From assembly GCA_038253125.1 (NCBI GenBank), contig JBBSHM010000001.1:28094-92093 (forward strand): DNA of 64,000 bases. The letters are read 5' to 3'. The position numbers and the translations under genes are program-made. Under the pieces are notes generated by a model. That model was not told where the DNA came from. It saw only the letters and a list, made by a program, of their open reading frames with translations, and did no database searches. Numbering within the stretch: position 1 is the first letter of the stretch; each line of letters starts with the position of its first letter. The DNA comes from Acidimicrobiales bacterium. GTDB lineage: Bacteria; Actinomycetota; Acidimicrobiia; Acidimicrobiales; JAUJNH01. Positions 1 through 64,000 of the stretch are shown one piece after another.

Positions 1-43
1 CCGCCCTCCGACCGGCGGCCACCGTCCCGGCCGCCTGCGTGCC

Positions 44-244
44 ATGAGCGTCCTCGCCTACGTTCTCGGCGCCCTCCTCCTGTCGTTCGTCGTCGTCGCC
101 GTCATCTGGCTCCGGGAGCAGAAGCCGTCTTCGCTCGAGGACGGCATTGACGAGTTCAACCGCGAGCTCGAAGCGCTGGCGCCGGACTGGCAGCCGCCGG
201 TGCGCAAGGGCGCCCGTCCGAGGAACGGGGCCCCCCCTGGCTAG
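44..244 (+). CDS. small membrane-anchored hypothetical protein (66 aa)
   Basis: ORF with one N-terminal hydrophobic helix (VLAYVLGALLLSFVVVAVIWL). Third codon positions are almost all G/C in this frame through 147-240, a better signal than the overlapping mreB-frame extension. The TAG stop at 242-244 overlaps the likely mreB start. Confidence 0.45.
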   Translation: MSVLAYVLGALLLSFVVVAVIWLREQKPSSLEDGIDEFNRELEALAPDWQPPVRKGARPRNGAPPG

Positions 245-1247
245 GGACCTGGCCATCGACCTCGGCACTGCCAACACCCTGGTCTACGCCAAGGGTTCGG
301 GCATCGTCCTCAACGAGCCGACGGTGATCGCCCTCAACGAGAAGACCAGGGACGTCCTGGCCATGGGCCACGAGGCGTGGCAGATGATCGGCCGCACACC
401 CGGCTACATCGTGGCCATGCGGCCGCTGCGGGGCGGGGCCATAACCGACTTCGAGATCACCCAGCGCATGATCTCGCTGCTGCTGCGCCGAGCCGGTGTG
501 TCACGCTTCAACCGGCCCCGGGTGCTCATATGCGTGCCCTCGGCCATCACCGAGGTCGAGCGCCGGGCGGTCATAGAGGCCAGCCGCCGGGCCGGCGCCG
601 CCGACAGCCAGCTCATCGAGCAGCCCATGGCCGCCGCCATCGGCGCCGGCCTGCCCATCCACGAGCCGCTCGGGAACATGGTGGTCGACATCGGCGGCGG
701 CACCACCGAGACCGCCGTCATCTCACTCGGCGGCATCGTCCACCTCGAAGCCATCCGGGTGGGCAGCTTCGACGTCGACGCCGCCATACAGACGTACGTG
801 CGCCGCGAGTACGGGATAGCCATCGGCGAGCGGACGGCCGAGGAGATCAAGGTGGCGATCGGCTCGGCCGCCCCGACCGACGACGAGGTGAAGGCCGAGG
901 TGCGGGGCCGCGACCTCATGAGCGGCCTGCCGAAGACCGTCATCCTCTCGCCGGAGGAGGTGCGCGACGCCATCGAGGAGCAGGTCGGCGCCATCGTCGC
1001 CTCGGTCCTGCGCTGCCTCGGCCACGCCCCGCCCGAGCTGGCCCAGGACCTGATCACCCAGGGCATCCACCTGGTCGGGGGCGGCGGCATGCTCCGGGGG
1101 CTGGACGTGCGGCTGGCGGCTGAGACAGGCGTGCCCGTCCACCTGGTCGACGCCCCGCTCGAATGCGTCTGCCTGGGCGCCGGCAAGTGCATCGAGGCCT
1201 ACGAGACCCTGAAGGTCATGTTCATGGGGCCGAGCTCGAAGTACTAG
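237..1247 (+). CDS. mreB: rod-shape protein MreB (actin-like ATPase)
   Basis: Lies in ORF-track 147..1247. MreB motifs present: DLAIDLGTANTLVY, NEPTVIAL, MVVDIGGGTTE, HLVGGGGMLRGL. The conserved N-terminus begins about 246, so the start is placed at CTG 237; ATG 147 is the alternative. Confidence 0.9.
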   Translation: MARDLAIDLGTANTLVYAKGSGIVLNEPTVIALNEKTRDVLAMGHEAWQMIGRTPGYIVAMRPLRGGAITDFEITQRMISLLLRRAGVSRFNRPRVLICVPSAITEVERRAVIEASRRAGAADSQLIEQPMAAAIGAGLPIHEPLGNMVVDIGGGTTETAVISLGGIVHLEAIRVGSFDVDAAIQTYVRREYGIAIGERTAEEIKVAIGSAAPTDDEVKAEVRGRDLMSGLPKTVILSPEEVRDAIEEQVGAIVASVLRCLGHAPPELAQDLITQGIHLVGGGGMLRGLDVRLAAETGVPVHLVDAPLECVCLGAGKCIEAYETLKVMFMGPSSKY

Positions 1248-1259
1248 ACCCCCCGAACA

Positions 1260-1943
1260 TCAGCCCAGGAGGTCCTCGGCGGCCTGGCGGACCTGCCAGT
1301 CCCGATCCTCGAGGGCCCGGTGGAGGGCCTGGTCGACCAGGGTGCCCTCGAAGGGGGCGAGGGCCAGCACGGCCCGGCGCCTCACGGCCGGCTTGTCCAA
1401 CGTGGCGGCCAGCACGGCGGCCAGGCCCCGCTCGTCACCGATGGCCCCGAGAGCGGCCACCGCAGCCTCACGCACGAGCGGGTCGGCGTGGCCTCCGGCC
1501 GTGCTCACCAGCGCCTCGACCGCCTCGGGATCCTCACGCTCGCCCAGGGTCCAGCACGCCGCCTCGGCCACCAGCGGCTCGCCGTCGCCGAGCAGGGCGC
1601 CGATCTGAGAGACCGTGACCGCGGCCGTCGTCGCCGCCAGCTCGACTGCCCGGCGCCGGACCGTGGGCGCCAGGTCGGCCAGCGCCGCCGTCACGGCCGC
1701 TCCTGCACCCTCGTCATCGATGCGAACGAGGGCGCCGAGCGCTGCAACCCGCACCTCGGGATGGGGAGACCGGGCCAGCGAGCGGGCGGCGCCGGCATCG
1801 GAGGTGTGGCCGGCGAGGGCGGCGGCCCGAAGCGCTTCGATCTCCGAGGCCTCCACCTCTCCCGGAGGGTACCGAAGGTGGCTGCCGCGGCGCTTCTTCG
1901 GCCCGACCCTCTGCCAGGATGGCCCTGTGGCCGCCCCCGGCAT
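1260..1943 (-). CDS. HEAT-repeat protein
   Basis: Part of ORF 1260..2174. Repeated helical units: HPEVRVAALGAL, APTVRRRAVELA, DPLVREAAVAALGAIG, KPAVRRRAVLALA, DWQVRQAAEDLL. Start set at ATG 1943 because the upstream part overlaps the divergent sortase gene; the start is uncertain. Confidence 0.6.
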   Translation of the reverse strand: MPGAATGPSWQRVGPKKRRGSHLRYPPGEVEASEIEALRAAALAGHTSDAGAARSLARSPHPEVRVAALGALVRIDDEGAGAAVTAALADLAPTVRRRAVELAATTAAVTVSQIGALLGDGEPLVAEAACWTLGEREDPEAVEALVSTAGGHADPLVREAAVAALGAIGDERGLAAVLAATLDKPAVRRRAVLALAPFEGTLVDQALHRALEDRDWQVRQAAEDLLG

Positions 1944-1947
1944 CCAG

Positions 1948-2652
1948 GTGCCCCGGAGACCCAGCCGGGGTCGGTTTCGGTGGCTGAGCTGGGTAGCGCT
2001 GACGACGGCCGTGGCCGTGGCCGGGCTGTCCAGCCTCGACGCCGTCGGCCGCCCGGCCGCCCCGCCGATGCTGCGAGCCTCGTTCGTCGGGAGCCGGGCC
2101 TCAACCGAGGTTCGGCTGGCACCGGTGACCACGGCGGTGGCGGCGAGCACGCCGGATCCGATGGGGGCGGACACGGCGGCGCCCCCGACCGCGGCCGCCC
2201 CGCGCCCGGGCCCCGTCGACGTGCCAGCCGACCCCTACGCCGCCGAGAACGTCGTCGAGATCGGCAGCCTCGAGATAGCCAAGCTCGGGGTCCGGCAGCG
2301 GCTGATGCAGGGGGTCACCCTGCGGAACATCGATCTCGGCCCCAGCCAGTGGCCCGGCACCGCCCTGCCAGGTCAGCCCGGGAACATGGTGGTGGCCGGC
2401 CACCGCGTCACCCACTCGCGGCCCTTCCGGAACATCGACCAGCTGGTCCCGGGGGACCAGGTCGTGGTCACCGCCCAGGGAGTGCAGGCCACCTACCGGG
2501 TGGCGTCATCGTTCGTTGTCACCCCCGACCGGACCGACATAGCCGACCCGACCCCGACGCCGACCCTGACCCTGTTCGCCTGCCACCCACCGGGTTCAGC
2601 CCGCCAGCGCTACGTGGTGAAGGCCGACCTCGTCGCAACCTCGGCCCTCTGA
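1948..2652 (+). CDS. sortase (class E-like)
   Basis: GTG 1948 is followed by a basic stretch and a TM helix (RFRWLSWVALTTAVAVAGL). Sortase catalytic signatures: VVAGHRVTH (His), TLTLFACHPPGS (TLxTC Cys), RYVVKADL (Arg). The 5' part of ORF 1615..2652 is treated as non-coding. Confidence 0.75.
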   Translation: MPRRPSRGRFRWLSWVALTTAVAVAGLSSLDAVGRPAAPPMLRASFVGSRASTEVRLAPVTTAVAASTPDPMGADTAAPPTAAAPRPGPVDVPADPYAAENVVEIGSLEIAKLGVRQRLMQGVTLRNIDLGPSQWPGTALPGQPGNMVVAGHRVTHSRPFRNIDQLVPGDQVVVTAQGVQATYRVASSFVVTPDRTDIADPTPTPTLTLFACHPPGSARQRYVVKADLVATSAL

Positions 2653-2669
2653 GCCATCAGCCGCCGCCC

Positions 2670-3737
2670 TCAGCCCGAGTTGATGGCGCTCCGGATGGCA
2701 AAGGTCAGGAAGAGGAAGAAGGCGCCGACGGCGGCGCCGGCGGCGATGCCGAGAACGACGGTGACGACGATCACGCCGAGCATGGCTCGTATCCGGCGCA
2801 GGACGCCGATCCGCTCCCGCAGCTGGCCACGCGGGTACCGGGAGCGAATGGGCCGCCGGCTGCCCTTCGCCGCCGCGGCACGGACTCCACCCAGCAGGTC
2901 AAGGGCCAGGCTCCTCACCGGCTCGGGAGGGCGGGCGGAGGGCTCGTTGTGCTGGTGGAGATCGTCGCCCGTCGGGCCGTAGGCGGCCGGTTCCTCCCAG
3001 ATCAGAGCGGTTGAGGTGGCGTCGGCGTCAGGCGCCGTCGGTCCCGCCTGGGCTTCGTCGGCATCCGGAGGTTTCCCGCCGGTCGGCCGCGCCGGTGCGG
3101 GCACGGGCGTGACCGGCGTCGCTGGAGACGTGACCGAAGCCGCGGGGGCCTCGGGTGCCGCGGGCATGGTTGGAGCGGTGGGATTGGCAGGCACAGGGTC
3201 GGCAAGGTCGTCCTGCGCCCTCTCATCGCCGTTCCGGTCATCGGTGGCCGGTGCATCCAGCGCCGCGCTGGACCGGGCCCGGGCGGCCAGCTCGGCCAGG
3301 TCGAGGTTGAACAACGAAACGGCGGCGGGTTGGGCGGGCTCCGCCGCCGTGACCGAGGTCTCGTCCACAGCCGTGCTGGCGCCGGCAGTGGTGCCGGCGA
3401 CCTGGTCCCTGCCGCTGTCCACGATCTCGGTCAGGCTCATGGCGACGGTGGGGCTGGGCTCCTCATCCGACGCAGCCGGGCCGTCGTCGCGGGCTTCGGG
3501 GGCGCCCGGGCCGCTGCTCCCGGCGCTGGTCGAAGGGTCCTGCGTGCCAACGCTCGGCCCGTTCGCCGGGTGGCCGACGGTGGCGGCCTGGTCGCCTTCA
3601 CCGCCTTCACCGTCTTCACCGCCCCCGGCGCCGCCGCGCAGCCAGGCGGCCACCTCGGCGATCGTCGGCTTGACGCCGGGGGTTGCGGCCAACTCTTGGC
3701 CTGACCCGGGGGGCGCACCGCTCATGAACGTCGGCAA
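2670..3737 (-). CDS. hypothetical Ala/Pro/Thr-rich protein with C-terminal membrane anchor
   Basis: 355-aa ORF, largely low-complexity and acidic. It ends in a basic stretch plus one TM helix (MLGVIVVTVVLGIAAGAAVGAFFLFLTFAI). No family recognised. Confidence 0.45.
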   Translation of the reverse strand: MPTFMSGAPPGSGQELAATPGVKPTIAEVAAWLRGGAGGGEDGEGGEGDQAATVGHPANGPSVGTQDPSTSAGSSGPGAPEARDDGPAASDEEPSPTVAMSLTEIVDSGRDQVAGTTAGASTAVDETSVTAAEPAQPAAVSLFNLDLAELAARARSSAALDAPATDDRNGDERAQDDLADPVPANPTAPTMPAAPEAPAASVTSPATPVTPVPAPARPTGGKPPDADEAQAGPTAPDADATSTALIWEEPAAYGPTGDDLHQHNEPSARPPEPVRSLALDLLGGVRAAAAKGSRRPIRSRYPRGQLRERIGVLRRIRAMLGVIVVTVVLGIAAGAAVGAFFLFLTFAIRSAINSG

Positions 3738-3818
3738 TCAGCGCCACCGGCGATTCGGCACAAGGACGGCTGCATGCCAGGCTGTCCGGTGACCAGTACG
3801 GCCGCCCGGTGAAGCTGC

Positions 3819-5780
3819 GTGCCCGCGACGAGGTGGACGGACGAGGTGACCACGGTCGACGACAGCGTACAGCCAGCATCAGCGCCCCTTGCTGATCCCG
3901 ACCGCTCCGGCGCGCTCCGCACCGCGGCAGGCTCGGTCGCCTGGACGGCAATCGGGCCGGCGCGGGCACCTGCCGCCCTTCTCCTCCCGGCCACCGACGA
4001 CCTCCTCGGCTGGCCGAGCCTGTTCGTGCGGCAGCTGGTGAGCAACGGGCTCCAGGTCGTCGCCTTCTCGCCGCCAGTCGGGATGGCCGACGACGTGGGG
4101 GCCGTGGCCGATGCGGCCTCCGCCGTACTGCTCGCAGCAGGGGTCACCCGCGCCCACGTCGTCGCCGCCTCCCAGGGCGGGATCGTCGCCCAGGTGCTCG
4201 CCGTGGCCCACCCGGACCGGGTGGCGTCACTGACTCTGCTGATGACCCGCCGCTCCACCACAGCCCACCTCGAGGTGCCGCCCGGGCTGCTCCCGCTGCT
4301 GGCACCTGCGAAGGGTTCGGGGACACCGCGGGACCGGGCCACCGAGGTCGCCTCCGCGCTGTCACGAGGCGTGGTGGCCGACCGCTCCGCTCACGATGCC
4401 CTCGCCGCCGCCGCCCAGGCGTCCGGTGCCGATCCCGTCAGCTCGCTGCTCTGCTTCGCGTTGGGCGAGGACGCCACCCTGCCTCCCGCCCCGGAGTCGA
4501 CACCCGCCACAGTGGTCCACGGCGACGACGATCCGCTCGTGCCGCTCGAGGCGGGGCGCAGCCTGGCCGCCGCCCTCGGTGCCGAGCTGGTCGTGTTGGC
4601 CGCCGGCCATGACCTGCCCTGGGGCCATGAGGCCGAGGTGGCCCGGCTGGTGGAGGGAGCGGCCGCCCCCACCGTCATCGGTCGGCGGAGGCGTTCCCAC
4701 CTCCCGGCGCTCACCTGGCGGGGCCGGCGCCCCGGCAGGCTCGTCACAGCCGGCGCCGTCCTGTTCGTCCTGCTGATGGTGGCGATCATCGCCGGCTCGA
4801 CCATCGGCGTCCCGTACTACGCCATCCGGCCGGGCACGGCGCGGCGGACCAACGACCTGGTCGAGGTGCCGAAGGACCGCCGCTTCCCCCCGAAGGGCCA
4901 GCTGCTGTTCGTCACCGTCAGTGTCGGCCGCCTGACGGCGCTGGGATGGCTGATCGCCAGCCGGGACCACGATGTCGATGTGGTTCCTGAGAGCGACATC
5001 CTCGGCACCACCCCGAAGGGGCAGTACCGCGAACAGGTCACCCAGGAGATGGTCGACGCCAAGCAGGCCGCGGTCGTGGTCGCGCTCAGCCGCCTGTGCG
5101 ATCCGGTCTCGGAGACGGGGACCGGGGCCCGGATCGACACCGTCGCCGACGGGTCGCCGGCCGCCATGGCCGGCATCGCCCGAGGTGACACGGTCACCGC
5201 GGTCGGTGGAGCACCGGTGACCACGGCCGACCAGGCGCTCGTCAACCTGCGCCAGAGGCAGCCGGGGGAGAACGTCGAGCTGACCGTGATCGGTCCGCAG
5301 ACGGGCGTCGCGCCCCGCGCCACCACCGTCGTCCTGGGTCGCCGCCCGGACGACCCGAGCCGCTCGTTCCTCGGGGTCACCCTGCGCACCCGTCAGCAGG
5401 ACTTCTCGCTGCCCTTCGACGTCGCCATCGACAGCGGAAAGGTGGGCGGGCCCTCGGCCGGGCTCGAGTTCGCCCTCTCCATTGTCGACCAGCTGACGGC
5501 GGGCGAGCTGACGGGCGGCGGCAAGGTCGCCGTCACCGGCACCATCGAGCTGGACGGGACGGTCGGTCCCGTCGGCGGGGTACCCCAGAAGGCGGTGACC
5601 GTGAGGCGGGCGGGGGCGAAGCTCTTCCTCGTCCCGAAGGAGCAGGTGGCCGAGGCCCGCAGCAAGGCTGGCAGAGGTGTCGAGGTCGTCGGGGTGGCCA
5701 CGCTCAACGAGGCGATTCAGGCCCTGGCCGCCCACGGGGGGGACATCTCGGGCATCCCGGGCTCCTGCCCCGGTCGCTGA
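3819..5780 (+). CDS. alpha/beta-hydrolase domain fused to TM-PDZ-Lon-like (S16) protease (Rv3194c/YlbL-like C-terminal part)
   Basis: Single 653-aa ORF. N-terminal part has VVAASQGGIVAQ (nucleophile elbow), HGDDDPLVP and AAGHDLPWGH. Then comes a TM helix (LVTAGAVLFVLLMVAIIAGS), a PDZ-like segment (DGSPAAMAGIARGDTVTAVGG) and Lon_C-like motifs (GKVGGPSAGLEFALSIVD, KAVTVRRAGAKLFLVP). Confidence 0.7.
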   Translation: MPATRWTDEVTTVDDSVQPASAPLADPDRSGALRTAAGSVAWTAIGPARAPAALLLPATDDLLGWPSLFVRQLVSNGLQVVAFSPPVGMADDVGAVADAASAVLLAAGVTRAHVVAASQGGIVAQVLAVAHPDRVASLTLLMTRRSTTAHLEVPPGLLPLLAPAKGSGTPRDRATEVASALSRGVVADRSAHDALAAAAQASGADPVSSLLCFALGEDATLPPAPESTPATVVHGDDDPLVPLEAGRSLAAALGAELVVLAAGHDLPWGHEAEVARLVEGAAAPTVIGRRRRSHLPALTWRGRRPGRLVTAGAVLFVLLMVAIIAGSTIGVPYYAIRPGTARRTNDLVEVPKDRRFPPKGQLLFVTVSVGRLTALGWLIASRDHDVDVVPESDILGTTPKGQYREQVTQEMVDAKQAAVVVALSRLCDPVSETGTGARIDTVADGSPAAMAGIARGDTVTAVGGAPVTTADQALVNLRQRQPGENVELTVIGPQTGVAPRATTVVLGRRPDDPSRSFLGVTLRTRQQDFSLPFDVAIDSGKVGGPSAGLEFALSIVDQLTAGELTGGGKVAVTGTIELDGTVGPVGGVPQKAVTVRRAGAKLFLVPKEQVAEARSKAGRGVEVVGVATLNEAIQALAAHGGDISGIPGSCPGR

Positions 5781-5833
5781 GGCGGCGACCGGTACGTTTT
5801 GCGACAACCTCACCAACTGACCCCAGAGCGGCC

Positions 5834-8362
5834 ATGTCCCCTGCTGCTGCGCAGCTCCAGTTCGGGGCCGAGTTCCTCGGCTTCCTCGCCGCCATCGCAG
5901 GCGTCGCCCTCTCGCTGCTGCGAGCAGCCCCTCGCCGTCCGACCCCCGCCGTAGCCGGCGCGCTCGGGCTGCTGGCCGTGGTCGCCTTTGTGGCCGGGTC
6001 CCGGCTGGTCGATGACCGCTCCGACGTTAGGGTGGCCGGGCTCCGGGTGCTCGGGGCCACGGCCCTGGCTGTGGCCGTCGTGCTCTGGGACGTCGAGCAG
6101 CGCACCAAGGTGCTGCTCCTGGCCGGCGCCGTGGCCACAGCCACGGCGGTGCCGTTGATCTCCTTCGGCCTCTCGACCCCGGCCGACGTCGCCGTCGCCG
6201 CCGGCAGCCTGCTGATCGGCGGGGCCGTGCTGGACGTGGCCCGCCGCTCCGTCGCCTCGCGCATCGCGGTGTCGGGCGCCGCCTCGCTGCTCGTGATCGT
6301 GCTCGTCCTGTCGGTCGCCCTGTCGGCGGTGATCGACTCGAACCTCCAGCGCGAGGCGGTCAAGCGCCTCGACGACCGGGCCACCGCCGAGGCCGGTGCG
6401 CTGGCGGAGGACCTGGGCGTCCTGCTGCGCCTCGACACCCTGGCCAACGACAGGCTGGCGGTCACCGCCGCCGCCAACCGGGGTCAGCCCGTCGATCGGG
6501 TCCGCGACGCGATCGCCCGGGCGCTCGACCTCCTGGCAGCCCGCTCGCTCGGCCGGGAGGTCTACCTCTACGTCGGCGCCGACCCGTCCTCGACGGTGCT
6601 CAGCCAGGAGGCGACCAAGGTGCTCGACCAGGCGGGGCTGGTCGCCCTGGCCGGCGACGAGGTGGTGCAGCGGGCCAGGTGTCCGTTCGCCCCCGGCCTC
6701 GACGTGGTCATCCTGGACGAGCGGGCCTACGGGGTGGCGGTCAGCCCGGTGTGCGAGGACAACACGACCCTCGTCGGGCGCCTCGTCGCCCTGGCCCCGC
6801 TAGAGAGCCGCCTCGGCGGTGCCATCCCCAAAAGCGACACCACCTCGCTGGCCCTGTTCGGGCCGAAGGGCCCGGTTGCCCAGGCGGGCCGACAGCCCGA
6901 CCCGGCGGCCTCCCGCCTGCTGGCCTCGATGGTCCTGGCCGACAGCAAGGCGCGTTCGAGCGTCGTCGGGGGACGGTTCGTCAGCGCCGCACCGTTCAGC
7001 CTCGTCGTCAACAAGCCCGCTTCCCTGGCTCTGGTCGCATCGTCGCCCACGGCGAGCGTCGCCAACACCCGTGATGGCCTGTTCCGGGTGCTCTTCGTCA
7101 TCGCGCTGCTGGGGACGCTCGTGGCCCTGCTGCTGGCCGCCGTGGTGGGCGAGCGCATAGGGGCCCGGCTGCGCAGCCTGACCCAGGCGGCCGAGGCTCT
7201 CGGCCGGGGTGACCCCGGCGTCCGCACCGGCCTCGACGGCGATGACGAGGTGGGCGCCCTAAGCGTCACCTTCGACAACATGGCCTCGGCCATCGAGGAG
7301 AAGACCGAGGCCGAGGGACGGCTTCGGGGGCGCCTCGAAGCGGTCGTGGGCGAGATGGGCGAGGCGCTGGTGGCGACCGACGCGCAGGCCCGCATCACCG
7401 ACTTCAACCGTTCGGCCGAGGACCTGGTCGGGGTGTCGGCGCGCATCGCCCTCGGCCGCCAGGTGAACGAGGTCGTCACCTTGGCCGCCGACGATGGCGC
7501 CGACCTGGCCAGCCGCCTGAAGCAGCCGCCCCGGACCCAGTGGTCGACCAGCGCCAGCCTCACCCCCCTCGATGGCCCCGTGGTTCCCGTGGCGGTCTCC
7601 GGTGCCCCGCTGCGGGCACCCGACGGAGGTCCGGCGGGCGGGGTGTTCGTGCTCCGCGACCTGAGAGGCGAGAGGGAGGTCGAGCGCATGAAGACCGAGT
7701 TCCTGTCCCGCATCGGCCATGAGCTGCGCACCCCCCTCACCGGCGTTCTCGGTTACTCAGAGATGCTGTTGCGCCGCCAGTGGCCGGCTGACCGGTCCCG
7801 CCAGATGCTCGAGGAGGTCAACAGCTCGGGCCACCGCCTCGAGCGGATCATCCAGCTGCTCGAGTTCTTCGCCGCCGCCGCCGCCGGTCGCACCCTCCTG
7901 CGCCTCGAGGCGGTGGAGCTGCGGCCCATCGTCGACGAGGTGATGGAGGCGTGGGGGCCACGTGTCTCGTCGCCGCTCACCCTCACCCGCAAGGTGGCCC
8001 GTGGCCTGCCGGTGGTGCTGGGCGATCGGCGGTGGCTGCGCCTGGCGCTGAGCGAGCTGGTCGACAACGCCATCAAGTTCTCGCCGGCGGGCGGCAGGAT
8101 CGTCATCAGCGCCGTCCGCGCCCCCGACGGCCGGGTCAACCTCGCCGTCACCGACGGCGGTGTCGGCATGGCGCCCGACGAGGTCGAGCGGGCCTTCACC
8201 GACTTCGAGCAGGGCGATACGTCCGATACGCGGCGCTACGGGGGCCTTGGCCTCGGTCTTCCACTTGTCCTTCGCGTCGTTGAGGGCCACGGTGGTGAGG
8301 TGCGCTGTGCGACCACTCCTGGACGGGGCACCCGGCTGTCGCTGCTGCTCCCCTCTCGATGA
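5834..8362 (+). CDS. membrane sensor histidine kinase (multi-TM, HAMP, PAS-like, HisKA, HATPase)
   Basis: H-box EFLSRIGHELRTPLTGVLGYSEML; N-box LSELVDNAIKFSP; G-boxes VTDGGVGM and YGGLGLGLPLV; HAMP-like DDEVGALSVTFDNMASAIEE; several N-terminal TM helices. Confidence 0.9.
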   Translation: MSPAAAQLQFGAEFLGFLAAIAGVALSLLRAAPRRPTPAVAGALGLLAVVAFVAGSRLVDDRSDVRVAGLRVLGATALAVAVVLWDVEQRTKVLLLAGAVATATAVPLISFGLSTPADVAVAAGSLLIGGAVLDVARRSVASRIAVSGAASLLVIVLVLSVALSAVIDSNLQREAVKRLDDRATAEAGALAEDLGVLLRLDTLANDRLAVTAAANRGQPVDRVRDAIARALDLLAARSLGREVYLYVGADPSSTVLSQEATKVLDQAGLVALAGDEVVQRARCPFAPGLDVVILDERAYGVAVSPVCEDNTTLVGRLVALAPLESRLGGAIPKSDTTSLALFGPKGPVAQAGRQPDPAASRLLASMVLADSKARSSVVGGRFVSAAPFSLVVNKPASLALVASSPTASVANTRDGLFRVLFVIALLGTLVALLLAAVVGERIGARLRSLTQAAEALGRGDPGVRTGLDGDDEVGALSVTFDNMASAIEEKTEAEGRLRGRLEAVVGEMGEALVATDAQARITDFNRSAEDLVGVSARIALGRQVNEVVTLAADDGADLASRLKQPPRTQWSTSASLTPLDGPVVPVAVSGAPLRAPDGGPAGGVFVLRDLRGEREVERMKTEFLSRIGHELRTPLTGVLGYSEMLLRRQWPADRSRQMLEEVNSSGHRLERIIQLLEFFAAAAAGRTLLRLEAVELRPIVDEVMEAWGPRVSSPLTLTRKVARGLPVVLGDRRWLRLALSELVDNAIKFSPAGGRIVISAVRAPDGRVNLAVTDGGVGMAPDEVERAFTDFEQGDTSDTRRYGGLGLGLPLVLRVVEGHGGEVRCATTPGRGTRLSLLLPSR

Positions 8363-9582
8363 GCGCCTCCGTCGGCCGCCCGTTCGCCGCGGTCCTGCTC
8401 ACATCGGTCCTGGCGGTGGCGCTACTCGGCTGCAGCCGGAGCAGCAGGGTGGCGGGCGAGGGGCGCCTGGACCCGGGCGGAAGGGTCCTGCTCACCGAGC
8501 GGGGCGGCAGGCCTGAGACGGTGGCCCGGTCACGGGACCTGGTGAACGGCGACAGCATCGAGGTGGTCGAGGGCGCGGCCAAGGTCGTCCTCCCGGGCGG
8601 GCAGGTCCTGGAGCTGCAGCCCCGGTCGGTCCTGCTGCTCGACCGGGGGCCCGAGCTGCGCAGCGGCGATCTCCTTGTCACCAGGCCCCGCACCGCCGGC
8701 CCGGCGGCCGGCACCGTGCGGGCGGCGGGCAGTGACGTCGGCGTCACCGGGGCGGCCCGCATCACCGTCACCCCGTCTCTGGGCGTGGTCACCTACCGGG
8801 GGACGACCTCGTTACGCAGTGGCGGACGGACGCTGGAGGTGCCGGCGCTGCGGGCGGCCGACGTCCCGCTCATCGGCCTGCTCCCGGGGCGCCCGGGCCC
8901 GCTCGTGATCGACCGGGCCGACCCCTGGGTGACCCGCTTCCTGGGTGACGAGGCCGAGAACGAGGTGGCGCTCGAGAACCGGTCCCGCGGCTTCACCGAC
9001 CAGGTGAAGGCCATCGACGCCGCGTCCCCGGCCTTCTACCGCAGCCTGCTCCCCGGCCTGGCTGGTCAGGCCGACTTCCAGCAGGCTGCGGTGGACCGGT
9101 TCGGCCGGTCCCAGCCGGACGCCTCCGTGCGGGCCGGCGAGGTGCTCCTCGGATCGGCCACTGCCCTGCAGGGGCGCCGTGGCACCTTCGCCGGCCGGCT
9201 GGTCGACACCGCGGCGTTCCGGGCTGAGGGCGCGTCGTGGGCCGTTGTCGCCGCCGACCAGGACGTCGGAACCGAGGCGCTGCTGAGACTGGTCGACGGG
9301 GCTGTCAACGTGGCTCCGCTCGAGCTTGCCGCGCCCGCTCCGAAGGTGCCCGAGCCTCCGCCCCCCGCACCCCCGTCGACCCGAAGCGCGGCAACGCCCA
9401 GCGCGCCCGTCCCCCGGGTGACGTCGACCACCAGCACCACCCGTCCCGGGCCGCCGGTGAACACCAGGCCCAGCCGGCCGCCGCCCACCTCGCCTCCGCC
9501 CCTGATCACCCTCGACCCGCTCGTCGAAGGCACCGTCGACCCGGTCGTGGCCCTGCTCACCGACCTTCTCGGGGGCCGTTAG
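8359..9582 (+). CDS. putative lipoprotein with FecR-like domain and Pro/Thr-rich tail
   Basis: ATGA start/stop overlap with the kinase gene. Signal peptide with lipobox (AVALLGC). FecR-like pattern GDSIEVVEGAAKVVLPGGQVLELQPRSVLLL. Pro/Ser/Thr-rich C-terminus. Confidence 0.55.
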   Translation: MSASVGRPFAAVLLTSVLAVALLGCSRSSRVAGEGRLDPGGRVLLTERGGRPETVARSRDLVNGDSIEVVEGAAKVVLPGGQVLELQPRSVLLLDRGPELRSGDLLVTRPRTAGPAAGTVRAAGSDVGVTGAARITVTPSLGVVTYRGTTSLRSGGRTLEVPALRAADVPLIGLLPGRPGPLVIDRADPWVTRFLGDEAENEVALENRSRGFTDQVKAIDAASPAFYRSLLPGLAGQADFQQAAVDRFGRSQPDASVRAGEVLLGSATALQGRRGTFAGRLVDTAAFRAEGASWAVVAADQDVGTEALLRLVDGAVNVAPLELAAPAPKVPEPPPPAPPSTRSAATPSAPVPRVTSTTSTTRPGPPVNTRPSRPPPTSPPPLITLDPLVEGTVDPVVALLTDLLGGR

Positions 9583-9640
9583 CCGGTTTGAGCGGATGCG
9601 TGTCCACCACCTGGCGCAAGCGTCTCGGTAACGTTCCAGC

Positions 9641-11893
9641 ATGGCCGACATGCGTGCGGGGCCACGACCTGACGAGGTTGCGGCCAGGACCTTCCCGACA
9701 TCGTTCCGAGGCTTCGACACCACTGCGGTGCGCGACTACCTGGCCGAGGTGGCCTCGGCCCTGGCGGCGGCCACCGCCCGGGAGGAGGCCCTGCGTGACG
9801 ACCTGACCCTCACCCGGGCGAGCCTGGCCAGCCCCGACCTCGACGAGTCGGCTCTCCTGAGCGCCCTCGGCGACGAGGCGGGGCGGGTGCTGCGGTCGGC
9901 CAAGGAGGCGGCAGCCGACATCCGTGGCAAGGCCGACGCCAACGCCGCGGTGGCTCTGGACCAGGCCCACACCGAGGCCGAGCGGGTCAGGGCCGAGGCG
10001 CAGCTGGCGGCCGACCGGCTGCTGCGCGACGCCGAGGGTGTGCTGGCCATCCGGAACGACGAGGCTGACGACTCCACCGCCCGGTTGTACGGCGCCGCCG
10101 AGGAAGAGGCGGCTCGGCTCAGGGAGGCCGGCTTGGTGGAGGCCCGTGCCATGGTCGCCGAGGCGCGGGCGGTTCGCGAGCGGATGCTGGGCGACCTGAA
10201 GCGGCGGGTGCAACGGGGCGAGGCGACGGTCGAGGTGCTCCGCGTCGGGCGCGAGCGCCTGCTTGAGGCCTTTGGCGTGGTGAAGGACCGTCTGGATGAC
10301 GCCTCGCACGCGCTGGCCACCGCCGAGGCCCGGGCCCGCAAGGAGGCCGAGGAGGAGGCCGAGCGGGTGGGCTCCGAGGCGGCCTCGGTGGTCGACCGCC
10401 TGATGCTGATGGAGCCCACGATGCCCGAGCCGGCGGGTACTCCTGACGAAGAGGAGCAGACCGCGGAGCCGGCCGCCGAGGTCGACACCGGTGAGCCGTC
10501 GGGCGAGGTGGCCGAGGTCGTTCCCATCGGAGGCGTCGGTGTCGCCGTCGGCGTGATCGAGGTCGAGGACGACGAGCATGCGCCGACACCGGTGTTCGAC
10601 AGCCCGGCGGCGGCGCCGAGCACCGGCGAGGTGCCAGCGATCGCCGCCACCGGCACCGACTCGAGCGGGGTGGGTCGCCGGCGGCGCCGCATGCTGCGCC
10701 TGGCCGATGAGCCGGCGGTGAGGGCCGAGGAGCAGCGCCTGACCCAGCTGCGCTACCTGCACCGGCCCCGCACCGGTGGCGAGGCCGAGGTCCACCTGCC
10801 CGAGGACGGGATGGTGGTTGTCGAGCCCCCCACCGCCGGTGAGGGCGTGCGGCTGCTGCGCCACGAGGAGGGCCGGCCCGAAGCCCGGGCACCTCAGCCG
10901 GCCGGCACCCCAAGCGTCTCGGAACCGTCGGCCGACGCGCCGACGGCACCGCCTCAAGCTCGCCGAGCTGATCCGGCCGAGTCGCCGTCGCCGTCGCCGT
11001 CGCTGCCGCCGCCGCACGTGGACGGGCCGGTCGACTCGTCGGCCGCACCCCAGCAGGGCCGTGTAGGCGCGCCGCACGACTCCCCGGCCGCACCGCCCCG
11101 GGCCCAGGCGGCCGTCGGGCCCCGGTCCGACGCCGCCGACCTATTCGCCCGGCTGCGGGCGGAGCGCTCGGGCGGGGCCGCCGCAACGCCGACGCAGGTC
11201 GCCGCTGCAGCCCCGGTAGAGGACGACGAGATGCTCCTCCAGGCCCGGGACACCGCGGTGCTGCCGGTTGAGCACCTCCTGGCCAAGAAGGTCAAGCGGG
11301 TGCTCCAGGACCACCAGAACACCGTCCTCGACCGGCTCCGGGCCAAGCGGCCGCCCACCGCTCTCGAGCTCCTGGGCGAGGTCGAGGACCTGCTCGGCCC
11401 GCTGAGCGCGGCGGCCGAGCCGCTGCTGGGCGATGCGGCCAAGGCCGGTGCGGCCTGGGCCGGCTTCCCCGACAGCCCGGTCCCGAGCGCGGACCTGGCC
11501 ACCGACATCGCCGCCAACGTGGTGAAGGACCTCCGCCCCCGCCTCGAGCTGGCCTACTCGGTCGTGGACCCGACCCGCCGGGCCGACCGCGTGAACGTGG
11601 CCTTCCGGGAGTGGCGGGGCGAGCGGGTGGGCCGGCTCGTCGCCGATGCCGCTCACGCCGCCTTCGCCCGCGGTCACTTCGTGGCCACCCCGGCCCGCAC
11701 GCCGCTACGCTGGGTCGCCGACGACGGCGAGCGGCCCTGTGCCGAGTGCGAGGACAACGAGCTGGCCGGGTCCACGCCGAAGGGCACCCCGTTCCCCACC
11801 GGTCACCGGCACCCGCCGGTTCACAGCGGCTGCCGCTGCCTCGTCGTCGGCCTTCCCGCGGGGTCGCCGGCACCGACACCGGACCTCGGGTGA
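9641..11893 (+). CDS. DivIVA-domain protein with long disordered middle and MuF-like Cys/His C-terminus
   Basis: N-terminal DivIVA signature FPTSFRGFDTTAVRDYLAEV followed by coiled-coil. Acidic/Pro-rich centre. C-terminus RWVADDGERPCAECEDNELAGSTPKGTPFPTGHRHPPVHSGCRCLVV resembles the end of the phage Mu F / SPP1 gp7 head-morphogenesis domain (recalled from memory). Confidence 0.65.
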   Translation: MADMRAGPRPDEVAARTFPTSFRGFDTTAVRDYLAEVASALAAATAREEALRDDLTLTRASLASPDLDESALLSALGDEAGRVLRSAKEAAADIRGKADANAAVALDQAHTEAERVRAEAQLAADRLLRDAEGVLAIRNDEADDSTARLYGAAEEEAARLREAGLVEARAMVAEARAVRERMLGDLKRRVQRGEATVEVLRVGRERLLEAFGVVKDRLDDASHALATAEARARKEAEEEAERVGSEAASVVDRLMLMEPTMPEPAGTPDEEEQTAEPAAEVDTGEPSGEVAEVVPIGGVGVAVGVIEVEDDEHAPTPVFDSPAAAPSTGEVPAIAATGTDSSGVGRRRRRMLRLADEPAVRAEEQRLTQLRYLHRPRTGGEAEVHLPEDGMVVVEPPTAGEGVRLLRHEEGRPEARAPQPAGTPSVSEPSADAPTAPPQARRADPAESPSPSPSLPPPHVDGPVDSSAAPQQGRVGAPHDSPAAPPRAQAAVGPRSDAADLFARLRAERSGGAAATPTQVAAAAPVEDDEMLLQARDTAVLPVEHLLAKKVKRVLQDHQNTVLDRLRAKRPPTALELLGEVEDLLGPLSAAAEPLLGDAAKAGAAWAGFPDSPVPSADLATDIAANVVKDLRPRLELAYSVVDPTRRADRVNVAFREWRGERVGRLVADAAHAAFARGHFVATPARTPLRWVADDGERPCAECEDNELAGSTPKGTPFPTGHRHPPVHSGCRCLVVGLPAGSPAPTPDLG

Positions 11894-11914
11894 CCCGGCC
11901 GTAGGCTCCCGGCC

Positions 11915-14900
11915 ATGAACATCCCAGCCGACCTGCCCCGGCGTGGGAGTTCGCGCCCCGCCGGGAGCCGCCGCCGCAACGTGCTGCTGGCGGCGGCCGG
12001 GGCGGTGGTGTTCCTGCTGCTGTTCTCGAGCGGGATCGCCGGCTTCTACACCGACTACCTGTGGTTCGACGACCTCGGCGTGGCCCAGGTGTTCACAGGG
12101 GTGCTCAAGGCGCGCCTCGTCCTCGTCGTCGTCTTCCTGGCCGCCGCCTACCTGCTGGTGTGGGGCAACCTCCGCATCGCCGAGCGGCTGAGCCCGATGG
12201 GGCCCAGGCGGGGTCCCGAGGACGACGTGGTGCAGCGCTACCGCGACGCCATCGGCAGCCACGGCGGCAAGGTTCGCCTGGCGATCGCCGCCACCCTCGC
12301 CCTGCTCCTGGCCGGTGGGGTGGGCAGCCGGTGGGAGCAGTTCCTGCTGTTCCGCAACCAGGTTGCGTTCGGGACGAAGGACCCGCAGTTCCACCGCGAC
12401 ATCAGCTTCTACGTCTTCGACCTGCCGTTCCGCACCTTCGTCGTCAACTGGCTGCTGTTCGCCCTGATCCTCACCACCCTGGTCACCACCGCCTTCCACT
12501 ACCTGAACGGCGGGATCCGCCTGCAGGTGGCCCAGCAGCGGGGGGCGAGCCCGCAGGTAAAGGCCCACATCTCGGTGCTGCTGGCCGGCATCGCCTTTGT
12601 CAAGGCCTACAGCTACTGGCTGGAGCGCTTCGAGCTCGTGTACTCGCGCCGCGGCTTCGCCCAGGGCGCCTTCTACACCGACGTGAAGGCGAGGCTGCCA
12701 GCCCTCGGCCTCCTCACGCTCATCTCGGTGGCGGCGGGCATCCTGCTGCTGGCCAACATCTACCGGCGCGGCTTCGCCCTGCCGGCGGTGAGCACCGGCC
12801 TGTGGCTGTTCGTCACGGTGCTGGTGGGCTCGGCCTATCCGGCCATCATCCAGCAGTTCCGGGTGAAGCCGGCCGAGAACCGTCTCGAGACGCCCTACAT
12901 CCAGCGGAACATCGACGCCACCCGGGCCGCGTTCGGTCTCAACGTCGAGGTGAGGGACTTCGACTACACCGAGGCGCCCGGGGCCGTAACCGGGGCGTCG
13001 CTGCAGGACGACGCCGCCACCGTCCGCAACATCCGGCTGTGGGACCCGAACGAGAAGCTGGCCCGCGTCACCTGGCAGCAGCAGCAGAGCTTCCGGCCCT
13101 ACTACCAGGTGCTCGACGTGGACGTGGACCGCTACCCGCTCAAGGGCCAGCCCACCCAGGTCGTCGTTGCCACCCGCGAGCTCAAGCCCTCGGACCTGCC
13201 CTCGTCCAACTGGGTCAACCAGCACCTGGCCTACACCCACGGCTACGGCGCCATCATCGCTCCCGCCAACGCCGCCACCCCCGACGGTTTCCCCGCCTAC
13301 TCGCTGAAGGACCTCCCGCCCACGGGCGAGCCACAGCTGGAACAGCCCCGCATCTACGTCGGTGAGCAGGGCGACCAGAGCGCCGCCAACGACTACGCCA
13401 TCGTGCGCACCAAGCAGCCGGAGATCGACTTCCAGCGCCCGACCGGGGGCGACGAGACCTCAAGCTACGCCGGCACGACGGGGGTGAAGCTGGACTCCGC
13501 CGCTCGTCGCCTGGCCTTCGCCGTTCGCTACCGCGAGGTCAACGTCATCACCTCGCCGCTCATCACCAGTGAGAGCAAGGTGCTGTACGTGAGGGGCATC
13601 AAGGAGCGGGTCCGAAAGGTCGCCCCCTTCCTCACCCTCGACAACGACCCCTACGCGGTGGTCACCCCCGACAAGCGGATCGTCTGGATCCTCGATGCCT
13701 ACACCACTTCCAGCCGCTACCCCTACAGCCAGAGCGTCGGCGCCATCGGCAACCTCACCGGGGTCAACTACGCCAGGAACTCGGTGAAGGTCGCCGTTGA
13801 CGCCTATGACGGCACCGTCACCCTTTACGCCGTCGATGGCAAGGACCCAGTCCTGAAGGCCTACTCCAAGACCTTCCCGGGGCTGTTCACCGACCCGACC
13901 AAGCTGACTGGTGACCAGGCCACCAGGTACAGCGACCTGGAGACGCACTTCCGCTACCCGGAGGACCTCTTCGCCCTCCAGGCCAACCTGCTCGGGCGCT
14001 ACCACATCACCAACCCGAACGAGTTCTTCTCGGCCACCGACCGGTGGAACGTGAGCCCCGACCCCGGTGTGCAGGCCACGAGGCCGACGGCGGTTCCCGT
14101 CGCCCCCTCGGCCACGGGAACGCCGCGGCCCGGAGGGCTCGGACTGACCAACCTGTCGTCGGGTGAGGACGGCCGGATCCCGCCCACCTACCAGCTGCAA
14201 CGCTTCCCGGGCGAGGACCAGTTGCGGTTCGGCGTCACCGTGCCCTACGTGCCGTATGACCGCGGCGACCTGAGGTTGCAGCTGACGGCCTTCCTCACGG
14301 CCCGGTCGGATCCGGGTGAGTACGGCAAGCTGGTCCTGTACAGGACGCCACCGGGCCAGCAGATCAACGGGCCGTCGCTGGTCGCCTCGAACATCCTGGC
14401 CGATAGCACCATCTCCCAGCAGATATCGCTGCTGAACCAGGAAGGGAGCTCTGTCCTGTTCGGCAACATCCTGCTCGTGCCGATCGAGAAGTCGATCATC
14501 TACGTGCGCCCGCTGTATGTGGAGGCCAACACCAACCCGGTGCCGAAGCTGGTGAAGGTGATCGCCGTCTACGGCAACAGGGCGGTCATGAGGGACACGC
14601 TGGCGGCGGCGCTGACCGAGCTGTTCCCAGGCACTGCGCCACCGACGCTCGAGCAGGGCGGCGGCGGCACCACAACGCCTACGACGGGGGCGGGTCCCCC
14701 GGCGCCGCCGGTCCCCGGCGGAAACGTCGCCAGTCTCATCGGCCGGGCCGATACCGCCGTCGCCGCCGCCCAGGCCGCTCTCCAGAAGGGCGACCTGGCC
14801 GAGTACCAGCGCAGGGTCAACGAGGCCGCCGATCTGGTCCGCCAGGCGGGCCAGCTCTCCGGCGCACCCCCGCCGACAGGCGGGACGGCGTCACCCGGGC

Positions 14901-14989
14901 CCGTCGCCGGCGCTCCGCCCGGCGCGGCGGTGACCACCACGACGTCCACCCCGGCTCCCGCCCCGACGACAACGACCGCCTCCGGCTGA
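11915..14989 (+). CDS. UPF0182 family large membrane protein (Rv3193c-like)
   Basis: 1024-aa ORF. N-terminal multi-TM region begins ...GIAGFYTDYLWFDDLGV..., typical of UPF0182. Gly/Pro/Thr-rich tail. Confidence 0.85.
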   Translation: MNIPADLPRRGSSRPAGSRRRNVLLAAAGAVVFLLLFSSGIAGFYTDYLWFDDLGVAQVFTGVLKARLVLVVVFLAAAYLLVWGNLRIAERLSPMGPRRGPEDDVVQRYRDAIGSHGGKVRLAIAATLALLLAGGVGSRWEQFLLFRNQVAFGTKDPQFHRDISFYVFDLPFRTFVVNWLLFALILTTLVTTAFHYLNGGIRLQVAQQRGASPQVKAHISVLLAGIAFVKAYSYWLERFELVYSRRGFAQGAFYTDVKARLPALGLLTLISVAAGILLLANIYRRGFALPAVSTGLWLFVTVLVGSAYPAIIQQFRVKPAENRLETPYIQRNIDATRAAFGLNVEVRDFDYTEAPGAVTGASLQDDAATVRNIRLWDPNEKLARVTWQQQQSFRPYYQVLDVDVDRYPLKGQPTQVVVATRELKPSDLPSSNWVNQHLAYTHGYGAIIAPANAATPDGFPAYSLKDLPPTGEPQLEQPRIYVGEQGDQSAANDYAIVRTKQPEIDFQRPTGGDETSSYAGTTGVKLDSAARRLAFAVRYREVNVITSPLITSESKVLYVRGIKERVRKVAPFLTLDNDPYAVVTPDKRIVWILDAYTTSSRYPYSQSVGAIGNLTGVNYARNSVKVAVDAYDGTVTLYAVDGKDPVLKAYSKTFPGLFTDPTKLTGDQATRYSDLETHFRYPEDLFALQANLLGRYHITNPNEFFSATDRWNVSPDPGVQATRPTAVPVAPSATGTPRPGGLGLTNLSSGEDGRIPPTYQLQRFPGEDQLRFGVTVPYVPYDRGDLRLQLTAFLTARSDPGEYGKLVLYRTPPGQQINGPSLVASNILADSTISQQISLLNQEGSSVLFGNILLVPIEKSIIYVRPLYVEANTNPVPKLVKVIAVYGNRAVMRDTLAAALTELFPGTAPPTLEQGGGGTTTPTTGAGPPAPPVPGGNVASLIGRADTAVAAAQAALQKGDLAEYQRRVNEAADLVRQAGQLSGAPPPTGGTASPGPVAGAPPGAAVTTTTSTPAPAPTTTTASG

Positions 14990-15054
14990 TCGGGCACGGG
15001 GTAGCGGCGGCTGAGGCTGGGAGTGCGCTGGCGTCGAGGCGATGCGGCCGCTCT

Positions 15055-15531
15055 CTAGGAGGCCCGGCGACGGGCATCCAGGACGTCGGCGAGCTCAAGG
15101 AGCTCCTCGGCCAGCTCGACCAGGCGGTCAGGGTCCTGGGCCAGCTCGGCCGCCTGGACGGCCCGAGCCGCCGCCTTGGCCGCCCGGTCGGCTTCGTCCT
15201 TGATCTCGGCCACCTCGGAGCGCAGCTCCAGGGCCAGCCGGCCGAGGTCGGATGACACCCGTGACGAGTGGAGCCGGACATCCAGCAGGTCGCTGTGTGT
15301 GGGAAGGTCGAGGTGGGCGTCCTCCTGCTCGCTCGAGCGCCGTTCCAGCTGGCCGATCCGGTCCTCGAGCTGGGCGGCGTGGAAGGCCAGGGCGGCGACG
15401 TAGCGCTCGACCCGAGCCGCCGGCGGGTTCGCCACCAAGGCGGACGTGGCCGGCGGCAGGATCCGAACCGCCTCGTCCTCGACGGCGGGAGCCAAGCTGG
15501 AGGCCGCCCGACGGCGGCGACGGAACCACAT
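15055..15531 (-). CDS. hypothetical coiled-coil protein
   Basis: 158-aa ORF, Ala/Glu/Leu/Arg-rich heptad-like sequence with good GC3. No family recognised. Confidence 0.4.
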   Translation of the reverse strand: MWFRRRRRAASSLAPAVEDEAVRILPPATSALVANPPAARVERYVAALAFHAAQLEDRIGQLERRSSEQEDAHLDLPTHSDLLDVRLHSSRVSSDLGRLALELRSEVAEIKDEADRAAKAAARAVQAAELAQDPDRLVELAEELLELADVLDARRRAS

Positions 15532-15595
15532 GCACCTCTAACCTACCGAGCCCGTCTGGACAGTTGGTGGACCCGTGCTATCGTCGTCCCCCTCG

Positions 15596-15672
<77 letters not shown>

Positions 15673-15686
15673 ACAAAAGTGCAGGT

Positions 15687-15712
15687 CAGGGCCGGTGCGC
15701 AAGCACCGGCCC
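15687..15712 (+). terminator. 11-bp GC-rich hairpin with GCAA loop just after tRNA-fMet
   Basis: agggccggtgc-gcaa-gcaccggccct is perfectly paired. The weak T-tract (ctctgcgttc) makes terminator function uncertain. Confidence 0.4.
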
Positions 15713-16278
15713 TCTGCGTTCCGGGCCGGGCTTATAACGCTTCTTCTAACGCAATGCCGTGGACCGGCCGCTGACGGGCGCGAACCTGTCGCCCCGAACA
15801 GGCCCCCGAACAGCGTGAGGCTGCGGCTGCGGCGGCGCCCAGGCTAGGCTCGCTCGAGACCCGCAGTCCTCGCCAAAGCCTGGTGGACGAATCGTCCTTC
15901 CAGCCCTCCGAGCACGGTCGCATGCGCTGTCCGGGCTTCCCGCTCACGCCGATGAACCAACCTGGGCAGCCACAGAGGTGCAGCGCAGCCGCGTGCCCGT
16001 CGTCCGCCCCTCGATCGTGGCGGATCGTGGCGTATTCTCCGTGAGTCGAGTCTCACCTGCGCGCCCTTGTAGGGTTTCGTTCAGTTCGTTGGCTGTGTCT
16101 AGTTCGTAGGCCGCTTCACTGCGCAAGCCACCGATGAATACCAGTCAGCTCCTCGACAGTCTTGAAGCCGTTGAGCTCCGCCGGTCGGTCGTCGCCCTCC
16201 GAGCCGCGATGCTTTGAATCGAACGTTGCACGAACCAGGGTCGCGATCCTGATCAAATGCGGGGGCCGTCGTCGGCCA

Positions 16279-16630
16279 TCACGCGCTCTGTCTTTTGCGG
16301 CGGGGCGCCAGTGTCCGGTTGTGCCAGCGCGCTTCGTTCTTGCGCATCCAGCCAATGATTACCTCGCCCTCGGCGGCCATGCGGGCGTTGCCGGTGAGGG
16401 AGTCGAGCGCGAGCCGGGGCAGTTGACACGTAGGTGACAACGCCGGAGTCGATGGTGTCCTCGAAGACGAGCGGGTCGTAGGGGACGGCCAGCAAGACGT
16501 TGGCGCCGCGGGTGGTGGGACGGAGGCGCCCGGCTCGTGCGAGCCGTTCCGGATCGGTGGTGTAGATGACGCCGATCTCGGCTGCGGCCACCGGGGCGAG
16601 GCGGGATGCGGCGATGGAGCCCGTGACCAC
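16279..16630 (-). pseudogene. frameshifted, 5'-truncated remnant of a putative AbiEi-like (type IV TA antitoxin / regulator) gene
   Basis: Frame A reads ...GVIYTTDPERLARAGRLRPTTRGANVLLAVPYDPLVFEDTIDSGVV. Continuity resumes in the +1 frame as LSPTCQLPRLALDSLTGNARMAAEGEVIIGWMRKNEARW-stop. The N-terminal wHTH part is missing because the HAD gene starts at 16724. Family assignment is from memory and weak. Confidence 0.3.
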
Positions 16631-16723
16631 CCACTTTGCGCTTCTACCAGCGTGAGGTGCTCACGGCTCTGGCGCACCCTCTTGGGCAGCTTCGCCGGCT
16701 GCGCCAGCGGGTAGGCGGGCGCG

Positions 16724-17395
16724 ATGGCTCCCGCCCGCCCGGCCGCCCTCGCCTTCGACGTCGTCGAGACCCTCTTCTCCCTGGCGCCCGTCCGTCGCCG
16801 GCTGGCCGAGCTCACCGGCGACGGGTCACTCCTGGACCTGTGGTTCGCCTGGATGCTCCGGGACGCCTTCGCCATCGGGTGCGCCGGCGGCTACGTCACG
16901 TTCTCCCGCCTGGCCCGGGCGACGCTGGGCCAGTTGGTGCCCGACGCCACCGATGTCGCCCTTGACCACGTCGTCGAGGGCTTCAGCCTGCTCGAGCCGC
17001 ATCCCGATGCCGCCGCCGCCTTGGAGGCGGCGGCCGCCGAGGTCCCGGTGGTCACGCTCACCAACGGGAGCGCCGACAGCACCGGTGAGCTCCTCCGTCG
17101 GGCGGGGCTCGACCGGCACGTCAGCGAGGTGATCAGCGTCGAGGAGGTCCAGGCCTGGAAGCCGCGGCCCCAGGCGTATCGGCACGCCGCCGCCCGCCTC
17201 GACCTCGAGCCGGCGAGGTTGGCCCTCGTCGCCGTCCACGGCTGGGACGTGCACGGCGCCAAGTCCGCCGGGTGCAGCACCGGCTGGTGCGCACGGCTGG
17301 AGGGTCGCCTCTCGACCATGTTCAACGTGCCGGACGTGTCGGGGCACGACCTCCTCACCGTCGTCGAGCGCCTGCTCGCCCTGCCCGGCCCCTGA
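16724..17395 (+). CDS. HAD-superfamily hydrolase, haloacid dehalogenase type II-like
   Basis: Motif I FDVVETLFSL, TNGS motif (VVTLTNGSADS), conserved KP (WKPRPQAY), and VAVHGWDVHGAKSAG near the C-terminus. Confidence 0.75.
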   Translation: MAPARPAALAFDVVETLFSLAPVRRRLAELTGDGSLLDLWFAWMLRDAFAIGCAGGYVTFSRLARATLGQLVPDATDVALDHVVEGFSLLEPHPDAAAALEAAAAEVPVVTLTNGSADSTGELLRRAGLDRHVSEVISVEEVQAWKPRPQAYRHAAARLDLEPARLALVAVHGWDVHGAKSAGCSTGWCARLEGRLSTMFNVPDVSGHDLLTVVERLLALPGP

Positions 17396-17445
17396 CGGAG
17401 CCGGGGGGCGCGGGTCGGGGTGCCCCGCGGCGGCCGGTCGGGTAG

Positions 17446-17765
17446 CTACACGGGGGTGCCGGAGGCGGCCCCCGGCGGGGTCGTGGCGGGGTCGGTGCCC
17501 GCCCGGCGAGCAACCCCCAAGGCGCCGGCGGCGAGGAGGAGGGCGCCCCCAGCCCAGTAGACCGCGGTGAGCCCAACCGGTCGGGACGCCGCCGCCGATG
17601 CCGACGCTGACCAGCCGGCAGGACTGCCAGACTACGTCGTGGAAGACGAAGACCGGCCGCGGATGAGATCGGGCCACTCGGACGCTGTTGGGGATGCGCG
17701 ACGAAGGCGGCGGACGCCAGGAACGTGGCCGCGTTCACGGCCAAGCCCCGGCCGCCGATGCTGGC
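17446..17765 (-). pseudogene. remnant of an MFS-type transporter gene (pieces in three frames)
   Basis: Fragments: IGGRGLAVNAATFLASAAFV (frame 1), VSVGIGGGVPTGW (frame 2), and the C-terminal TM piece GLTAVYWAGGALLLAAGALGVARRAG...stop (frame 3). Far too short for an intact 12-TM transporter. Confidence 0.4.
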
Positions 17766-17800
17766 TCACCTGCCGGGCAGGGCCGCTCGAGCCGCCGTCA

Positions 17801-18097
17801 TCAGCGGAGACCGTCGACCAGCTGCGCCACCTCGGGCGCGCCGCTGATGTGTCCGTCGAAGGTGTACAGGCGGCACGACAGGGATCCGGGCTCGGCCCCG
17901 CCTGCGCACGGGTCGAGCCCGTCGATGAGGATCGTCGGAGACCCGCGCATTCCTGCCTGCTCGGCGGCCGTCTGGGTCTGGACAATGATCTCCCGCACGC
18001 TCGCCACCGCCCCCGTGACCGCGAGGGCCTCATGCACCCGTGATCGGGCCACATCGAGGTTCGGGCATTCCGGTACCGAGAGGATGTCGATCTGCAC
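17801..18097 (-). CDS. small thioredoxin-fold-like protein (98 aa)
   Basis: Starting from GTG 18097: MQIDILSVPECPNLDVARSRVHEAL...AGMRGSPTILIDGLDP...LSCRLY. This pattern resembles small glutaredoxin/thioredoxin_3-like proteins. The upstream part of ORF 17801..18205 looks non-coding. Confidence 0.4.
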   Translation of the reverse strand: MQIDILSVPECPNLDVARSRVHEALAVTGAVASVREIIVQTQTAAEQAGMRGSPTILIDGLDPCAGGAEPGSLSCRLYTFDGHISGAPEVAQLVDGLR

Positions 18098-18668
18098 GTC
18101 GTCTATCGTAGAGGTTCCAGGGGGCGCTGAGCGTGCTGCCAGCAGCGAAGACGACGAAGGGCGCGGTGAGGGCGAGCGTGACCGCCGGCCTTGGTGTCGA
18201 TCCAAGTCGTGCCAGGACGATGCCGTGGCCGAAAGCCATAACGCCGATGGCCAGCCAGTAGATAGCTCATAGCGGTGCTGGCCAGGTCAACGCCACCCAG
18301 CTGCGGTGCTTGCCAACAACCCATAACGTCGGCCGCGTGAGGTAAATCGTGGCCAAACGGGTATGAACGGCCCCGACGGGTCGGAGTAAAGGAAAGAGAG
18401 GAGCAGAGCAGGACACAAGAACCGCCGAGGCGGGCCCCGCCCGCCTCAGCTGTCGCGACTCGCTGGACGTGGCACCGGAGGTCGGCTGTGACCTGGGGCT
18501 GGCGCTACGAAGCAGGCCGGGGTCCGGGGCGGAGCTCCGAATCTCGGTTGTCAGGCCGCGGGTTCGGGGGTGACCTTGTGGCTGCGAGGCGGCGAGGCGG
18601 CGATGACCTGCTCTGCGCGGGCACCCCGCACACCCGCCGTCGGATGTGGGACTACAGTGTTTGGTGTC

Positions 18669-19154
18669 ATGCAGTCATCGGAGGCTCGTGAGGAAGCGGT
18701 TGACGCGCTGCTCGTCGCATCGCGTGTTCTTGTCGGTGTGGCGGCGACATCGCTCGCCGATACCCAGGGGGTGACGCTGCCGCAGTTCCGTGCTCTGGTC
18801 GTGCTCGCATCACGACCCGGGTTGACGGTGACCGAGCTCGGTGACGCCCTCGGCATCCACTCGTCCACGGCTACACGCCTTTGTGACCGCCTGGTGGCGA
18901 AGAAGCTTGTTCGGCGTGCCCATCGGGCCGAGGACCGCCGCGTGGTGGAGCTGCGACTGGCGGCGGGGGGACGCCGGCGGGTGGAAGCGGTGACCGCACG
19001 TCGCCGAGCGGCGATCCGTTCAATCGCCGCTCGCCTGCCGCCTTCGGTGCTCGACACCACCGTGGCCAGCATGCAGGCCTTCGCCGAGGCCGCCGGAGAG
19101 CCGGCCGGCGACGACATCTTCGGCTGGCAGCTCGTCACGGTCGTCGAACGGTGA
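18669..19154 (+). CDS. MarR-family transcriptional regulator
   Basis: wHTH core LPQFRALVVLASRPGLTVTELGDALGIHSSTATRLCDRLVAKKLVRRAHRAEDRRVVELRL. Start set at ATG 18669 inside ORF 18570..19154. Confidence 0.8.
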   Translation: MQSSEAREEAVDALLVASRVLVGVAATSLADTQGVTLPQFRALVVLASRPGLTVTELGDALGIHSSTATRLCDRLVAKKLVRRAHRAEDRRVVELRLAAGGRRRVEAVTARRRAAIRSIAARLPPSVLDTTVASMQAFAEAAGEPAGDDIFGWQLVTVVER

Positions 19155-20866
19155 TCGGCCGATTGCCGTGGCGACGTGACCCCAGCCGGCGATCGGGGTG
19201 GTCGGCGATCGACCGGCAGCGGATCGCCGCCCTCTCCCGCCGCTCGCAGCAGGTCGTGATCCTGGCCGGCACCACCGGACTCCTCGTCGGGCTCATGGTC
19301 GCCGGGTTCGAGACGGTGACCCATGCAGCCCTGGAACAGGTCCTCAACCTTCCCCTCGCCCTGCGTGCCGCCTTCCCCGGGCTCGGGCTCCTCGTGGCCA
19401 CTGGCTGTCTCCGCCTCGCTGGTCGCGGCACGACGCCAGGCTCCTCCGACGAGTACATCCGTGCCTTCCACCGACGCCGGGGCCTCGGGCTCCGATTGCG
19501 CGACGTCCCGCTGCGGATGCTGGCCGCGGTGGCCACGCTCGGCAGCGGGGGTTCGCTCGGCTACGAAGGACCGTCGATCTACGCTGGCGCAGCCCTTGGA
19601 TCGTCCCTCCAACGCCGCCTGCACCGCTTCTTCGCCGCCGACGATGCCAAGGTCCTGATGGTGGCGGGAGCCGCCGCCGGTGTCTCGGCCATCTTCAAAG
19701 CGCCGGTCACCGGCCTCGTCTTCGCCCTCGAGGTCCCCTTCCAGAACGATCTGGCTCGGCGCATGCTCCTCCCCGCGGCGATCAGCTCGGCTGCCAGCTA
19801 CGTGGTGTTCGCAGCCATCGCCGGCACGGCGCCGATCCTGCCCATCGGCGGTCAGCCCCCGTTCAACCTCGTCGACCTCGGCGGCGCCGCCGCCATCGGG
19901 CTGGCCTCCGGAGTTCTGGCCCGGCTCTACATCCTCGTCATGGCGAGGGCCAAGCGCCTCTCCACCCGCGGTCACATACCGCTGCGGGTCGCCGGGTCCG
20001 GCGCGGTCATCGCGGCGACCGTCGTGCTCGGGACCCTGCTGAGCAAGGAAAACCTGGTCCTCGGCCCAGGCTACCACGCACTCCGCTGGTCGCTCGACCC
20101 CAAGCACGCCATCCTCGCCATCGTCGCCCTGGGAACCCTCCGTGTCGCCGGGAACGCCGCCGTCATCGCCGGAGGCGGGACGGGCGGCCTCTTCGTGCCC
20201 CTGGTCATCCAGGGGGCGCTGGTCGGACGATGCGTCGGTGGCGTGTTCGACTCAGGGAACGCGTCGCTCTTCCCGGTCGTTGGCATGGCCGCCTTCCTCG
20301 GAGCCGGTTACCGGGTGCCGCTCGCCGGGGTCGTCTTCATCGCCGAGTTCACCGGCCGCCCCGGCTTCGTGGTTCCCGGCCTGATCGCCGCCGTCATGGC
20401 CCAGCTGGTCATGGGCCGATCCTCCCTGTCCCCTTACCAGACATCGGGCCCGGTCGGCCACCTCGAGCGGCGCCTCCTCCTCCCCGTGGCTGATCTGGTG
20501 TCCTCCGATGCGCTGTCCGTCGCACCCGACGCCACCGTCGACGAGCTCTTCTCGCAGCATCTCGCCGGGAGCCGCCAGCAAGCGGTCGCTGTCGTCCAGG
20601 ATGGCATCTATCTGGGCATCGCCAGCGTCGAGGACCTCAACGGCGTCGAGCGCGCCCAGTGGGCGCAGACGCGAGTGGCTGACATCATGCGAACAGACGT
20701 TCCTGTCGCCACCCACGACTGGATCCTTCGCGACGCCGTTGTCGCCATGGAGGAAGCCGGAACAGATCGGATCGCCGTGTGCAACGACGGCCGCTACGTC
20801 GGCGTGATCACCGCCGGCGACCTCGTGCGACTCGACGACATCCTCGACCGCGAGAGCGACCGATGA
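19151..20866 (+). CDS. ClC-family chloride channel/antiporter with C-terminal CBS pair
   Basis: ClC motifs GSGGSLGYEGPSIY, AIFKAPVTGLVFALEV, GGLFVPLVIQGA. Two CBS-like repeats in the C-terminus (VADLVSSDALSV..., VADIMRTDVPV...IAVCNDGRYVGVITAGDL). GTGA overlap with the marR stop. Confidence 0.85.
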   Translation: MIGRLPWRRDPSRRSGWSAIDRQRIAALSRRSQQVVILAGTTGLLVGLMVAGFETVTHAALEQVLNLPLALRAAFPGLGLLVATGCLRLAGRGTTPGSSDEYIRAFHRRRGLGLRLRDVPLRMLAAVATLGSGGSLGYEGPSIYAGAALGSSLQRRLHRFFAADDAKVLMVAGAAAGVSAIFKAPVTGLVFALEVPFQNDLARRMLLPAAISSAASYVVFAAIAGTAPILPIGGQPPFNLVDLGGAAAIGLASGVLARLYILVMARAKRLSTRGHIPLRVAGSGAVIAATVVLGTLLSKENLVLGPGYHALRWSLDPKHAILAIVALGTLRVAGNAAVIAGGGTGGLFVPLVIQGALVGRCVGGVFDSGNASLFPVVGMAAFLGAGYRVPLAGVVFIAEFTGRPGFVVPGLIAAVMAQLVMGRSSLSPYQTSGPVGHLERRLLLPVADLVSSDALSVAPDATVDELFSQHLAGSRQQAVAVVQDGIYLGIASVEDLNGVERAQWAQTRVADIMRTDVPVATHDWILRDAVVAMEEAGTDRIAVCNDGRYVGVITAGDLVRLDDILDRESDR

Positions 20867-21373
20867 TCCTTCAGCGGCCGCCCCGGGACTCGGCTGTTGA
20901 CCGTGATGGGCACCCCAACGACCCTGCCGCCAGCCGGAAGCGCCAGTGGGGAATCGCACACGGGGCAACCAACCGCGAGGACAGCGCTGCCTCGGAGTTT
21001 GCGATCAAGATGCCCCGTCCGCATATGGGACAAGCGCCGGGCCAGCGGCCGCCGCCTCGGCTGTGCGACGGCGTCGACTGCACCGCCGACGGGGCTCCGA
21101 ACGACCATCTGCTCCTCCTGCTCCCAGCCCAGGATCGACCACCAGCGACGATGACTCTGACCCGATGCCGGCCCTCCCGCTGGCCGACGGGCACCAAGCA
21201 CGGGACCCCATCGGCTCCGAATCCCAGTCAGCCCAGCACCGAAGGAGCACCATTGCCCGATCACCAGTGCGACCAGGCCGGAAATCGGCTCGATGCGCTC
21301 GACGCCAGCCGTTCCGGCCTCAAGTTGGGGAGCGGATCTGCCACACCTATGAACAATACGGGCCGAGGATCGC

Positions 21374-21616
21374 GTGGCTGAGCGCGTCGTGGTGGTCACC
21401 GGTGTGTCGGCTGGCGTCGGGCGGGCGGTGGCCTGCCAGTTCGGCGCGACGGGTGCCACGCTCGCACTGATGGCTCGCGGCGCCGCTGGCCTCGCCGGTG
21501 CGGCCGCCGATGTCGAGGCCGCCGGCGGGCGGGCGCTGGTCTTGCCCGCCGCATTCGCGGGCTTGGCTGCGGTGACCGCTGCCGTCGTGGCGACCGTCCG
21601 CGGTGTTGATCGATGA
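21374..21616 (+). pseudogene. N-terminal stub of a short-chain dehydrogenase/reductase gene
   Basis: VVVVTGVSAGVGRAVACQFGATGATLALMARG (TGxxxGxG Rossmann motif) followed by about 45 aa and then a stop. The catalytic YxxxK half is absent. Confidence 0.55.
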
Positions 21617-21736
21617 CGGTCCCGGAGGTTGTAGGACGAGGCCACTGGCCACCGCTGGCTGACTCGTTGGGCTTTCGCCCAGCTCGCGGGCGGGCGAGCG
21701 ATCGCTGCGCCCTTCGGGCCGGTTGGGCAGCGCCGC

Positions 21737-23566
21737 ATGAGTGGTGACGACAACATCGCCTACCCGCCGATCGGTGACTACGGCCTGATCGCCGACGGCC
21801 ACTCCGCCGCCCTGGTCTCCTCGAGCGGTTCGATCGACTGGTGCTGCATGCCGCGCATGGATGCTGCCAGCACCTTCGGCCGTCTCCTCGACTGGGGGAC
21901 AGCAGGCCACTTCAGCATCTCACCCGGCGAGGCTCGACCAAACCGCCGGGCCTACGTCACTGACACGATGGTCCTCGAGACCACGTTCTCGACCAACACC
22001 GGCGACGCTCGCCTCCTCGACTGCTTTACCGTGCGAGAGGGCGGTCGCACCGATCCGCACCGCCAGCTGCTGCGCGTCGTCGAAGGGATGCGCGGCCGAG
22101 TCGATCTCGATATCGACATCGTCCCCCGGTTCGACTACGGCTCCACCAAGCCATGGCTTCGAATGCACCGGCCACACCTGTGGAGCGCAACCGGTGGCGA
22201 CGACGCCATCGTCATAACCACCGATGCCGATCTCGACATCCGCGACGGCCATGATCTCGCCGGCCACGTCACCGTCGCCGCCGGACAGCGCTCGCGGCTC
22301 TCCATCACGTGGTACCGGCCCGAGCAGCTCGACCCCGAGCCGCCGCCCCAGCCCGACGGTGCCGAACTCGACGAGCGGCTGGCCACCACCGTCGCCTGGT
22401 GGCAGGCGTGGAGCGCGAGAACCGCCCTTGCCTCCTCCGACGCGGCCGACGTCCGCCGTTCCGCGCTCGTCCTCAAGTCGCTCGTCATCGCCCCGACCGG
22501 AGCGATCGCCGCGGCGCCGACTACCTCCCTCCCCGAGGCCATCGGCGGGACTCGTAACTGGGATTACCGGTACAGCTGGATCCGCGACTCCCAGTTCACC
22601 GTGCGATCCCTCGGAGCCCTCGGGTACGAAGCCGAAGCGGACGGTTTCCGCCGCTTCATCGAGCGTACCGCCGCCGGCAGCCCCCACGACCTCCAGATCA
22701 TGTACGGCCTCGGCGGGAGCCGACGACTAGATGAGCTCGAACTCCCGCTGGCCGGTTACCAGGGGTCAAGACCGGTTCGGGTCGGCAACGCCGCGTCCGG
22801 CCAGCTCCAGCTCGACGCCTACGGCGAGCTCCTCGACCTCGCCTGGCGTTGGCATCAACGCGGCCGTTCCCCCGATGACGACTACTGGCGCTTCCTCGTT
22901 GGACTCGTCGACACCGCCGCTGACCGGTGGGAAGAACCCGACCATGGACTGTGGGAGATGAGGGGTGAGCCCCGGCACTTCGTTCACTCAAAGGCGATGT
23001 GCTGGACGGCGCTTGACCGGGGCATCCGCCTCGCCCACGAATGCCTCCGGCAAGCCCCGTCCAAGCGTTGGAGCAAGATCCGTGAGGACATCCGCGCGTC
23101 CATCGAAGCCCACGGTTTCGACGCGGCACGTAGCTGCTACCTCCAGGCCTACGGAGCCGACGCCCTCGATGCCTCCCTGCTCCTCCTGCCCTCCGTGGAC
23201 TACCTCGCCTACGACGACCCGCGCATGATCTCGACCACCGAGGCGATCACCCGGGAGCTCGACGACAATGGTTTCCTCCGGCGCTACCGAGGCCACGACG
23301 GAACCAGCGGTGAAGAGGGGGTCTTCGTCGCCTGCACTTTCTGGCTCGCCGAGTGCCTTGCCAAGCAGGGCCAGACCGTGCGGGCGCGAGACGCCTATGA
23401 ACGGGCCTCCGCCGCGGCCAATGACCTGGGTCTGTATGCCGAGGAGTACGACCCCCGCCACCACCGGCTCCTGGGCAACTTCCCGCAAGGCCTCAGCCAC
23501 CTGTCCCACATCGCCGCCGCTGTCGCACTCGCCGAGAGGGAGCGGCACAACACCGAACGGGCGTGA
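21737..23566 (+). CDS. glycoside hydrolase family 15 protein (glucoamylase/trehalase-like)
   Basis: N-terminus YPPIGDYGLIADGHSAALVSSSGSIDWCCMPRMDAASTFGRLLD; internal SLPEAIGGTRNWDYRYSWIRDS and LWEMRGEPRHFVHSKAMCW. These are typical actinobacterial GH15 signatures. Confidence 0.85.
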   Translation: MSGDDNIAYPPIGDYGLIADGHSAALVSSSGSIDWCCMPRMDAASTFGRLLDWGTAGHFSISPGEARPNRRAYVTDTMVLETTFSTNTGDARLLDCFTVREGGRTDPHRQLLRVVEGMRGRVDLDIDIVPRFDYGSTKPWLRMHRPHLWSATGGDDAIVITTDADLDIRDGHDLAGHVTVAAGQRSRLSITWYRPEQLDPEPPPQPDGAELDERLATTVAWWQAWSARTALASSDAADVRRSALVLKSLVIAPTGAIAAAPTTSLPEAIGGTRNWDYRYSWIRDSQFTVRSLGALGYEAEADGFRRFIERTAAGSPHDLQIMYGLGGSRRLDELELPLAGYQGSRPVRVGNAASGQLQLDAYGELLDLAWRWHQRGRSPDDDYWRFLVGLVDTAADRWEEPDHGLWEMRGEPRHFVHSKAMCWTALDRGIRLAHECLRQAPSKRWSKIREDIRASIEAHGFDAARSCYLQAYGADALDASLLLLPSVDYLAYDDPRMISTTEAITRELDDNGFLRRYRGHDGTSGEEGVFVACTFWLAECLAKQGQTVRARDAYERASAAANDLGLYAEEYDPRHHRLLGNFPQGLSHLSHIAAAVALAERERHNTERA

Positions 23567-23913
23567 CCAAAAGGGCCACGTCTCGCTGCTCTAGCCAGGT
23601 CGGATTCGGGTCCTCGGTCGTCTCTGGGCGCAGCTGGTCCTCTCCGGCGCTTGCGCCTGACCGTGGATGTCCGTCGTACCCGGCGACCCTCACCCCGAGT
23701 CCGTCGCGGTCTACGATTCGTTCGACACGACCATGACACCGCGTAGTCGTGCCGTCGCTGCTCGACACCTCGAACAGCGACCGTGAGCGGTGTGCCCGAT
23801 CAGGCACTGCGAGTATTCGGTCAGATCCGACGTATCGGGCCGACCGCTTGCGGCTCGTCAGGTCCGGCTTGAGCCGTGAGGGGGATAGACTTCCGTTGCC
23901 GAGAGGAGCAGGC

Positions 23914-24342
23914 GTGTCAATCCAAACGATCCTTGTGGGGGTCGACGGCTCGCCGGCGGCCCGCCGGGCGCTGCAGTGGGCTGCTCAACAAGCCGGCAGC
24001 GACGGCGAGGTTGTCGCCGTTCACGTGCTCACTCCTTCGCTGGAGTTCTGGCGCGATCTTCCGCCGACGGGGCTGACCGCGTGGCGCGAGAAGCTCAGCG
24101 ACACCCTGGAGCGCGAGTGGATGGAACCCCTCGAAGCGGCGGGGACCAAACACGAGGCCTTGTTGGTGGAAAATGACTCGGTCGACGGGGCTTTGCTGCG
24201 CATCGGCGTTGAACGCGGTGCCGACATGATAGTGCTCGGCAAGCACGGTCACGGCGACCTGACCGATCGGTTGCTGGGCAGCGTGACCTACAAGGTGGCG
24301 CATCGGTCGTCGCTACCGGTGATGATCATTCCGGCGGACTGA
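23914..24342 (+). CDS. universal stress protein
   Basis: GTG 23914 preceded by gagaggag. ILVGVDGSPAARRALQWA ... MIVLGKHGHGDLTDRLLGSVTYKVAHRSSLPVMIIP. Confidence 0.8.
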   Translation: MSIQTILVGVDGSPAARRALQWAAQQAGSDGEVVAVHVLTPSLEFWRDLPPTGLTAWREKLSDTLEREWMEPLEAAGTKHEALLVENDSVDGALLRIGVERGADMIVLGKHGHGDLTDRLLGSVTYKVAHRSSLPVMIIPAD

Positions 24343-24791
24343 CCGCCCGAATCGATGTGACCACCTCCTCATGGAGCCGTCCGGTGGGTTGCATCTGGCC
24401 TCGGGCGACGGGGTCCGCTTGGTTTCAGACCACAGCTGGGAGGGTTTGGCGGGCGGGCCTAGCTAGATGGGCCGAAGTGGCCCACCTTCTCGACAGCAGG
24501 CCGGCAGGCCCACCCCCGCTCCCGCTGGGATGATGTCAAGAAGAAGCGGCCCAACCCCTCGACTGAGACTCGAGTGGTCGTGAGCAGAACCTCGCGCTCG
24601 GTCAGTTCATCTATGACCTGCGGACCGAGAACTGATCGAGACTCGATGCGTAGCCTAGCCTGATCAACCGGTCTTGTCACGGTTTGTCAAGGCAGCTGGC
24701 GTCCCGCTTTTTGGGCCGCGTCGTCCGATATCTCAGGGCACCCACAACACGCACCCAGCCAGCTCCCAGACGAGGGGTCGATGCTGGCCTC

Positions 24792-25235
24792 ATGAGCGAT
24801 CTCTCTGCGTCCGATGCCCATGGTGACCTGCTGTCCGGCTGGCCCTACACGCCGCCGCTACAGGGGTCCCAGCACCCACCGGTACCGCCCACCGAACCGG
24901 TCAGCGGTCGCCGCCGGCGACTGGCCACCGTGGGCGTGGCCGCCATCGCCCTGATTGCGGGGGCCGTCGGCGGAATCGCCGGGCAGCTGGGCAGCTCGGC
25001 CGTCCGATCGACATCCTCGTCGGCTGCCACAGCCACAGCCGCCTCGGTCGGGCGGACCAGCCCGTCGTTCGCCCCCGGAGCGGCGCTCTCCGTCGGCGAC
25101 GTCATCTCCAGGGTGGAGCCGTCGGTGGTGGCCGTCGATGTCATCTACCGCTCTTCGGGCGGCGGCGCCGGCCCGGGGGGCTGGCACCGCGACACCGGAA
25201 CCTCTCGAACGCTGACATGCTGCGTGCCATGGTGA
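24792..25235 (+). pseudogene. N-terminal stub of an HtrA/trypsin-like serine protease gene
   Basis: Pro-rich N-terminus, TM helix (LATVGVAAIALIAGAVGGIAG), and the pre-catalytic motif SVGDVISRVEPSVVAVDV. The ORF then ends within about 30 aa. No His/Asp/Ser catalytic domain or PDZ domain follows. Confidence 0.5.
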
Positions 25236-26263
25236 GCGTGAACCCGGTGGAAGGCTTCGTCCGGCGGGTCGACCGCTTCCAACAGCGACACCGGGTCCTG
25301 GCCATCGGGTTCGGGGTGGTGAAGAAGTTCGGGGACGACCGGGCCGGGAGCCTGGCCGCGCTCATCGCCTACTATGGGTTCCTGGCCGTCTTCCCGCTGC
25401 TGCTTCTCCTGACGACCTCGCTCGGCTTGGCCCTCGGCGCCAACTCCTCCCTCCAGACGGCGGTGCTGAACTCGGCCCTGCGTGACTTCCCGATCATCGG
25501 CAACCAGCTGGTCGGCCCCACCGGTCAGATTCGTCCGCTTCGGGGCAGCGGGGCGGCCCTGGTGTTCGGCGTCGGCGGGCTGTTGTGGGGGTCGCTCGGG
25601 GTGACGCAGGTGTCGCAGCTGGCGATGGCCGAGGTGTGGAACGTGCCAGGCGTGATCCGGCCCAACTTCGTCGCCCGCTTCGCCCGGGGACTGAGCCTGT
25701 TCGGCGTGATCGGCCTCGGCCTCGTGGCGACGACGGTGCTGGCCTCGCTCTCCACGTTCGGCAGTGCCGCCCTGCCGCTGAAGGTCCTGGGCATCGTCGG
25801 CTCCGTCGCCATCAACATCGGCCTCTACGTCGCCGCCTTCCGACTGACGACGCCGGCATCGGTGCCCACCGGGGAGCTCGTACCCGGCGCCGCCCTGGGC
25901 GGCATCGCATGGTCGGTGCTGCAGGCCCTCGGGGGCTACCTGGTGGGCCACCAGCTCCGCCATGCCAGCCAGGTCTACGGCTACTTTGGCTCGGTGCTGG
26001 GACTGGTGTCGTGGATCTACCTCGGCGCCCAGATGACGCTCTACGCCGCCGAGTTCAACGTCGTACGCAGTCGCCGTCTCTGGCCCCGAAGCATCGTGCA
26101 GCCACCGTTGACCGAAGCCGACATACGCACCTTCGACGCCATCGCCCGCCAGGGCGAGCGGCGCCCCGAGCAGGCCGTCGAGTCGACGTGGGAAGCGAGT
26201 GCGGAGCCCACACCGCCGCCACCCGACGCTGAGACCGAGAAGGCGGACGAAGGCGCCGCTTGA
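25217..26263 (+). CDS. YihY/BrkB-family inner-membrane protein
   Basis: FGDDRAGSLAALIAYYGFLAVFPLLLLL plus about six TM helices and an acidic C-terminal tail. Confidence 0.8.
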   Translation: MLRAMVSVNPVEGFVRRVDRFQQRHRVLAIGFGVVKKFGDDRAGSLAALIAYYGFLAVFPLLLLLTTSLGLALGANSSLQTAVLNSALRDFPIIGNQLVGPTGQIRPLRGSGAALVFGVGGLLWGSLGVTQVSQLAMAEVWNVPGVIRPNFVARFARGLSLFGVIGLGLVATTVLASLSTFGSAALPLKVLGIVGSVAINIGLYVAAFRLTTPASVPTGELVPGAALGGIAWSVLQALGGYLVGHQLRHASQVYGYFGSVLGLVSWIYLGAQMTLYAAEFNVVRSRRLWPRSIVQPPLTEADIRTFDAIARQGERRPEQAVESTWEASAEPTPPPPDAETEKADEGAA

Positions 26264-26288
26264 GGCCGCCGGCCTGCTGCGACGTGGC

Positions 26289-27644
26289 TCAGGCGCGACT
26301 GCGGACCTCTGCGTAGCGGGCCAGGGCTTCGCGGCGTTCGGCGCCGTGGTCGACGATCGGGGCCGGGTAGCCGTGCGGCGGCCCGCCCTCCAGCTTCCAC
26401 GGCTCGAACAGCTGGGGCGGCGCAAGGCTGGCCAGCTCCGGCACGAAGCGGCGGATGTAGGCACCTTGCGGGTCGTGCTGTCGGGCCTGGGTGGTGGGGT
26501 TGAAGACCCGGAAGTAGGGGGCGGGATCGGTGCCGGTGCCGGCCACCCACTGCCAGCCGTGGTTGTTCGAGGCCAGGTCGCCGTCGACGAGGTGGTGCAT
26601 GAACAAGCGAGCCCCTCGGCTCCAGTCGATGTGCAGGTCCTTCACGAGGAAGCTGGCGGCGACGAGGCGTAGGCGGTTGGGCATCCAGGCTTCGGCCAGC
26701 AGCTGGCGCATCCCGGCGTCGACCAGCGGGTAGCCGGTGCGGCCGGTCCTCCAGGCGTCGAAGCGCCGTTCGGCGGCGGCGCCGCTGTCCAGCCTCATCT
26801 CGGTCATGGCCGGCTGCAGCGAACGACGGGCCGTGGCCGGCTGGTGCCACAGGACGTCGGCGTAGAACTCCCTCCACGCCAGCTCGCTGCGCAGCTTCTC
26901 CTGCGCCGGTGACCGTCCCAGCCGGTCGAGGACCTGACGAGGGTGGATGCAGCCGTACTTGAGGTACGGCGAGAGGCGCGTGGTGGCGTCGGCCGCGGGC
27001 TCGTCCCGCCGGGTGTCGTAGGTCGGCGCCGCCCCGGCCAGGAACTGCTCCAGGCGGTCGACGGCGGCCGCCTCGCCCGCTGGCGGCAACGAGGCAGGAA
27101 CGGCGGGCTCGGCCGGCACGCCATCGGACCGCAGGCCCTCCCCCCAGGCGATTCCCGCTGGTGCGGCCAGCGGCGCCGGCCAGCCATGGGCCCTCCACGT
27201 CCGGTAGAAGGGGGTGAAGACAGCGAAGTGCCCACCATCGCCCTTGTGAACGAGGCCGGGCTCGGCGGCGTAGGGCGATCCCACCCGGACGAGGCGATGA
27301 CCGGCGGCGGCCAGGGCCTTGTCCACCGCCTCGTCCCGCTCGTGGCCGTATGGCCCGAAGTCAGCCGACACGAACACCTCGGCGGCACCGGTCTCGCCAG
27401 CAACGGCTGGCACCACCTCGGCCGGGTGGCCCTCCCGCACGACGAGGTTACCGCCGATCGAGGCGTCGAGCGACTTCAGGCACCTGGACAAAAAGGCGAG
27501 GCGGGGCGGGCCCGCCGGCTTGCGGAGCCGAGGATCAGACACGAACAGGGCGACGACGGGGCCACCGCCCGACGCCGCCTGGACCAGGGCCGGGTGGTCG
27601 CCCAGACGGAGGTCCCGCCGGAACCAGATGACGGTGGTCGGCAT
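26289..27644 (-). CDS. phr: deoxyribodipyrimidine photolyase (cryptochrome/photolyase family)
   Basis: TVIWFRRDLRLGDHPAL at the N-terminus; LASNNHGWQWVAGTGTDPAPYFRVFNPTTQ in the FAD-binding domain. Start set at the second Met (27644); ORF-track start is 27680. Confidence 0.9.
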   Translation of the reverse strand: MPTTVIWFRRDLRLGDHPALVQAASGGGPVVALFVSDPRLRKPAGPPRLAFLSRCLKSLDASIGGNLVVREGHPAEVVPAVAGETGAAEVFVSADFGPYGHERDEAVDKALAAAGHRLVRVGSPYAAEPGLVHKGDGGHFAVFTPFYRTWRAHGWPAPLAAPAGIAWGEGLRSDGVPAEPAVPASLPPAGEAAAVDRLEQFLAGAAPTYDTRRDEPAADATTRLSPYLKYGCIHPRQVLDRLGRSPAQEKLRSELAWREFYADVLWHQPATARRSLQPAMTEMRLDSGAAAERRFDAWRTGRTGYPLVDAGMRQLLAEAWMPNRLRLVAASFLVKDLHIDWSRGARLFMHHLVDGDLASNNHGWQWVAGTGTDPAPYFRVFNPTTQARQHDPQGAYIRRFVPELASLAPPQLFEPWKLEGGPPHGYPAPIVDHGAERREALARYAEVRSRA

Positions 27645-27698
27645 CACAGCATCCTGCCCACGCCCTGTTGGGCGAACCATGGGTGACAGACGTGGGCT

Positions 27699-27713
27699 CC
27701 TGCTGACAGCAGG
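27699..27713. repeat. perfect 7-1-7 inverted repeat cctgctg-a-cagcagg in the photolyase/DUF192 divergent intergenic region
   Basis: Read directly from the sequence. It lies about 55 nt upstream of the photolyase start and about 38 nt upstream of the DUF192 start. An operator role is only inferred. Confidence 0.3.
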
Positions 27714-27750
27714 GAGTGGGATGGGCCGCCTCGGCGGTTAGCGTCCCGCC

Positions 27751-28080
27751 GTGGCCTGGCTGGTGCGGGGCGAAGAGGTCCTCTGCCCGCTCGAGGTCGC
27801 CTCGGCCCACATGGCTCGCCTGAGGGGCCTGCTCGGGCGGGACGAGCTCAATGGTGCGCTGCTGCTGCCCGGCTGCCGCAGCGTCCACACCCTCGGCATG
27901 CGCTTCCCGATCGACGTCGCCTTCCTCGGCCGTGGAGGACGTGTGGTGGGCGTGGTGACGCCCATGCGGCGCTGGCGGGTTGGCCGGGCCCGCTGGCGGG
28001 CCCGCCAGGTTCTCGAAGCCGAGGCCGGCGCCTTTGCCCGCTGGCGGATCGCTCCAGGCGACGTGCTGGAGATCCGTTGA
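27751..28080 (+). CDS. DUF192 domain protein
   Basis: LRGLLGRDELNGALLLPGCRSVHTLGMRFPIDVAFL...VLEAEAGAF matches the DUF192 pattern as recalled. Confidence 0.7.
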   Translation: MAWLVRGEEVLCPLEVASAHMARLRGLLGRDELNGALLLPGCRSVHTLGMRFPIDVAFLGRGGRVVGVVTPMRRWRVGRARWRARQVLEAEAGAFARWRIAPGDVLEIR

Positions 28081-28919
28081 GCGGCCGTCTCGTGCTGGTG
28101 GGGACGCCCATCGGCAACCTGGGCGACCTCTCTCCGAGAGCCGTGCAGGTGATCGCCGCCGCCGACGTCGTGTGCTGTGAGGACACTCGCCACAGCCGCA
28201 AGCTGCTGACCCACGCCGGGGTCCAGGCCAGGCGGCTGGTGGCTGTGCACGAGCACAACGAGCAGGAGCAGGCCGGGGCGGTGTTGCGCTGGCTGGCCGA
28301 GGGCAAGGTCGTCGCCGTCATCACCGACGCCGGCCTGCCCGGCATCTCCGACCCCGGCGAGCGGCTGGTGCGGGCCGCCGCCGACGCCGGTCATGTCGTC
28401 GACGTGGTGCCCGGTCCCTCGGCCGTGGTGGCAGGGCTGGTCGTGTCGGGCCTGCCCTCCGGCCGCTTCTGCTTCGAGGGCTTCCTGCCCAGCAAGGGCG
28501 CCGAGCGGGGGCGGCGTCTGGCTGCCGTCGCCGCCGAGGAGCGCACAACCGTGCTGTTCGAGGCGCCTCACCGGCTGGCCGCCACGCTGACCGAGCTGGC
28601 CACCGCCTGTGGGCCTGAACGGTCGTGTGCGGTGGCCCGGGAGCTGACCAAGCTGCACGAGGAGGTGTGGCGCGGGACGCTGGCCACCGCCGCCGACCGG
28701 GCGCGCCAACAACCCCCGCGGGGCGAGCACGTCGTGGTGGTGGGAGGAGCCGAGCCGCCCGAGGTGAGCGATGACGAGGTGGCCATCGCCGTGGACGAGG
28801 CCCGGACCGCCGGCCTGTCGGCCCGCGATGCCGCCGCCGAGGTGGCCGACCGACTGGGGGTGGCGCGAAACCGCGCCTATGCGGCAACTCGCCCCGGGCA
28901 GCCCGGAGCCCGTCGCTAG
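28077..28919 (+). CDS. rsmI: 16S rRNA (cytidine1402-2'-O)-methyltransferase RsmI
   Basis: [40 protein letters not shown]; [13 protein letters not shown]. Confidence 0.9.
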
Positions 28920-28963
28920 GGTCGTCCCGTGTCCTCTCCCGCTCTGCAGGGCCGCTCGGGCCG

Positions 28964-30760
28964 GTGACGGCCCAGCGCATCCTCACCGCCGTGGCGTGGC
29001 CCTACGCCAACGGTCCCCGCCACATCGGTCACGTCGCCGGGTTCGGGGTCCCGTCCGACGTATTCAGCCGCTATCACCGGATGGCCGGCGACGACGTGCT
29101 GATGGTCAGCGGCACCGACGAGCACGGCACGCCGATCCTGGTGCAGGCCGACCAGGAGGGCGTCGGGCCCCGAGAGCTGGCCGATCGGTACAACCGGGTG
29201 ATCGCCGAGGACCTGCAGGGGCTCGGGCTGGCCTATGACCTGTTCACCCGCACCACGACCCGCAACCACGAGGCGGTGGTGCAGGAGGTCTTCCTCGGCC
29301 TGTACCGCAACGGCTACATCCAGGCCCGACCGTCGAAGGGCGCCATCTCCCCGTCCACCGGCCGCACGCTGCCCGACCGCTACATCGAGGGCACCTGCCC
29401 CCACTGCAGCTACGACGGCGCCCGCGGCGACCAGTGCGACAACTGCGGACGCCAGCTGGACCCCACCGACCTCATCAACCCCCGCTCGAAGATCAACGGT
29501 GAGGTGCCCGAGTTCGTCGAGACCGATCACCTGTTCCTTGACCTGCCGGCGTTCGCCGAGGCCCTCGGAAGCTGGCTCCAGAGCCGCACCGACTGGCGGC
29601 CGAACGTCTTGGCGTTCTCGACGAACCTGCTTCCCGACCTGAAGCCGCGAGCCATCAGCCGCGACATCGACTGGGGGGTGAAGGTCCCGCTCGACGGCTG
29701 GCGTGACCGCCCCGACAAGCGTCTGTACGTCTGGTTCGACGCCGTGATCGGCTACCTGTCGGCGTCGATCGAGTGGGCCCGCCGCCGAGGCGAACCCGAC
29801 GCCTGGCGGGCCTGGTGGCAGGACCCTGACGCCCGCGCCTACTACTTCATGGGCAAGGACAACGTGGTCTTCCACACCGTCATCTGGCCGTCGCTGCTGC
29901 TCGGCTACGGCGGCCACGGCGACCATGGCGGCAGCCCCGGCCAGCTGGGTGAGCTGGGCCTGCCCGCCGAGGTCGTGTCGAGCGAGTTCCTCACCATGGA
30001 GGGCCGCAAGTTCAGCTCGTCCAAGGGCGTGGTGATCTACGTGCGCGACGTGCTCGAGCGCTACGGGCCCGACCCGCTGCGCTACCACCTGGCCATCGCC
30101 GGTCCCGAGAACCAGGACACCGACTTCACCTGGGCCGAGTTCGTGCGCCGCAACAACGAGGAGCTGGTGGCGGCCTGGGGCAACCTGGTGAACCGCACCG
30201 TGTCGATGACGGCCAAGAACCTGGGCGCCATCCCCGAGGCCGGTGAGCTGACCGACATCGACCACGCCGTCCTGGCCACCGCCGAGGCCGGCTTCGCCGA
30301 GGTCGGCGGCCTGCTGGAGAAGAGCCGGCAGAAGGCGGCGATCGGCAAGGCCATGGCGGTGGTGTTCGCCGCCAACAAGTACCTGTCCGACACCGAACCG
30401 TGGAAGCTGCGCACAGCCGATCCGGCTCGCATGGCCACGGTCCTGCACGTGGCGCTGCAGGTGGTGGACGACGCCAAGGCCCTCCTCACCCCGTTCCTGC
30501 CGCACTCGGCCCAGAAGGTGCACGAGCAGCTGGGCGGCGTCGGCACCTGGTCGTCCATGCCCGAGATGGTCGAGGTCGACGAGGACGGGGGTACCCCCTA
30601 CCAGGTGCTCACCGGCGACCACGCCGCCGCCGCCGCCACCTGGAGCCGGGTGTCGATCGTGCCCGGCACACCGCTGGCGCCGCCCACCCCGGTCTTTGCC
30701 AAGCTCGAGCCGTCGGTGGTCGACGACGAGCTGGCCCGGCTGGCCGAAGAGGCAGGCTGA
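28964..30760 (+). CDS. metG: methionine--tRNA ligase
   Basis: [16 protein letters not shown] (HIGH region); Cys knuckles [18 protein letters not shown]; KFSSSKG (KMSKS). Confidence 0.95.
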
Positions 30761-30768
30761 GGAGCCGC

Positions 30769-31560
30769 GTGGGCTGGGTCGACTCGCACTGCCACGTGCC
30801 CTACGACGAGGGCCGGTTCCAGTTGGGCGAGGACGTGCTCGACCAGGCCCGGGCCGCCGGCGTCTCCGGCTTCGTCACCGTCGGCACCGACCGGGCCCAG
30901 TCGTTGGCTGCCATCGACGTAGCCGGTCGTCACCCCGATGTGTGGGCCACCGTCGGACTGCACCCCCACGACGCCAGCCGTGGGACGGCCACGGTGGCCG
31001 ACCTCCTCGACCGGCCCCGGGTGGTCGCCGTCGGCGAGTGCGGGCTGGATTACCACTACGACCACTCGCCCCGCGACGTCCAGCGCACCGCCTTCGCCGA
31101 GCAGGTGGCGTGGGCCGTCGAGCGTGACCTGGCCCTGGTGATCCACACCCGGTCGGCGTGGGACGACACCTTCGCCGTGCTGGCCGAGGCCGGCGTCCCC
31201 GGGCGCACCGTCTTCCACTGCTTCACGGGTGGCCCCGACGAGGCGCGGCGGGCGCTCGACGTGGGCGGCCACCTCAGCTTCAGCGGCATCGCCACCTTCC
31301 CGGGCGCCCCGGAGGTGCGGGCCGCCGCCGCCCTCTGCCCGGCCGACCGGCTGCTCGTCGAGACCGACGCCCCCTACCTGGCCCCGGTGCCCCACCGGGG
31401 CAGGCCGAACACCCCGGCCTGGGTCCCGGTGGTCGGCGCGGCGATCGCCGCCGCCCGAGGCGAGCCGGTCGAGGCGGTCGAGGAGGTGACGGCGGCGAAC
31501 GCCCGCCGGGTCTTCTGTCTGCCGCCGCCCGTCTTGCCGCCGTCCTCGCTTCTTCGGTAG
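30769..31560 (+). CDS. tatD: TatD-family metal-dependent hydrolase
   Basis: GTG 30769 gives VGWVDSHCHV...; VAVGECGLDYHYD; VIHTRSAWDD; HCFTGG; ETDAPYLAPVPHRGRPNTP. The upstream part of ORF 30400..31560 overlaps metG out of frame. Confidence 0.85.
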   Translation: MGWVDSHCHVPYDEGRFQLGEDVLDQARAAGVSGFVTVGTDRAQSLAAIDVAGRHPDVWATVGLHPHDASRGTATVADLLDRPRVVAVGECGLDYHYDHSPRDVQRTAFAEQVAWAVERDLALVIHTRSAWDDTFAVLAEAGVPGRTVFHCFTGGPDEARRALDVGGHLSFSGIATFPGAPEVRAAAALCPADRLLVETDAPYLAPVPHRGRPNTPAWVPVVGAAIAAARGEPVEAVEEVTAANARRVFCLPPPVLPPSSLLR

Positions 31561-31716
31561 GTTCTCCGTCACCGCCCGAGCGCCTGGCTCTTCTCGTCGC
31601 GTCCTGACCTTGGTCCTGAACGCGCCTCGACCGTGCTTGCCGGCTGGTGACCCTGCCCCCGATGCCAAGAGGCGCGCCTTCTGCCGACTTCACCCGCACC
31701 CGACATCCGCAAGCCG

Positions 31717-32466
31717 GTGATCGCCCTCGCCCTGTGCGGGGCGGTGCTCCTGGTCCCCCTGGCCCTGTCGGTGCCCGGGGGTGCTCCCGGGCCCCGGACG
31801 GAGGTGGTGCTGGCCGCTGGCGTGCCGTCGGGCGAAGCGCCCGACGAGGCGGGCGGGCCACCAGCCGATCCGGACCAGGCCGAGGCTCCCGCTCAGGCCG
31901 ATGGAGCGGCGGTGAGCATCGACGGGCCGACCGGCTCGCGGCACCCGCTCACCTCACTTCACGCCGACGCCCGGACGGCCAGCACCGGCCGGAACCGGCC
32001 GGCGGCGCTCACGGCCAGGTCCACGACCAGCACGACCACCCAGGCGAAGACCGGGCCGGCCACCACCGTTGAGGCCCAACCGTCGGTGGCCGTCAGGGCC
32101 GCCTCCATCGCTGCCGGGCCGCCGGCCAAGCCTGCGCCTCCGCCTCCTGCGCCTCCTCCGCCGCCTCCGCCTCCTCCGCCGCCTCGTCCCTCCCCGCCGC
32201 CGACCCGTCCGCCGGCCGTGCCCACCCCGGCCGGCGGCAGCGTGTGGGACCGCCTGGCGCAGTGCGAGTCGGGCAACACCAACGACGGCAGCGGCCCCTA
32301 CTACGGCTACTGGCAGTTCAGCGCCGACACATGGCTGAACATGGGCGAATCCGGCCTCCCGAACGACTTCAGCCGCGACCATCAGCTGTCGGTCGCCCAA
32401 CGGCTGCAGGCGACCAGCGGCTGGGGGGCGTGGCCCGCATGCTCGGCCCGCCTGGGCCTGCGGTAG
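31717..32466 (+). CDS. resuscitation-promoting-factor-like secreted transglycosylase
   Basis: Signal-like N-terminus, long Pro-rich linker, and C-terminal Rpf domain VWDRLAQCESGNTNDGSGPYYGYWQFSADTW...GWGAWPACSARLGL. Confidence 0.8.
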   Translation: MIALALCGAVLLVPLALSVPGGAPGPRTEVVLAAGVPSGEAPDEAGGPPADPDQAEAPAQADGAAVSIDGPTGSRHPLTSLHADARTASTGRNRPAALTARSTTSTTTQAKTGPATTVEAQPSVAVRAASIAAGPPAKPAPPPPAPPPPPPPPPPPRPSPPPTRPPAVPTPAGGSVWDRLAQCESGNTNDGSGPYYGYWQFSADTWLNMGESGLPNDFSRDHQLSVAQRLQATSGWGAWPACSARLGLR

Positions 32467-32479
32467 ACCTCATGAGCGC

Positions 32480-33301
32480 GTGACCCTGAGCCGGGGTCAG
32501 GTGCTTGGGCTGCTCGAGGCGAACGGCCTGCGGCCGAGCAGGGCTCTCGGCCAGAACTTCGTGGTGGATCCCAACACCGTGCGGCGCATCGCCCGCCTGG
32601 CCGGCGTCGGCCCCGGCGACCGGGTGGTCGAGGTCGGCGCCGGCCTCGGCAGCCTCACCCTGGCGCTGGCACAGACGGGCGCCGAGGTGACGGCGATCGA
32701 GATCGACCGCCACCTCCTGCGGTTGCTCGCCGAGGTGGTCGAGCCGGCAGGCGTGCGGGTTGTCGCCGGCGACGCCACCGTCCTCGACTGGGCCGCCCTG
32801 CTCGGAGACCAGCGATGGCACCTAGTGGCCAACCTGCCCTACAACGTGGCGACGTCGCTCGTGTGCGACCTCCTCGACGGCGTTCCCGCCATCAGCGACC
32901 TGCTGGTGATGGTGCAGCGCGAGGTGGGCGAGCGGCTCGCCGCCGGCCCGGGTAGCGGCGCCTACGGTGCGGTGTCGGTGAAGGTGCGCTACTGGGCGAC
33001 GGCGAAGGTGGTGGGCAAGGTGCCCGCCTCGGTGTTCGTGCCCCGTCCCAACGTCGAGTCTGCGCTCGTCCGCATCGTCCGCCACCCGCTGGGGCCGGCG
33101 GTGGACCCGGCCATCGTCGGAGCAGACCGCCTCTTCCAGGTGGTGCGGGCCGGCTTCGCCCACCGCCGCAAGATGCTGCGCGGCACGCTGGCCGGCGTCG
33201 TCGATCCCGCCGCCTTCGCCACGGCGGGTGTGGCCGAGACGGCCCGCGCCGAGGAGCTGGACATCGACGCCTGGGGGCGCCTGGCTGCCTTCGTGCCATG
33301 A
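32480..33301 (+). CDS. rsmA: 16S rRNA (adenine1518/1519-N6)-dimethyltransferase
   Basis: LGQNFVVDPNTVRRIA, VVEVGAGLGSLTLAL, LVANLPYNVAT. Confidence 0.9.
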   Translation: MTLSRGQVLGLLEANGLRPSRALGQNFVVDPNTVRRIARLAGVGPGDRVVEVGAGLGSLTLALAQTGAEVTAIEIDRHLLRLLAEVVEPAGVRVVAGDATVLDWAALLGDQRWHLVANLPYNVATSLVCDLLDGVPAISDLLVMVQREVGERLAAGPGSGAYGAVSVKVRYWATAKVVGKVPASVFVPRPNVESALVRIVRHPLGPAVDPAIVGADRLFQVVRAGFAHRRKMLRGTLAGVVDPAAFATAGVAETARAEELDIDAWGRLAAFVP

Positions 33302-34020
33302 CCGGCATCACGCTTCTGGCGCCGGCCAAGCTGACGCTGTCGCTGCGGATCACCGGCCGGCGCGACGACGGCTACCACCTCCTCGACGCCGAGATGGTGT
33401 CGCTCGACCTGGCCGACCGGCTGACCTTCAGCTCCGGCGACGGCCTGGAGCTGGTGGGCGCCGCCCCCGACGTGCCGCTCGGTCCTCAGAACCTGGTGAA
33501 CCGGGCGCTGCGGGCCGTCGATCGCCATGCGCACGTGCGGGTCGACAAGCGCATCCCGAGCGGCGCCGGCCTCGGCGGCGGCTCGGCCGACGCCGCATGC
33601 GTCCTGCGCTGGGCCGGGGTGGCCGACCTGGCGCTGGCCGCCTCGCTCGGCGCCGACGTCGCCTTCTGCCTGGCGGGCGGCCGGGCCCGGGTGCGGGGCA
33701 TCGGCGAACTGGTGGAGCCGCTGCCGGTGGAAGGGCTGGCCGGATGGGCGTGGACGTTGCTGACGCCGCCGCTAGCGGTGTCCACACCCGCCGTCTACCG
33801 GGCATGGGACGACCTCGGCGGGCCGACGGCTGACGGTCCGAACGACCTAGAGCCTGCGGCGCTCGCCGTGGCGCCCGAGCTGGCTGAATGGCGGGACCGC
33901 CTCCTCGAGGCCACCGGCGTCGAGCCGGTGCTCGCCGGCAGCGGCGGAACCTGGTTCGTCGACGGAGCCTTCGAGGGCGAGGGCCTCGTGGTGGTGAGGC
34001 CTGCGGGGCTGGCGGGCTAG
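33298..34020 (+). CDS. ispE: 4-diphosphocytidyl-2-C-methyl-D-erythritol kinase
   Basis: APAKLTLSLRITGRRDDGYHLL; GHMP motif KRIPSGAGLGGGSADAA; ATGA overlap with rsmA. Compact at 240 aa. Confidence 0.85.
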   Translation: MTGITLLAPAKLTLSLRITGRRDDGYHLLDAEMVSLDLADRLTFSSGDGLELVGAAPDVPLGPQNLVNRALRAVDRHAHVRVDKRIPSGAGLGGGSADAACVLRWAGVADLALAASLGADVAFCLAGGRARVRGIGELVEPLPVEGLAGWAWTLLTPPLAVSTPAVYRAWDDLGGPTADGPNDLEPAALAVAPELAEWRDRLLEATGVEPVLAGSGGTWFVDGAFEGEGLVVVRPAGLAG

Positions 34021-34028
34021 CTGGCCGG

Positions 34029-34130
34029 CTACTTGCCGGCGGCCCGGCGCTGCCAGCGCGTCTTCTTCAGCATCTTCTTGTGCTTCTTCTTCCGCATGCG
34101 TTTGCGGCGTTTCTTGATCAGCGAACCCAT
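34029..34130 (-). CDS. 33-aa basic protein, bS22-type small ribosomal protein (Rv0500B-like)
   Basis: [33 protein letters not shown] is almost identical in pattern to mycobacterial bS22 ([33 protein letters not shown], recalled). It forms only the last 33 codons of ORF-track 34029..34727. Confidence 0.8.
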   Translation of the reverse strand: [33 protein letters not shown]

Positions 34131-34181
34131 GAGGCTTGGCAGGGTAGCGGGCCGGACGGCCGGTACGCTCGCCCGTCGCCT

Positions 34182-34253
34182 TCGGGGGTCGTCCAAATGG
34201 CAGGACCCGAGATTTTGGATCTCGTTATCAGCGTTCGATCCGCTGCCCCCGAG
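34182..34253 (+). tRNA. tRNA-Gln (anticodon TTG)
   Basis: Hand fold: acceptor tcggggg/cccccga (U1:A72); D arm gtcc-aaatggca-ggac; anticodon arm cgaga-TTTTGGA-tctcg; 4-nt variable loop; T arm cagcg-ttcgatc-cgctg; discriminator G. No CCA encoded. Confidence 0.85.
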
Positions 34254-34296
34254 CCCGTCCACCCCGTGGCCGGCCCCACGGGGTAGACCTTCGGTC

Positions 34297-35403
34297 ATGC
34301 GTCCAGTTTCCGCGGTCGTCCTGGCGGCCGGTGAGGGCACCAGGATGCGCTCCGCCCGCCCCAAGCCGCTGCACCGCCTGTGCGGCCGGCCGATGGTCTT
34401 GCGCGTGCTCGACGCTCTGGCCGAACTCAAGGTCGACCGGGCCGTGGTGGTGGTCGGCCACGCCGCCGACCGGGTCAGCAAGGCGCTGGGTGAGCAGGCG
34501 CCGCCCGGGCTCACCCTCGAGCTGGTCGAGCAGCAGGTGCAGGCCGGGACGGGCGACGCCCTGAGCGTGGCGATGAGCGCCTTCGTCGGTGCCGATGACG
34601 ACCTTGACCCCGAGCACGAAGGTGACCTGATCGTGCTGCCGGGGGACACCCCGCTGCTGCGCCCCTCGACGCTGGCGGCCCTGGTCGAGCGCCACCGGGC
34701 CGACGGCAGCTCGGCCACCGTGCTCACCGCCCGCCTGGCCGACCCGACGGGCTACGGACGTGTGGTGCGGGGCCGCAACGGGGGCGTCGCCCGCATCGTC
34801 GAGCAGCGCGACGCCACCGACGAGGAGGCGGCCATCGACGAGGTGAACGTGGGCATCTACGTCTTCCGCCGCGGCCTGGTGGCGCCGACGCTGCGCCGCC
34901 TCACGCCGTCGAACGCCCAGGGCGAGTACTACCTGACCGACACCATCGAGGTGCTGGCCCGGGCCGGCTACAAGGTCGGCTCGGTCGTGATTGACGAGGC
35001 GCTGGAGGGAGCCGGGGTCAACGACCGGGTCCAGCTGGCGGCCGCCGAGGCCGAGCTGCGACGCCGCATCAACGAGCGGTGGATGCGCCGGGGGGTGACG
35101 ATGATCGACCCCGGGCGCACCTACCTCGACACCACGGTGCAGCTGGCCGCCGACGTGTGCCTCCACCCCGGAACGATCCTGCAGGGCCGCACCGTGGTCG
35201 ACGCCGGCGCCGAGATCGGTCCCGACACCCGGCTGACCGACTGCCTCGTCGGCGCCGGCGCCGTGGTCGAGCACGTGGTGGGGCACCAGGCCACGATCGG
35301 GCCGGGAGCCCGCGTCGGCCCCTTCGTCGTGCTGGCGCCGGGGAGCTCGGTGGCGGTCGATGCGATCACCGGGTCACACTTGGTCGTCACCCCCGAAACC
35401 TGA
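34297..35403 (+). CDS. glmU: GlmU-like UDP-GlcNAc pyrophosphorylase with truncated left-handed beta-helix (368 aa)
   Basis: AVVLAAGEGTRMRSARPKPLH, EQQVQAGTGDA, GEYYLTD, then hexapeptide repeats that end at ...AITGSHLVVTPET-stop, immediately before prs. Confidence 0.8.
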   Translation: MRPVSAVVLAAGEGTRMRSARPKPLHRLCGRPMVLRVLDALAELKVDRAVVVVGHAADRVSKALGEQAPPGLTLELVEQQVQAGTGDALSVAMSAFVGADDDLDPEHEGDLIVLPGDTPLLRPSTLAALVERHRADGSSATVLTARLADPTGYGRVVRGRNGGVARIVEQRDATDEEAAIDEVNVGIYVFRRGLVAPTLRRLTPSNAQGEYYLTDTIEVLARAGYKVGSVVIDEALEGAGVNDRVQLAAAEAELRRRINERWMRRGVTMIDPGRTYLDTTVQLAADVCLHPGTILQGRTVVDAGAEIGPDTRLTDCLVGAGAVVEHVVGHQATIGPGARVGPFVVLAPGSSVAVDAITGSHLVVTPET

Positions 35404-35425
35404 GCGGAGGCCGCCCCCAGTGCCG

Positions 35426-36415
35426 ATGGAGATCACCCCGAAGCGGACGCTGCAGGTCTATTCCGGACGTGCCCACCTGCCGTTGGCCGAGCGGGTGGTC
35501 GAGAACCTCGGCATCCACCTCGGCGAGGCCAACCTCGTCGACTTCCAGAGCGGCGAGCTGCGCTGCCGCCTGGGCGACAACGTGCGGGGGGCCGACGTCT
35601 TCATCCTCCAGACCCACGCCGACACGCCCGAGCAGTCCGTGAACGACGCGATCATGGAGCAGCTCATCATGATCGACGCGGCCAAGAGGGCGTCGGCCAA
35701 GCGGATCACCGCGGTGATGCCCTACTACGGCTACGCCCGCCAGGACCGCAAGTCCAAGGGTCGCGAGCCGATCACCGCCAAGCTGGTGGCCGACCTGTTC
35801 ACCGCGGCCGGCGCCGACCGTCTCATGTCGGTCGACCTGCACTCCAGCCAGATCCAGGGGTTCTTCGACGGCCCCGTCGACCACCTCACCGCCTCCACCG
35901 TCCTGCTCGACCACCTGAGGGACACCGCCCCGGGCGACTACGTGATCGTGGCCCCCGACACCGGCCGCACCAAGGTGGCCGAGCAGGCCGCCAAGCGGGT
36001 GGGGGTCGACATGGCCGCGGTCTACAAGCGGCGCGACACCGACGTCCTCGGAGCGGTCGAGGCCCGGGGTGTGATGGGCGAGGAGGCGGTGGCCGGCAAG
36101 CTGTGCGTGGTGATCGACGACATGATCGACACCGCGGCCACCATCTGCGCGGCCGCCGACGTGCTGGTCGACCGCGGCGCCACCGCGGTGTGGGCCATGG
36201 CCACCCACGGCGTGCTGTCGGGTCCGGCCATCGACCGGCTGAAGAACTCCCAGATCGCCAAGCTGGTGGTCACCGACACCCTCCCCATCCCGAGCGAGAA
36301 GCAACTGCAGATACTTGACGTGGTGTCCGTCGCCCCCCTCCTGGCGGCGGCCATCGACGCGGTGTTCGAAGACCGGTCGGTCAGCGAGATCTTCGGCGGA
36401 AACAACCAGTCCTGA
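35426..36415 (+). CDS. prs: ribose-phosphate pyrophosphokinase
   Basis: FQSGELRCRLGDNVRGADVFILQ, YYGYARQDRK, VVIDDMIDTAATI, ATHGVLSGPA. Confidence 0.9.
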   Translation: MEITPKRTLQVYSGRAHLPLAERVVENLGIHLGEANLVDFQSGELRCRLGDNVRGADVFILQTHADTPEQSVNDAIMEQLIMIDAAKRASAKRITAVMPYYGYARQDRKSKGREPITAKLVADLFTAAGADRLMSVDLHSSQIQGFFDGPVDHLTASTVLLDHLRDTAPGDYVIVAPDTGRTKVAEQAAKRVGVDMAAVYKRRDTDVLGAVEARGVMGEEAVAGKLCVVIDDMIDTAATICAAADVLVDRGATAVWAMATHGVLSGPAIDRLKNSQIAKLVVTDTLPIPSEKQLQILDVVSVAPLLAAAIDAVFEDRSVSEIFGGNNQS

Positions 36416-36487
36416 CCCGCTGCTAGCGTCGCGTGGTCCTCTGCGCACTTGTGGCGCGTCCCCTTCCACCCCAGGAGCTGCTCAGCC

Positions 36488-37135
36488 ATGTCGTCCCGCC
36501 TCGTCACCGAGACCGGCCGCACCCTCGGGTCCCGGTCCACCAGGCGGCTGCGAACCACCGGGAAGATCCCCGGCGTCCTGTACGGCCTCGGTGTAGAGCC
36601 CACGCCGCTGGCCGTCGACGCCCGTGAGCTGCGGGCTGCGCTGCGGGGCGATCACGGCACCAATGCCGTGCTCACCCTCGACGTCGACGGCACCGAGCAC
36701 GTGGCCATGGCCCGCGACATCCAGCGCCACGTCACCCGGGGCACCGTCTCCCACGTCGACTTCATCGTCGTCGACCGCAACGTCTCGGTCAGCGCCGACG
36801 TGCCCGTCCTCCTCGTCGGCGAGAGCGACCTCGGCGGCTCGGCCATGGTCGACGTCGTCGTCTCCTCGCTCACGATCAGCGCTAAGCCCGAGTCGATCCC
36901 GGCTTCCATCGAGGTCGACCAGTCCAGCCTCAAGCTGGGCAGCCAGGTGCTGGTGAAGGACCTGGCCCTGCCCGATGGCGTCACCACCGACATCGATCCC
37001 GAAGAGGTCGTCGTGCGGGTCACGGTGTCCGACGCCACCGCCGAGATGGAGGCCATCGACGAGGAGGCAGCCGAGGGCGAGGCCGGCGCCGAGGGCGATG
37101 CCGAAGCCACTCCGGGCGAGGACGAAGGGGCCTAG
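36488..37135 (+). CDS. rplY: 50S ribosomal protein L25/general stress protein Ctc
   Basis: GSRSTRRLRTTGKIPGVLYG, RDIQRHVTRGTVSHVDF, acidic C-terminal tail. ATG 36488 is preceded by caggag. Confidence 0.9.
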   Translation: MSSRLVTETGRTLGSRSTRRLRTTGKIPGVLYGLGVEPTPLAVDARELRAALRGDHGTNAVLTLDVDGTEHVAMARDIQRHVTRGTVSHVDFIVVDRNVSVSADVPVLLVGESDLGGSAMVDVVVSSLTISAKPESIPASIEVDQSSLKLGSQVLVKDLALPDGVTTDIDPEEVVVRVTVSDATAEMEAIDEEAAEGEAGAEGDAEATPGEDEGA

Positions 37136-37140
37136 CCGCT

Positions 37141-37716
37141 CTGCCGGCCGACCTGCTGGCGGTCGGTCTCGGGAACCCGGGGCCGGAGTACGAGGGCACC
37201 CGCCACAACGTGGGTGCCGAGGTCGTCGCCCTTCTGGCGTCGCGAGCCGGCGAGCGCCTGAAGCGCGGGCGGGAGCTGGCTCTTGTGGCTGAGGTCAGCC
37301 TCGGCGACCGCCGCCTGGCCCTGGCCTTCCCGCAGACCTTCATGAACGAGTCGGGCCAGTCGGTGCAGGCCCTGGTCCGCCGCCACGAGCTGGGGCTGGA
37401 CAGGCTCGTGGTGGTCCACGACGAGCTCGACCTGCCGACCGGGCGGGTGAAGGTGAAGGTGGGCGGCGGCCTGGCCGGCCACAACGGGCTGAAGAGCTTG
37501 AAGGCCCACCTGCGCGACGATGGCTTCATGCGGGTGCGGGTCGGGATCGGGAGGCCCTCAGGCCGGGTGCCCGGCGTCGAGTACGTGCTGAAGCGTCCCG
37601 GCAAGGCCGAGCGGGCCGAGCTGGCGGTGGGCATCGAGGAGGCGGCCGATGCCGTTGAGCTGATCCTGGCCGAGGGTGTCGACGCCGCCATGTGCCGGAT
37701 GAACGGCTCGACATGA
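37141..37716 (+). CDS. pth: peptidyl-tRNA hydrolase
   Basis: LLAVGLGNPGPEYEGTRHNVG, FPQTFMNESGQSV, VVHDELDLPTGRVKVKVGGGLAGHNGLKS. The conserved N-terminus lies upstream of the first ATG/GTG/TTG (GTG 37210), so the start is placed at CTG 37141. Confidence 0.85.
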   Translation: MPADLLAVGLGNPGPEYEGTRHNVGAEVVALLASRAGERLKRGRELALVAEVSLGDRRLALAFPQTFMNESGQSVQALVRRHELGLDRLVVVHDELDLPTGRVKVKVGGGLAGHNGLKSLKAHLRDDGFMRVRVGIGRPSGRVPGVEYVLKRPGKAERAELAVGIEEAADAVELILAEGVDAAMCRMNGST

Positions 37717-38885
37717 TGGACCGGCGCCACGCCCGTCACCTCCGGCATCGGAGCAGGCGGACGATGCTCGTGGTGGTGGTGGCCGTGGCCGTTCTCGCGT
37801 CGGCATCGGGCGCCGCCCTCCTTCGGGTGGCCCGGCACCATGCCAAGGTCAACGTGACGGTCCTGGTCGGAGGCGTGCCCCGGACGGTGATGCTGGCGAA
37901 GCCGGCCACGGTGAACACCGCGGTGAAGGCGGCGGGCATCGTCCCCCGCCCAGGGCGGCTGCTGTCGCTCGTCACCCACAAGGTGCTGGACCCGGCGGTG
38001 AAGCCGGTGACGTTCCTCGTCAACGGCCAGCCTGCCCCGCCCGAGTCGGTGCTGGCCGCCGGTGCCACCGTCGGCCTGATCGAGCCGCCCGACGTGGACG
38101 AGGAGGCCGTCGCCGGCCAGGGCCAGCTCCCGGCTCCTCCCGAGCCTGAGGTGATCAGGGGCCTGTGGCATCCGGGCCGCCCCGGCCAGGCCATCAGCAG
38201 AAAGGGGGCCGTCAGCGGCGAGGTGCTCACCCAGAAGGAGTTGCAGCCACCGGTGCCGCCGGCCCCGGTCACCGAGAAGCTTGTGGCCCTCACCTTTGAC
38301 GACGGACCGTGGCCCACCACCCCCGAGGTCCTGCGGATCCTCAAGGACAAGAACGTGAAGGCCACCTTCTGCGTCATCACCCGTCAGCTGGTGGGGGCAC
38401 GACTGGACTTCGCCAAGGCCGAGCTGGCCGACGGGCACCACCTGTGCAACCACAGCGTGGATCACGACCTGAAGCTGCCCAGCAAGCCCCAGAAGGTGAT
38501 CGACGACGAGATCATCGGCGCCAACCGGCAGCTGGACGAGCGGCTGGCGCTGAAGCCGACCTACTTTCGTCCGCCGGGCGGAGCGCTCGGTCCCGCCGTG
38601 GTGGCCACGGCCAAGGCGCAGGGCCAGCAGGTGCTGCTGTGGACCGTCGACACCAAGGACTACACCAAGCCGCCTCCCGAGGCCATCGTCGGCGCGGTGA
38701 TGGGCCAGGTCCAGCCGGGCGGCGTGATCCTCATGCACGACGGGGGTGGCGACCGCGGCGCCACCATCGCCGCCCTCCCGATCATCATCGACCAGCTGCG
38801 GGCCGCCGGCTACGAGATCGTGCTGCCCGACGAGATCGCTCCGGTCGCCGCGGCACCCGTCAGGCCAACGAGCCCGACGGCTTAA
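37713..38885 (+). CDS. membrane-anchored polysaccharide deacetylase (NodB domain)
   Basis: ATGA overlap with the pth stop. TM helix MLVVVVAVAVLASASGAAL. NodB motifs VALTFDDGPWPTT and HSVDH. Confidence 0.8.
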   Translation: MMDRRHARHLRHRSRRTMLVVVVAVAVLASASGAALLRVARHHAKVNVTVLVGGVPRTVMLAKPATVNTAVKAAGIVPRPGRLLSLVTHKVLDPAVKPVTFLVNGQPAPPESVLAAGATVGLIEPPDVDEEAVAGQGQLPAPPEPEVIRGLWHPGRPGQAISRKGAVSGEVLTQKELQPPVPPAPVTEKLVALTFDDGPWPTTPEVLRILKDKNVKATFCVITRQLVGARLDFAKAELADGHHLCNHSVDHDLKLPSKPQKVIDDEIIGANRQLDERLALKPTYFRPPGGALGPAVVATAKAQGQQVLLWTVDTKDYTKPPPEAIVGAVMGQVQPGGVILMHDGGGDRGATIAALPIIIDQLRAAGYEIVLPDEIAPVAAAPVRPTSPTA

Positions 38886-38915
38886 GCCTCTTCAACCGGT
38901 AGCCTTCCCCGCCTC

Positions 38916-41900
38916 GTGGCGCTCGACCGGCTGCTCTCCTCGGGGCGCGTCCTGGCCCCCCTGCTTCCGGCCGCCGGGGCGTCGGCCGCGGTCATGTCGG
39001 TGCCCGACGCCGCCCGGCCCTTCGTGGTCGCCTCGCTGGCCGGCATCGGCCACGGCCGCCCCGTGGTGGCCGTCACCCCCACCCAGGCCGACGCCGAGCA
39101 CCTGGCTCACGATGTCGCCGCCTTTCTTGGAGCCGACGCCGTCTCCACGTTCCCGGGGTGGGAGACGCTGCCCTTCGAGCGGATCAGCCCGGCGGTCGAG
39201 ACCATGGGTCGCCGGCTCGAGGCGGTGTGGCGGCTGCGCCACGACCCTCCGAAGGTGCTGGTGGCCGCCGTGCGGGCCCTTGTCCAACGCCTCGGCCCGC
39301 ACGTCGAGGATGCGGAGCCGATCCTGGTTCGCCCGGGCCAGCGCCTCGACCTGGACGAGCTGATGGCCCGCCTCGTGCGCATGGGCTACCGGCGGGAGCA
39401 CCAGGTCGAGCACCGGGGCGAGGTCGCCGTCCGGGGCTCGATCGTGGACGTGTTCAGCTCCACCGGAGACGTCCCCGTGCGCATCGACCTGTGGGGCGAC
39501 GAGGTGGACCGGCTCACCGCCTTCGACGTGGCCGATCAGCGGTCGAAGGGGGATCTGGCCGAGGTCTGCATCTTCGGCGCCCGGGAGCTGGTGCCTACCG
39601 ACGAGGTGCGGGCGCGGGCCCGGGCTCTGATCAGCCGCGAGCCGTGGGGTCGGGAGCAGTGGGAGCGGCTGTCCGAGGGTCTTGTGTTCGAGGGCATGGA
39701 GTCGTGGCTGCCGTGGCTGACCGCCGAAGACGCCGCCGGCCCGGGGGGCGCAGCGCCGCACGCGCTGCCCGACCTCCTGCCGGCAACAAGCCTGGTCCTG
39801 CTGTTCGAGCCCCGCAGGCTGCGGGACCGGGCCGCCGAGGTGCTGGACGAGGAGCAGGCGCTGGCCGCCTCGCTGGCCACCACCTGGGGCGTGCCCGGCG
39901 GAGACCTGCCCCGGCTCCACCTGCGGTTCGAGCGACTGCTGGCCAACTCCAGCGCGCCGGTGTGGACGGTCTCCTCGGTTCCCGCCCCGCCGGGCGGTGG
40001 CGACGCCGAGGTGACGAGGTTCGAAGCCTCGGCCTGGGAGCCCGTCGCCGGTGATCCCGATGCCATCGTCCGCCACATCGGGCGCCTGCTGGCCGCCCGC
40101 TACCGCATCGTGGTGGCCGCCGACGGCGGCGGCACCGCCGCCCGCCTGGGCCGCAGCCTGGCCGACGCCGGGATCGACGCTCCGCTCCGCCGGCTGGACG
40201 ACCCGGCGCTGGCGCTCCCCGGCATCAGCGTCGTCGTCGAGCCGCTTGACCGCGGGGTGGTGCTGCCGGCCCTCAAGCTGGCGATCCTGGCCGAGCCGGA
40301 CCTGACCGGCCGCCGCCGGGCCCACCGCAAGGTTCGTGCCCGCCCCCGTTCCACCGAGGGCTTCTTCGACGCCCTGGAGCCCGGCGACCACGTCGTGCAC
40401 CACCACCACGGGGTCGGCCGGTACAAGGCGATGGTGCGCCGGGCCCTGATGGGCGGACCCGAGCGCGACTACCTCGTCATCGAGTACCGCGACGGCAGCC
40501 TCCACCTCCCCTCCGACCAGATCGATCTGATCCGGCCCTACTCGGGCGGAGAGCAGCCGTCGCTCAACCGGATGGGCGGCTCCGACTGGTCGAAGACAAA
40601 GGCCCGGGTCCGCTCCGCCGCCCGGGAGATCGCCCAGGAGCTGGTGGTGCTCTACCAGCGGAGGCTGCAGACCCCCGGCTTCGCCTTTTCGCCTGACACC
40701 CCATGGCAGAAGGAGCTTGAGGACGCCTTTCCGTTCACCGAGACCCCCGACCAGGACAAGGCGATCGCCGAGACCAAGGCCGACATGGAGGAGCCCCGGC
40801 CGATGGACCGGCTGGTGTGCGGCGACGTCGGCTTCGGCAAGACCGAGGTCGCCATCCGGGCCGCCATGAAGGCGGTGCAGGATGGCAAGCAGGTGTGCGT
40901 GCTGGTGCCGACCACTCTGCTCGCCAACCAGCACCACATGACCTTCTCCGACCGCTTTGCCGGGTTTCCGGTGCGGGTGGAGGTCTTCTCCCGCTTCCTC
41001 ACCGCCGCCCAGGCCCGCAAGGTGCAGCAGGCCGTCGCCGCCGGCGAGGTTGACATCGTGATCGGCACCCACAAGCTGCTGGCCAAGGAGGTGACGTTCA
41101 AGGACCTCGGGCTGCTCGTGATCGACGAGGAGCAGCGCTTCGGGGTCACCCACAAGGAGCAGATGAAGCACCTGCGGGCCAACGTCGACGTGCTGACCCT
41201 GACGGCCACGCCGATTCCCCGCACCCTGGAGATGAGCCTCACCGGCATACGGGACCTGACCCTGCTGAACACCCCGCCGGCCGAGCGCAAGCCGATCCTC
41301 ACCTATGTCGGCGAGACCGACGAGCGGGCCGTGGCCGAGGCCATTCGGCGCGAGCTGCTGCGCGAGGGCCAGGTGTTCTTCGTGCACAACCGCGTTCAGG
41401 ACATCCAGCGGGTGGCGGTCTCGCTGCGCGAGCTGGTGCCGGAGGCCAGGATCCTGGTGGCCCACGGCCAGATGGACGAGGGCAGCCTGGAGCAGGTCGT
41501 CTTCGACTTCTCCGAGGGCAAGGCTGACGTGCTCGTGTGCACCACGATCATCGAGTCGGGCATCGACATGCCGACGGTGAACACCCTCGTCGTCGACCGT
41601 GCCGACCTGCTCGGCCTGGGCCAGCTGCACCAGATCCGGGGCCGGGTGGGGCGGTCGGGGCAACGGGCGTACGCCTACCTGTTCCACCCCCGGGACAAGG
41701 TGCTCACCGAGGAGGCCTACGAGCGGCTGAAGACCATCGGAGAGCACACCGAGCTCGGCAGCGGCTTCAAGATCGCCATGCGCGACCTTGAGATCCGCGG
41801 CGCCGGGAACCTGCTGGGCGGCAACCAGAGCGGCCACATAGCCGCCGTCGGCTACGACCTGTACGTGCAGATGGTGAGCGAGGCGGTGGCCGAGCTAAAG

Positions 41901-42413
41901 GGTGAGGTGCCGAAGGTCCCGGCCGAGGTGAAGCTGGAGGTGCCGGTGGACGCCAACCTGCCGACGAGCTACATAGCCCGCGACGACGTGCGCCTGGAGG
42001 CATATCGCCGGCTGGCGTCGGTCACCGACGACGCCCAGGTCGATGACATCCGAGCCGAGTGGGAAGATCGTTTCGGTCCTCTGCCGCCAGCCGCCGAGGG
42101 ACTGGTGGCCGTGGGTCGGCTGCGGGCCGAGGGCTTCCGCACCGGGGTGCGCGAGGTGGTGGTGGCCAAGGGGGCGGCGGGCGGCATCGTCGGCCCCACC
42201 GTGCGCATCGCGCCCATCCAGCTGAGGACCAGCCAGCAGCTGCGCCTGCGCCGCCTCCACCCCAAGGCGGTGTGGAAGGAGGAGAGCGGACAGATGGTCG
42301 TCCCCCTGCCGAAGAAGGTGGAGGGCCTCGACCTGTGCCTGTGGATCATCGACCTGCTCCGCACGCTGATCCCGGTCGAGGCCGTGGCCGCCACGGCCGC
42401 CGCCTCGTCGTGA
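38916..42413 (+). CDS. mfd: transcription-repair coupling factor
   Basis: 1165 aa. Contains HGVGRY, METPDQ-like TETPDQDKAI, Walker A GDVGFGKTEVA, DEEQRFGV, LTLTATPIPRTL, QLHQIRGRVGRS. Confidence 0.95.
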   Translation: MALDRLLSSGRVLAPLLPAAGASAAVMSVPDAARPFVVASLAGIGHGRPVVAVTPTQADAEHLAHDVAAFLGADAVSTFPGWETLPFERISPAVETMGRRLEAVWRLRHDPPKVLVAAVRALVQRLGPHVEDAEPILVRPGQRLDLDELMARLVRMGYRREHQVEHRGEVAVRGSIVDVFSSTGDVPVRIDLWGDEVDRLTAFDVADQRSKGDLAEVCIFGARELVPTDEVRARARALISREPWGREQWERLSEGLVFEGMESWLPWLTAEDAAGPGGAAPHALPDLLPATSLVLLFEPRRLRDRAAEVLDEEQALAASLATTWGVPGGDLPRLHLRFERLLANSSAPVWTVSSVPAPPGGGDAEVTRFEASAWEPVAGDPDAIVRHIGRLLAARYRIVVAADGGGTAARLGRSLADAGIDAPLRRLDDPALALPGISVVVEPLDRGVVLPALKLAILAEPDLTGRRRAHRKVRARPRSTEGFFDALEPGDHVVHHHHGVGRYKAMVRRALMGGPERDYLVIEYRDGSLHLPSDQIDLIRPYSGGEQPSLNRMGGSDWSKTKARVRSAAREIAQELVVLYQRRLQTPGFAFSPDTPWQKELEDAFPFTETPDQDKAIAETKADMEEPRPMDRLVCGDVGFGKTEVAIRAAMKAVQDGKQVCVLVPTTLLANQHHMTFSDRFAGFPVRVEVFSRFLTAAQARKVQQAVAAGEVDIVIGTHKLLAKEVTFKDLGLLVIDEEQRFGVTHKEQMKHLRANVDVLTLTATPIPRTLEMSLTGIRDLTLLNTPPAERKPILTYVGETDERAVAEAIRRELLREGQVFFVHNRVQDIQRVAVSLRELVPEARILVAHGQMDEGSLEQVVFDFSEGKADVLVCTTIIESGIDMPTVNTLVVDRADLLGLGQLHQIRGRVGRSGQRAYAYLFHPRDKVLTEEAYERLKTIGEHTELGSGFKIAMRDLEIRGAGNLLGGNQSGHIAAVGYDLYVQMVSEAVAELKGEVPKVPAEVKLEVPVDANLPTSYIARDDVRLEAYRRLASVTDDAQVDDIRAEWEDRFGPLPPAAEGLVAVGRLRAEGFRTGVREVVVAKGAAGGIVGPTVRIAPIQLRTSQQLRLRRLHPKAVWKEESGQMVVPLPKKVEGLDLCLWIIDLLRTLIPVEAVAATAAASS

Positions 42414-43723
42414 CGCCGGCCCCGGCGGTGGGCACGCTCGGGACGGTCGTGGTCGTCGGGCTCGGACCGGCCGGTCCCGACTTGCTCTCCGCCGCCGCCC
42501 ACGCCGCGTTCGCCGCCGTCGATCCGCCGGCCCGCATGCTGCGCACGTCCCGCCACCCTTCTGCGGCGGCCGTCGGGGCGGGGTCCACCTTCGACCACCG
42601 CTACGAGTCGGCCACGACGATGGACGAGGTCTATGGCGGTATCGTCGATGACCTGGTGGCCGCCGCCGCCCGGTGGGGCCGGGTGGTGTACGGCGTGCCC
42701 GGCTCGCCCCTGGTGGCCGAGCGCACCGTCGAGCTCCTGCGGGTGCGGGCATCACAGGGCGACATCGCCCTGGAGGTGGTGCCGGCGCTCAGCTTCCTGG
42801 ACCTAGCTTGGGTCCGGCTCCGGATCGATCCCGTGGCTGCCGGGGTGCGCCTGGTGGACGGCAGCCGCTTCGCCGTCGAGGCCGCTGGCGAGCGCGGTCC
42901 TCTGCTGGTGTCCCAGACCGACTCGTCGTTCACGCTGTCCGAGGTGAAGCTGGCGGTCGAGGACGGTCCGGTGGTCACCGTGCTGCAGCGCCTCGGCCTG
43001 CCCGACGAACGGGTCGTCGAGGTGGCCTGGGCCGACCTCGATCGTGAGGTCGAAGCGGACCACCTGACGACGCTGTGGGTGCCGAGGCTGACTGCTCCCG
43101 TCGGAGCCGAGCTGCAGCGCCTCAGCGCCACCGTGCGCTCCCTGCGGGAGCGCTGCCCGTGGGACCGCGAGCAGAGCCACCAGAGCCTCACCCGTTACGC
43201 CGTCGAGGAGGTGCACGAGGTGGTCGAGGCCATCGACGCCCTGGGCGACGACCCCGGCGCCGACGAGATCGACGCCCTGTGCGACGAGCTCGGCGACCTG
43301 CTGTTCCAGGTCTTCCTGCACGCCGCCATCGCCGAGCAGGCCTGCTGGTTCAGCCTGGCCGACGTCGCCGCCGGCGTCGATGCCAAGCTGGTGCGCCGCC
43401 ACCCGCACGTGTTCGCCGGCCTCGCCGTCACCGACGCGGACGAGGTGGTGCGCAACTGGGACGCCCAGAAGCGGATCGAGCGGCCCGAGCGCACCGGGCC
43501 GCTGGACGGGATCCCCGCCGGGCTGCCGGCGCTCCAGCTGGCCACCAAGGTGCTGCGCCGCGCTGGTGCCCTCTCGGGCGGTGCAGGCCCGAAGAACGGC
43601 GGCCCGAAGAGCAAGGAGGAGGAGGCCGGCGAGGAGCTGCTCGAGGCGGTTCGGCGCCTGGGCGGCGGCGGCGTCGACCTCGAAGCCGCCCTGCGCCGAG
43701 CGGTGCGCCGCCACTTCGGCTGA
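42410..43723 (+). CDS. mazG: MazG-family NTP pyrophosphohydrolase with N-terminal tetrapyrrole-methylase-like domain (YabN-type)
   Basis: GTGA overlap with the mfd stop. N-terminal VVVVGLGPAGPDLL...VYGVPGSPLVAE. MazG core LRERCPWDREQSHQSLTRYAVEEVHEVVEAI...ELGDLLFQV. Confidence 0.85.
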   Translation: MTPAPAVGTLGTVVVVGLGPAGPDLLSAAAHAAFAAVDPPARMLRTSRHPSAAAVGAGSTFDHRYESATTMDEVYGGIVDDLVAAAARWGRVVYGVPGSPLVAERTVELLRVRASQGDIALEVVPALSFLDLAWVRLRIDPVAAGVRLVDGSRFAVEAAGERGPLLVSQTDSSFTLSEVKLAVEDGPVVTVLQRLGLPDERVVEVAWADLDREVEADHLTTLWVPRLTAPVGAELQRLSATVRSLRERCPWDREQSHQSLTRYAVEEVHEVVEAIDALGDDPGADEIDALCDELGDLLFQVFLHAAIAEQACWFSLADVAAGVDAKLVRRHPHVFAGLAVTDADEVVRNWDAQKRIERPERTGPLDGIPAGLPALQLATKVLRRAGALSGGAGPKNGGPKSKEEEAGEELLEAVRRLGGGGVDLEAALRRAVRRHFG

Positions 43724-43773
43724 CCGGTCGGTAGCGTGCCGACCAGCCCGCCCGCCCTACCAGGAGGCCACCA

Positions 43774-44004
43774 GTGACAGACCCAGCGTGGGACGTGCAG
43801 GAGGTGGGCATCTGGTACGACATCACGGCCCGCGCCACCTGCCCGCGCTGCGGGCAGGCCTTCGAGGAGCGGTCGCAGCGGCGCCGGGCGGCCGGCCGGC
43901 CTGACACCCCGCCGCTCGAGCTGCGGGTGGTCGACGCGACCGGCGTCGAGCTGGTGGCGCCAGGCATGTTCCTGCCGATCGCCACCCACCGCTGCCCGGG
44001 GTAG
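43774..44004 (+). CDS. small hypothetical protein with CxxC...HxC motif (76 aa)
   Basis: GTG start preceded by aggagg at proper spacing. Contains CPRCG and HRCPG. No family recognised. Confidence 0.5.
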   Translation: MTDPAWDVQEVGIWYDITARATCPRCGQAFEERSQRRRAAGRPDTPPLELRVVDATGVELVAPGMFLPIATHRCPG

Positions 44005-44091
44005 CACCGAAGGAGCTTGGGAAGGTTCTGGCTGCTGTCAGCGTCAGAGTGGCGTGGGTCCACCAACTTCACCTGCCGGTTCGGATTGACT

Positions 44092-44646
44092 GTGAACGTG
44101 GCGACGGCGCCGGCTCGGCTGGGCAACCTCGAACAGGCGCGAGGCGGCGACCACCGCGCCTTCTGCGTGCTCCTGCGCAGGCAGGACGAACGGATGCGGG
44201 GCCTGGCCTGGAAGCTGCTGGGTGACACCGAGCGCATGGACGACGCCCTCCAGGAGGCGTACCTGAAGGCATGGAGGTCGATCGGCGGCTTCCGGGCGGA
44301 CGCTGACTTCGGCACCTGGCTGTACCGGATCACCTACAACGCCTGCATGGATGAGCTGCGCCGCGGAGCCGCCCGCCCGGCGCCGCACGCCTGGCACGAC
44401 ACCGCCGACCAGCCGGCGGTGTTCGGGTCGGGTCCCGAGGCGACCGTGGTGGCCTCCGACTGGGTCTCCCGCCTGCTTGCCTCGCTGCCCGCCGACCAGC
44501 GGGCTGCGGTCGTCCTTGTCGACGGCGAGGGCTTCGACAACAAGGCGGCGGCCGACATCTTGGGCGTCGCCGTCGGCACCGTGGCCTCCCGCCTGTCCCG
44601 AGCCCGGGCCACGCTGCGGGCCGGCCGCCACGAGGAGGACCGATGA
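44092..44646 (+). CDS. ECF-type RNA polymerase sigma-70 factor
   Basis: Region 2: DDALQEAYLKAWRSIGGFRADADFGTWLYRITYNACMDELRR. Region 4: LPADQRAAVVLVDGEGFDNKAAADILGVAVGTVASRLSRAR. Start uncertain (TTG 44017, TTG 44086, GTG 44092 or GTG 44098). Confidence 0.8.
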   Translation: MNVATAPARLGNLEQARGGDHRAFCVLLRRQDERMRGLAWKLLGDTERMDDALQEAYLKAWRSIGGFRADADFGTWLYRITYNACMDELRRGAARPAPHAWHDTADQPAVFGSGPEATVVASDWVSRLLASLPADQRAAVVLVDGEGFDNKAAADILGVAVGTVASRLSRARATLRAGRHEEDR

Positions 44647-45671
44647 ACGATCCCTGGAGCGATCAGACCGAGCCCGACGGCGTGCCTGACGGCGAGGCCG
44701 ACCCGGCGGTGACCGCCGCCCTGGCTTCGATGGCGCCGCCCTCGCACGGCTACGGCTTCTGGGCCACCGTCGAGGCCCGTCTGCCGCCGGGCCCGGCGGC
44801 CGGAGCCCTGCCCCCGGCGACGGCCGGCGAGCCCCCCCGGACGCCCGGAGCGCCGCCCCCGACGGAGCCGCCGTACCCGCCTCTGTCAGCGGGGGAGCCG
44901 GGGTTGGCCGAGCTCTCCCCGGCTCCACGACGAGGGCCGGCAGGCTGGTGGGTTGCTGCCGCCGTTGCCGCCGGTCTGGTCGTGGTCGCCGCCGCCGCAG
45001 CCATCATCATCCGCCCGGGAAGCACCGCCGTTGCCACCAGGCCGGTCGCCGCCGACGTGCCGCAAACCTCGACGACGTTCGTCATCCCGCTTGTCACCAC
45101 CGTGCCGTCGGTTACGACGACGACGACGGCGGCGGCGCCGTCGACGACGACCGTGTTCCCCGTCAGCCCGCCCCGCACGACGGCACCCACCACCGCACCA
45201 GCCCGCACCACAACGACGGCCAGGCTCGCCAGCCTCACCCTCTCACCCGACGGCCTGGGACCGCTCCACCTCGGGATGACCCCCCAGGAGGCCACGGCCA
45301 CAGGAGCAGTCGGCCCCTTCCAGCCCTCCGAGATCAACCCGGCCAGCGGGTGCGGTTCCGCCAGCCCGGCCAGCGCCTACCAGTCCGGCGACTTCTCCAC
45401 CCTGTTCCTGAACGGCCGGCTGGCCCGCATCTATGTCAGCGCCGGCAGCCGCCTGCGCACGCCCCAGGGGATCGTCGTCGGCACCGCCCTGTCCCGCCTG
45501 GCCACCGTGCCTGGCACCCGTACCGAGAGCCCTGAGCCCTACGGCGCCGGCACCAACGTAGACATCCTGACCGGCGACACCGGCTACCAGTTCACCGTCG
45601 AGAACGGAGTCGTGACCACCTGGTCGGTCGGCACCAAGGCCGGCCTGGATACCCCCGAAGGCTGCGCCTGA
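44643..45671 (+). CDS. single-pass membrane protein, candidate cognate anti-sigma factor
   Basis: ATGA overlap with the sigma gene. Cytoplasmic N-terminus, TM helix WWVAAAVAAGLVVVAAAAAIII, Thr/Pro-rich linker, and a C-terminal globular domain with two Cys. No zinc-anti-sigma HxxxCxxC motif. Confidence 0.5.
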   Translation: MNDPWSDQTEPDGVPDGEADPAVTAALASMAPPSHGYGFWATVEARLPPGPAAGALPPATAGEPPRTPGAPPPTEPPYPPLSAGEPGLAELSPAPRRGPAGWWVAAAVAAGLVVVAAAAAIIIRPGSTAVATRPVAADVPQTSTTFVIPLVTTVPSVTTTTTAAAPSTTTVFPVSPPRTTAPTTAPARTTTTARLASLTLSPDGLGPLHLGMTPQEATATGAVGPFQPSEINPASGCGSASPASAYQSGDFSTLFLNGRLARIYVSAGSRLRTPQGIVVGTALSRLATVPGTRTESPEPYGAGTNVDILTGDTGYQFTVENGVVTTWSVGTKAGLDTPEGCA

Positions 45672-45748
45672 GTCATCTGACCGGTGGTGTGGTCAGAGGT
45701 TGAGGTAGGCGGCGCTGCTGACCACGGCGCGGTGGCGGTTTCCTCTAA

Positions 45749-47478
<1,730 letters not shown>

Positions 47479-47522
47479 GGCCGTCGAGTCGCTAATACCG
47501 TCTGCTCGGGCTCCTTGCCAGA

Positions 47523-48809
47523 TCACAACGTTGCCGTCCGTTGGGCCAGTTCGTGGAGTACAGCGGCGCCTTGGTCGGTCAGGACGCGGACGTGGGCCAG
47601 GACGGCGGCTGTGGCGGCGTCTCGGGCGGTGAGGGCGGTTCGGCCTTCGGCGCCGCGGCGGGCGACGACGTGGCGGCAGCGTTCGCCGGCCGCTTCCCAG
47701 GCGGTGCACAGGGCCAGTGACCAGGCCACCGACGGCAGGTGCCCGAGTGCGGCTTCCAGGGGTTCCACGGCGGCGGGCTCGGCGTCGGCGACGGCGCCTT
47801 GAAGCGCCTCGTCGAGGGCGTCGAGGCGCCCGCTCGCCGCCGGTGCTCCGAGGGCCTTGACGACCAGGGCGTGAAACGTGCGCTCCTCGTGGGTGAGGCG
47901 CCGCCAACGCTCCAGGGCGTCGGGCCCGAGCGCCTCGACCAGCGGCACCAGGCGCTGGAACGCGCCGGTGGTGGCGGCGGTCCACAGCACCTGGCCGGGC
48001 TGGTCGGGACGGTGGTGGTGTGCCGCCTCGACCAGAACCTCGCCGGCTCGACCCTCCTCGCCGGCACAGCCCCAGGTGACGTCGTGCAGGTCGCGCCCGA
48101 CGGCGTAGGCCGACTCGAGGTCCACGATGGCGGCCCGGGGCGTCGCTTCGAGGCGCTCGACGGCGCCCAGCACGGCGTGGCCCACGGCTTCCAGGACGGC
48201 GGTCGCGTCGGTCGGCGGGTCCGGCAGATCCCGCAGCGCGGCGGCCTCGAACGCGGCACCGGCGGCGTCGAGCTCGTAGGGCAGCCACTGCCGGAGGACC
48301 AGGCCCAGCACGGCGCGGCGGCGCACATCCTCCAACGCCTCGTCGCCGCCCGAGGCGCCGGCCGCCGCCTCCCGGGCCCGGCGGGCCCCGACCGGGTCGC
48401 CGGCCCGGTCATAGGCCGAGCCCACCGCCTCGGCCAATCCGTTCAGCGCCCGGGATCGTCCCCTGCCCTCGGGAGCGGGATGGGTAACGGCGGCTGGTGC
48501 GGTAGGGGCGTCGACGGGGAGGAGGTCGGCGTCACCCAGGCCCACCTGCCGCAGGCCGGCGACCATCGCCTGCACCACGGCGTCGGCCTGGGCCTGGTCC
48601 TTGGTCGCGTCCACCACCAGCTCTCCCACCCACGGCTCGACGTAGCGCCACTGCACCCCTGACTCCATCTCGGCCTCGACCGCGGCGGCCGCCGCCTTCA
48701 GCGCCGCTTCGAGGAGGGGCTGGCGCACGGCAGACCGCACCGACACCCGGCTCGGGCCGGGGCGGCGCCCGAGGGCGGCCACCAGATCAGGATGGATGCG
48801 GAAGGGCAA
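47523..48809 (-). CDS. hypothetical Ala-rich helical protein (428 aa)
   Basis: Long ORF with very high GC3 in this frame. The opposite-strand ORF (47739..48662) has the G/R/V/H/Q-rich look of a shadow ORF. No family recognised. Confidence 0.5.
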   Translation of the reverse strand: MPFRIHPDLVAALGRRPGPSRVSVRSAVRQPLLEAALKAAAAAVEAEMESGVQWRYVEPWVGELVVDATKDQAQADAVVQAMVAGLRQVGLGDADLLPVDAPTAPAAVTHPAPEGRGRSRALNGLAEAVGSAYDRAGDPVGARRAREAAAGASGGDEALEDVRRRAVLGLVLRQWLPYELDAAGAAFEAAALRDLPDPPTDATAVLEAVGHAVLGAVERLEATPRAAIVDLESAYAVGRDLHDVTWGCAGEEGRAGEVLVEAAHHHRPDQPGQVLWTAATTGAFQRLVPLVEALGPDALERWRRLTHEERTFHALVVKALGAPAASGRLDALDEALQGAVADAEPAAVEPLEAALGHLPSVAWSLALCTAWEAAGERCRHVVARRGAEGRTALTARDAATAAVLAHVRVLTDQGAAVLHELAQRTATL

Positions 48810-48883
48810 CGGGCCTCCTGAGCCGGGCCGGCTCCACTGGCCGGGCGTTCCACGGTAGGTGGGCGGCTGGCAGGCTCTCGGTC

Positions 48884-49387
48884 GTGGAGGACGGTGCGAC
48901 GCCGGACCCGGGCGTCGTAGAAGCTGTCGCCCGGCTGCTCGGCCGGCAGCCTCAGGGGGCGTTTACCGTCGTGGTGCGCGACCCGCACGGCCGACCGGTG
49001 GTGATCCGCAACCACCCCCTGCTCCACGACGGCACGCCCATGCCGACGCGCCACTGGCTGGTGGGCGAGTTCGAGCGCAGGGCTGTCTCCCGGCTCGAAG
49101 CTGCCGGTGGGGTGGCGCGGGCCGAGGCCGACGTGCCCGCCGACGCCCTAGCCGCCGCCCACCGCCGTGCCGCCGCCGAGCGGGAGTCGGCCCTGCCCGC
49201 AGGGTGGAAGGGCCCTCGACCCTCCGGTGGCGTCGGCGGCACCCGGATCGGGGTGAAGTGCCTGCACTGCCACTACGCCGACTTCCTCGCCGGCACCGGA
49301 GATCCGGTCGGACGATGGGTGGCCGACCGGCTGGCGGAGGGGCCGCCCAGCCCGCCTCGGTCCGATTTTCGTGACAGGGCGCGCTGA
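48884..49387 (+). CDS. DUF501 domain protein
   Basis: VVIRNHPLLHDGTPMPTRHWLVG...VKCLHCHYADFLAG matches the DUF501 pattern, and its position before ppx is conserved. Confidence 0.8.
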   Translation: MEDGATPDPGVVEAVARLLGRQPQGAFTVVVRDPHGRPVVIRNHPLLHDGTPMPTRHWLVGEFERRAVSRLEAAGGVARAEADVPADALAAAHRRAAAERESALPAGWKGPRPSGGVGGTRIGVKCLHCHYADFLAGTGDPVGRWVADRLAEGPPSPPRSDFRDRAR

Positions 49388-49440
49388 CCTCGGCGAGGCG
49401 TGGTCCGGGCTCGTCGTCGTTGCCCCGGTAGGTTGCGGGC

Positions 49441-50352
49441 GTGGGCTCCGTGGCCGCCGTCGACTGCGGGACTAACTCCACCCGGCTCCTCGTCCTCGAC
49501 GGCGCCGGAAAGACCGTCGAGCGGCTCATGCGGATCACCCGGCTCGGTCAGGGGGTGGACGCCGACCGTCGGCTGCGGCCCGAGGCCATCGACAGGGTGG
49601 CGGCGGTCCTGGGCGAGTACCGCCTGGTCATCGAGCGCCACGGGGTCGAGCGGGTGCGGGCGGTGGCCACCTCGGCGGCACGCGACGCCGTCAACGCCGA
49701 CGAGCTCCTCGACGCCGCCGAGGCGGCCCTCGGCACCCGGCCCGAGCTGCTCGACGGCCTCGAGGAGGGCCGGCTCGCCTTCGAGGGCGCCACCGCCGGC
49801 CTCGACCCCGGCGGCCCGCCGATGCTCGTCGCCGACATCGGAGGCGGCTCTACCGAGCTGATCGTCGGAGTCCCCAGCACCGAGCCGCCCGGCGTCGTCA
49901 GCCTGGACGTCGGGTGCGTCAGGATCACCGAGCGGTGGATCGAGCACGACCCGCCACGGCCCGAGGAGCTGGCCAACGCCCTGGGCGAGGTGCACGACGC
50001 CCTGGAGGACGCCGACCGGCAGCTTCCAGCGCTGGTATCGGCTGAGCGCTTCGTCGGCCTCGCCGGCACCGTCAGCACCGTCGCCGCCCTCGACCTCGGG
50101 CTCGAAACCTACGACTCCGACCTCGTCCATCACCACGTGCTGGAGCGCGACACGGTCGAGGACTGGTTCCGCACCATGGCGATGGGCGACCGCCGGGACC
50201 GCCTGGGCAACCCGGGGCTGGAGGAGGGACGGGCTGACGTAATCGTCGGGGGGCTGTGCGTGCTGGTCGCCATCTTCCGCCACCGGGGCTTCGGCTCGTG
50301 CCTGGTCAGCGAGGCGGACATCCTCGACGGCCTCTGCGCCTCGCTGCGCTGA
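49441..50352 (+). CDS. ppx: Ppx/GppA-family exopolyphosphatase
   Basis: VAAVDCGTNSTRLLV, RAVATSAARDA, VADIGGGSTEL. Confidence 0.85.
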   Translation: MGSVAAVDCGTNSTRLLVLDGAGKTVERLMRITRLGQGVDADRRLRPEAIDRVAAVLGEYRLVIERHGVERVRAVATSAARDAVNADELLDAAEAALGTRPELLDGLEEGRLAFEGATAGLDPGGPPMLVADIGGGSTELIVGVPSTEPPGVVSLDVGCVRITERWIEHDPPRPEELANALGEVHDALEDADRQLPALVSAERFVGLAGTVSTVAALDLGLETYDSDLVHHHVLERDTVEDWFRTMAMGDRRDRLGNPGLEEGRADVIVGGLCVLVAIFRHRGFGSCLVSEADILDGLCASLR

Positions 50353-50451
50353 CAAGGCGGATTCGCCAACAGGCATCTTCGCTGGCAGCCCGATCTCGGC
50401 GCCCTCGCGACGCTGCCCCTCGCAGGAATCGTCCGGACCCGGCCCGGGGCG

Positions 50452-51084
50452 GTGCTGACTAGCGTCGATGACCTCATGGCGATCCTCGAGCGCTCCCTCG
50501 AGCTGCGGGGGCGGCGGGTCACGCTGCGGCCCCTGACCCCGGCCGACTGGGACCGGTGGCGCCAGGTCCGCATCCAGGGTCGGGACTGGCTGGTGAAGTG
50601 GGAGCCGGCGCCGCTGCCGGGCAGCCCCGACCCGGCCGATGACCGGCGCGTGTTCACGGCCCGGTGCGGGGCCCGGGACCGAGAGCGCCAGCTGGGCACC
50701 GGCTTCGGGTTCGGCATCTTCGTCGGCGAACGGTTCTGCGGCGAGATCAACCTCTCCGGCATCCAGCGGGGCCCGTTCCAGAACGGCTACGTGGGCTACT
50801 GGATCGACCAGGGGTGCGCCGGCCAGGGCTACACCCCCGAGGCGGTGGTCACCCTGTTCCGCTTCGCCTTCGAGGAGCTGCACCTCCACCGGATGCAGGT
50901 CGCCATCATCCCCCGCAACGAGGCGTCCAACCGGGTGGCCCAGAAGCTGAACCTCCGCAACGAGGGGACGGCGCTGCGCTACCTGGAGATCAACGGCGTT
51001 TGGGAGGACCACTACCGCTACGCCATGACGGTCGAGGACTGGTGGGAACGGCGGGCCCGCCTGCTGGACGACTGGGTTCGCTGA
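50452..51084 (+). CDS. GNAT N-acetyltransferase (RimJ/RimL-like)
   Basis: VTLRPLTPADW..., GYWIDQGCAGQGYTPEAV, LHRMQVAIIPRNEASNRVAQKLNLRNEG. Confidence 0.8.
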   Translation: MLTSVDDLMAILERSLELRGRRVTLRPLTPADWDRWRQVRIQGRDWLVKWEPAPLPGSPDPADDRRVFTARCGARDRERQLGTGFGFGIFVGERFCGEINLSGIQRGPFQNGYVGYWIDQGCAGQGYTPEAVVTLFRFAFEELHLHRMQVAIIPRNEASNRVAQKLNLRNEGTALRYLEINGVWEDHYRYAMTVEDWWERRARLLDDWVR

Positions 51085-51128
51085 GCAGACTGCCGTAGCA
51101 GCCTCTGGGTCAGAGCGACCAAGCTCCG

Positions 51129-51443
51129 CTAATCCAGGACGAAGACCTCGTCGAGCCGCGTGAGGCGCAGCACCCGGACCAGCTGGGTGCCGGCACTGCG
51201 CAGGTGAAGCGCTCCCCCTGCGTCCCTCAGGCGCCGCGATGCGCCGACCAGCGTGCCAAGGCCCTGGGAATCGATGAACCGGAGGTCGGCGCAGTCGAGG
51301 GTTATCGACGTGGCGCCCTGGTCGATCAGGCTGTGAAGGGCAGCGCCGACCCGGGGGGCCGTACCTGCATCCAGCTCTCCGTCGATGAACACCAGCGGGC
51401 CACCGCCGTCAGGCTCGGCTCCGGGTTCCACGATCAGGCTCAC
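51129..51443 (-). CDS. STAS-domain anti-sigma-factor antagonist
   Basis: ITLDCADLRFIDSQGLGTLVGASRRLRDAGGALHL...RVLRLTRLDEVFVL, with the conserved phosphorylatable DSQG context. Confidence 0.8.
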   Translation of the reverse strand: MSLIVEPGAEPDGGGPLVFIDGELDAGTAPRVGAALHSLIDQGATSITLDCADLRFIDSQGLGTLVGASRRLRDAGGALHLRSAGTQLVRVLRLTRLDEVFVLD

Positions 51444-51555
51444 CTGCGACCTCCAAGCCCCCGGCGTAGGCGCTGGCGGCCAGCCCCGCCTGTTCCCGCA
51501 ACCGTTCTCCCCCGACCCAGGCCCTTCCGCCCGGTCTTCAGCTGCCTGTTCACGG

Positions 51556-51786
51556 CTACCTGCTGACGGCCACGAGGAGCACGATGACCAGCACGATCAC
51601 GCACACCACCGGGAACACGATCCACAGGCCGGCAGCCTTGGTGATCTCGGCGCTCTCCGCCGGGTCCTCGGTCACGGCGGCGTCACGGCCTCGGGCCGGC
51701 GTGCTGGTCGTGGCCGAGCCCGGATGCCGGCTCGGGTCGTGCGAGATCCGGGTGTCCTGTTCGTCGTCGCCTTCGGGGTCGCCCAT
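51556..51786 (-). CDS. small tail-anchored membrane protein (76 aa)
   Basis: Acidic N-terminal half followed by a TM helix (GLWIVFPVVCVIVLVIVLLVAV). Located between the STAS gene and the divergent sigma operon. Confidence 0.4.
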   Translation of the reverse strand: MGDPEGDDEQDTRISHDPSRHPGSATTSTPARGRDAAVTEDPAESAEITKAAGLWIVFPVVCVIVLVIVLLVAVSR

Positions 51787-51902
51787 GTTCCCCGTTTACC
51801 CGGTGAGGCCAGGCCCGAAGCATCGCCAGGCATGGCGACAGCGTGGGGTTGGGTAGGTCCGACGGTGCCGCTGGTGCCGACCCGGCTTGGCGAGGAGTTG
51901 AC

Positions 51903-52295
51903 GTGGCTGAAGGTCAGAGCATCCAGCAGAGGACGGGGCCGGTCGAGTTGACCGTCCCGGCGCAGAGCGAGCACCTCCGGGTGCTTCGCCTGGTCACATC
52001 CAGCGTGGCGGCCAGCCTCGAGCTCGACGTCGACCAGCTCGACGACCTGCGCATCGCCATCGACGAGTTGTGCAGCCTGCTGATCGAGCACGCCGAGAAT
52101 GGAGCCCGGCTGCGCCTGTCGCTGGTCGGCCACCTCAAGCACCTGGTCGCTGAGGGGTGCATCATCGACCACGGGCCCACCGCGACCGTGGACAACATCA
52201 GCCGGCTGATACTCGACGGACTCGACATCGGGTGGAGCATCGACCAGGAGGCTGCGTCGTTCCAGCTGGTGGCCCCGCGCCCCGAGGCGCCATGA
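51903..52295 (+). CDS. RsbW-like anti-sigma protein with degenerate HATPase motifs
   Basis: GTG 51903 preceded by gaggag. VELTVPAQSEHLRVLRLVTSSVAASLELDVDQLDDLRIAIDELCSLLIEHA has an RsbW-like layout but lacks the N-box Asn. ATGA overlap with the sigma gene. Confidence 0.55.
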   Translation: MAEGQSIQQRTGPVELTVPAQSEHLRVLRLVTSSVAASLELDVDQLDDLRIAIDELCSLLIEHAENGARLRLSLVGHLKHLVAEGCIIDHGPTATVDNISRLILDGLDIGWSIDQEAASFQLVAPRPEAP

Positions 52296-53041
52296 CCACC
52301 CCGGACACCGCCCACGAGCGCGAGCTGTTCGCCCGCTTCAAGGACACCGGCGACCGGTCGATCCGCAACGAGCTGGCCGAGCGCCACCGGGGTCTGGCCA
52401 TCACGCTGGCCCGTCGCTTCAACGGCCGCGGCGAGCCGCTCGACGACCTGCTCCAGGTGGCCATGATCGCCGTGCTCCGGGCCATCGAGCGGTTCGAGCC
52501 CGAGCGGGGGAACTCCTTCACCACCTTCGCCACCCCGACGGTGCTGGGCGAGCTGCGACGTCACTTCCGTGACCACACGTGGGCGCTCAAGGTCCCAAGG
52601 CCCATAAAGGACCTCCACCTGCGGGTGCGCCCGGCGGTGGCCGAGCTGCGAGACGACTTCGGCCGGGCGCCCACGGTGCCTGAGCTGGCCGAGCACCTCG
52701 GCTGCGCCCAGGACGACGTGATCCAGGCGCTGGAGGTGAGCGCCGCCTACCGGCCGACGTCGATCCACGCCCCCTCGGCCAACGGGGAGCGGTTGAGCCT
52801 CGAGGACCGCCTGGCGAGCGATGGCGACCCGCTGCACTCCTTCGAGGTTGTCCAGACCGTGCGCTCGCTGATGGAGCGCCTGCCCGACCGGGAGCGCACG
52901 GTGCTCCACCTGCGCTTCTACGAGGAGCTGAGCCAGTCCGAGATCGCCGACCGGGTCGGCCTCAGCCAGATGCACGTGTCTCGGATCCTGAGGGCGACCC
53001 TCGAGCGCCTGAGCCACCTTCCCGGTGTGAAGGACGGGTAG
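52292..53041 (+). CDS. SigB/SigF-type (group 3) RNA polymerase sigma factor
   Basis: PLDDLLQVAMIAVLRAIERFEPERGNSFTTFATPTVLGELRRHFRD; region 4 LPDRERTVLHLRFYEELSQSEIADRVGLSQMHVSRIL. Confidence 0.85.
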   Translation: MTTPDTAHERELFARFKDTGDRSIRNELAERHRGLAITLARRFNGRGEPLDDLLQVAMIAVLRAIERFEPERGNSFTTFATPTVLGELRRHFRDHTWALKVPRPIKDLHLRVRPAVAELRDDFGRAPTVPELAEHLGCAQDDVIQALEVSAAYRPTSIHAPSANGERLSLEDRLASDGDPLHSFEVVQTVRSLMERLPDRERTVLHLRFYEELSQSEIADRVGLSQMHVSRILRATLERLSHLPGVKDG

Positions 53042-53055
53042 CGGAGGCCGATGAG

Positions 53056-53496
53056 ATGAGCCCGTCAGAGACCATGGAGATGGATCTTCCTGCCGTGCCG
53101 AGCAGCGTCTCGGCGGCCCGCCACGCCGTGGCCGCGCTGCTCTACGGCTCGGCCGAGCTGCCCCACCGCGTGATCGAGGATGTCCTGCTGCTCGTCTCTG
53201 AGCTGGTCACCAACGCGGTGCTCCACGCCCGCACCGACACCCAGGTCACGGCCCGGGTCAACGACCGGTGCATCTCGGTGTCGGTGAGCGACCGTGACCC
53301 CCTCCACGAGCCGGTACTGGCCGGACGAGGTTCCAGGGCCACGAGCGGCCGGGGGATCATGCTGGTCGACGCCATCTCCACGTCATGGGGCGTGGAGCTG
53401 CGCGCCGGCGGCAAGGTCGTGTGGTTCCAGGCCTCGTACGATCCCGTCGATCCCGTCGATCCCGTGGAAGGCGTCGCCGCCAGGCAACCGGGATGA
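53056..53496 (+). CDS. HATPase_c-type anti-sigma regulatory kinase (RsbW-like)
   Basis: N-box LLVSELVTNAVLHA, VSVSDRDP, and G2-like SGRGIMLVDAIS. Confidence 0.75.
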   Translation: MSPSETMEMDLPAVPSSVSAARHAVAALLYGSAELPHRVIEDVLLLVSELVTNAVLHARTDTQVTARVNDRCISVSVSDRDPLHEPVLAGRGSRATSGRGIMLVDAISTSWGVELRAGGKVVWFQASYDPVDPVDPVEGVAARQPG

Positions 53497-53677
53497 TCAG
53501 CACGGCTGGTCGTTTCCGGCCTCGGCCACTCCCCTTGGACCGGCGCCGAGCCTGATCGGAGACAGCTTCGCCCCGATCGCCGAGAAGCCCCTGGCCGACC
53601 TCGTCACCTGGCCCGACCAGCACCGCGGGTGACCAGAGGCCGAGCGGTCCTGCCGCCCGCAGGCTAGGAACGGGTCC

Positions 53678-55318
53678 ATGCACGAAAGGTGGTACAAGCA
53701 GGCCGTCGTCTACTGCCTCGACGTCGCCACGTTCCAGGACTCCAACGGCGACGGCATAGGTGACTTCGCCGGCCTCACCAGCCGTCTGGACTACCTGGCC
53801 CGGCTGGGGGTCACGTGCCTGTGGCTGAACCCCATCCACCCCGGCCCCGACCGCGATGACGGCTACGACGTGGCGGACTTCTACGGCGTCGACCCCCGTC
53901 TCGGCTCGCTCGGCGACTTCGCCGAGCTGGTCCACCAGGCCGAAAACCGCGGGCTGCGGATCATGATCGACCTCGTCGTCAACCACACCTCTGACGAGCA
54001 CCCCTGGTTCACCTCGGCCCGGTCCGACCCGGCTTCGCCCTACCGGGACTGGTACGTGTGGTCAAAGGACGAGCCGTCGGACCGGGCCCAGGGCGTGGTC
54101 TTCCCGGGCGTGCAGCGCGAGACCTGGACCTTCGACGAGGAGGCGGGGGCCTGGTACTACCACCGGTTCTACGACTTCCAGCCCGACCTGAACATGGCCA
54201 ACCCGCAGGTGCGGGCCGAGGTCCGCAAGATCATGGCCTTCTGGCTGCAGCTCGGCGTCGCCGGCTTTCGGATGGACGCCGCCCCGTTCATCATCGAGCT
54301 GACCGAGCCCAACCAGGCCCAGCCTCGCAAGGACTTCGACTACCTGCGCGAGTTCCGTGAGCTGGCGTCGTGGCGGCGGGGCGACGCCGTCATCCTGGCC
54401 GAGGCCAACGTCGAGCGCGACGAGCTGGTCGAGTACTTCGGCGCTGGCGACCGCCTGCCGATGCTCTTCAACTTCGCGTTGAACCAGCGCCAGTTCCTGG
54501 CCATGGCCCGGGCCGACGCGTCGCCCATCAGGTCTGCGCTGGAGGCGACGCCGACGATCCCGGATTCGTGCCAGTGGGCCACGTTCCTGCGCAACCACGA
54601 CGAGATCGACCTCGGGCGGCTCAGCGAGCGCGAGCGAGCCGACTGCTTCGCCGCCTTTGGGCCCGAGGAGGACATGCAGCTGTATGGGCGGGGGATCCGC
54701 CGCCGGCTGGCGCCGATGCTCGGCAACGACCGGCGCCGCATCGAGATGGCCTACAGCCTGCAGTTCACCCTGCCCGGCACCCCGGTGCTGCGCTACGGCG
54801 AGGAGATCGGCATGGGTGACGACCTCTCGCTGAAGGAGCGCGACGCCATACGCACGCCGATGCAGTGGACGAGCGGGTCCAACGCCGGGTTCTCAACGGC
54901 GCCGGCCGAGGCGCTCAGCCGACCGGTGATCAGCGGAGGCGAGTTCGGCCATGAGACGCTCAGCGTGGAGGCGCAGCGCCACGACCCGAGCTCACTGCTG
55001 CACTGGATGGACCGGATGCTGCACACCCTGCGCGAGTGCCCCGAATTCGGCGTCGGCACGTGCACCCCGGTCGACACCGGCGACGCCGCCGTCCTCGCCC
55101 TGCACCACGAGGCGCCGGGCGGGGTGGTTCTCGCCCTGCACAACCTGTCCGACCGCAAGCGCACCGTGGACCTCGGCGCCCAGCCCGGCCAGGAGGGCGA
55201 GCCGCTGGAGATGTTCTCCGACCGCCGCTACCCGGCGGTGGGTCCCGACCTGCAGGACGTGGAGCTGGCCGGCTACGGCTACCGCTGGATCCGCCTGCGG
55301 GAGACCCCCGGCCGCTGA
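53678..55318 (+). CDS. GH13 alpha-amylase-family enzyme (trehalose synthase / alpha-glucosidase-like)
   Basis: WYKQAVVYCLDVATFQDSNGDGIGDFAGL, DDGYDVADFYGVDPRLG, IMIDLVVNHTSDEHPWF, GFRMDAAPF, EANV, FLRNHDE. Confidence 0.85.
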   Translation: MHERWYKQAVVYCLDVATFQDSNGDGIGDFAGLTSRLDYLARLGVTCLWLNPIHPGPDRDDGYDVADFYGVDPRLGSLGDFAELVHQAENRGLRIMIDLVVNHTSDEHPWFTSARSDPASPYRDWYVWSKDEPSDRAQGVVFPGVQRETWTFDEEAGAWYYHRFYDFQPDLNMANPQVRAEVRKIMAFWLQLGVAGFRMDAAPFIIELTEPNQAQPRKDFDYLREFRELASWRRGDAVILAEANVERDELVEYFGAGDRLPMLFNFALNQRQFLAMARADASPIRSALEATPTIPDSCQWATFLRNHDEIDLGRLSERERADCFAAFGPEEDMQLYGRGIRRRLAPMLGNDRRRIEMAYSLQFTLPGTPVLRYGEEIGMGDDLSLKERDAIRTPMQWTSGSNAGFSTAPAEALSRPVISGGEFGHETLSVEAQRHDPSSLLHWMDRMLHTLRECPEFGVGTCTPVDTGDAAVLALHHEAPGGVVLALHNLSDRKRTVDLGAQPGQEGEPLEMFSDRRYPAVGPDLQDVELAGYGYRWIRLRETPGR

Positions 55319-55464
55319 GCCTGCCCGATGGCCGGCCCAGCGCTGCGCCTGGCGGCAAGGCCATGTCTTCCCGAGACTTGCCCATTTCTGGTCCCCAGAG
55401 GGTGCATGAGTGGGCGCTCTTCGGCCGCCGTGGCCTCGGGCTCGGCGGGCGCCTCGGGGTCAGC

Positions 55465-56502
55465 TCAGCGCTCGGGACGCACGACAGCGGACGAGGTGCG
55501 GAAGAACGTCTCGACGTCCCGCTCCCAGCGGTAGCCGGGGGCTTCGCCGATCGTCCGGCGCAGGCGGGCGGCCTTGGCGTAGGAGTCGACGGCGCCGGCC
55601 GAGGTGAACGAATAGCGGAAGCCGGTGGAGGTGAGGCGGGAACGGTCGACGCCCCGTCCGTAGCGGAGCAGCGACAGGACCTCGGGCGGCAGGTCGATCA
55701 GACGGTTGAAGGGCATGAGCAGGCGGTCGGCGGCGAAGGGCGGCAGGATCGGGGCGATGCGGCGGCCGCAGAGGGCGGCGCACTCGCTCCACGGCAGGTT
55801 CCCCTCGCCGGCCACGTTGAAGATCCCGGGGGTCTCCTGCTCCATCACGTGGAGGATGGCCCGCACCACGTCGTTCTCCTCCACGAACTGCAGGAGCGGG
55901 TCGAAGCCGGCGACGGCCGGGACGACGGGCAGGTCGAGCAGGCGCGAGAGCGGCGTTCGGATGTCGGGCCCCAGGACGTTGGCGAAGCGCAGCCGGCTGA
56001 CGGTGACCTGCGGGTTGTCCTCAGCGAAGTCGGAGAGGTAGGCCTCGACCTCGAGCAGCGACCGCTCGACCTCGGTGCCCACCCGGGAGGTGCGGGCCGT
56101 CTCCTCACTGAACCAGGCGGGGTCGCGGTGGCCGGCCCCGTAGACCAACGACGACGACTTCACCACCAGGTGGCGCACCGAGGAGTCGGGGGCGCCGGCG
56201 GCGGCGAGCAGGTTCATGGTGCCGATGACGTTGATCTCGTGCAGGGCCCGGCTGCTGGAGCGGGTGGAGTCGACCACCAGGAACGTGTGGAGGATCGTGT
56301 CGACCTTGGTGGCCCGAACCAGGCGGCTCAGGATCGAGTAGCTCTGGTCGGCCTTCACGTACTCGGTGCGCTCCAGCTCGACGGTGGGCTCTTCGGTGTC
56401 GAGGCCGACGATCACCTCCACCGTCGGGTCCTGCTCAAGGGCCTGGGCCACCCTTCCGCCCCAGAACGTGGAGAGCCCGGTGACCAGCACACGCCTGCCC
56501 AT
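55465..56502 (-). CDS. NAD-dependent epimerase/dehydratase family protein
   Basis: RVLVTGLSTFWGGRVA Rossmann N-terminus, SSSLVYG, and a conserved pairing with the downstream acyltransferase. Confidence 0.85.
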   Translation of the reverse strand: MGRRVLVTGLSTFWGGRVAQALEQDPTVEVIVGLDTEEPTVELERTEYVKADQSYSILSRLVRATKVDTILHTFLVVDSTRSSSRALHEINVIGTMNLLAAAGAPDSSVRHLVVKSSSLVYGAGHRDPAWFSEETARTSRVGTEVERSLLEVEAYLSDFAEDNPQVTVSRLRFANVLGPDIRTPLSRLLDLPVVPAVAGFDPLLQFVEENDVVRAILHVMEQETPGIFNVAGEGNLPWSECAALCGRRIAPILPPFAADRLLMPFNRLIDLPPEVLSLLRYGRGVDRSRLTSTGFRYSFTSAGAVDSYAKAARLRRTIGEAPGYRWERDVETFFRTSSAVVRPER

Positions 56503-56515
56503 CAGTCCCGCACCA

Positions 56516-57396
56516 TCAGCCGCGCCAGACCGAGCGACGCTCGGACAGCATGGTGTGGAGGGCCTCTTGGATGGAGACGCGGATGGCCTCGGCCTCGTCC
56601 ATGACCCGGCTCTTCGAGTAGCGCTCCTGGTCAGGCGGCACGTCGAAGCCGACCGGGTCGAGCACCTTCAGCTTGAACTTGGCCGGGAAGTAACCGACGA
56701 GGCCGAGCAGTGGACCCAGCAGCAGCATGTTGGCGGTGACGGGGAAGTAGGGCAGGCCCAGCGCCTTGGCCAGCGCCTTGGATCTCCACAGGGTCGGCAT
56801 CGACTCTTCGGCTCCGACCACGGCGATTGGGATCACCGGCACCCCGGCCCGCATGGCGATCTCGACGAACCCGCCCCGCCCGAAGCGGCGCAGCTGGTAG
56901 CGGGTGTCATAGGTCTTGGCCGTGGCCTTGGTGCCCTCGGGGAAGACCAGGACCAGCTCTTTGTCCTCGCGCAAGAGGCGGTAGGCGTTGTCGGGGTGAG
57001 CGGCGACGCCCCCCACCCGGCTCCAGATGGTCCCGACGACCGGCGTCTGGCGGAACAGGAAGTCGGCCAGGGTGTAGACGGGTCGCTTCAGCTCGGTCTC
57101 GATGCCGTGGACGATCACCGGGGCATCCGACGGGATCGCCGCCGCGTGGTTGGCCACCAGCAGGGCGCCCCACTGGCCGGGATCTTCTCCAGGCCCTCCC
57201 ACTCGGCCCGGAACCAGTGGCTGTAGACCGGGTCGTAGAGCCGACGGCACAGGGCCCGGGCTCGCTCCGAGCGACCCCACGCATCCACGTCGGACAGGCG
57301 CGGGTCGGCCAGGGGCGCCACCTCGGGCAGGGCCGGCCGGGCCGGTACCAGCTCGGCTCCCGGCCCGACATCGACCGCCGGTCGGTTCACGGGCAC
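56516..57396 (-). pseudogene. lysophospholipid (PlsC-type) acyltransferase interrupted by a 1-nt frameshift (or assembly error)
   Basis: The N-terminal 75 aa read in the frame of ORF 57115..57396 (...LYDPVYSHWFRAEWEGLEKIPASG). The remainder reads in the frame of ORF 56516..57418 (GALLVANHAAAIPSDAPV..., VLVFPEGTKA, IAMRAGVPVIPIAVVG). The junction is at the C4 run 57168-57171. Confidence 0.75.
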
Positions 57397-57576
57397 GAAG
57401 AACGAGGGTACCGGCCATGCCCCCGCCTGATGCCCCCGCCCTCCCGGCCGAGGCCGCCGGCTTTCCGCTGACCGGCCCGTCCCGACGTCCTCTCGGCCGA
57501 TGCCCTCACAGCGTTGTTCCCCTCAACGGCCGGCGCCGCGGTCGCTGTCACGGCCGACCCGTACCCTCAGAGCCTG

Positions 57577-57942
57577 ATGAAGGCATCGACTGACGAGCTG
57601 AGCGCCCCCGGCTTCGTGGCTGTGGCTCGTGCCGTGTCGGCGGTGGCCACCGCCCACGGGCTCCTGGTGCCGTCGTTCCGCTGCCCGCCCCGCACCCCGG
57701 GGGCTGAGCGGGCGATAAGCCGGTGGCCGGGCGGCGCCCGGGTCAGCGTCCGCCGGGCCGGGGTGGCCACGCCGAGCGTGGTCGAGTCGATGGTCGAGGG
57801 CGTGGTGGCGGCCAACGGCCTGGGCGGGGCGGCGGCCAAGGCCCTACGGCCCCGGCTCCGCTCGGCGGCGTGGGCGGCGCTCGACCGTCCCGAGCCCGAG
57901 ATCGCCCGCTCCCGGGCTGAGCCGAGCACATTCGCCGCCTAG
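57577..57942 (+). CDS. hypothetical protein
   Basis: ORF 57514..57942 with good GC3; start placed at ATG 57577. No family recognised. Confidence 0.4.
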   Translation: MKASTDELSAPGFVAVARAVSAVATAHGLLVPSFRCPPRTPGAERAISRWPGGARVSVRRAGVATPSVVESMVEGVVAANGLGGAAAKALRPRLRSAAWAALDRPEPEIARSRAEPSTFAA

Positions 57943-57981
57943 GCCACCGCCGGGCCCCGAGGGCGTAGCCTTGGCCCGTCG

Positions 57982-58056
57982 GCCCCCGTATCCCAACTGG
58001 TCAGAGGAGCGCCCCTTAAAAGGGCGTCAGTGTGGGTTCGAGCCCCACCGGGGGCA
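57982..58056 (+). tRNA. class-I-shaped tRNA with anticodon TAA (nominally Leu, UUA/UUG-decoding); isotype uncertain
   Basis: Hand fold: acceptor gcccccg/cgggggc; D arm tccc-aactggtcag-agga (3 WC pairs plus a C:A); anticodon arm cgccc-CTTAAAA-gggcg; 5-nt variable loop tcagt; T arm gtggg-ttcgagc-cccac; discriminator A. No CCA encoded. Confidence 0.7.
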
Positions 58057-58195
58057 CTCTCTGAGACTGTATGCGTATACGCTTACGGTCTTCGGAGCTG
58101 TCGACGCGGGAGGCGGCTGTTGCGCGCCGAGCCGGGATCAGTGTCTTTAGGCGCCTTTAGTGGTCCTTGGGCGTGTACGTCTTCGTCCTGGCTGG

Positions 58196-59404
58196 TCAGG
58201 GCCGTCCGGCGAGGGTCATGCCTGACCACATGGCGCTGATCTTGACGACGTCGCCGCTGTGGGGGGCGGCGATCATCTGGCCGCCGCCGATGTAGATCCC
58301 GACGTGGCCCAGGCCCGACTCGAAGACGAGGTCGCCGGGCTCGAGGGCCCCGAAGGGGATGTGGCGGACGGTGCCGTACTGGGCGGCGGCGTTGTGGGGG
58401 AGTGATACGCCGCCTGCGGCCCACGCTCGCATCGTCAGGCCGGAGCAGTCGAAGCTGTTGGGGCCGGCGGCGCCGTACACGTAGGGCTTGCCCAGCTGGG
58501 CCTGGGCGTAGGCCAGCGCGGCCTGGGCTCCCGAGGCGCTGGCCACGGGCGGCGGACGCGTGACGGGACCGGGCGCCACCGGCCCGGCCGCCGGGGCCGG
58601 CCTGCCGGGCGCGGCCGGCACTGCGGCCGCGGCCTTGGCGGGCGGCAAACCCACGCTGGCTGCGACCGGCCCGAGCTGGGCCCTGGCGCCGACAGGCGCG
58701 GCCGGAGGCGCCGCCGCCACCTTGCGCTGAGCGACGGCGATGCGAGCCTGGGCGTCGGTCGCAGCCTTGGCTTCCATGGCCGACTGCTCGGCGGTCACCA
58801 GATCGGCCAGGTGCCCCTTCACCTGACCGAGGGTGTCCTGCAGCTTGGCTTCGGTGGTGGCCACGTTCTGCTTGGTCGAGGCGATGTCGGACACCGCAGC
58901 GTCGGCCGCCTTCTTGGCCGAGTCGAGCTGGGTGCGCTGGTGCGCTAGGTCGAGGCGGGCTGCCCGGGCACCGTCGAGTGCGTCGGTGCTGCGCCCGGCG
59001 AGGACCTGGATGTAGGAGGCCTTCAGGACGTTGCTCGACGGTGACCCGGCATGCGAACGGCCGGTGGTGTGCATGCCGCCGTCGACGTAGGAGCGGACGG
59101 CCAGGTTGCGGAGCTTGGCGTCGGCGACGGCGGCGTGTCCGGCGGCGGCATCAAGGGAGCGCTGCCCGACGGCCAGCCTGGCCGTGGCCTGCTCCTGGTT
59201 CAGGACGGCGCCGTCGTATCGCTCGGCCAGGGCGGAGTCCCGGCGCCCCAGCTCGTCGATCTGTACGGCGAGCTGATGGGCGTGGGCCTTCTCGTCGGCC
59301 ACCGGATCGGCGGCGGCCCCGGAGGTCGGCAGCCCCGCGAGCAGCAGCGCCACGCCGGCAGCCAATGCGGCAGCGCGCCTGTTCAAGCGGCAGCTGGCTC
59401 GCAC
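58196..59404 (-). CDS. NlpC/P60 peptidoglycan endopeptidase with N-terminal coiled-coil (RipA-like)
   Basis: Signal peptide, long coiled-coil, Ala/Pro linker, and NlpC/P60 core GKPYVYGAAGPNSFDCSGLTMRAW...GHVGIYIGGGQMIAAPHSGD. Confidence 0.85.
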   Translation of the reverse strand: MRASCRLNRRAAALAAGVALLLAGLPTSGAAADPVADEKAHAHQLAVQIDELGRRDSALAERYDGAVLNQEQATARLAVGQRSLDAAAGHAAVADAKLRNLAVRSYVDGGMHTTGRSHAGSPSSNVLKASYIQVLAGRSTDALDGARAARLDLAHQRTQLDSAKKAADAAVSDIASTKQNVATTEAKLQDTLGQVKGHLADLVTAEQSAMEAKAATDAQARIAVAQRKVAAAPPAAPVGARAQLGPVAASVGLPPAKAAAAVPAAPGRPAPAAGPVAPGPVTRPPPVASASGAQAALAYAQAQLGKPYVYGAAGPNSFDCSGLTMRAWAAGGVSLPHNAAAQYGTVRHIPFGALEPGDLVFESGLGHVGIYIGGGQMIAAPHSGDVVKISAMWSGMTLAGRP

Positions 59405-59458
59405 GAGGACATCACCTTAGGCCGCCGGGTCCGGCCTGTCACAGGCGGGGGCATGGCG

Positions 59459-59983
59459 TCAGGCGAACAGGCCGCTGGCGCCTGCTTCATGGGCGAGCAG
59501 GGCCTGCTTCACCGGGCTGCCCCACAGGAAGCCGCCGACCCCGCCGGTCGCCGGCACGACCCGGTGGCAGGGCACGAACAACGAGACCCGGTTCGTGGCG
59601 CAGCCCCGTCCGGCGGCCCGTACCGCAGCCGGTCGCCCGGCGGAGGCGGCCAGACCGGTGTAGGTGAGGGGCCGGCCGGCGGCGATCCTGCGCAGCGCGG
59701 CCCAGACGGCGCGCTGGAACTCCGAGCCCTCGACGGCGACGTCGACGTCGAGTGGGGCCTCGACATCGCCTTCGGCCCAGGCCAGCACCGCCTTTGACGC
59801 GGCGCCGGCGTCGGCCACGACCCTCACCTCGGCAGTCCGGTGACGGGGCCCCCGCAGCGCCGAGACCAGGGCCAGGTCATCGGTGAAGCCGGCGGCGCAC
59901 ACCCCGTCAGCGCCGGTGATCAGCGTGACCGGCCCGGCGGGGGTGGGGTGAGTGGCGGCAAGCAGCGGCTCGGTGAGCGTCAT
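59459..59983 (-). CDS. ogt: methylated-DNA--protein-cysteine methyltransferase
   Basis: Active site VPCHRVV; TYTGLAASAGRPAAVRAAG; FLWGSPVKQALL. Confidence 0.9.
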   Translation of the reverse strand: MTLTEPLLAATHPTPAGPVTLITGADGVCAAGFTDDLALVSALRGPRHRTAEVRVVADAGAASKAVLAWAEGDVEAPLDVDVAVEGSEFQRAVWAALRRIAAGRPLTYTGLAASAGRPAAVRAAGRGCATNRVSLFVPCHRVVPATGGVGGFLWGSPVKQALLAHEAGASGLFA

Positions 59984-61728
59984 CGGGTCTCGTTTCGGTT
60001 GGTTGTGCCGCGCCTTTCCGAACTCCCGGGGTAGGCGCCACCGAGGGCGCGGCCTTCGGGAGGGCGCATGTTGGGAGGGCGGCCTTCGTGAGGGCGCGTG
60101 TCGGGAGGGCGGCTGTCGGGAGGGCGGCTGTTGGGATCAGATGTCGCCCGGCGCAGGGCCTTGTCCGGGCGGACACCGTTGGGCAGCCCGGGCTGCTGAC
60201 GACGCTGGGCCCAGAGGGCAAAGGCCACGTAGCTGCGCCATGGCCGCCACGCGTCGGATCGGGCCAGCAGGGCCCGGGTCTCGAGGCCGGTGAGACGGCG
60301 CAGGGTCAGGTCGGAGGCGGGGAAGGCGTCGGGGTCACCCCACGCCCGGGCGGCCACGATGGCTGCTGTCCACGGCCCGACGCCCGGCAGGTCGAGCAGG
60401 CGGCCCATGGCCTCGTCCCGGTCCGCGGCGGGCGACAGGTCGAGGTACCCGTCGGCCACGGCGATCGAAAGCGAGGCGATGGTGGCCGCCCGGGCGGTGG
60501 TGAGGCCGATCCTCGTGAGATCAGCCGATGCCAATGCCGCCGGGTCCGGGAAGCGGGCGAAGAGGCCGCCGTCAGGGTGTGCAAGCGGCGGGCCGAAGGC
60601 GCGCACGAGGCGGCCGGCGAGGGTGGTGGCACCGGCCACCGAGACCTGCTGGCCGAGCACGGTCCGCACAGCCGCCTCGAAGCCGTTGGCGGCGCCGGGC
60701 AGGCGGATGCCCGGGGTGGCCGCCAGGGCCGGGGCCAGGAGCGGATCGGCGCCCAGGACCTCGGCCACCGCCAGCGGGTCACAGTCGAGGTCGAAGAGGC
60801 GGCGGGCCAGCCCGACGAGCGGTCCGACGTGGCGAACGTCTTCCAGCCTCAGGTCGACGGTGAGCCCGGTGGCGTCGGGGGTGGCGGCCAGGACGCCGCC
60901 GTCCACAGTGCGCCGGTAGGTGCCGCCCACCACCTCCTCCACGCCCGGGGTGGCGTGGGCGGCCAGGAACGCCAGCACGGCCGAGCCGGCGAAGGGCAGG
61001 CGGGTGGCGAGCCGCAGCCGCAGGGCGCCGTGCCCGTCGCCCTGCGGGTCCGCTCGGCGCTGGCGCAGCAGCGACGGCGGCGAGCCGAATGCCGCGGCCA
61101 TGGCGGCGTTGAAGCGACGGATGCTGGCGAAGCCGGCGGCGAAGGCGACCCGGGTGACGGGCAGGTCGGTCTGGTCGAGGAGCAGGCGGGCCAGGGCGAG
61201 TCGCCGGGTCGAGGAGACCTGGAGGGGGCCGGTCCCGAGCTCCTGGACGAACAGCCGCCGGAGTTGGCGCTCGCTGACGTGGAGGCGTCTGGCCAGGCCG
61301 GGGACCCCGCCGTCGGCGGCGGCGCCGTCGGCGATGAGCCGCACGGCCCGGGCCACCAGGTCGCCCCGGCGGTCCCAGCCCGGGTCACCGGGCGCCGACT
61401 CGGGTCGGCACCGCTTGCACGCCCGGAAGCCGGCTTCCTCGGCCGCCGCCGCGCAGGCGAAGAAGCGCACGCTGGTGGGCTTTGGCGTGCGGGCCGGGCA
61501 CGACGGCCGGCAGTAGATCCCGGTTGTCACGACGGCGGTGCAGAACCGCCCGTCGAAGCGGGCGTCGCGGGCCTTCACGGCGCGGTAGCAGGCCTCGTGG
61601 TCAGCGACGGCGGCGGCGGGCACAGGACGATCGTCGCACGGCCCGATCGCTGGTGCTGGCCAGAATCGGCCATGGCGGTGGATCCAGGCAGTGACCGTCT
61701 CGCCATGTCTCGGGGCCGTCGTGCACAC
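59980..61728 (-). CDS. alkA: Ada-type Zn/AraC regulator fused to AlkA DNA-3-methyladenine glycosylase II
   Basis: Ada N-domain RFDGRFCTAVVTTGIYCRPSCPA...FRACKRCRPE. AraC HTH LARRLHVSERQLRRLF...FASIRRFNAAM. HhH-GPD part LLDLPGVGPWTAAIVAARAWGDPDAFPASD. Repeat-containing C-terminal tail. The start could be GTG 61623 instead. Confidence 0.85.
   Translation of the reverse strand: MCTTAPRHGETVTAWIHRHGRFWPAPAIGPCDDRPVPAAAVADHEACYRAVKARDARFDGRFCTAVVTTGIYCRPSCPARTPKPTSVRFFACAAAAEEAGFRACKRCRPESAPGDPGWDRRGDLVARAVRLIADGAAADGGVPGLARRLHVSERQLRRLFVQELGTGPLQVSSTRRLALARLLLDQTDLPVTRVAFAAGFASIRRFNAAMAAAFGSPPSLLRQRRADPQGDGHGALRLRLATRLPFAGSAVLAFLAAHATPGVEEVVGGTYRRTVDGGVLAATPDATGLTVDLRLEDVRHVGPLVGLARRLFDLDCDPLAVAEVLGADPLLAPALAATPGIRLPGAANGFEAAVRTVLGQQVSVAGATTLAGRLVRAFGPPLAHPDGGLFARFPDPAALASADLTRIGLTTARAATIASLSIAVADGYLDLSPAADRDEAMGRLLDLPGVGPWTAAIVAARAWGDPDAFPASDLTLRRLTGLETRALLARSDAWRPWRSYVAFALWAQRRQQPGLPNGVRPDKALRRATSDPNSRPPDSRPPDTRPHEGRPPNMRPPEGRALGGAYPGSSERRGTTNRNETR
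60043..60137. repeat. about six tandem copies of a 15-nt unit (gagggcgg/c...), inside the 3' end of the ada-alkA ORF
   Basis: gagggc recurs at 60043, 60060, 60075, 60090, 60105 and 60120. On the minus strand it encodes SRPPD SRPPD TRPHEG RPPNM RPPEG. Confidence 0.75.
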
Positions 61729-61734
61729 GGCGCA

Positions 61735-62334
61735 TCACGGGGCTCGAAGCGGTGGTGGGTCGGGGACCCAGCAGCCTTCCAGGTGGTCGTCGACGAAGCC
61801 GGCGGACTGGAGGTGGGCGTAGGCCACCGTGGGCCCGATGAAGCGGAAGCCTCGCCGCCGCATCTCTTTGGCCAGGGCGGTTGACTCGGGGGTGAGCGCC
61901 GGGTAGTCGTCGTCGGCCCCCAGGCGGCGGGGGCGGGGCGGCGGCGCAAATGAGCTGAAGAGACCGTCGAGGGTCTCGCCCGCCGCCCACATGTCAAGGG
62001 TGGCCCGGGCGTTGGTGATGGCGGCCTCGCACTTGGCCCGGTGGCGCACGATCCCGGCGTCGGCCAGCAGCCGGTCGAGCTCGGCGGGCCCGTAGGCCGC
62101 CACCGTCTCGGGGTCGAACCCCTCGAAGGCCAGCTCGAAGGCCGGCCGCTTGCGCAGGATGGTGATCCATGACAGGCCGGCCTGGAAGCCTTCGAGGACG
62201 AGCAGGCCGTACAGCCGGCGGTCGTCGTGCAGCGGCCGCCCCCACTCGTGGTCGTGGTAGGCGACGTAGGTCGGGTCATCACCGCACCACCAGCAGCGGG
62301 CCCGGCCGTCGACACCGACCTCAACCGAACGCAC
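61735..62334 (-). CDS. tag: DNA-3-methyladenine glycosylase I
   Basis: CWWCGDDPTYVAYHDHEWGRP, LVLEGFQAGLSWITILRKR, GIVRHRAK. Confidence 0.9.
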   Translation of the reverse strand: MRSVEVGVDGRARCWWCGDDPTYVAYHDHEWGRPLHDDRRLYGLLVLEGFQAGLSWITILRKRPAFELAFEGFDPETVAAYGPAELDRLLADAGIVRHRAKCEAAITNARATLDMWAAGETLDGLFSSFAPPPRPRRLGADDDYPALTPESTALAKEMRRRGFRFIGPTVAYAHLQSAGFVDDHLEGCWVPDPPPLRAP

Positions 62335-62353
62335 GTTCGCTAGTCTAGGCGCG

Positions 62354-63409
62354 ATGCGGTGGCAGATCCAGGCCGAAGAGCCTCAGCAGGCGCTGTTCGC
62401 CGACGAGGCGCTGGTCGAGCGGCACGTGGGCTCCGGCGAGTTCCGGGGCATGGAGTTCCTCCACGTCAACGCCCGCACGGTGCTCAACCGGGTGGCTGGC
62501 GGCAGCCGCATGCCCTTCGAGTGGACGATCAACGCCTACCGGGGCTGCAGCCATGCCTGCTCGTACTGCTTCGCCCGGCCCACCCACGCCTACCTCGACC
62601 TCGGCATCGGCGAGGACTTCGACCGCAAGATCGTGGTGAAGGTGAACGCTGTCGAGCGGCTACGGGCCGAGCTGGCCAGCCCGAGGTGGGGCGGCCACCA
62701 CATCGCCATGGGCACCAACACCGACCCGTATCAGCGCTGCGAGGCGAAGTTCCACCTGTACCAGGGCATCCTCGGCGTCCTGGCCGAGCGGGCCAACCCG
62801 TTCAGCCTCCTCACCAAGTCGACGCTGGTCCTGCGGGACCTCGACCTCCTGCGGGCGGCGGCCGCCGTAACCGACGTGCGGGTGAACCTGTCGATCGGCA
62901 CCCTCGACGAGGAGGTGTGGCGGGCCACCGAGCCGGGCGCCCCCCACCCGAGGCTCAGGATCGAGGCGGTCCGCCGCCTGAACGACGCAGGTGTGCCCTG
63001 CGGGGTGCTCGTGGCCCCGGTGATCCCCGGCCTGTCGGACGGCGAGGAGCAGCTGGACGAGGTCGTGCGGGCGGTGGTCGAGGCGGGTGCGGTCGGCGTG
63101 TCCAGCGTCGCCCTGCACCTGAAGCCGGGCACCAAGGACGTCTTCCTGGACCGGCTGGCGGAGAGCCACCCCGAGGCGGCGCCGGCCCTGGCCGCCCGCT
63201 ACGACGGCCGCGCCTACCTGCCCAAGTCCGACCAGCAGGAGCTGGCGGCCCGGGTCAGGCGCCTTGTGTCCCGCCACCGTGCCCGCAGCACCTCGAGCGC
63301 CCGCGCTCGCTTCGTCACCGGCCCGAAGCAGCAGGGCCTGGGACCGGGTCGCGAGCCGGCGCCGGCGGCAAAGGCGCCCCCGGACGTCCAGCTGGCCTTC
63401 TTCACCTGA
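62354..63409 (+). CDS. radical SAM protein (Rv2578c / SplB-like DNA-repair-photolyase family)
   Basis: FLHVNARTVLNRVAGGSRMPFEWTINAYRGCSHACSYCFARPTHAYL contains the CxxxCxxC cluster. Confidence 0.85.
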   Translation: MRWQIQAEEPQQALFADEALVERHVGSGEFRGMEFLHVNARTVLNRVAGGSRMPFEWTINAYRGCSHACSYCFARPTHAYLDLGIGEDFDRKIVVKVNAVERLRAELASPRWGGHHIAMGTNTDPYQRCEAKFHLYQGILGVLAERANPFSLLTKSTLVLRDLDLLRAAAAVTDVRVNLSIGTLDEEVWRATEPGAPHPRLRIEAVRRLNDAGVPCGVLVAPVIPGLSDGEEQLDEVVRAVVEAGAVGVSSVALHLKPGTKDVFLDRLAESHPEAAPALAARYDGRAYLPKSDQQELAARVRRLVSRHRARSTSSARARFVTGPKQQGLGPGREPAPAAKAPPDVQLAFFT

Positions 63410-63422
63410 GCCGCAGGAGTGC

Positions 63423-63713
63423 TCAGGCCGAGGCGGTGACCGGCTGGTCGATCAGCTTGGCGTCGGCGATGAAGCCGCCGAAGGGGACGACGGCGCAGAG
63501 GAGAGTGAGCAGGGTGCGCTTGAGGCGCCACTTCTCGTCCGTGGCGACGAGGATCACCAGCGCTACGTAGGTGAGGAACAGCACGCCATGCACCGGGCCC
63601 ATCACCTTGACGCCGGCCTCGGTGTGGCCGGTCTCCTTGACCACGGTTGCGGCCAGCAGCACCAGGAAGCTGACCGCTTCGACGATGGCCACGATCTTCA
63701 GTGTGCTCTTCAC
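63423..63713 (-). CDS. DUF3817 membrane protein
   Basis: LKIVAIVEAVSFLVLLAATVVK...GPVHGVLFLTYV...VVPFGGFIAD matches the DUF3817 pattern as recalled. Confidence 0.75.
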   Translation of the reverse strand: MKSTLKIVAIVEAVSFLVLLAATVVKETGHTEAGVKVMGPVHGVLFLTYVALVILVATDEKWRLKRTLLTLLCAVVPFGGFIADAKLIDQPVTASA

Positions 63714-63872
63714 GGTTGCAGGATGTCACCCCCGGCGCTGGCATCCAAGGCGGCCCCAGCAGGTCGGTGCCGCTGACCGCCGGTCCTGGCGGTCCAGAGG
63801 TGGTCCAGGGCTCCTGGCCGGGGTTGAGGCCGGCGCCCAACGGGTATAGCCCAGGGTGTGCATTCGATCGCT

Positions 63873-64000
63873 TTGAGAGGAACGTCCGCTCTGGAGGACA
63901 ACGTCGCCGATGATGCGCTGTTGACCCCGGCCGAGGTGGCGAGCCTGTTCCGGGTCAGCCCGAAGACGGTCACGCGCTGGGCGAGGGCCGGCAAGCTGAC
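63873..64000 (+). CDS. BldC-like MerR/excisionase-type small DNA-binding protein (partial, runs off the window)
   Basis: ...DDALLTPAEVASLFRVSPKTVTRWARAGKL closely matches the BldC/Rv0500A N-terminal HTH as recalled. The start is ambiguous (TTG 63873 or GTG 63858). Confidence 0.65.
   Translation, partial: MRGTSALEDNVADDALLTPAEVASLFRVSPKTVTRWARAGKL

Follow-up and report, generated by a model that had tools for sequence, protein, structure and literature searches.

We describe a bacterial protein in which a DivIVA lipid-binding head is joined to a homologue of MuF, a phage head-morphogenesis protein. The protein has four parts: a DivIVA head with a coiled coil of ~180 aa, a tether of ~250 aa, a short VDxLFARLRA motif and a MuF domain of ~215 aa (Table 1). 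Its gene is a lineage-wide chromosomal core gene of the Acidimicrobiia. The best explanation of the whole, in which we place about even confidence, is that the protein carries a domesticated MuF docking module on a DivIVA membrane scaffold and probably acts with a UPF0182 membrane protein. A literature search for DivIVA and MuF together gave no relevant paper, and we found no earlier description of the fusion.

Table 1. Features of the fusion gene and its neighbours. Positions are those of the window, i.e. the whole 64-kb stretch of DNA that was analysed; residue numbers are those of the fusion protein.
Feature	Position	Strand	Basis
DivIVA-MuF-like fusion gene, whole	9641..11893	+	ORF list; identical independent gene call; GC3 0.90; 202 homologues
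DivIVA N-terminal lipid-binding head, aa 8-62, SFRG loop (F22, R23, G24)	9662..9826	+	PF05103, TIGR03544, family profile vs solved heads
Long coiled-coil helix, aa 69-247, predicted DivIVA-type oligomerisation region	9845..10381	+	AF2 full-length model; family alignment
Variable acidic Pro-rich disordered tether, aa 249-495	10385..11125	+	pLDDT <50; low occupancy and identity in family alignment
Conserved short helix/motif V-D-x-L-F-A-R-L-R-A, aa 497-512	11129..11176	+	Alignment; AF2 model
MuF / SPP1-gp7-like globular domain, aa 529-740	11225..11860	+	AF2, Foldseek, PHROG, hhalign, reciprocal HMMs
Cys/His knuckle C700-x2-C703 ... F-P-T-G ... P-P-x-H728-x-G-C731-R-C733, putative Zn site	11738..11839	+	Alignment, hhalign
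UPF0182 membrane protein gene, 21 bp downstream of fusion	11915..14989	+	PF03699, 837 bits
PDZ + Lon_C (S16-type) protease gene	3819..5780	+	Pfam PDZ, Lon_C
PAS-HAMP histidine kinase	5834-8362	+	Pfam
Pro-rich lipoprotein-like ORF, 407 aa	8359-9582	+	Between histidine kinase and fusion gene
mreB, outer part of neighbourhood	147-1247	+	PF06723, 426 bits
HEAT-repeat gene, outer part of neighbourhood	1260-2174	-	HEAT_2, 80.6 bits

The gene is real. The reading frame given in a preliminary description of this DNA matches the window's ORF list exactly, with an ATG start, and an independent gene call in another assembly yields the identical 750-aa product. Its GC3 is that of the neighbouring genes (0.90 vs 0.90-0.93), and 202 homologues of the protein were recovered. 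The N-terminus had been called canonical DivIVA, and both PF05103 (45.1 bits vs a cut-off of 28, aa 10-131) and TIGR03544 (26.7 vs 22) bear this out. A single-sequence phmmer search of the N-terminus against the PDB gave no match, and the family profile is needed to see the relationship to solved structures: it matches the lipid-binding head of Bacillus subtilis DivIVA (2wuj) over all 57 residues with an E-value of 7e-10, and also 2wuk and 7o39 (DivIVA) and the GpsB, 6lfa and Wag31 heads. In B. subtilis DivIVA, F17 and R18 act in membrane binding, and the SFRG loop of the fusion protein aligns with the B. subtilis SFRGY. Across a 44-sequence alignment, F18, G24, V30 and L34 of the head are invariant, with R23 retained in 41 sequences and F22 in 38. 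After the head comes the coiled-coil region, the predicted site of oligomerisation, which the full-length AF2 model renders as one helix at a pLDDT of about 85-94 and which contains a conserved block (aa 165-240, column identity 0.55-0.82).

Is this protein simply the Wag31 of these bacteria? By its sequence, we class it as a paralogous DivIVA-domain protein and not as the Wag31 orthologue, because the score against the Wag31 equivalog model NF050102 (13.5 bits) is far from the cut-off of 260. Like the scaffold-adaptors DivIVA, Wag31, GpsB and SepIVA, the fusion protein has a head with an F-R-G loop and a coiled coil, and it follows their modular plan of head, coiled coil and an end for partner binding; unlike them, it adds a disordered tether and a phage-derived globular domain, and we know of no characterised DivIVA-family member with either addition. 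The tether is acidic (net charge -21 over aa 246-525). It had been put at ~350 disordered residues but is shorter (~250 aa), since the DivIVA coiled coil extends to aa ~247. Beyond it lies the strongly conserved V-D-x-L-F-A-R-L-R-A motif (aa 498-507), in which F502 is invariant and L501, A503, R504, R506 and A507 are each shared by 39 or more of the 44 sequences (about 90% or higher); AF2 predicts a helix over residues 497-512, with a pLDDT of 81 for residues 501-510. With a hydrophobic moment of 0.09, LFARLRA finds no support as a classical amphipathic helix that targets the membrane.

The C-terminal ~215 aa are homologous to the MuF / SPP1 gp7 head-morphogenesis domain of phages, because PHROG, hhalign, reciprocal HMM searches and Foldseek all point to one family. 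The best single-sequence match of the fusion protein is phrog_2662, a portal-MuF family (E 2e-8, 215 aa); the matched stretch of that profile is its MuF part, and SPP1 gp7 matches the same region. When the cellular family was aligned by hhalign with a PF04233-positive phage family, an alignment of 23 phage MuF sequences, the result was 97.5% with an E-value of 5e-12 over 94 columns, and the invariant columns of the two families coincide: the Y and R of YRE, a W, the Cys pair of CxxC, FP.G, PP.H and C.C. In the reciprocal search, the family HMM matches 60 of 98 phage MuFs, the best at 45.5 bits. The AF2 model of the domain (pLDDT 90.8, pTM 0.85) is a five-helix bundle with a small beta/Cys-His knuckle, and a Foldseek search of BFVD with this model, a check that the preliminary description had proposed, returned 39 viral matches at E<=1e-3; those with names are essentially all MuF, head-morphogenesis or minor-capsid proteins, or toxin and portal fusions thereof. 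That description had assigned ~110 aa to the MuF-like part; the assignment to MuF stands, and the unit is in fact ~215 aa (aa ~526-740). Sequence-profile homology spans the C-terminal ~95-170 residues, the N-terminal helices being linked by the PHROG profile and the fold only. The nearest confirmed MuFs are of the CxxC type, and their genes closely follow Mu-type portal genes on viral contigs of ~60-63% GC (for example, L005:5110-6204).

Might the resemblance instead be a convergent zinc ribbon placed on an unrelated helical bundle, with fold matches that reflect generic helical likeness? Curated thresholds lend this reading some substance. PF04233, another check proposed earlier, does not match the full-length protein; on the isolated C-terminus it reaches 16.6 bits, the cut-off being 29.6, and TIGR01641 reaches 12.8 against 39.65. 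The fold comparison is also one of predicted with predicted structures only, and its BFVD matches (250-280 aligned columns) have moderate TM-scores of 0.3-0.67 (TMq up to 0.67) and high rmsd. Furthermore, the R..A-R-T-E motif is absent from the family consensus, the phage RRRAEMIARTE aligning with RVGRLVADAAH of the fusion protein. We nevertheless regard convergence as highly improbable: four independent methods agree on one family, the invariant columns of both sides coincide, a phage-encoded portal-MuF fusion likewise falls below the PF04233 cut-off (26.9 bits), and a Foldseek search of the PDB with the domain model found no comparable helical-bundle match (best E 0.07). Neither sequence profile nor fold found a solved MuF-like structure in the PDB. 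Two further comparisons carry little weight: the family profile, compared by hhalign with SPP1 gp7 as a lone sequence, produced no match, an uninformative result, and tblastn against annotated phages aligned the last ~50 aa only (E>=0.01), too weak a result to stand alone. Sub-threshold matches to FliH, DUF7097 and NinG were taken as coiled-coil or Cys-motif noise.

The C-terminal string quoted in the preliminary description and the Cys/His pattern claimed for it (C..C...PP.H..CRC) are found at aa 700-733. More fully, the signature PP-x-H-x-x-C-R-C preceded by C..C or D.RTR..H is present as C700..C703, PPVH728 and C731-R-C733; the D.RTR..H variant occurs in gp7 and gpF, and C..C in the nearest phage subfamily, with whose PC..C...FP.G..PPAHPHCRC the knuckle aligns column for column. 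Of 120 homologues, 106 end in this pattern at their very C-terminus; of the other 14, 12 retain the PPAH.GCRC-type half and two are truncated. At the level of sequence, this recurrence is far above chance. C731, C733, P719, G721 and P726 are invariant, and C700, H728 and C703 are retained in 42, 43 and 39 of 44 sequences, respectively. The likeliest role of the knuckle (Cys3-His/Cys4) is to bind zinc and so steady the docking surface.

How does this domain differ from its phage relatives? It shares with phage MuF and SPP1 gp7 (PF04233, TIGR01641) a predicted fold over about 215 aa, homology of the C-terminal ~95-170 residues and the common motif W...PC..C...FP.G..PP.H..CRC; unlike them, it falls below the curated cut-offs, lacks R..ARTE and sits at the C-terminus of a DivIVA scaffold, in a cellular core gene away from any portal. 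Portal-MuF fusions (phrog_2662, e.g. the 'portal protein' of Brevundimonas phage Strzyga) are likewise larger oligomerising proteins that end in MuF, but they are virion proteins, and their N-terminal partner is a portal (PF04860) in place of DivIVA. The cellular branch has, in addition to losing the ARTE motif, turned acidic: the domain has a median pI of 4.9 family-wide and a net charge of -2 to -20, whereas those phage MuF domains that were checked have a basic pI (8.6-10.2).

This acidity bears on one possible function. In other bacteria, DivIVA proteins serve as anchors for chromosome-segregation factors, and a MuF-like domain that had retained DNA binding could anchor the chromosome to the DivIVA-marked membrane in the manner of RacA-DivIVA. 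SPP1 gp7 is described as DNA-binding (Stiege 2003, as cited in PMC5576092 and PMC6316719). We find such a nucleoid tether improbable because the pI of the domain is acidic; the flexible tether is acidic too, and the neighbourhood holds no par, smc or ori genes.

The fusion is encoded in at least 568 species genomes, nearly all of them Acidimicrobiia; phylogenetic distribution was a further check that the preliminary description had proposed. Its 1,257 clusters (50% identity, E<=1e-30) carry the MuF-like domain at the C-terminus in every case, and the reading frame is unbroken in 66 of 71 loci. The gene belongs to a conserved block, mreB / HEAT / S16-PDZ protease / fusion / UPF0182. UPF0182 lies directly downstream in 79 of 80 related loci (median gap about 24 bp). 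In most of the loci whose flank is long enough, the protease gene precedes the fusion gene on the same strand; among related loci, 51 have MreB and 59 have HEAT. The two genes that separate protease and fusion here are insertions found in a subset of genomes (about 15 of 80 loci have the histidine kinase, about 5 of 80 the 407-aa ORF).

The fusion gene is cellular and not prophage-borne, as its cellular neighbours, a GC3 equal to theirs and the lack of a PADLOC match (PADLOC-DB 2.0, E<=1, with the fusion protein, the 407-aa ORF or UPF0182 as query) indicate. The alternative of a prophage remnant or a MuF-type polymorphic toxin lying beside cellular genes has in its favour that muf genes occur in 25% of the bacterial genomes of Jamet's dataset and are strongly associated there with phages and prophages (PMC5576092). 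Phage MuF genes, however, typically stand in the head module directly downstream of the portal, whereas the fusion gene adjoins S16-PDZ protease, histidine kinase, UPF0182 and mreB genes, and no portal, terminase or capsid gene was found among the ORFs scanned in the window, in agreement with the earlier remark that no other phage genes are nearby. MuF polymorphic toxins and polyvalent proteins (Jamet 2017, PMC5576092; Iyer 2017, PMC5512222) do use MuF as a modular delivery or docking unit, but theirs is N-terminal to C-terminal effectors and is phage-encoded and injected; the fusion protein has no toxin or other effector domain, is cellular and carries MuF at its C-terminus. With the same synteny in 80 of 80 loci examined, the prophage or toxin alternative is effectively refuted, and the earlier view of a domesticated module is upheld by a class-wide core gene in conserved housekeeping synteny.

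A cellular gene could still serve against phages; a membrane-tethered MuF mimic might capture phage portals and poison head assembly. Portal binding is the only established activity of MuF, and the nearest relatives of the domain are MuFs of high-GC phage contigs and actinophages, both of which suit such a decoy. We think it very unlikely all the same, given that the gene is universal and syntenic in a housekeeping block, unlike a patchy defence-island gene, that the domain is under strong purifying conservation with no arms-race diversification, and that PADLOC gave no match. A marginal similarity of the helical part to ZorA of Zorya (E about 1e-3) was rejected, having neither Foldseek-PDB support nor a PADLOC match.

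What, then, might the domain dock onto? We envisage a single capture of a phage MuF domain early in the evolution of the Acidimicrobiia, followed by exaptation. The DivIVA part would oligomerise and, like DivIVA, Wag31 and GpsB, attach to curved membrane at the poles or septum; this localisation is drawn solely from the behaviour of the DivIVA family elsewhere, and the presence of MreB suggests that these bacteria may not grow from their poles. On its long flexible tether, the MuF-like domain would serve as a docking module, its surface steadied by a zinc-binding Cys/His knuckle, that recruits or organises an oligomeric envelope partner. In phages, strong binding of gp7 to the portal is what directs a few copies of it into the procapsid (PMC6316719; PMC5576092), and tight docking on the portal oligomer is the sole established MuF activity. 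The likeliest partner in the cell would be UPF0182, whose gene is probably co-transcribed with the fusion gene, no terminator-like site having been found in the gap between them. That the domain docks on UPF0182 as gp7 does on the portal is an analogy; no similarity was detected between UPF0182 and portal proteins, and gene adjacency falls short of proving physical interaction. UPF0182 (PF03699) is unrelated in sequence to the fusion protein and is its constant genetic partner; a preprint describes it as universal in Actinobacteria and proposes that it regulates the FtsH-dependent quality control of membrane proteins (bioRxiv 10.1101/2025.11.14.688347), whereas we found the DivIVA-MuF fusion almost only in Acidimicrobiia. 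If the two proteins do act together, the outcome would be to couple FtsH-dependent quality control to sites of division or growth.

The UPF0182 proteins of Acidimicrobiia have an N-terminal tail of ~24 aa with a median net charge of +7; its complementarity to the acidic domain and tether is only a lead. Basic N-terminal tails are expected of any membrane protein under the positive-inside rule. In other Actinobacteria, the protease and UPF0182 genes may be adjacent with no fusion gene between them (putatively Rv3194c and Rv3193c in Mycobacterium tuberculosis); a homologue search with UPF0182 returned Acidimicrobiia only, the literature search found no paper naming both genes, and we do not count this adjacency as evidence.

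The same architecture and origin could also serve another partner, be it MreB, the HEAT protein, the S16-PDZ protease, FtsH or a cell-wall enzyme, or the domain could work as a zinc or redox switch, with the UPF0182 linkage reflecting a shared pathway only. The genes for mreB, HEAT and protease are conserved neighbours as well, conserved Cys clusters can be redox-active, and the many polar residues that are invariant beyond the knuckle (R536, K552, D557, Q559, N560, R567 and R656) suggest a surface for a specific ligand or partner. Against this, the tightest and most constant linkage is that to UPF0182, a terminator-like hairpin (5770-5792) follows the protease gene, and the HEAT gene lies on the opposite strand. 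We consider a different partner rather unlikely. Docking on UPF0182 remains our preferred reading, and its most specific form, in which MuF was captured at the root of the Acidimicrobiia, became an essential-type part of the envelope machinery, docks oligomeric UPF0182 and thereby positions FtsH-linked quality control, is tentative and, taken as a whole, rather doubtful.

These findings have several implications. To our knowledge, all contexts described so far for MuF are viral, prophage or toxin-delivery ones, and here a MuF homologue is fixed as a single-copy core gene across one bacterial class, fused to DivIVA. This is a clear instance of a protein from the virion interior that was exapted long ago for cellular use. 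The domain is otherwise known almost solely from the inside of virus heads, and this old viral part appears to have been recruited to machinery with which the cell builds its own envelope or shape. About 35% of tailed phages have MuF, which places it among the most widespread phage proteins (PMC5576092), and the fusion offers a tractable non-viral system for asking what its fold binds. More than 1,200 protein clusters labelled just 'DivIVA domain-containing protein' hold this unannotated ~215-aa domain, which merits its own family model. For the Acidimicrobiia, whose cell biology is almost unstudied, the work identifies a conserved mreB-to-UPF0182 envelope gene block and gives UPF0182, whose link to FtsH regulation is only now emerging, a lineage-specific partner. 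If the most specific form of our preferred reading is true, the MuF fold would have its first cellular function, one that is neither viral nor that of a toxin, and it would provide an experimental handle on two long-standing families of 'unknown function', MuF and UPF0182.

The reading frame of the fusion protein is a native coding gene, as it begins with ATG, yields the identical 750-aa product in an independent gene call from another public assembly, and has a GC3 of 0.90, like that of neighbouring genes (0.90–0.93), in a window of ~72% GC; the C-terminal string quoted in the preliminary description is found in this product. The N-terminus had been described as DivIVA, and this assignment holds: PF05103 (DivIVA) passes its cut-off of 28 with 45.1 bits over residues 10–131, TIGR03544 scores 26.7 against 22, and a profile of 44 full-length homologues matches the B. 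subtilis DivIVA lipid-binding head (2wuj, E 7e-10) over the entire crystal construct, as well as the heads of GpsB and Wag31. The SFRG loop of the fusion protein aligns with B. subtilis SFRGY, and across the 44 sequences F18, G24, V30 and L34 of the head are invariant, with R23 kept in 41 and F22 in 38. Canonical Wag31 was rejected as an identity (equivalog model, 13.5 vs 260). Judged by sequence, the fusion protein is a paralogue with a DivIVA domain. In the DivIVA family the head attaches to membrane and the coiled coil oligomerises; DivIVA, Wag31 and GpsB are adaptors that place partner proteins.

The C-terminus had been likened to the phage MuF/SPP1 gp7 head-morphogenesis domain, and the literal Pfam check stays below the curated threshold: PF04233 has no match on the full-length protein, even at E ≤ 10, and on the isolated C-terminus reaches 16.6 bits against 29.6, over profile positions 61–111 only. 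TIGR01641 gives 12.8 bits against 39.65, and tblastn against annotated phages aligns only the last ~50 aa (E ≥ 0.01), these weak matches being 'MuF-like minor capsid' proteins and portal–MuF fusions. Among PHROGs, phrog_2662 is matched (E 2e-8) over ~215 aa, at profile positions 460–706 of 717. Since this family is labelled 'portal protein', one member was checked, a protein of Brevundimonas phage Strzyga (L090:1329-3653, annotated 'portal protein'; 355.7 bits on phrog_2662), which has Phage_portal at residues 110–448 and a PF04233 region at 662–768. Because of this layout, and because SPP1 gp7 matches phrog_2662 at positions 591–712, we take the match to be to the MuF part of a portal–MuF fusion family. 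Strzyga's MuF region itself scores 26.9 bits on PF04233, under the 29.6 gathering cut-off, so divergent MuF regions escape the Pfam threshold even where the phage context is clear. On these scores PF04233 evidently calls too few of the divergent MuF domains, and a fused MuF can be concealed by the label 'portal protein' in PHROG and GenBank.

Comparison of whole families is more sensitive here. One alignment comprised C-terminal domains from 32 diverse members of the cellular family, i.e. the homologues of the fusion protein, and the other 23 phage proteins, whose queries from the nearest viral contigs, L005 and L008, pass PF04233 in our own scan (41.9 and 39.7 bits) and sit directly after a Mu-type portal gene; the other rows carry precomputed PF04233 annotation, except P0195 and P0213. 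Between the two alignments hhalign gives 97.5% probability (E 5e-12, 94 columns), pairing residues 646–740 of the window protein with residues 232–339 of the phage protein, its PF04233 region, and the invariant columns coincide (Y/R, W, C..C, FP.G, PP.H, C.C). Searched with the cellular-family HMM, 60 of 98 phage MuFs are recovered at E ≤ 1e-3 (Z = 1e5), with alignments of up to ~170 profile positions and a best reciprocal match of 45.5 bits to a protein that JGI names 'SPP1 gp7 family'; in the reverse direction, the phage HMM recovers 63 of the 120 cellular members.

From the cellular alignment, AlphaFold2 predicts a bundle of five helices and, after it, a small beta/Cys-His knuckle (mean pLDDT 90.8, pTM 0.85). 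The structural match that the preliminary description had named as a check was found, predicted structure against predicted structure, when Foldseek returned 39 BFVD matches at E ≤ 1e-3 (250–280 columns, TMq up to 0.67), of which essentially all those named are 'phage head morphogenesis domain' or 'minor capsid' proteins, MuF-toxin fusions (Zeta toxin, ADP-ribosyltransferase, CDI-like) or portal–MuF fusions. Against the PDB library the best E was 0.07, and the search brought up no solved MuF structure; the viral matches are thus not generic helical-bundle noise. Because PHROGs, profile–profile comparison, reciprocal HMMs and structure all point to MuF, we assign the C-terminal ~215 aa (~526–740) to the MuF superfamily as a divergent member. 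The proposed homology stands and the proposed length does not, the domain being about twice as long. Convergence, in which the likeness would arise without true MuF homology, is disfavoured by the concordance of these four methods. Of the knuckle residues, C731 and C733 never vary, and C700, H728 and C703 are kept in 42, 43 and 39 of 44 sequences; from this conservation the putative metal ligand set is likely Cys3-His, C703 being an alternative. A relation of the helical part to Zorya ZorA (residues 206–291 of 8qyk and 8qyy against residues 592–674, window ~11414–11662; E 1e-3 to 4e-3) was rejected, as neither Foldseek-PDB nor PADLOC supports it, and the similarity is probably compositional.

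Features of the fusion gene and its upstream neighbours
Feature	Window position	Strand	Residues	Details
mreB	147–1247	+		PF06723, 426 bits
HEAT-repeat gene, divergent	1260–2174	-		
S16/PDZ protease ORF	3819–5780		653 aa	PDZ 433–491, Lon_C 543–612
Pro/Thr/Ser-rich ORF	8359–9582		407 aa	lipoprotein-type N-terminus (…VALLGCS…)
Fusion gene	9641–11893	+	750 aa	ATG start
DivIVA head			8–62	full-length alignment and model
Single long helix			69–247	pLDDT ~90 (full-length model)
Acidic, Pro-rich, gap-rich region			249–495	pLDDT <50
Isolated conserved helix, V-D-x-L-F-A-R-L-R-A	11129–11176		497–512	pLDDT 81
MuF-like domain			529–740	pLDDT ~95 (full-length model)

The boundaries between the parts come from the full-length family alignment and the full-length structure model, which agree. 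Residues 246–525 carry a net charge of -21. The isolated helix lies ~20 aa N-terminal to the MuF-like domain within otherwise unconserved disorder; its F502 is invariant, and the neighbours are each kept in no fewer than 39 of the 44 sequences (~90% or above). Given its low hydrophobic moment (0.09), it looks like a partner-binding linear motif rather than a membrane helix. A second helix is predicted in the disordered tether at residues 358–371 (RAEEQRLTQLRYLH; pLDDT 77 for 361–370), in the stretch around residues ~354–371 (window 10700–10753), with only moderate occupancy across the family.

The fusion is widespread. The 202 homologues found by protein search come from Acidimicrobiia, Acidimicrobiales or Iamia; all are titled some form of 'DivIVA domain-containing protein', and none has a precomputed Pfam domain at the C-terminus. 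An exhaustive search of 1.84 billion cluster representatives gave 1,257 matches at E ≤ 1e-30, rising to 2,116 at E ≤ 1e-10; in each of the 150 matches listed, the MuF-like domain ends at the C-terminus. Among GTDB species representatives at least 568 genomes have the fusion protein, and the best 80 of these are nearly all labelled Acidimicrobiales, Acidimicrobiaceae, Iamiaceae or Ilumatobacteraceae, the taxonomy being that of MAG record titles.

Over the 80 loci from the best of these at least 568 genomes, order and strand are constant: S16/PDZ protease, DivIVA-N part, MuF-C part and UPF0182, a membrane protein gene; in 66 of 71 loci a single uninterrupted frame runs through both halves of the fusion. 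The fusion gene and UPF0182 lie a median of ~24 bp apart (IQR 9–66; 21 bp in the window), and no terminator-like hairpin was found between them, the sole one of the region being 3' of the protease gene. Further upstream, mreB (51 of 80 related Acidimicrobiia loci) and HEAT (59 of 80) form the outer part of a block mreB/HEAT/S16-PDZ protease/DivIVA–MuF/UPF0182; neither mreC nor mreD adjoins mreB in the window. In a subset of loci, including the window, a PAS-HAMP histidine kinase and the Pro-rich lipoprotein-like ORF are inserted between protease and fusion gene; this ORF has no Pfam or PADLOC match, and its start overlaps the kinase stop (8359–8362). The protease ORF has an N-terminal alpha/beta-hydrolase match (residues 96–146), and since tblastn matches to it in other loci span only ~330 aa, its true start may be internal, or it may carry an extra fused domain in this genome.

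The remaining window genes are housekeeping (MetRS, Mfd, GlmU-like, photolyase, GH15, HAD, ClC, three tRNAs); as the preliminary description had it, no other phage genes are nearby, none for portal, terminase, capsid or integrase being seen among the window ORFs scanned, and PADLOC has no match to the fusion protein, the 407-aa ORF or UPF0182. Given synteny and surroundings of this kind, the fusion gene is a vertically inherited core gene of a cell-shape/envelope neighbourhood. The conserved synteny in 80 loci excludes a prophage remnant and bears out the domestication proposed earlier; we have little doubt about the identity and domestication of the MuF domain. The same context rules out a MuF toxin and, without PADLOC matches, a recognised defence gene. 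An anti-phage decoy that captures portals is likewise disfavoured, the gene being universal, syntenic and slowly evolving and having no PADLOC match. tRNA genes are common integration sites; tRNA-Met (15597–15673) lies ~600 bp 3' of UPF0182, behind the only sigma-70-like promoter match of the 12-kb region (15557–15584), and nothing phage-like adjoins it. ARAGORN calls tRNA-Gln (34181–34256) and tRNA-Leu (57982–58057); a gathering-threshold Rfam scan gives only tRNA-Met at 15597. The tRNA-Gln call falls within the longest-ORF call of the GlmU-like gene (34033–35403), which therefore probably starts downstream.

The cellular domain differs from its phage relatives in charge. Every one of the 32 members sampled is acidic (net charge -2 to -20, with a median pI of 4.9), whereas gp7, Mu gpF and the nearest phage protein reach pI 10.15, 8.61 and 10.19 over their PF04233 regions. 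The phage 'R..ARTE' helix motif is not retained, and where gp7 and gpF have D.RTR..H, PC..C stands in the cellular family and in the phage proteins nearest to it. An actinophage source fits, because the nearest viral loci have 59–63% GC and the weak GenBank phage matches are mainly to Arthrobacter phages. Directly after the MuF genes of L005 and L008 lie large ORFs (L005:6204-9185, 993 aa; L008:6303-8648, 781 aa) with repeated 'FEPGLRPVLKHGSHNQ…' segments, which look like the polyvalent or injected-effector type.

What might such a domain do in a cell? SPP1 gp7 binds the portal oligomer strongly and is thereby targeted into the procapsid, a few copies at a time of assembly; this portal interaction is the one well-established MuF activity, and gp7 binds DNA as well (PMC6316719; PMC5576092). 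A gp7-like tether to the nucleoid would draw on the DNA binding and is disfavoured by the acidic charge. According to a 2026 preprint (bioRxiv 10.1101/2025.11.14.688347), UPF0182 proteins are conserved in all Actinobacteria, are predicted to be tetramers with a periplasmic dome above 7 TM helices, and are phenotypically linked to FtsH and YccA, i.e. membrane-protein quality control. Beyond the modular architecture, homologies, conservation and operon-like coupling to UPF0182, which are observed, we propose that the exapted MuF domain, held on a long flexible tether, would serve for protein docking, that DivIVA would anchor it at the membrane, and that the anchored module would organise an oligomeric envelope partner, most probably UPF0182. 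The N-terminal tail of Acidimicrobiia UPF0182 (P0359–P0478; median ~24 aa, median net charge +7) is Arg-rich before the first TM helix, e.g. MRxPxDLPRRRR..R.GR (window 11915–11990, residues 1–25), and its charge is complementary to the acidic MuF-like domain and tether; either the DivIVA head or the acidic domain might dock onto this tail. The positive-inside rule predicts basic tails anyway, so the charge is only a lead. A membrane-tethered docking adaptor in envelope organisation or morphogenesis is, in our estimate, slightly favoured; UPF0182 as the direct partner of the MuF-like domain is a tentative and rather doubtful suggestion.

The DivIVA and MuF families are each already known. Full-text literature searches found no paper linking the two, public annotations of the sampled homologues end at 'DivIVA domain-containing protein', and the major MuF surveys (including PMC5576092) treat phage, prophage, toxin and polyvalent-protein contexts only. 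What is new is a cellular, class-wide, DivIVA-fused and acidified branch of MuF, together with its gene neighbourhood.

Follow-up and report, generated by a model that had tools for sequence, protein, structure and literature searches.

A type I tRNA-Leu(UAA) gene in an Acidimicrobiales contig and its relatives across Actinomycetota

Type I and type II leucine tRNAs

Streptomyces coelicolor contains four type II tRNA-Leu, among them bldA (anticodon UAA), and one type I tRNA-Leu(CAA), which has a 5-nt variable loop of sequence ACAGC (Fan et al. 2019, PMC6614811). A single leucyl-tRNA synthetase (LeuRS) leucylates both types. [quoted passage not shown] The S. coelicolor type I tRNA is not charged by the LeuRS of E. 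coli, nor is human mitochondrial tRNA-Leu(UUR) charged by the LeuRS of S. coelicolor (PMC6614811). In that paper, type I tRNA-Leu is treated as a rarity of Streptomyces. A review of tRNA identity (PMC9976931) makes no mention of Streptomyces, of type I tRNA-Leu or of a short variable loop, and a paper on the LeuRS of M. tuberculosis (PMC3561953) contains nothing relevant on type I tRNA-Leu.

The DNA analysed here, a stretch of 64,000 nucleotides from an Acidimicrobiales bacterium (the window), carries a tRNA-Leu gene with a UAA anticodon on its forward strand (positions 57982–58056). Compared by published description with the S. coelicolor tRNA-Leu(CAA), the window tRNA has the same class I cloverleaf with a 5-nt variable loop (UCAGU), the same U8:A14, G18G19 and A73, and a leucine anticodon of the UUR box, and its host is likewise a member of Actinomycetota. 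It differs in having the anticodon UAA and in coming from a host in another class (Acidimicrobiia-like). On this comparison, the wobble base and the lineage would be all that separates it from the characterised type I tRNA. With bldA, the type II tRNA-Leu(UAA) of Streptomyces, the window tRNA shares the anticodon, and in either high-GC actinobacterial genome the matching codon is very rare. However, bldA has a 17-nt variable arm and no G19 (PMC6614811), whereas the window tRNA is of type I, its 5-nt loop taking the place of the long arm of a bldA-type body. bldA also has a documented developmental regulatory role, of which the sequence around the window tRNA gives no sign. Human mitochondrial tRNA-Leu(UUR) is another class I tRNA-Leu with a UAA anticodon; the likeness is one of class and anticodon, the mitochondrial tRNA being, unlike ours, organellar, AT-rich and structurally fragile.

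Structure of the tRNA and its family

ARAGORN calls a tRNA-Leu(taa) at positions 57982–58057 of the forward strand. In a local Rfam search, the tRNA model RF00005 matches 57982–58056 end to end (model positions 1–71) with 52 bits and an E-value of 1.1e-10, above the gathering score of 29. The covariance-model fold and ARAGORN give the same anticodon, UAA. When the whole window was scanned at the Rfam gathering threshold, the gene was not reported, and only a tRNA-Met at 15597–15673 was listed. A tRNA-Gln(ttg) at 34181–34256 was likewise missed by the whole-window scan and scores 40 bits when searched locally. Both misses look like losses at the speed filter rather than low scores; the default Rfam filters drop real tRNAs in this GC-rich window. 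The pattern that describes the type I family (see below) matches once in the window and not at all in 100 shuffled sequences.

The gene is 75 nt long (tRNA positions 1–73) and folds into a well-formed cloverleaf in which all stems are intact. The 5' strand of the acceptor stem, GCCCCCG (57982–57988), pairs with CGGGGGC (58049–58055); in the family alignment, 100% of the cells of this stem are paired across 93 sequences, six of the seven pairs having been preset by the search pattern. U8 (57989) and A9 are followed by the 5' strand of the D-stem, UCC (57991–57993), and then by C13 and A14 (57995), completing the segment 57989–57995. The D arm (57991–58008) consists of a 3-bp stem, UCC/GGA, a C13.A22 mismatch and the loop AACUGGUCAGA, which contains G18G19; G26 is present after it. 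The anticodon stem-loop, CGCCC-CUUAAAA-GGGCG, occupies 58010–58026. From its loop, CUUAAAA, it follows that the anticodon is UAA (positions 34–36, at 58017–58019), with A37 and A38 next to it. The context A36-A37-A38 is usual in tRNAs for codons starting with U, for modification of A37. The variable loop UCAGU (58027–58031), with its five nucleotides, is the feature that defines the type I body. It is followed by the T arm, GUGGG-UUCGAGC-CCCAC (58032–58048), the 3' strand of the acceptor stem, the discriminator A73 (58056) and an encoded C74 (58057); the remainder of the CCA end is not encoded. The 7-bp acceptor stem, the T-loop, G18G19, the discriminator A and the UAA anticodon on a class I body had all been described in an earlier, sequence-only reading, and all are borne out by sequence reading, ARAGORN and RF00005. 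A promoter and terminator scan of 57400–58300, of a kind not tuned for actinobacterial genomes of 72% GC, returned no site.

Relatives were collected with a pattern combining the type I body with CUUAAAA, run over one genome per species, and 93 distinct type I tRNA-Leu(UAA) sequences from the matches listed were aligned. In this alignment, 99.6% of the cells in the cloverleaf stems are paired. Cells changed on both sides of a pair number 266, against 72 ± 6 in shuffled alignments, none of which (0 of 500) reaches 266; pairing falls to 37–57% when the 3' partners are shifted by one to three columns. Changes on both sides are present in nine stem pairs. Because the pattern preset most positions of the acceptor and T stems, the informative pairs are the unconstrained ones, and these all covary: the five pairs of the anticodon stem, each changed on both sides, pair 10:25, pair 6:67 and two pairs of the T stem. 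For the same reason, the invariance of U8 and A14, which the pattern also preset, is not independent evidence. Pair 10:25 is G-C in 66 sequences, U-A in 26 and C-G in one. The U10-A25 pair of the window tRNA and its one extra D-loop base are common to relatives (L091, L092 and others); both are variants of the lineage rather than defects. The consensus of the variable loop is NCAGU.

The D arm, which the sequence-only reading had thought more like that of tRNA-Gln or tRNA-Glu, instead resembles that of E. coli tRNA-Leu(CAG). As a check on the reference used for the latter, 5,426 E. coli genomes have annotated tRNA-Leu genes that match it with 100% identity. Written as stem, position 13, loop, A22 and stem, the D arm is UCC-C-AACUGGUCAG-A-GGA in the window, GCC-C-AAYYGGCAG-A-GGC in the type I family consensus and GCG-G-AAUUGGUAG-A-CGC in the E. 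coli tRNA. The three have in common a 3-bp stem, a mismatch at 13.22 of a purine or pyrimidine with A22, and almost the same loop (AAYUGGYAGA; AAUUGGUAGA in E. coli versus AAYYGGCAGA in the family). U8, A14 and A73 are also shared with the E. coli tRNA which, unlike the window tRNA, has a variable arm forming a 15-nt stem-loop. The window's own tRNA-Gln differs, having a 4-bp D stem and an 8-nt loop. The architecture of the D arm therefore reads as that of a tRNA-Leu, not of a tRNA-Gln or tRNA-Glu.

In the pattern scan, at least 120 species-level genomes carry a UAA anticodon on the type I body, and every one of them is titled Actinomycetota. The matches listed include Nocardioides, Nocardia, Gordonia, Nonomuraea, Microbispora, Pseudonocardia, Saccharopolyspora, Blastococcus, Geodermatophilus, Arthrobacter, Microbacterium, Clavibacter, Demequina, Arcanobacterium, Bifidobacterium, Nanopelagicaceae and several metagenome-assembled genomes (MAGs) of Acidimicrobiales; no genome titled Streptomyces is among the matches listed. 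The window tRNA is identical at 59 to 72 of 75 positions to the 122 pattern matches listed, all from Actinomycetota. A blastn search places the UAA body also in Nonomuraea gerenzanensis, Arthrobacter sp. StoSoilB13 and Sinorhizobium phage Phosso, and finds a Tsukamurella copy of the type I body with the anticodon CAA, again leucine, which has the same acceptor stem as the UAA family and a near-identical D arm. ARAGORN calls all of 124 copies (Phosso included) as short tRNA-Leu(taa), and nearly always as lone genes. The statement that all bacterial tRNA-Leu belong to class II, on which the sequence-only reading had leaned, is thus wrong for Actinomycetota, both from these genomes and from the S. 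coelicolor work (PMC6614811). In one Actinomycetota MAG (L027, 4155–4725), a 94-nt type II tRNA-Leu(gag) is located about 400 bp from a type I tRNA-Leu(taa), which shows that one genome can hold both types. Pseudonocardia endophytica has, at a distance of 3.4 kb from its type I gene, a further 'Leu(taa)' call by ARAGORN that is 72 nt long (L049, 3900–3971).

Genomic setting and function

The window has a GC content of 72% and contains core chromosome genes (mreB, sortase, DivIVA, UPF0182, metG, rsmI, ksgA, ispE, tRNA-Gln, glmU and prs); the GC content of the kilobases around the tRNA-Leu(UAA) gene is unremarkable. As the sequence-only reading had it, the gene is flanked by an acyltransferase gene, of the PlsC type (PF01553), and by a cell-wall hydrolase gene, of the NlpC/P60 family and downstream; an epimerase, Ada/AlkA and Tag are also encoded nearby. 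Homologues of the NlpC/P60 protein are metagenomic and, where a source is named, come from Actinomycetota or Acidimicrobiia. The window proteins scanned, all from outside the region of about 36.4–52 kb, include no LeuRS. A 142-aa ORF directly upstream of the tRNA (57514–57942) has no Pfam match; it is probably a real small gene, because it is conserved, with 78% amino-acid identity, in the closest MAG described below. Elsewhere in the window, four stretches of about 0.8–1.5 kb (15.7–16.7, 17.4–18.9, 20.9–21.7 and 23.6–24.8 kb) are without the strong third-position GC signal of the genes around them and have a somewhat lower local GC content, of 0.68–0.70; Rfam gives no match in them at E ≤ 0.01.

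Among the matches listed, the closest tRNA is that of the Acidimicrobiales MAG YX2bin23 (L091), identical at 72 of 75 positions, with all differences in the loops. The locus is syntenic, with amino-acid identities of 95% for the epimerase, 87% for the acyltransferase, 77% for Ada/AlkA and 86% for Tag. At the DNA level, the tRNA is an island of 95% identity between flanking genes that are about 80% identical and intergenic DNA that cannot be aligned. A closer relative is present in a Logan contig (L125), where the gene order is the same and the NlpC/P60 protein is 94% identical; its tRNA is 100% identical to that of the window, while the flanks have diverged. Conservation of the tRNA in two relatives whose flanks diverge marks it as a working gene under purifying selection.

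The DNA 3' of the tRNA is variable in gene content (58058–59460 in the window, compared with 2300–3750 in YX2bin23). The NlpC/P60 gene is present in the window and in the Logan contig; in YX2bin23 other ORFs take its place, and synteny resumes at a 174-aa ORF and the Ada/AlkA gene. An AT-rich imperfect palindrome, AGACTGTATGCGTATACGCTTACGGTCT (58064–58091, with the perfect core GCGTATACGC), starts 7 nt past the tRNA and sits where the tRNA and NlpC/P60 genes converge. It is missing in both syntenic relatives; it may act as a terminator hairpin or as a site bound by a protein. A perfect 16-nt inverted repeat, CAGGCGGGGGCATGGC (57414–57429 and 59442–59457), brackets the 2-kb block made up of the 142-aa ORF, the tRNA and the NlpC/P60 gene, one of its arms overlapping the start codon of the acyltransferase. 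By a rough estimate, the repeat is unlikely to have arisen by chance within 2 kb.

Leucine codons were counted in 53 ORFs, picked by their third-position GC content and making up 86% of the window. The counts are CTG 1051, CTC 666, CTT 74, TTG 57, CTA 19 and TTA 2. Of the two TTA codons, one falls within the tRNA-Gln gene, where an ORF has been spuriously extended, so only one is genuine; it is located at position 8812, in a gene for a hypothetical secreted protein. A single genuine TTA among about 18,300 codons of the window agrees with the earlier remark that UUA is very rare in this high-GC genome, and the rarity is about equal to that in Streptomyces. In tension with an ordinary decoding role, the rarity of UUA makes selection for decoding alone look weak, despite the strong conservation of the gene.

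The gene is, with high probability, a chromosomal UUA-decoding tRNA-Leu gene from an uncultured, Acidimicrobiales-like member of Actinomycetota, and it is nothing out of the ordinary within the type I family, which is found widely in that phylum. Its short arm is ordinary because the class I shape is normal for a UAA tRNA across the phylum. While the gene, its fold, anticodon, family and conservation can be read from the sequences, we infer that it is expressed, leucylated and used for decoding. It would be transcribed as a stand-alone unit and then processed, and its CCA end would be finished enzymatically after transcription, since C74 alone is encoded. By analogy with S. coelicolor, where the biochemical precedent is the CAA isoacceptor and the organism belongs to a class of Actinomycetota other than that of the window host, the single LeuRS of the host would leucylate the tRNA with no need for a long arm, recognising it via U8:A14, the 5-nt variable loop and the 3' end. 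The charged tRNA would read UUA on the ribosome, and possibly UUG by wobble. Whether it does so as the only UUA decoder, in the Acidimicrobiales-like lineage and in most Actinomycetota outside Streptomyces, with the type II bldA as the exception, is a matter on which we lean only slightly towards yes.

Several other readings of the gene can be weighed against this one. In addition to ordinary decoding, the tRNA might act as bldA does, with a limiting or timed sole UUA decoder gating a few TTA genes. The single genuine TTA in the window and the Streptomyces precedent (PMC6614811) speak for such a role, but a GC content of 72% is sufficient by itself to account for the rarity of UUA, bldA has a type II body and belongs to the development of Streptomyces, and neither a sign of regulated expression in the sequence nor a set of regulatory TTA genes in the window is visible; we regard the role as unlikely. 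Smaller still is the chance that the gene is a decaying or mobile-element copy (a pseudogene, phage or ICE cargo, or an attachment site) rather than a working chromosomal gene. Type I tRNA-Leu copies do exist on phages and plasmids, one of them next to an integrase gene, and the gene content directly 3' differs between the window and YX2bin23. Against this, every stem is intact and scores well in Rfam, the tRNAs of the two syntenic relatives are 100% and 95% identical with their changes confined to loops, the neighbouring proteins scanned include no match to an integrase family, and the surrounding GC content is unremarkable.

The two remaining readings go back to the sequence-only reading, and we give each of them hardly any weight. 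One makes the tRNA an amino-acid donor outside translation, for lipid or cell-wall chemistry. What suggests it is adjacency: in three MAGs of Acidimicrobiia (YX2bin23, L056 and L009), the acyltransferase and epimerase genes lie no more than a few kb from the tRNA. Yet PlsC-type enzymes take acyl donors, not aminoacyl-tRNA, and NlpC/P60 proteins are hydrolases; since neither family uses aminoacyl-tRNA and the NlpC/P60 gene is replaced in YX2bin23, there is no basis for such a role. Nor did the ten neighbouring proteins scanned give a match to Fem, MprF, L/F-transferase, cyclodipeptide synthase or any other family that uses aminoacyl-tRNA. The tRNA family moreover occurs in unrelated contexts in more than 100 genomes, usually as a lone gene, and neither the T loop nor the elbow departs from the canonical form for use on the ribosome. 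The other reading makes it a tRNA of another isotype (Phe, by GAA to UAA, or Lys, Gln or Glu) whose anticodon has mutated and which mistranslates UUA. CUUAAAA is indeed one base away from the Phe loop CUGAAAA, and the D-loop motif CCAA..GG resembles that of the window's tRNA-Gln. A mutated Phe or Lys tRNA is contradicted by the 93 distinct orthologues, all of which carry UAA, and by the CAA, also leucine, of the Tsukamurella copy; the D arm is of the tRNA-Leu type, unlike that of the tRNA-Gln, and in S. coelicolor LeuRS has been proven biochemically to accept the type I Leu body (PMC6614811). The related proposal of an isotype-ambiguous or recoding tRNA finds no support either, because the gene is part of a conserved Leu family.

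As an ordinary type I tRNA-Leu(UAA), the gene is of an already known kind, and the locus, which would hold a standard housekeeping tRNA, is of little consequence. Gene finders already call such genes tRNA-Leu: ARAGORN does so for every copy, and the Phosso record annotates a tRNA-Leu(taa). What is corrected is the rule of thumb that bacterial tRNA-Leu is always class II. The rule does not hold across the Actinomycetota, and a class I Leu tRNA found in a high-GC genome with the anticodon UAA or CAA is therefore no reason to suspect recoding. The spread of the UAA form through the phylum goes slightly beyond the literature found, including what PMC6614811 describes, and is a modest addition to it.

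Copies on phages and plasmids

Sinorhizobium phage Phosso, a 469-kb jumbo phage with an alphaproteobacterial host, encodes a type I tRNA-Leu(taa) complete with its CCA end (L001, 301–379). This copy is 81% identical to the window tRNA and lies outside the phylum in which the type I body is normal. Plasmids of bacteria other than Actinomycetota also carry class I tRNA-Leu genes. On plasmid pRUMAL01 of Ruminococcus albus (L126, 113–270), Leu(caa) and Leu(taa) genes are arranged in tandem, and Nostoc plasmid pCENA543c (L127, 35–431) has an array of five tRNAs, among them Leu(caa) and Leu(tag) genes with a short length of about 75 nt. The type I tRNA-Leu-like gene on a plasmid of Mycobacterium riyadhense (L128, 201–278) has an 8-nt anticodon loop, for which ARAGORN gives 'caaa'. 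This gene may specify a four-base decoder, or it may be a damaged copy. On plasmid 5 of Tsukamurella tyrosinosolvens (L003, 301–675), a type I tRNA-Leu(caa) adjoins a gene for a site-specific integrase, and members of the type I family may therefore also serve as integration sites or be carried as element cargo.
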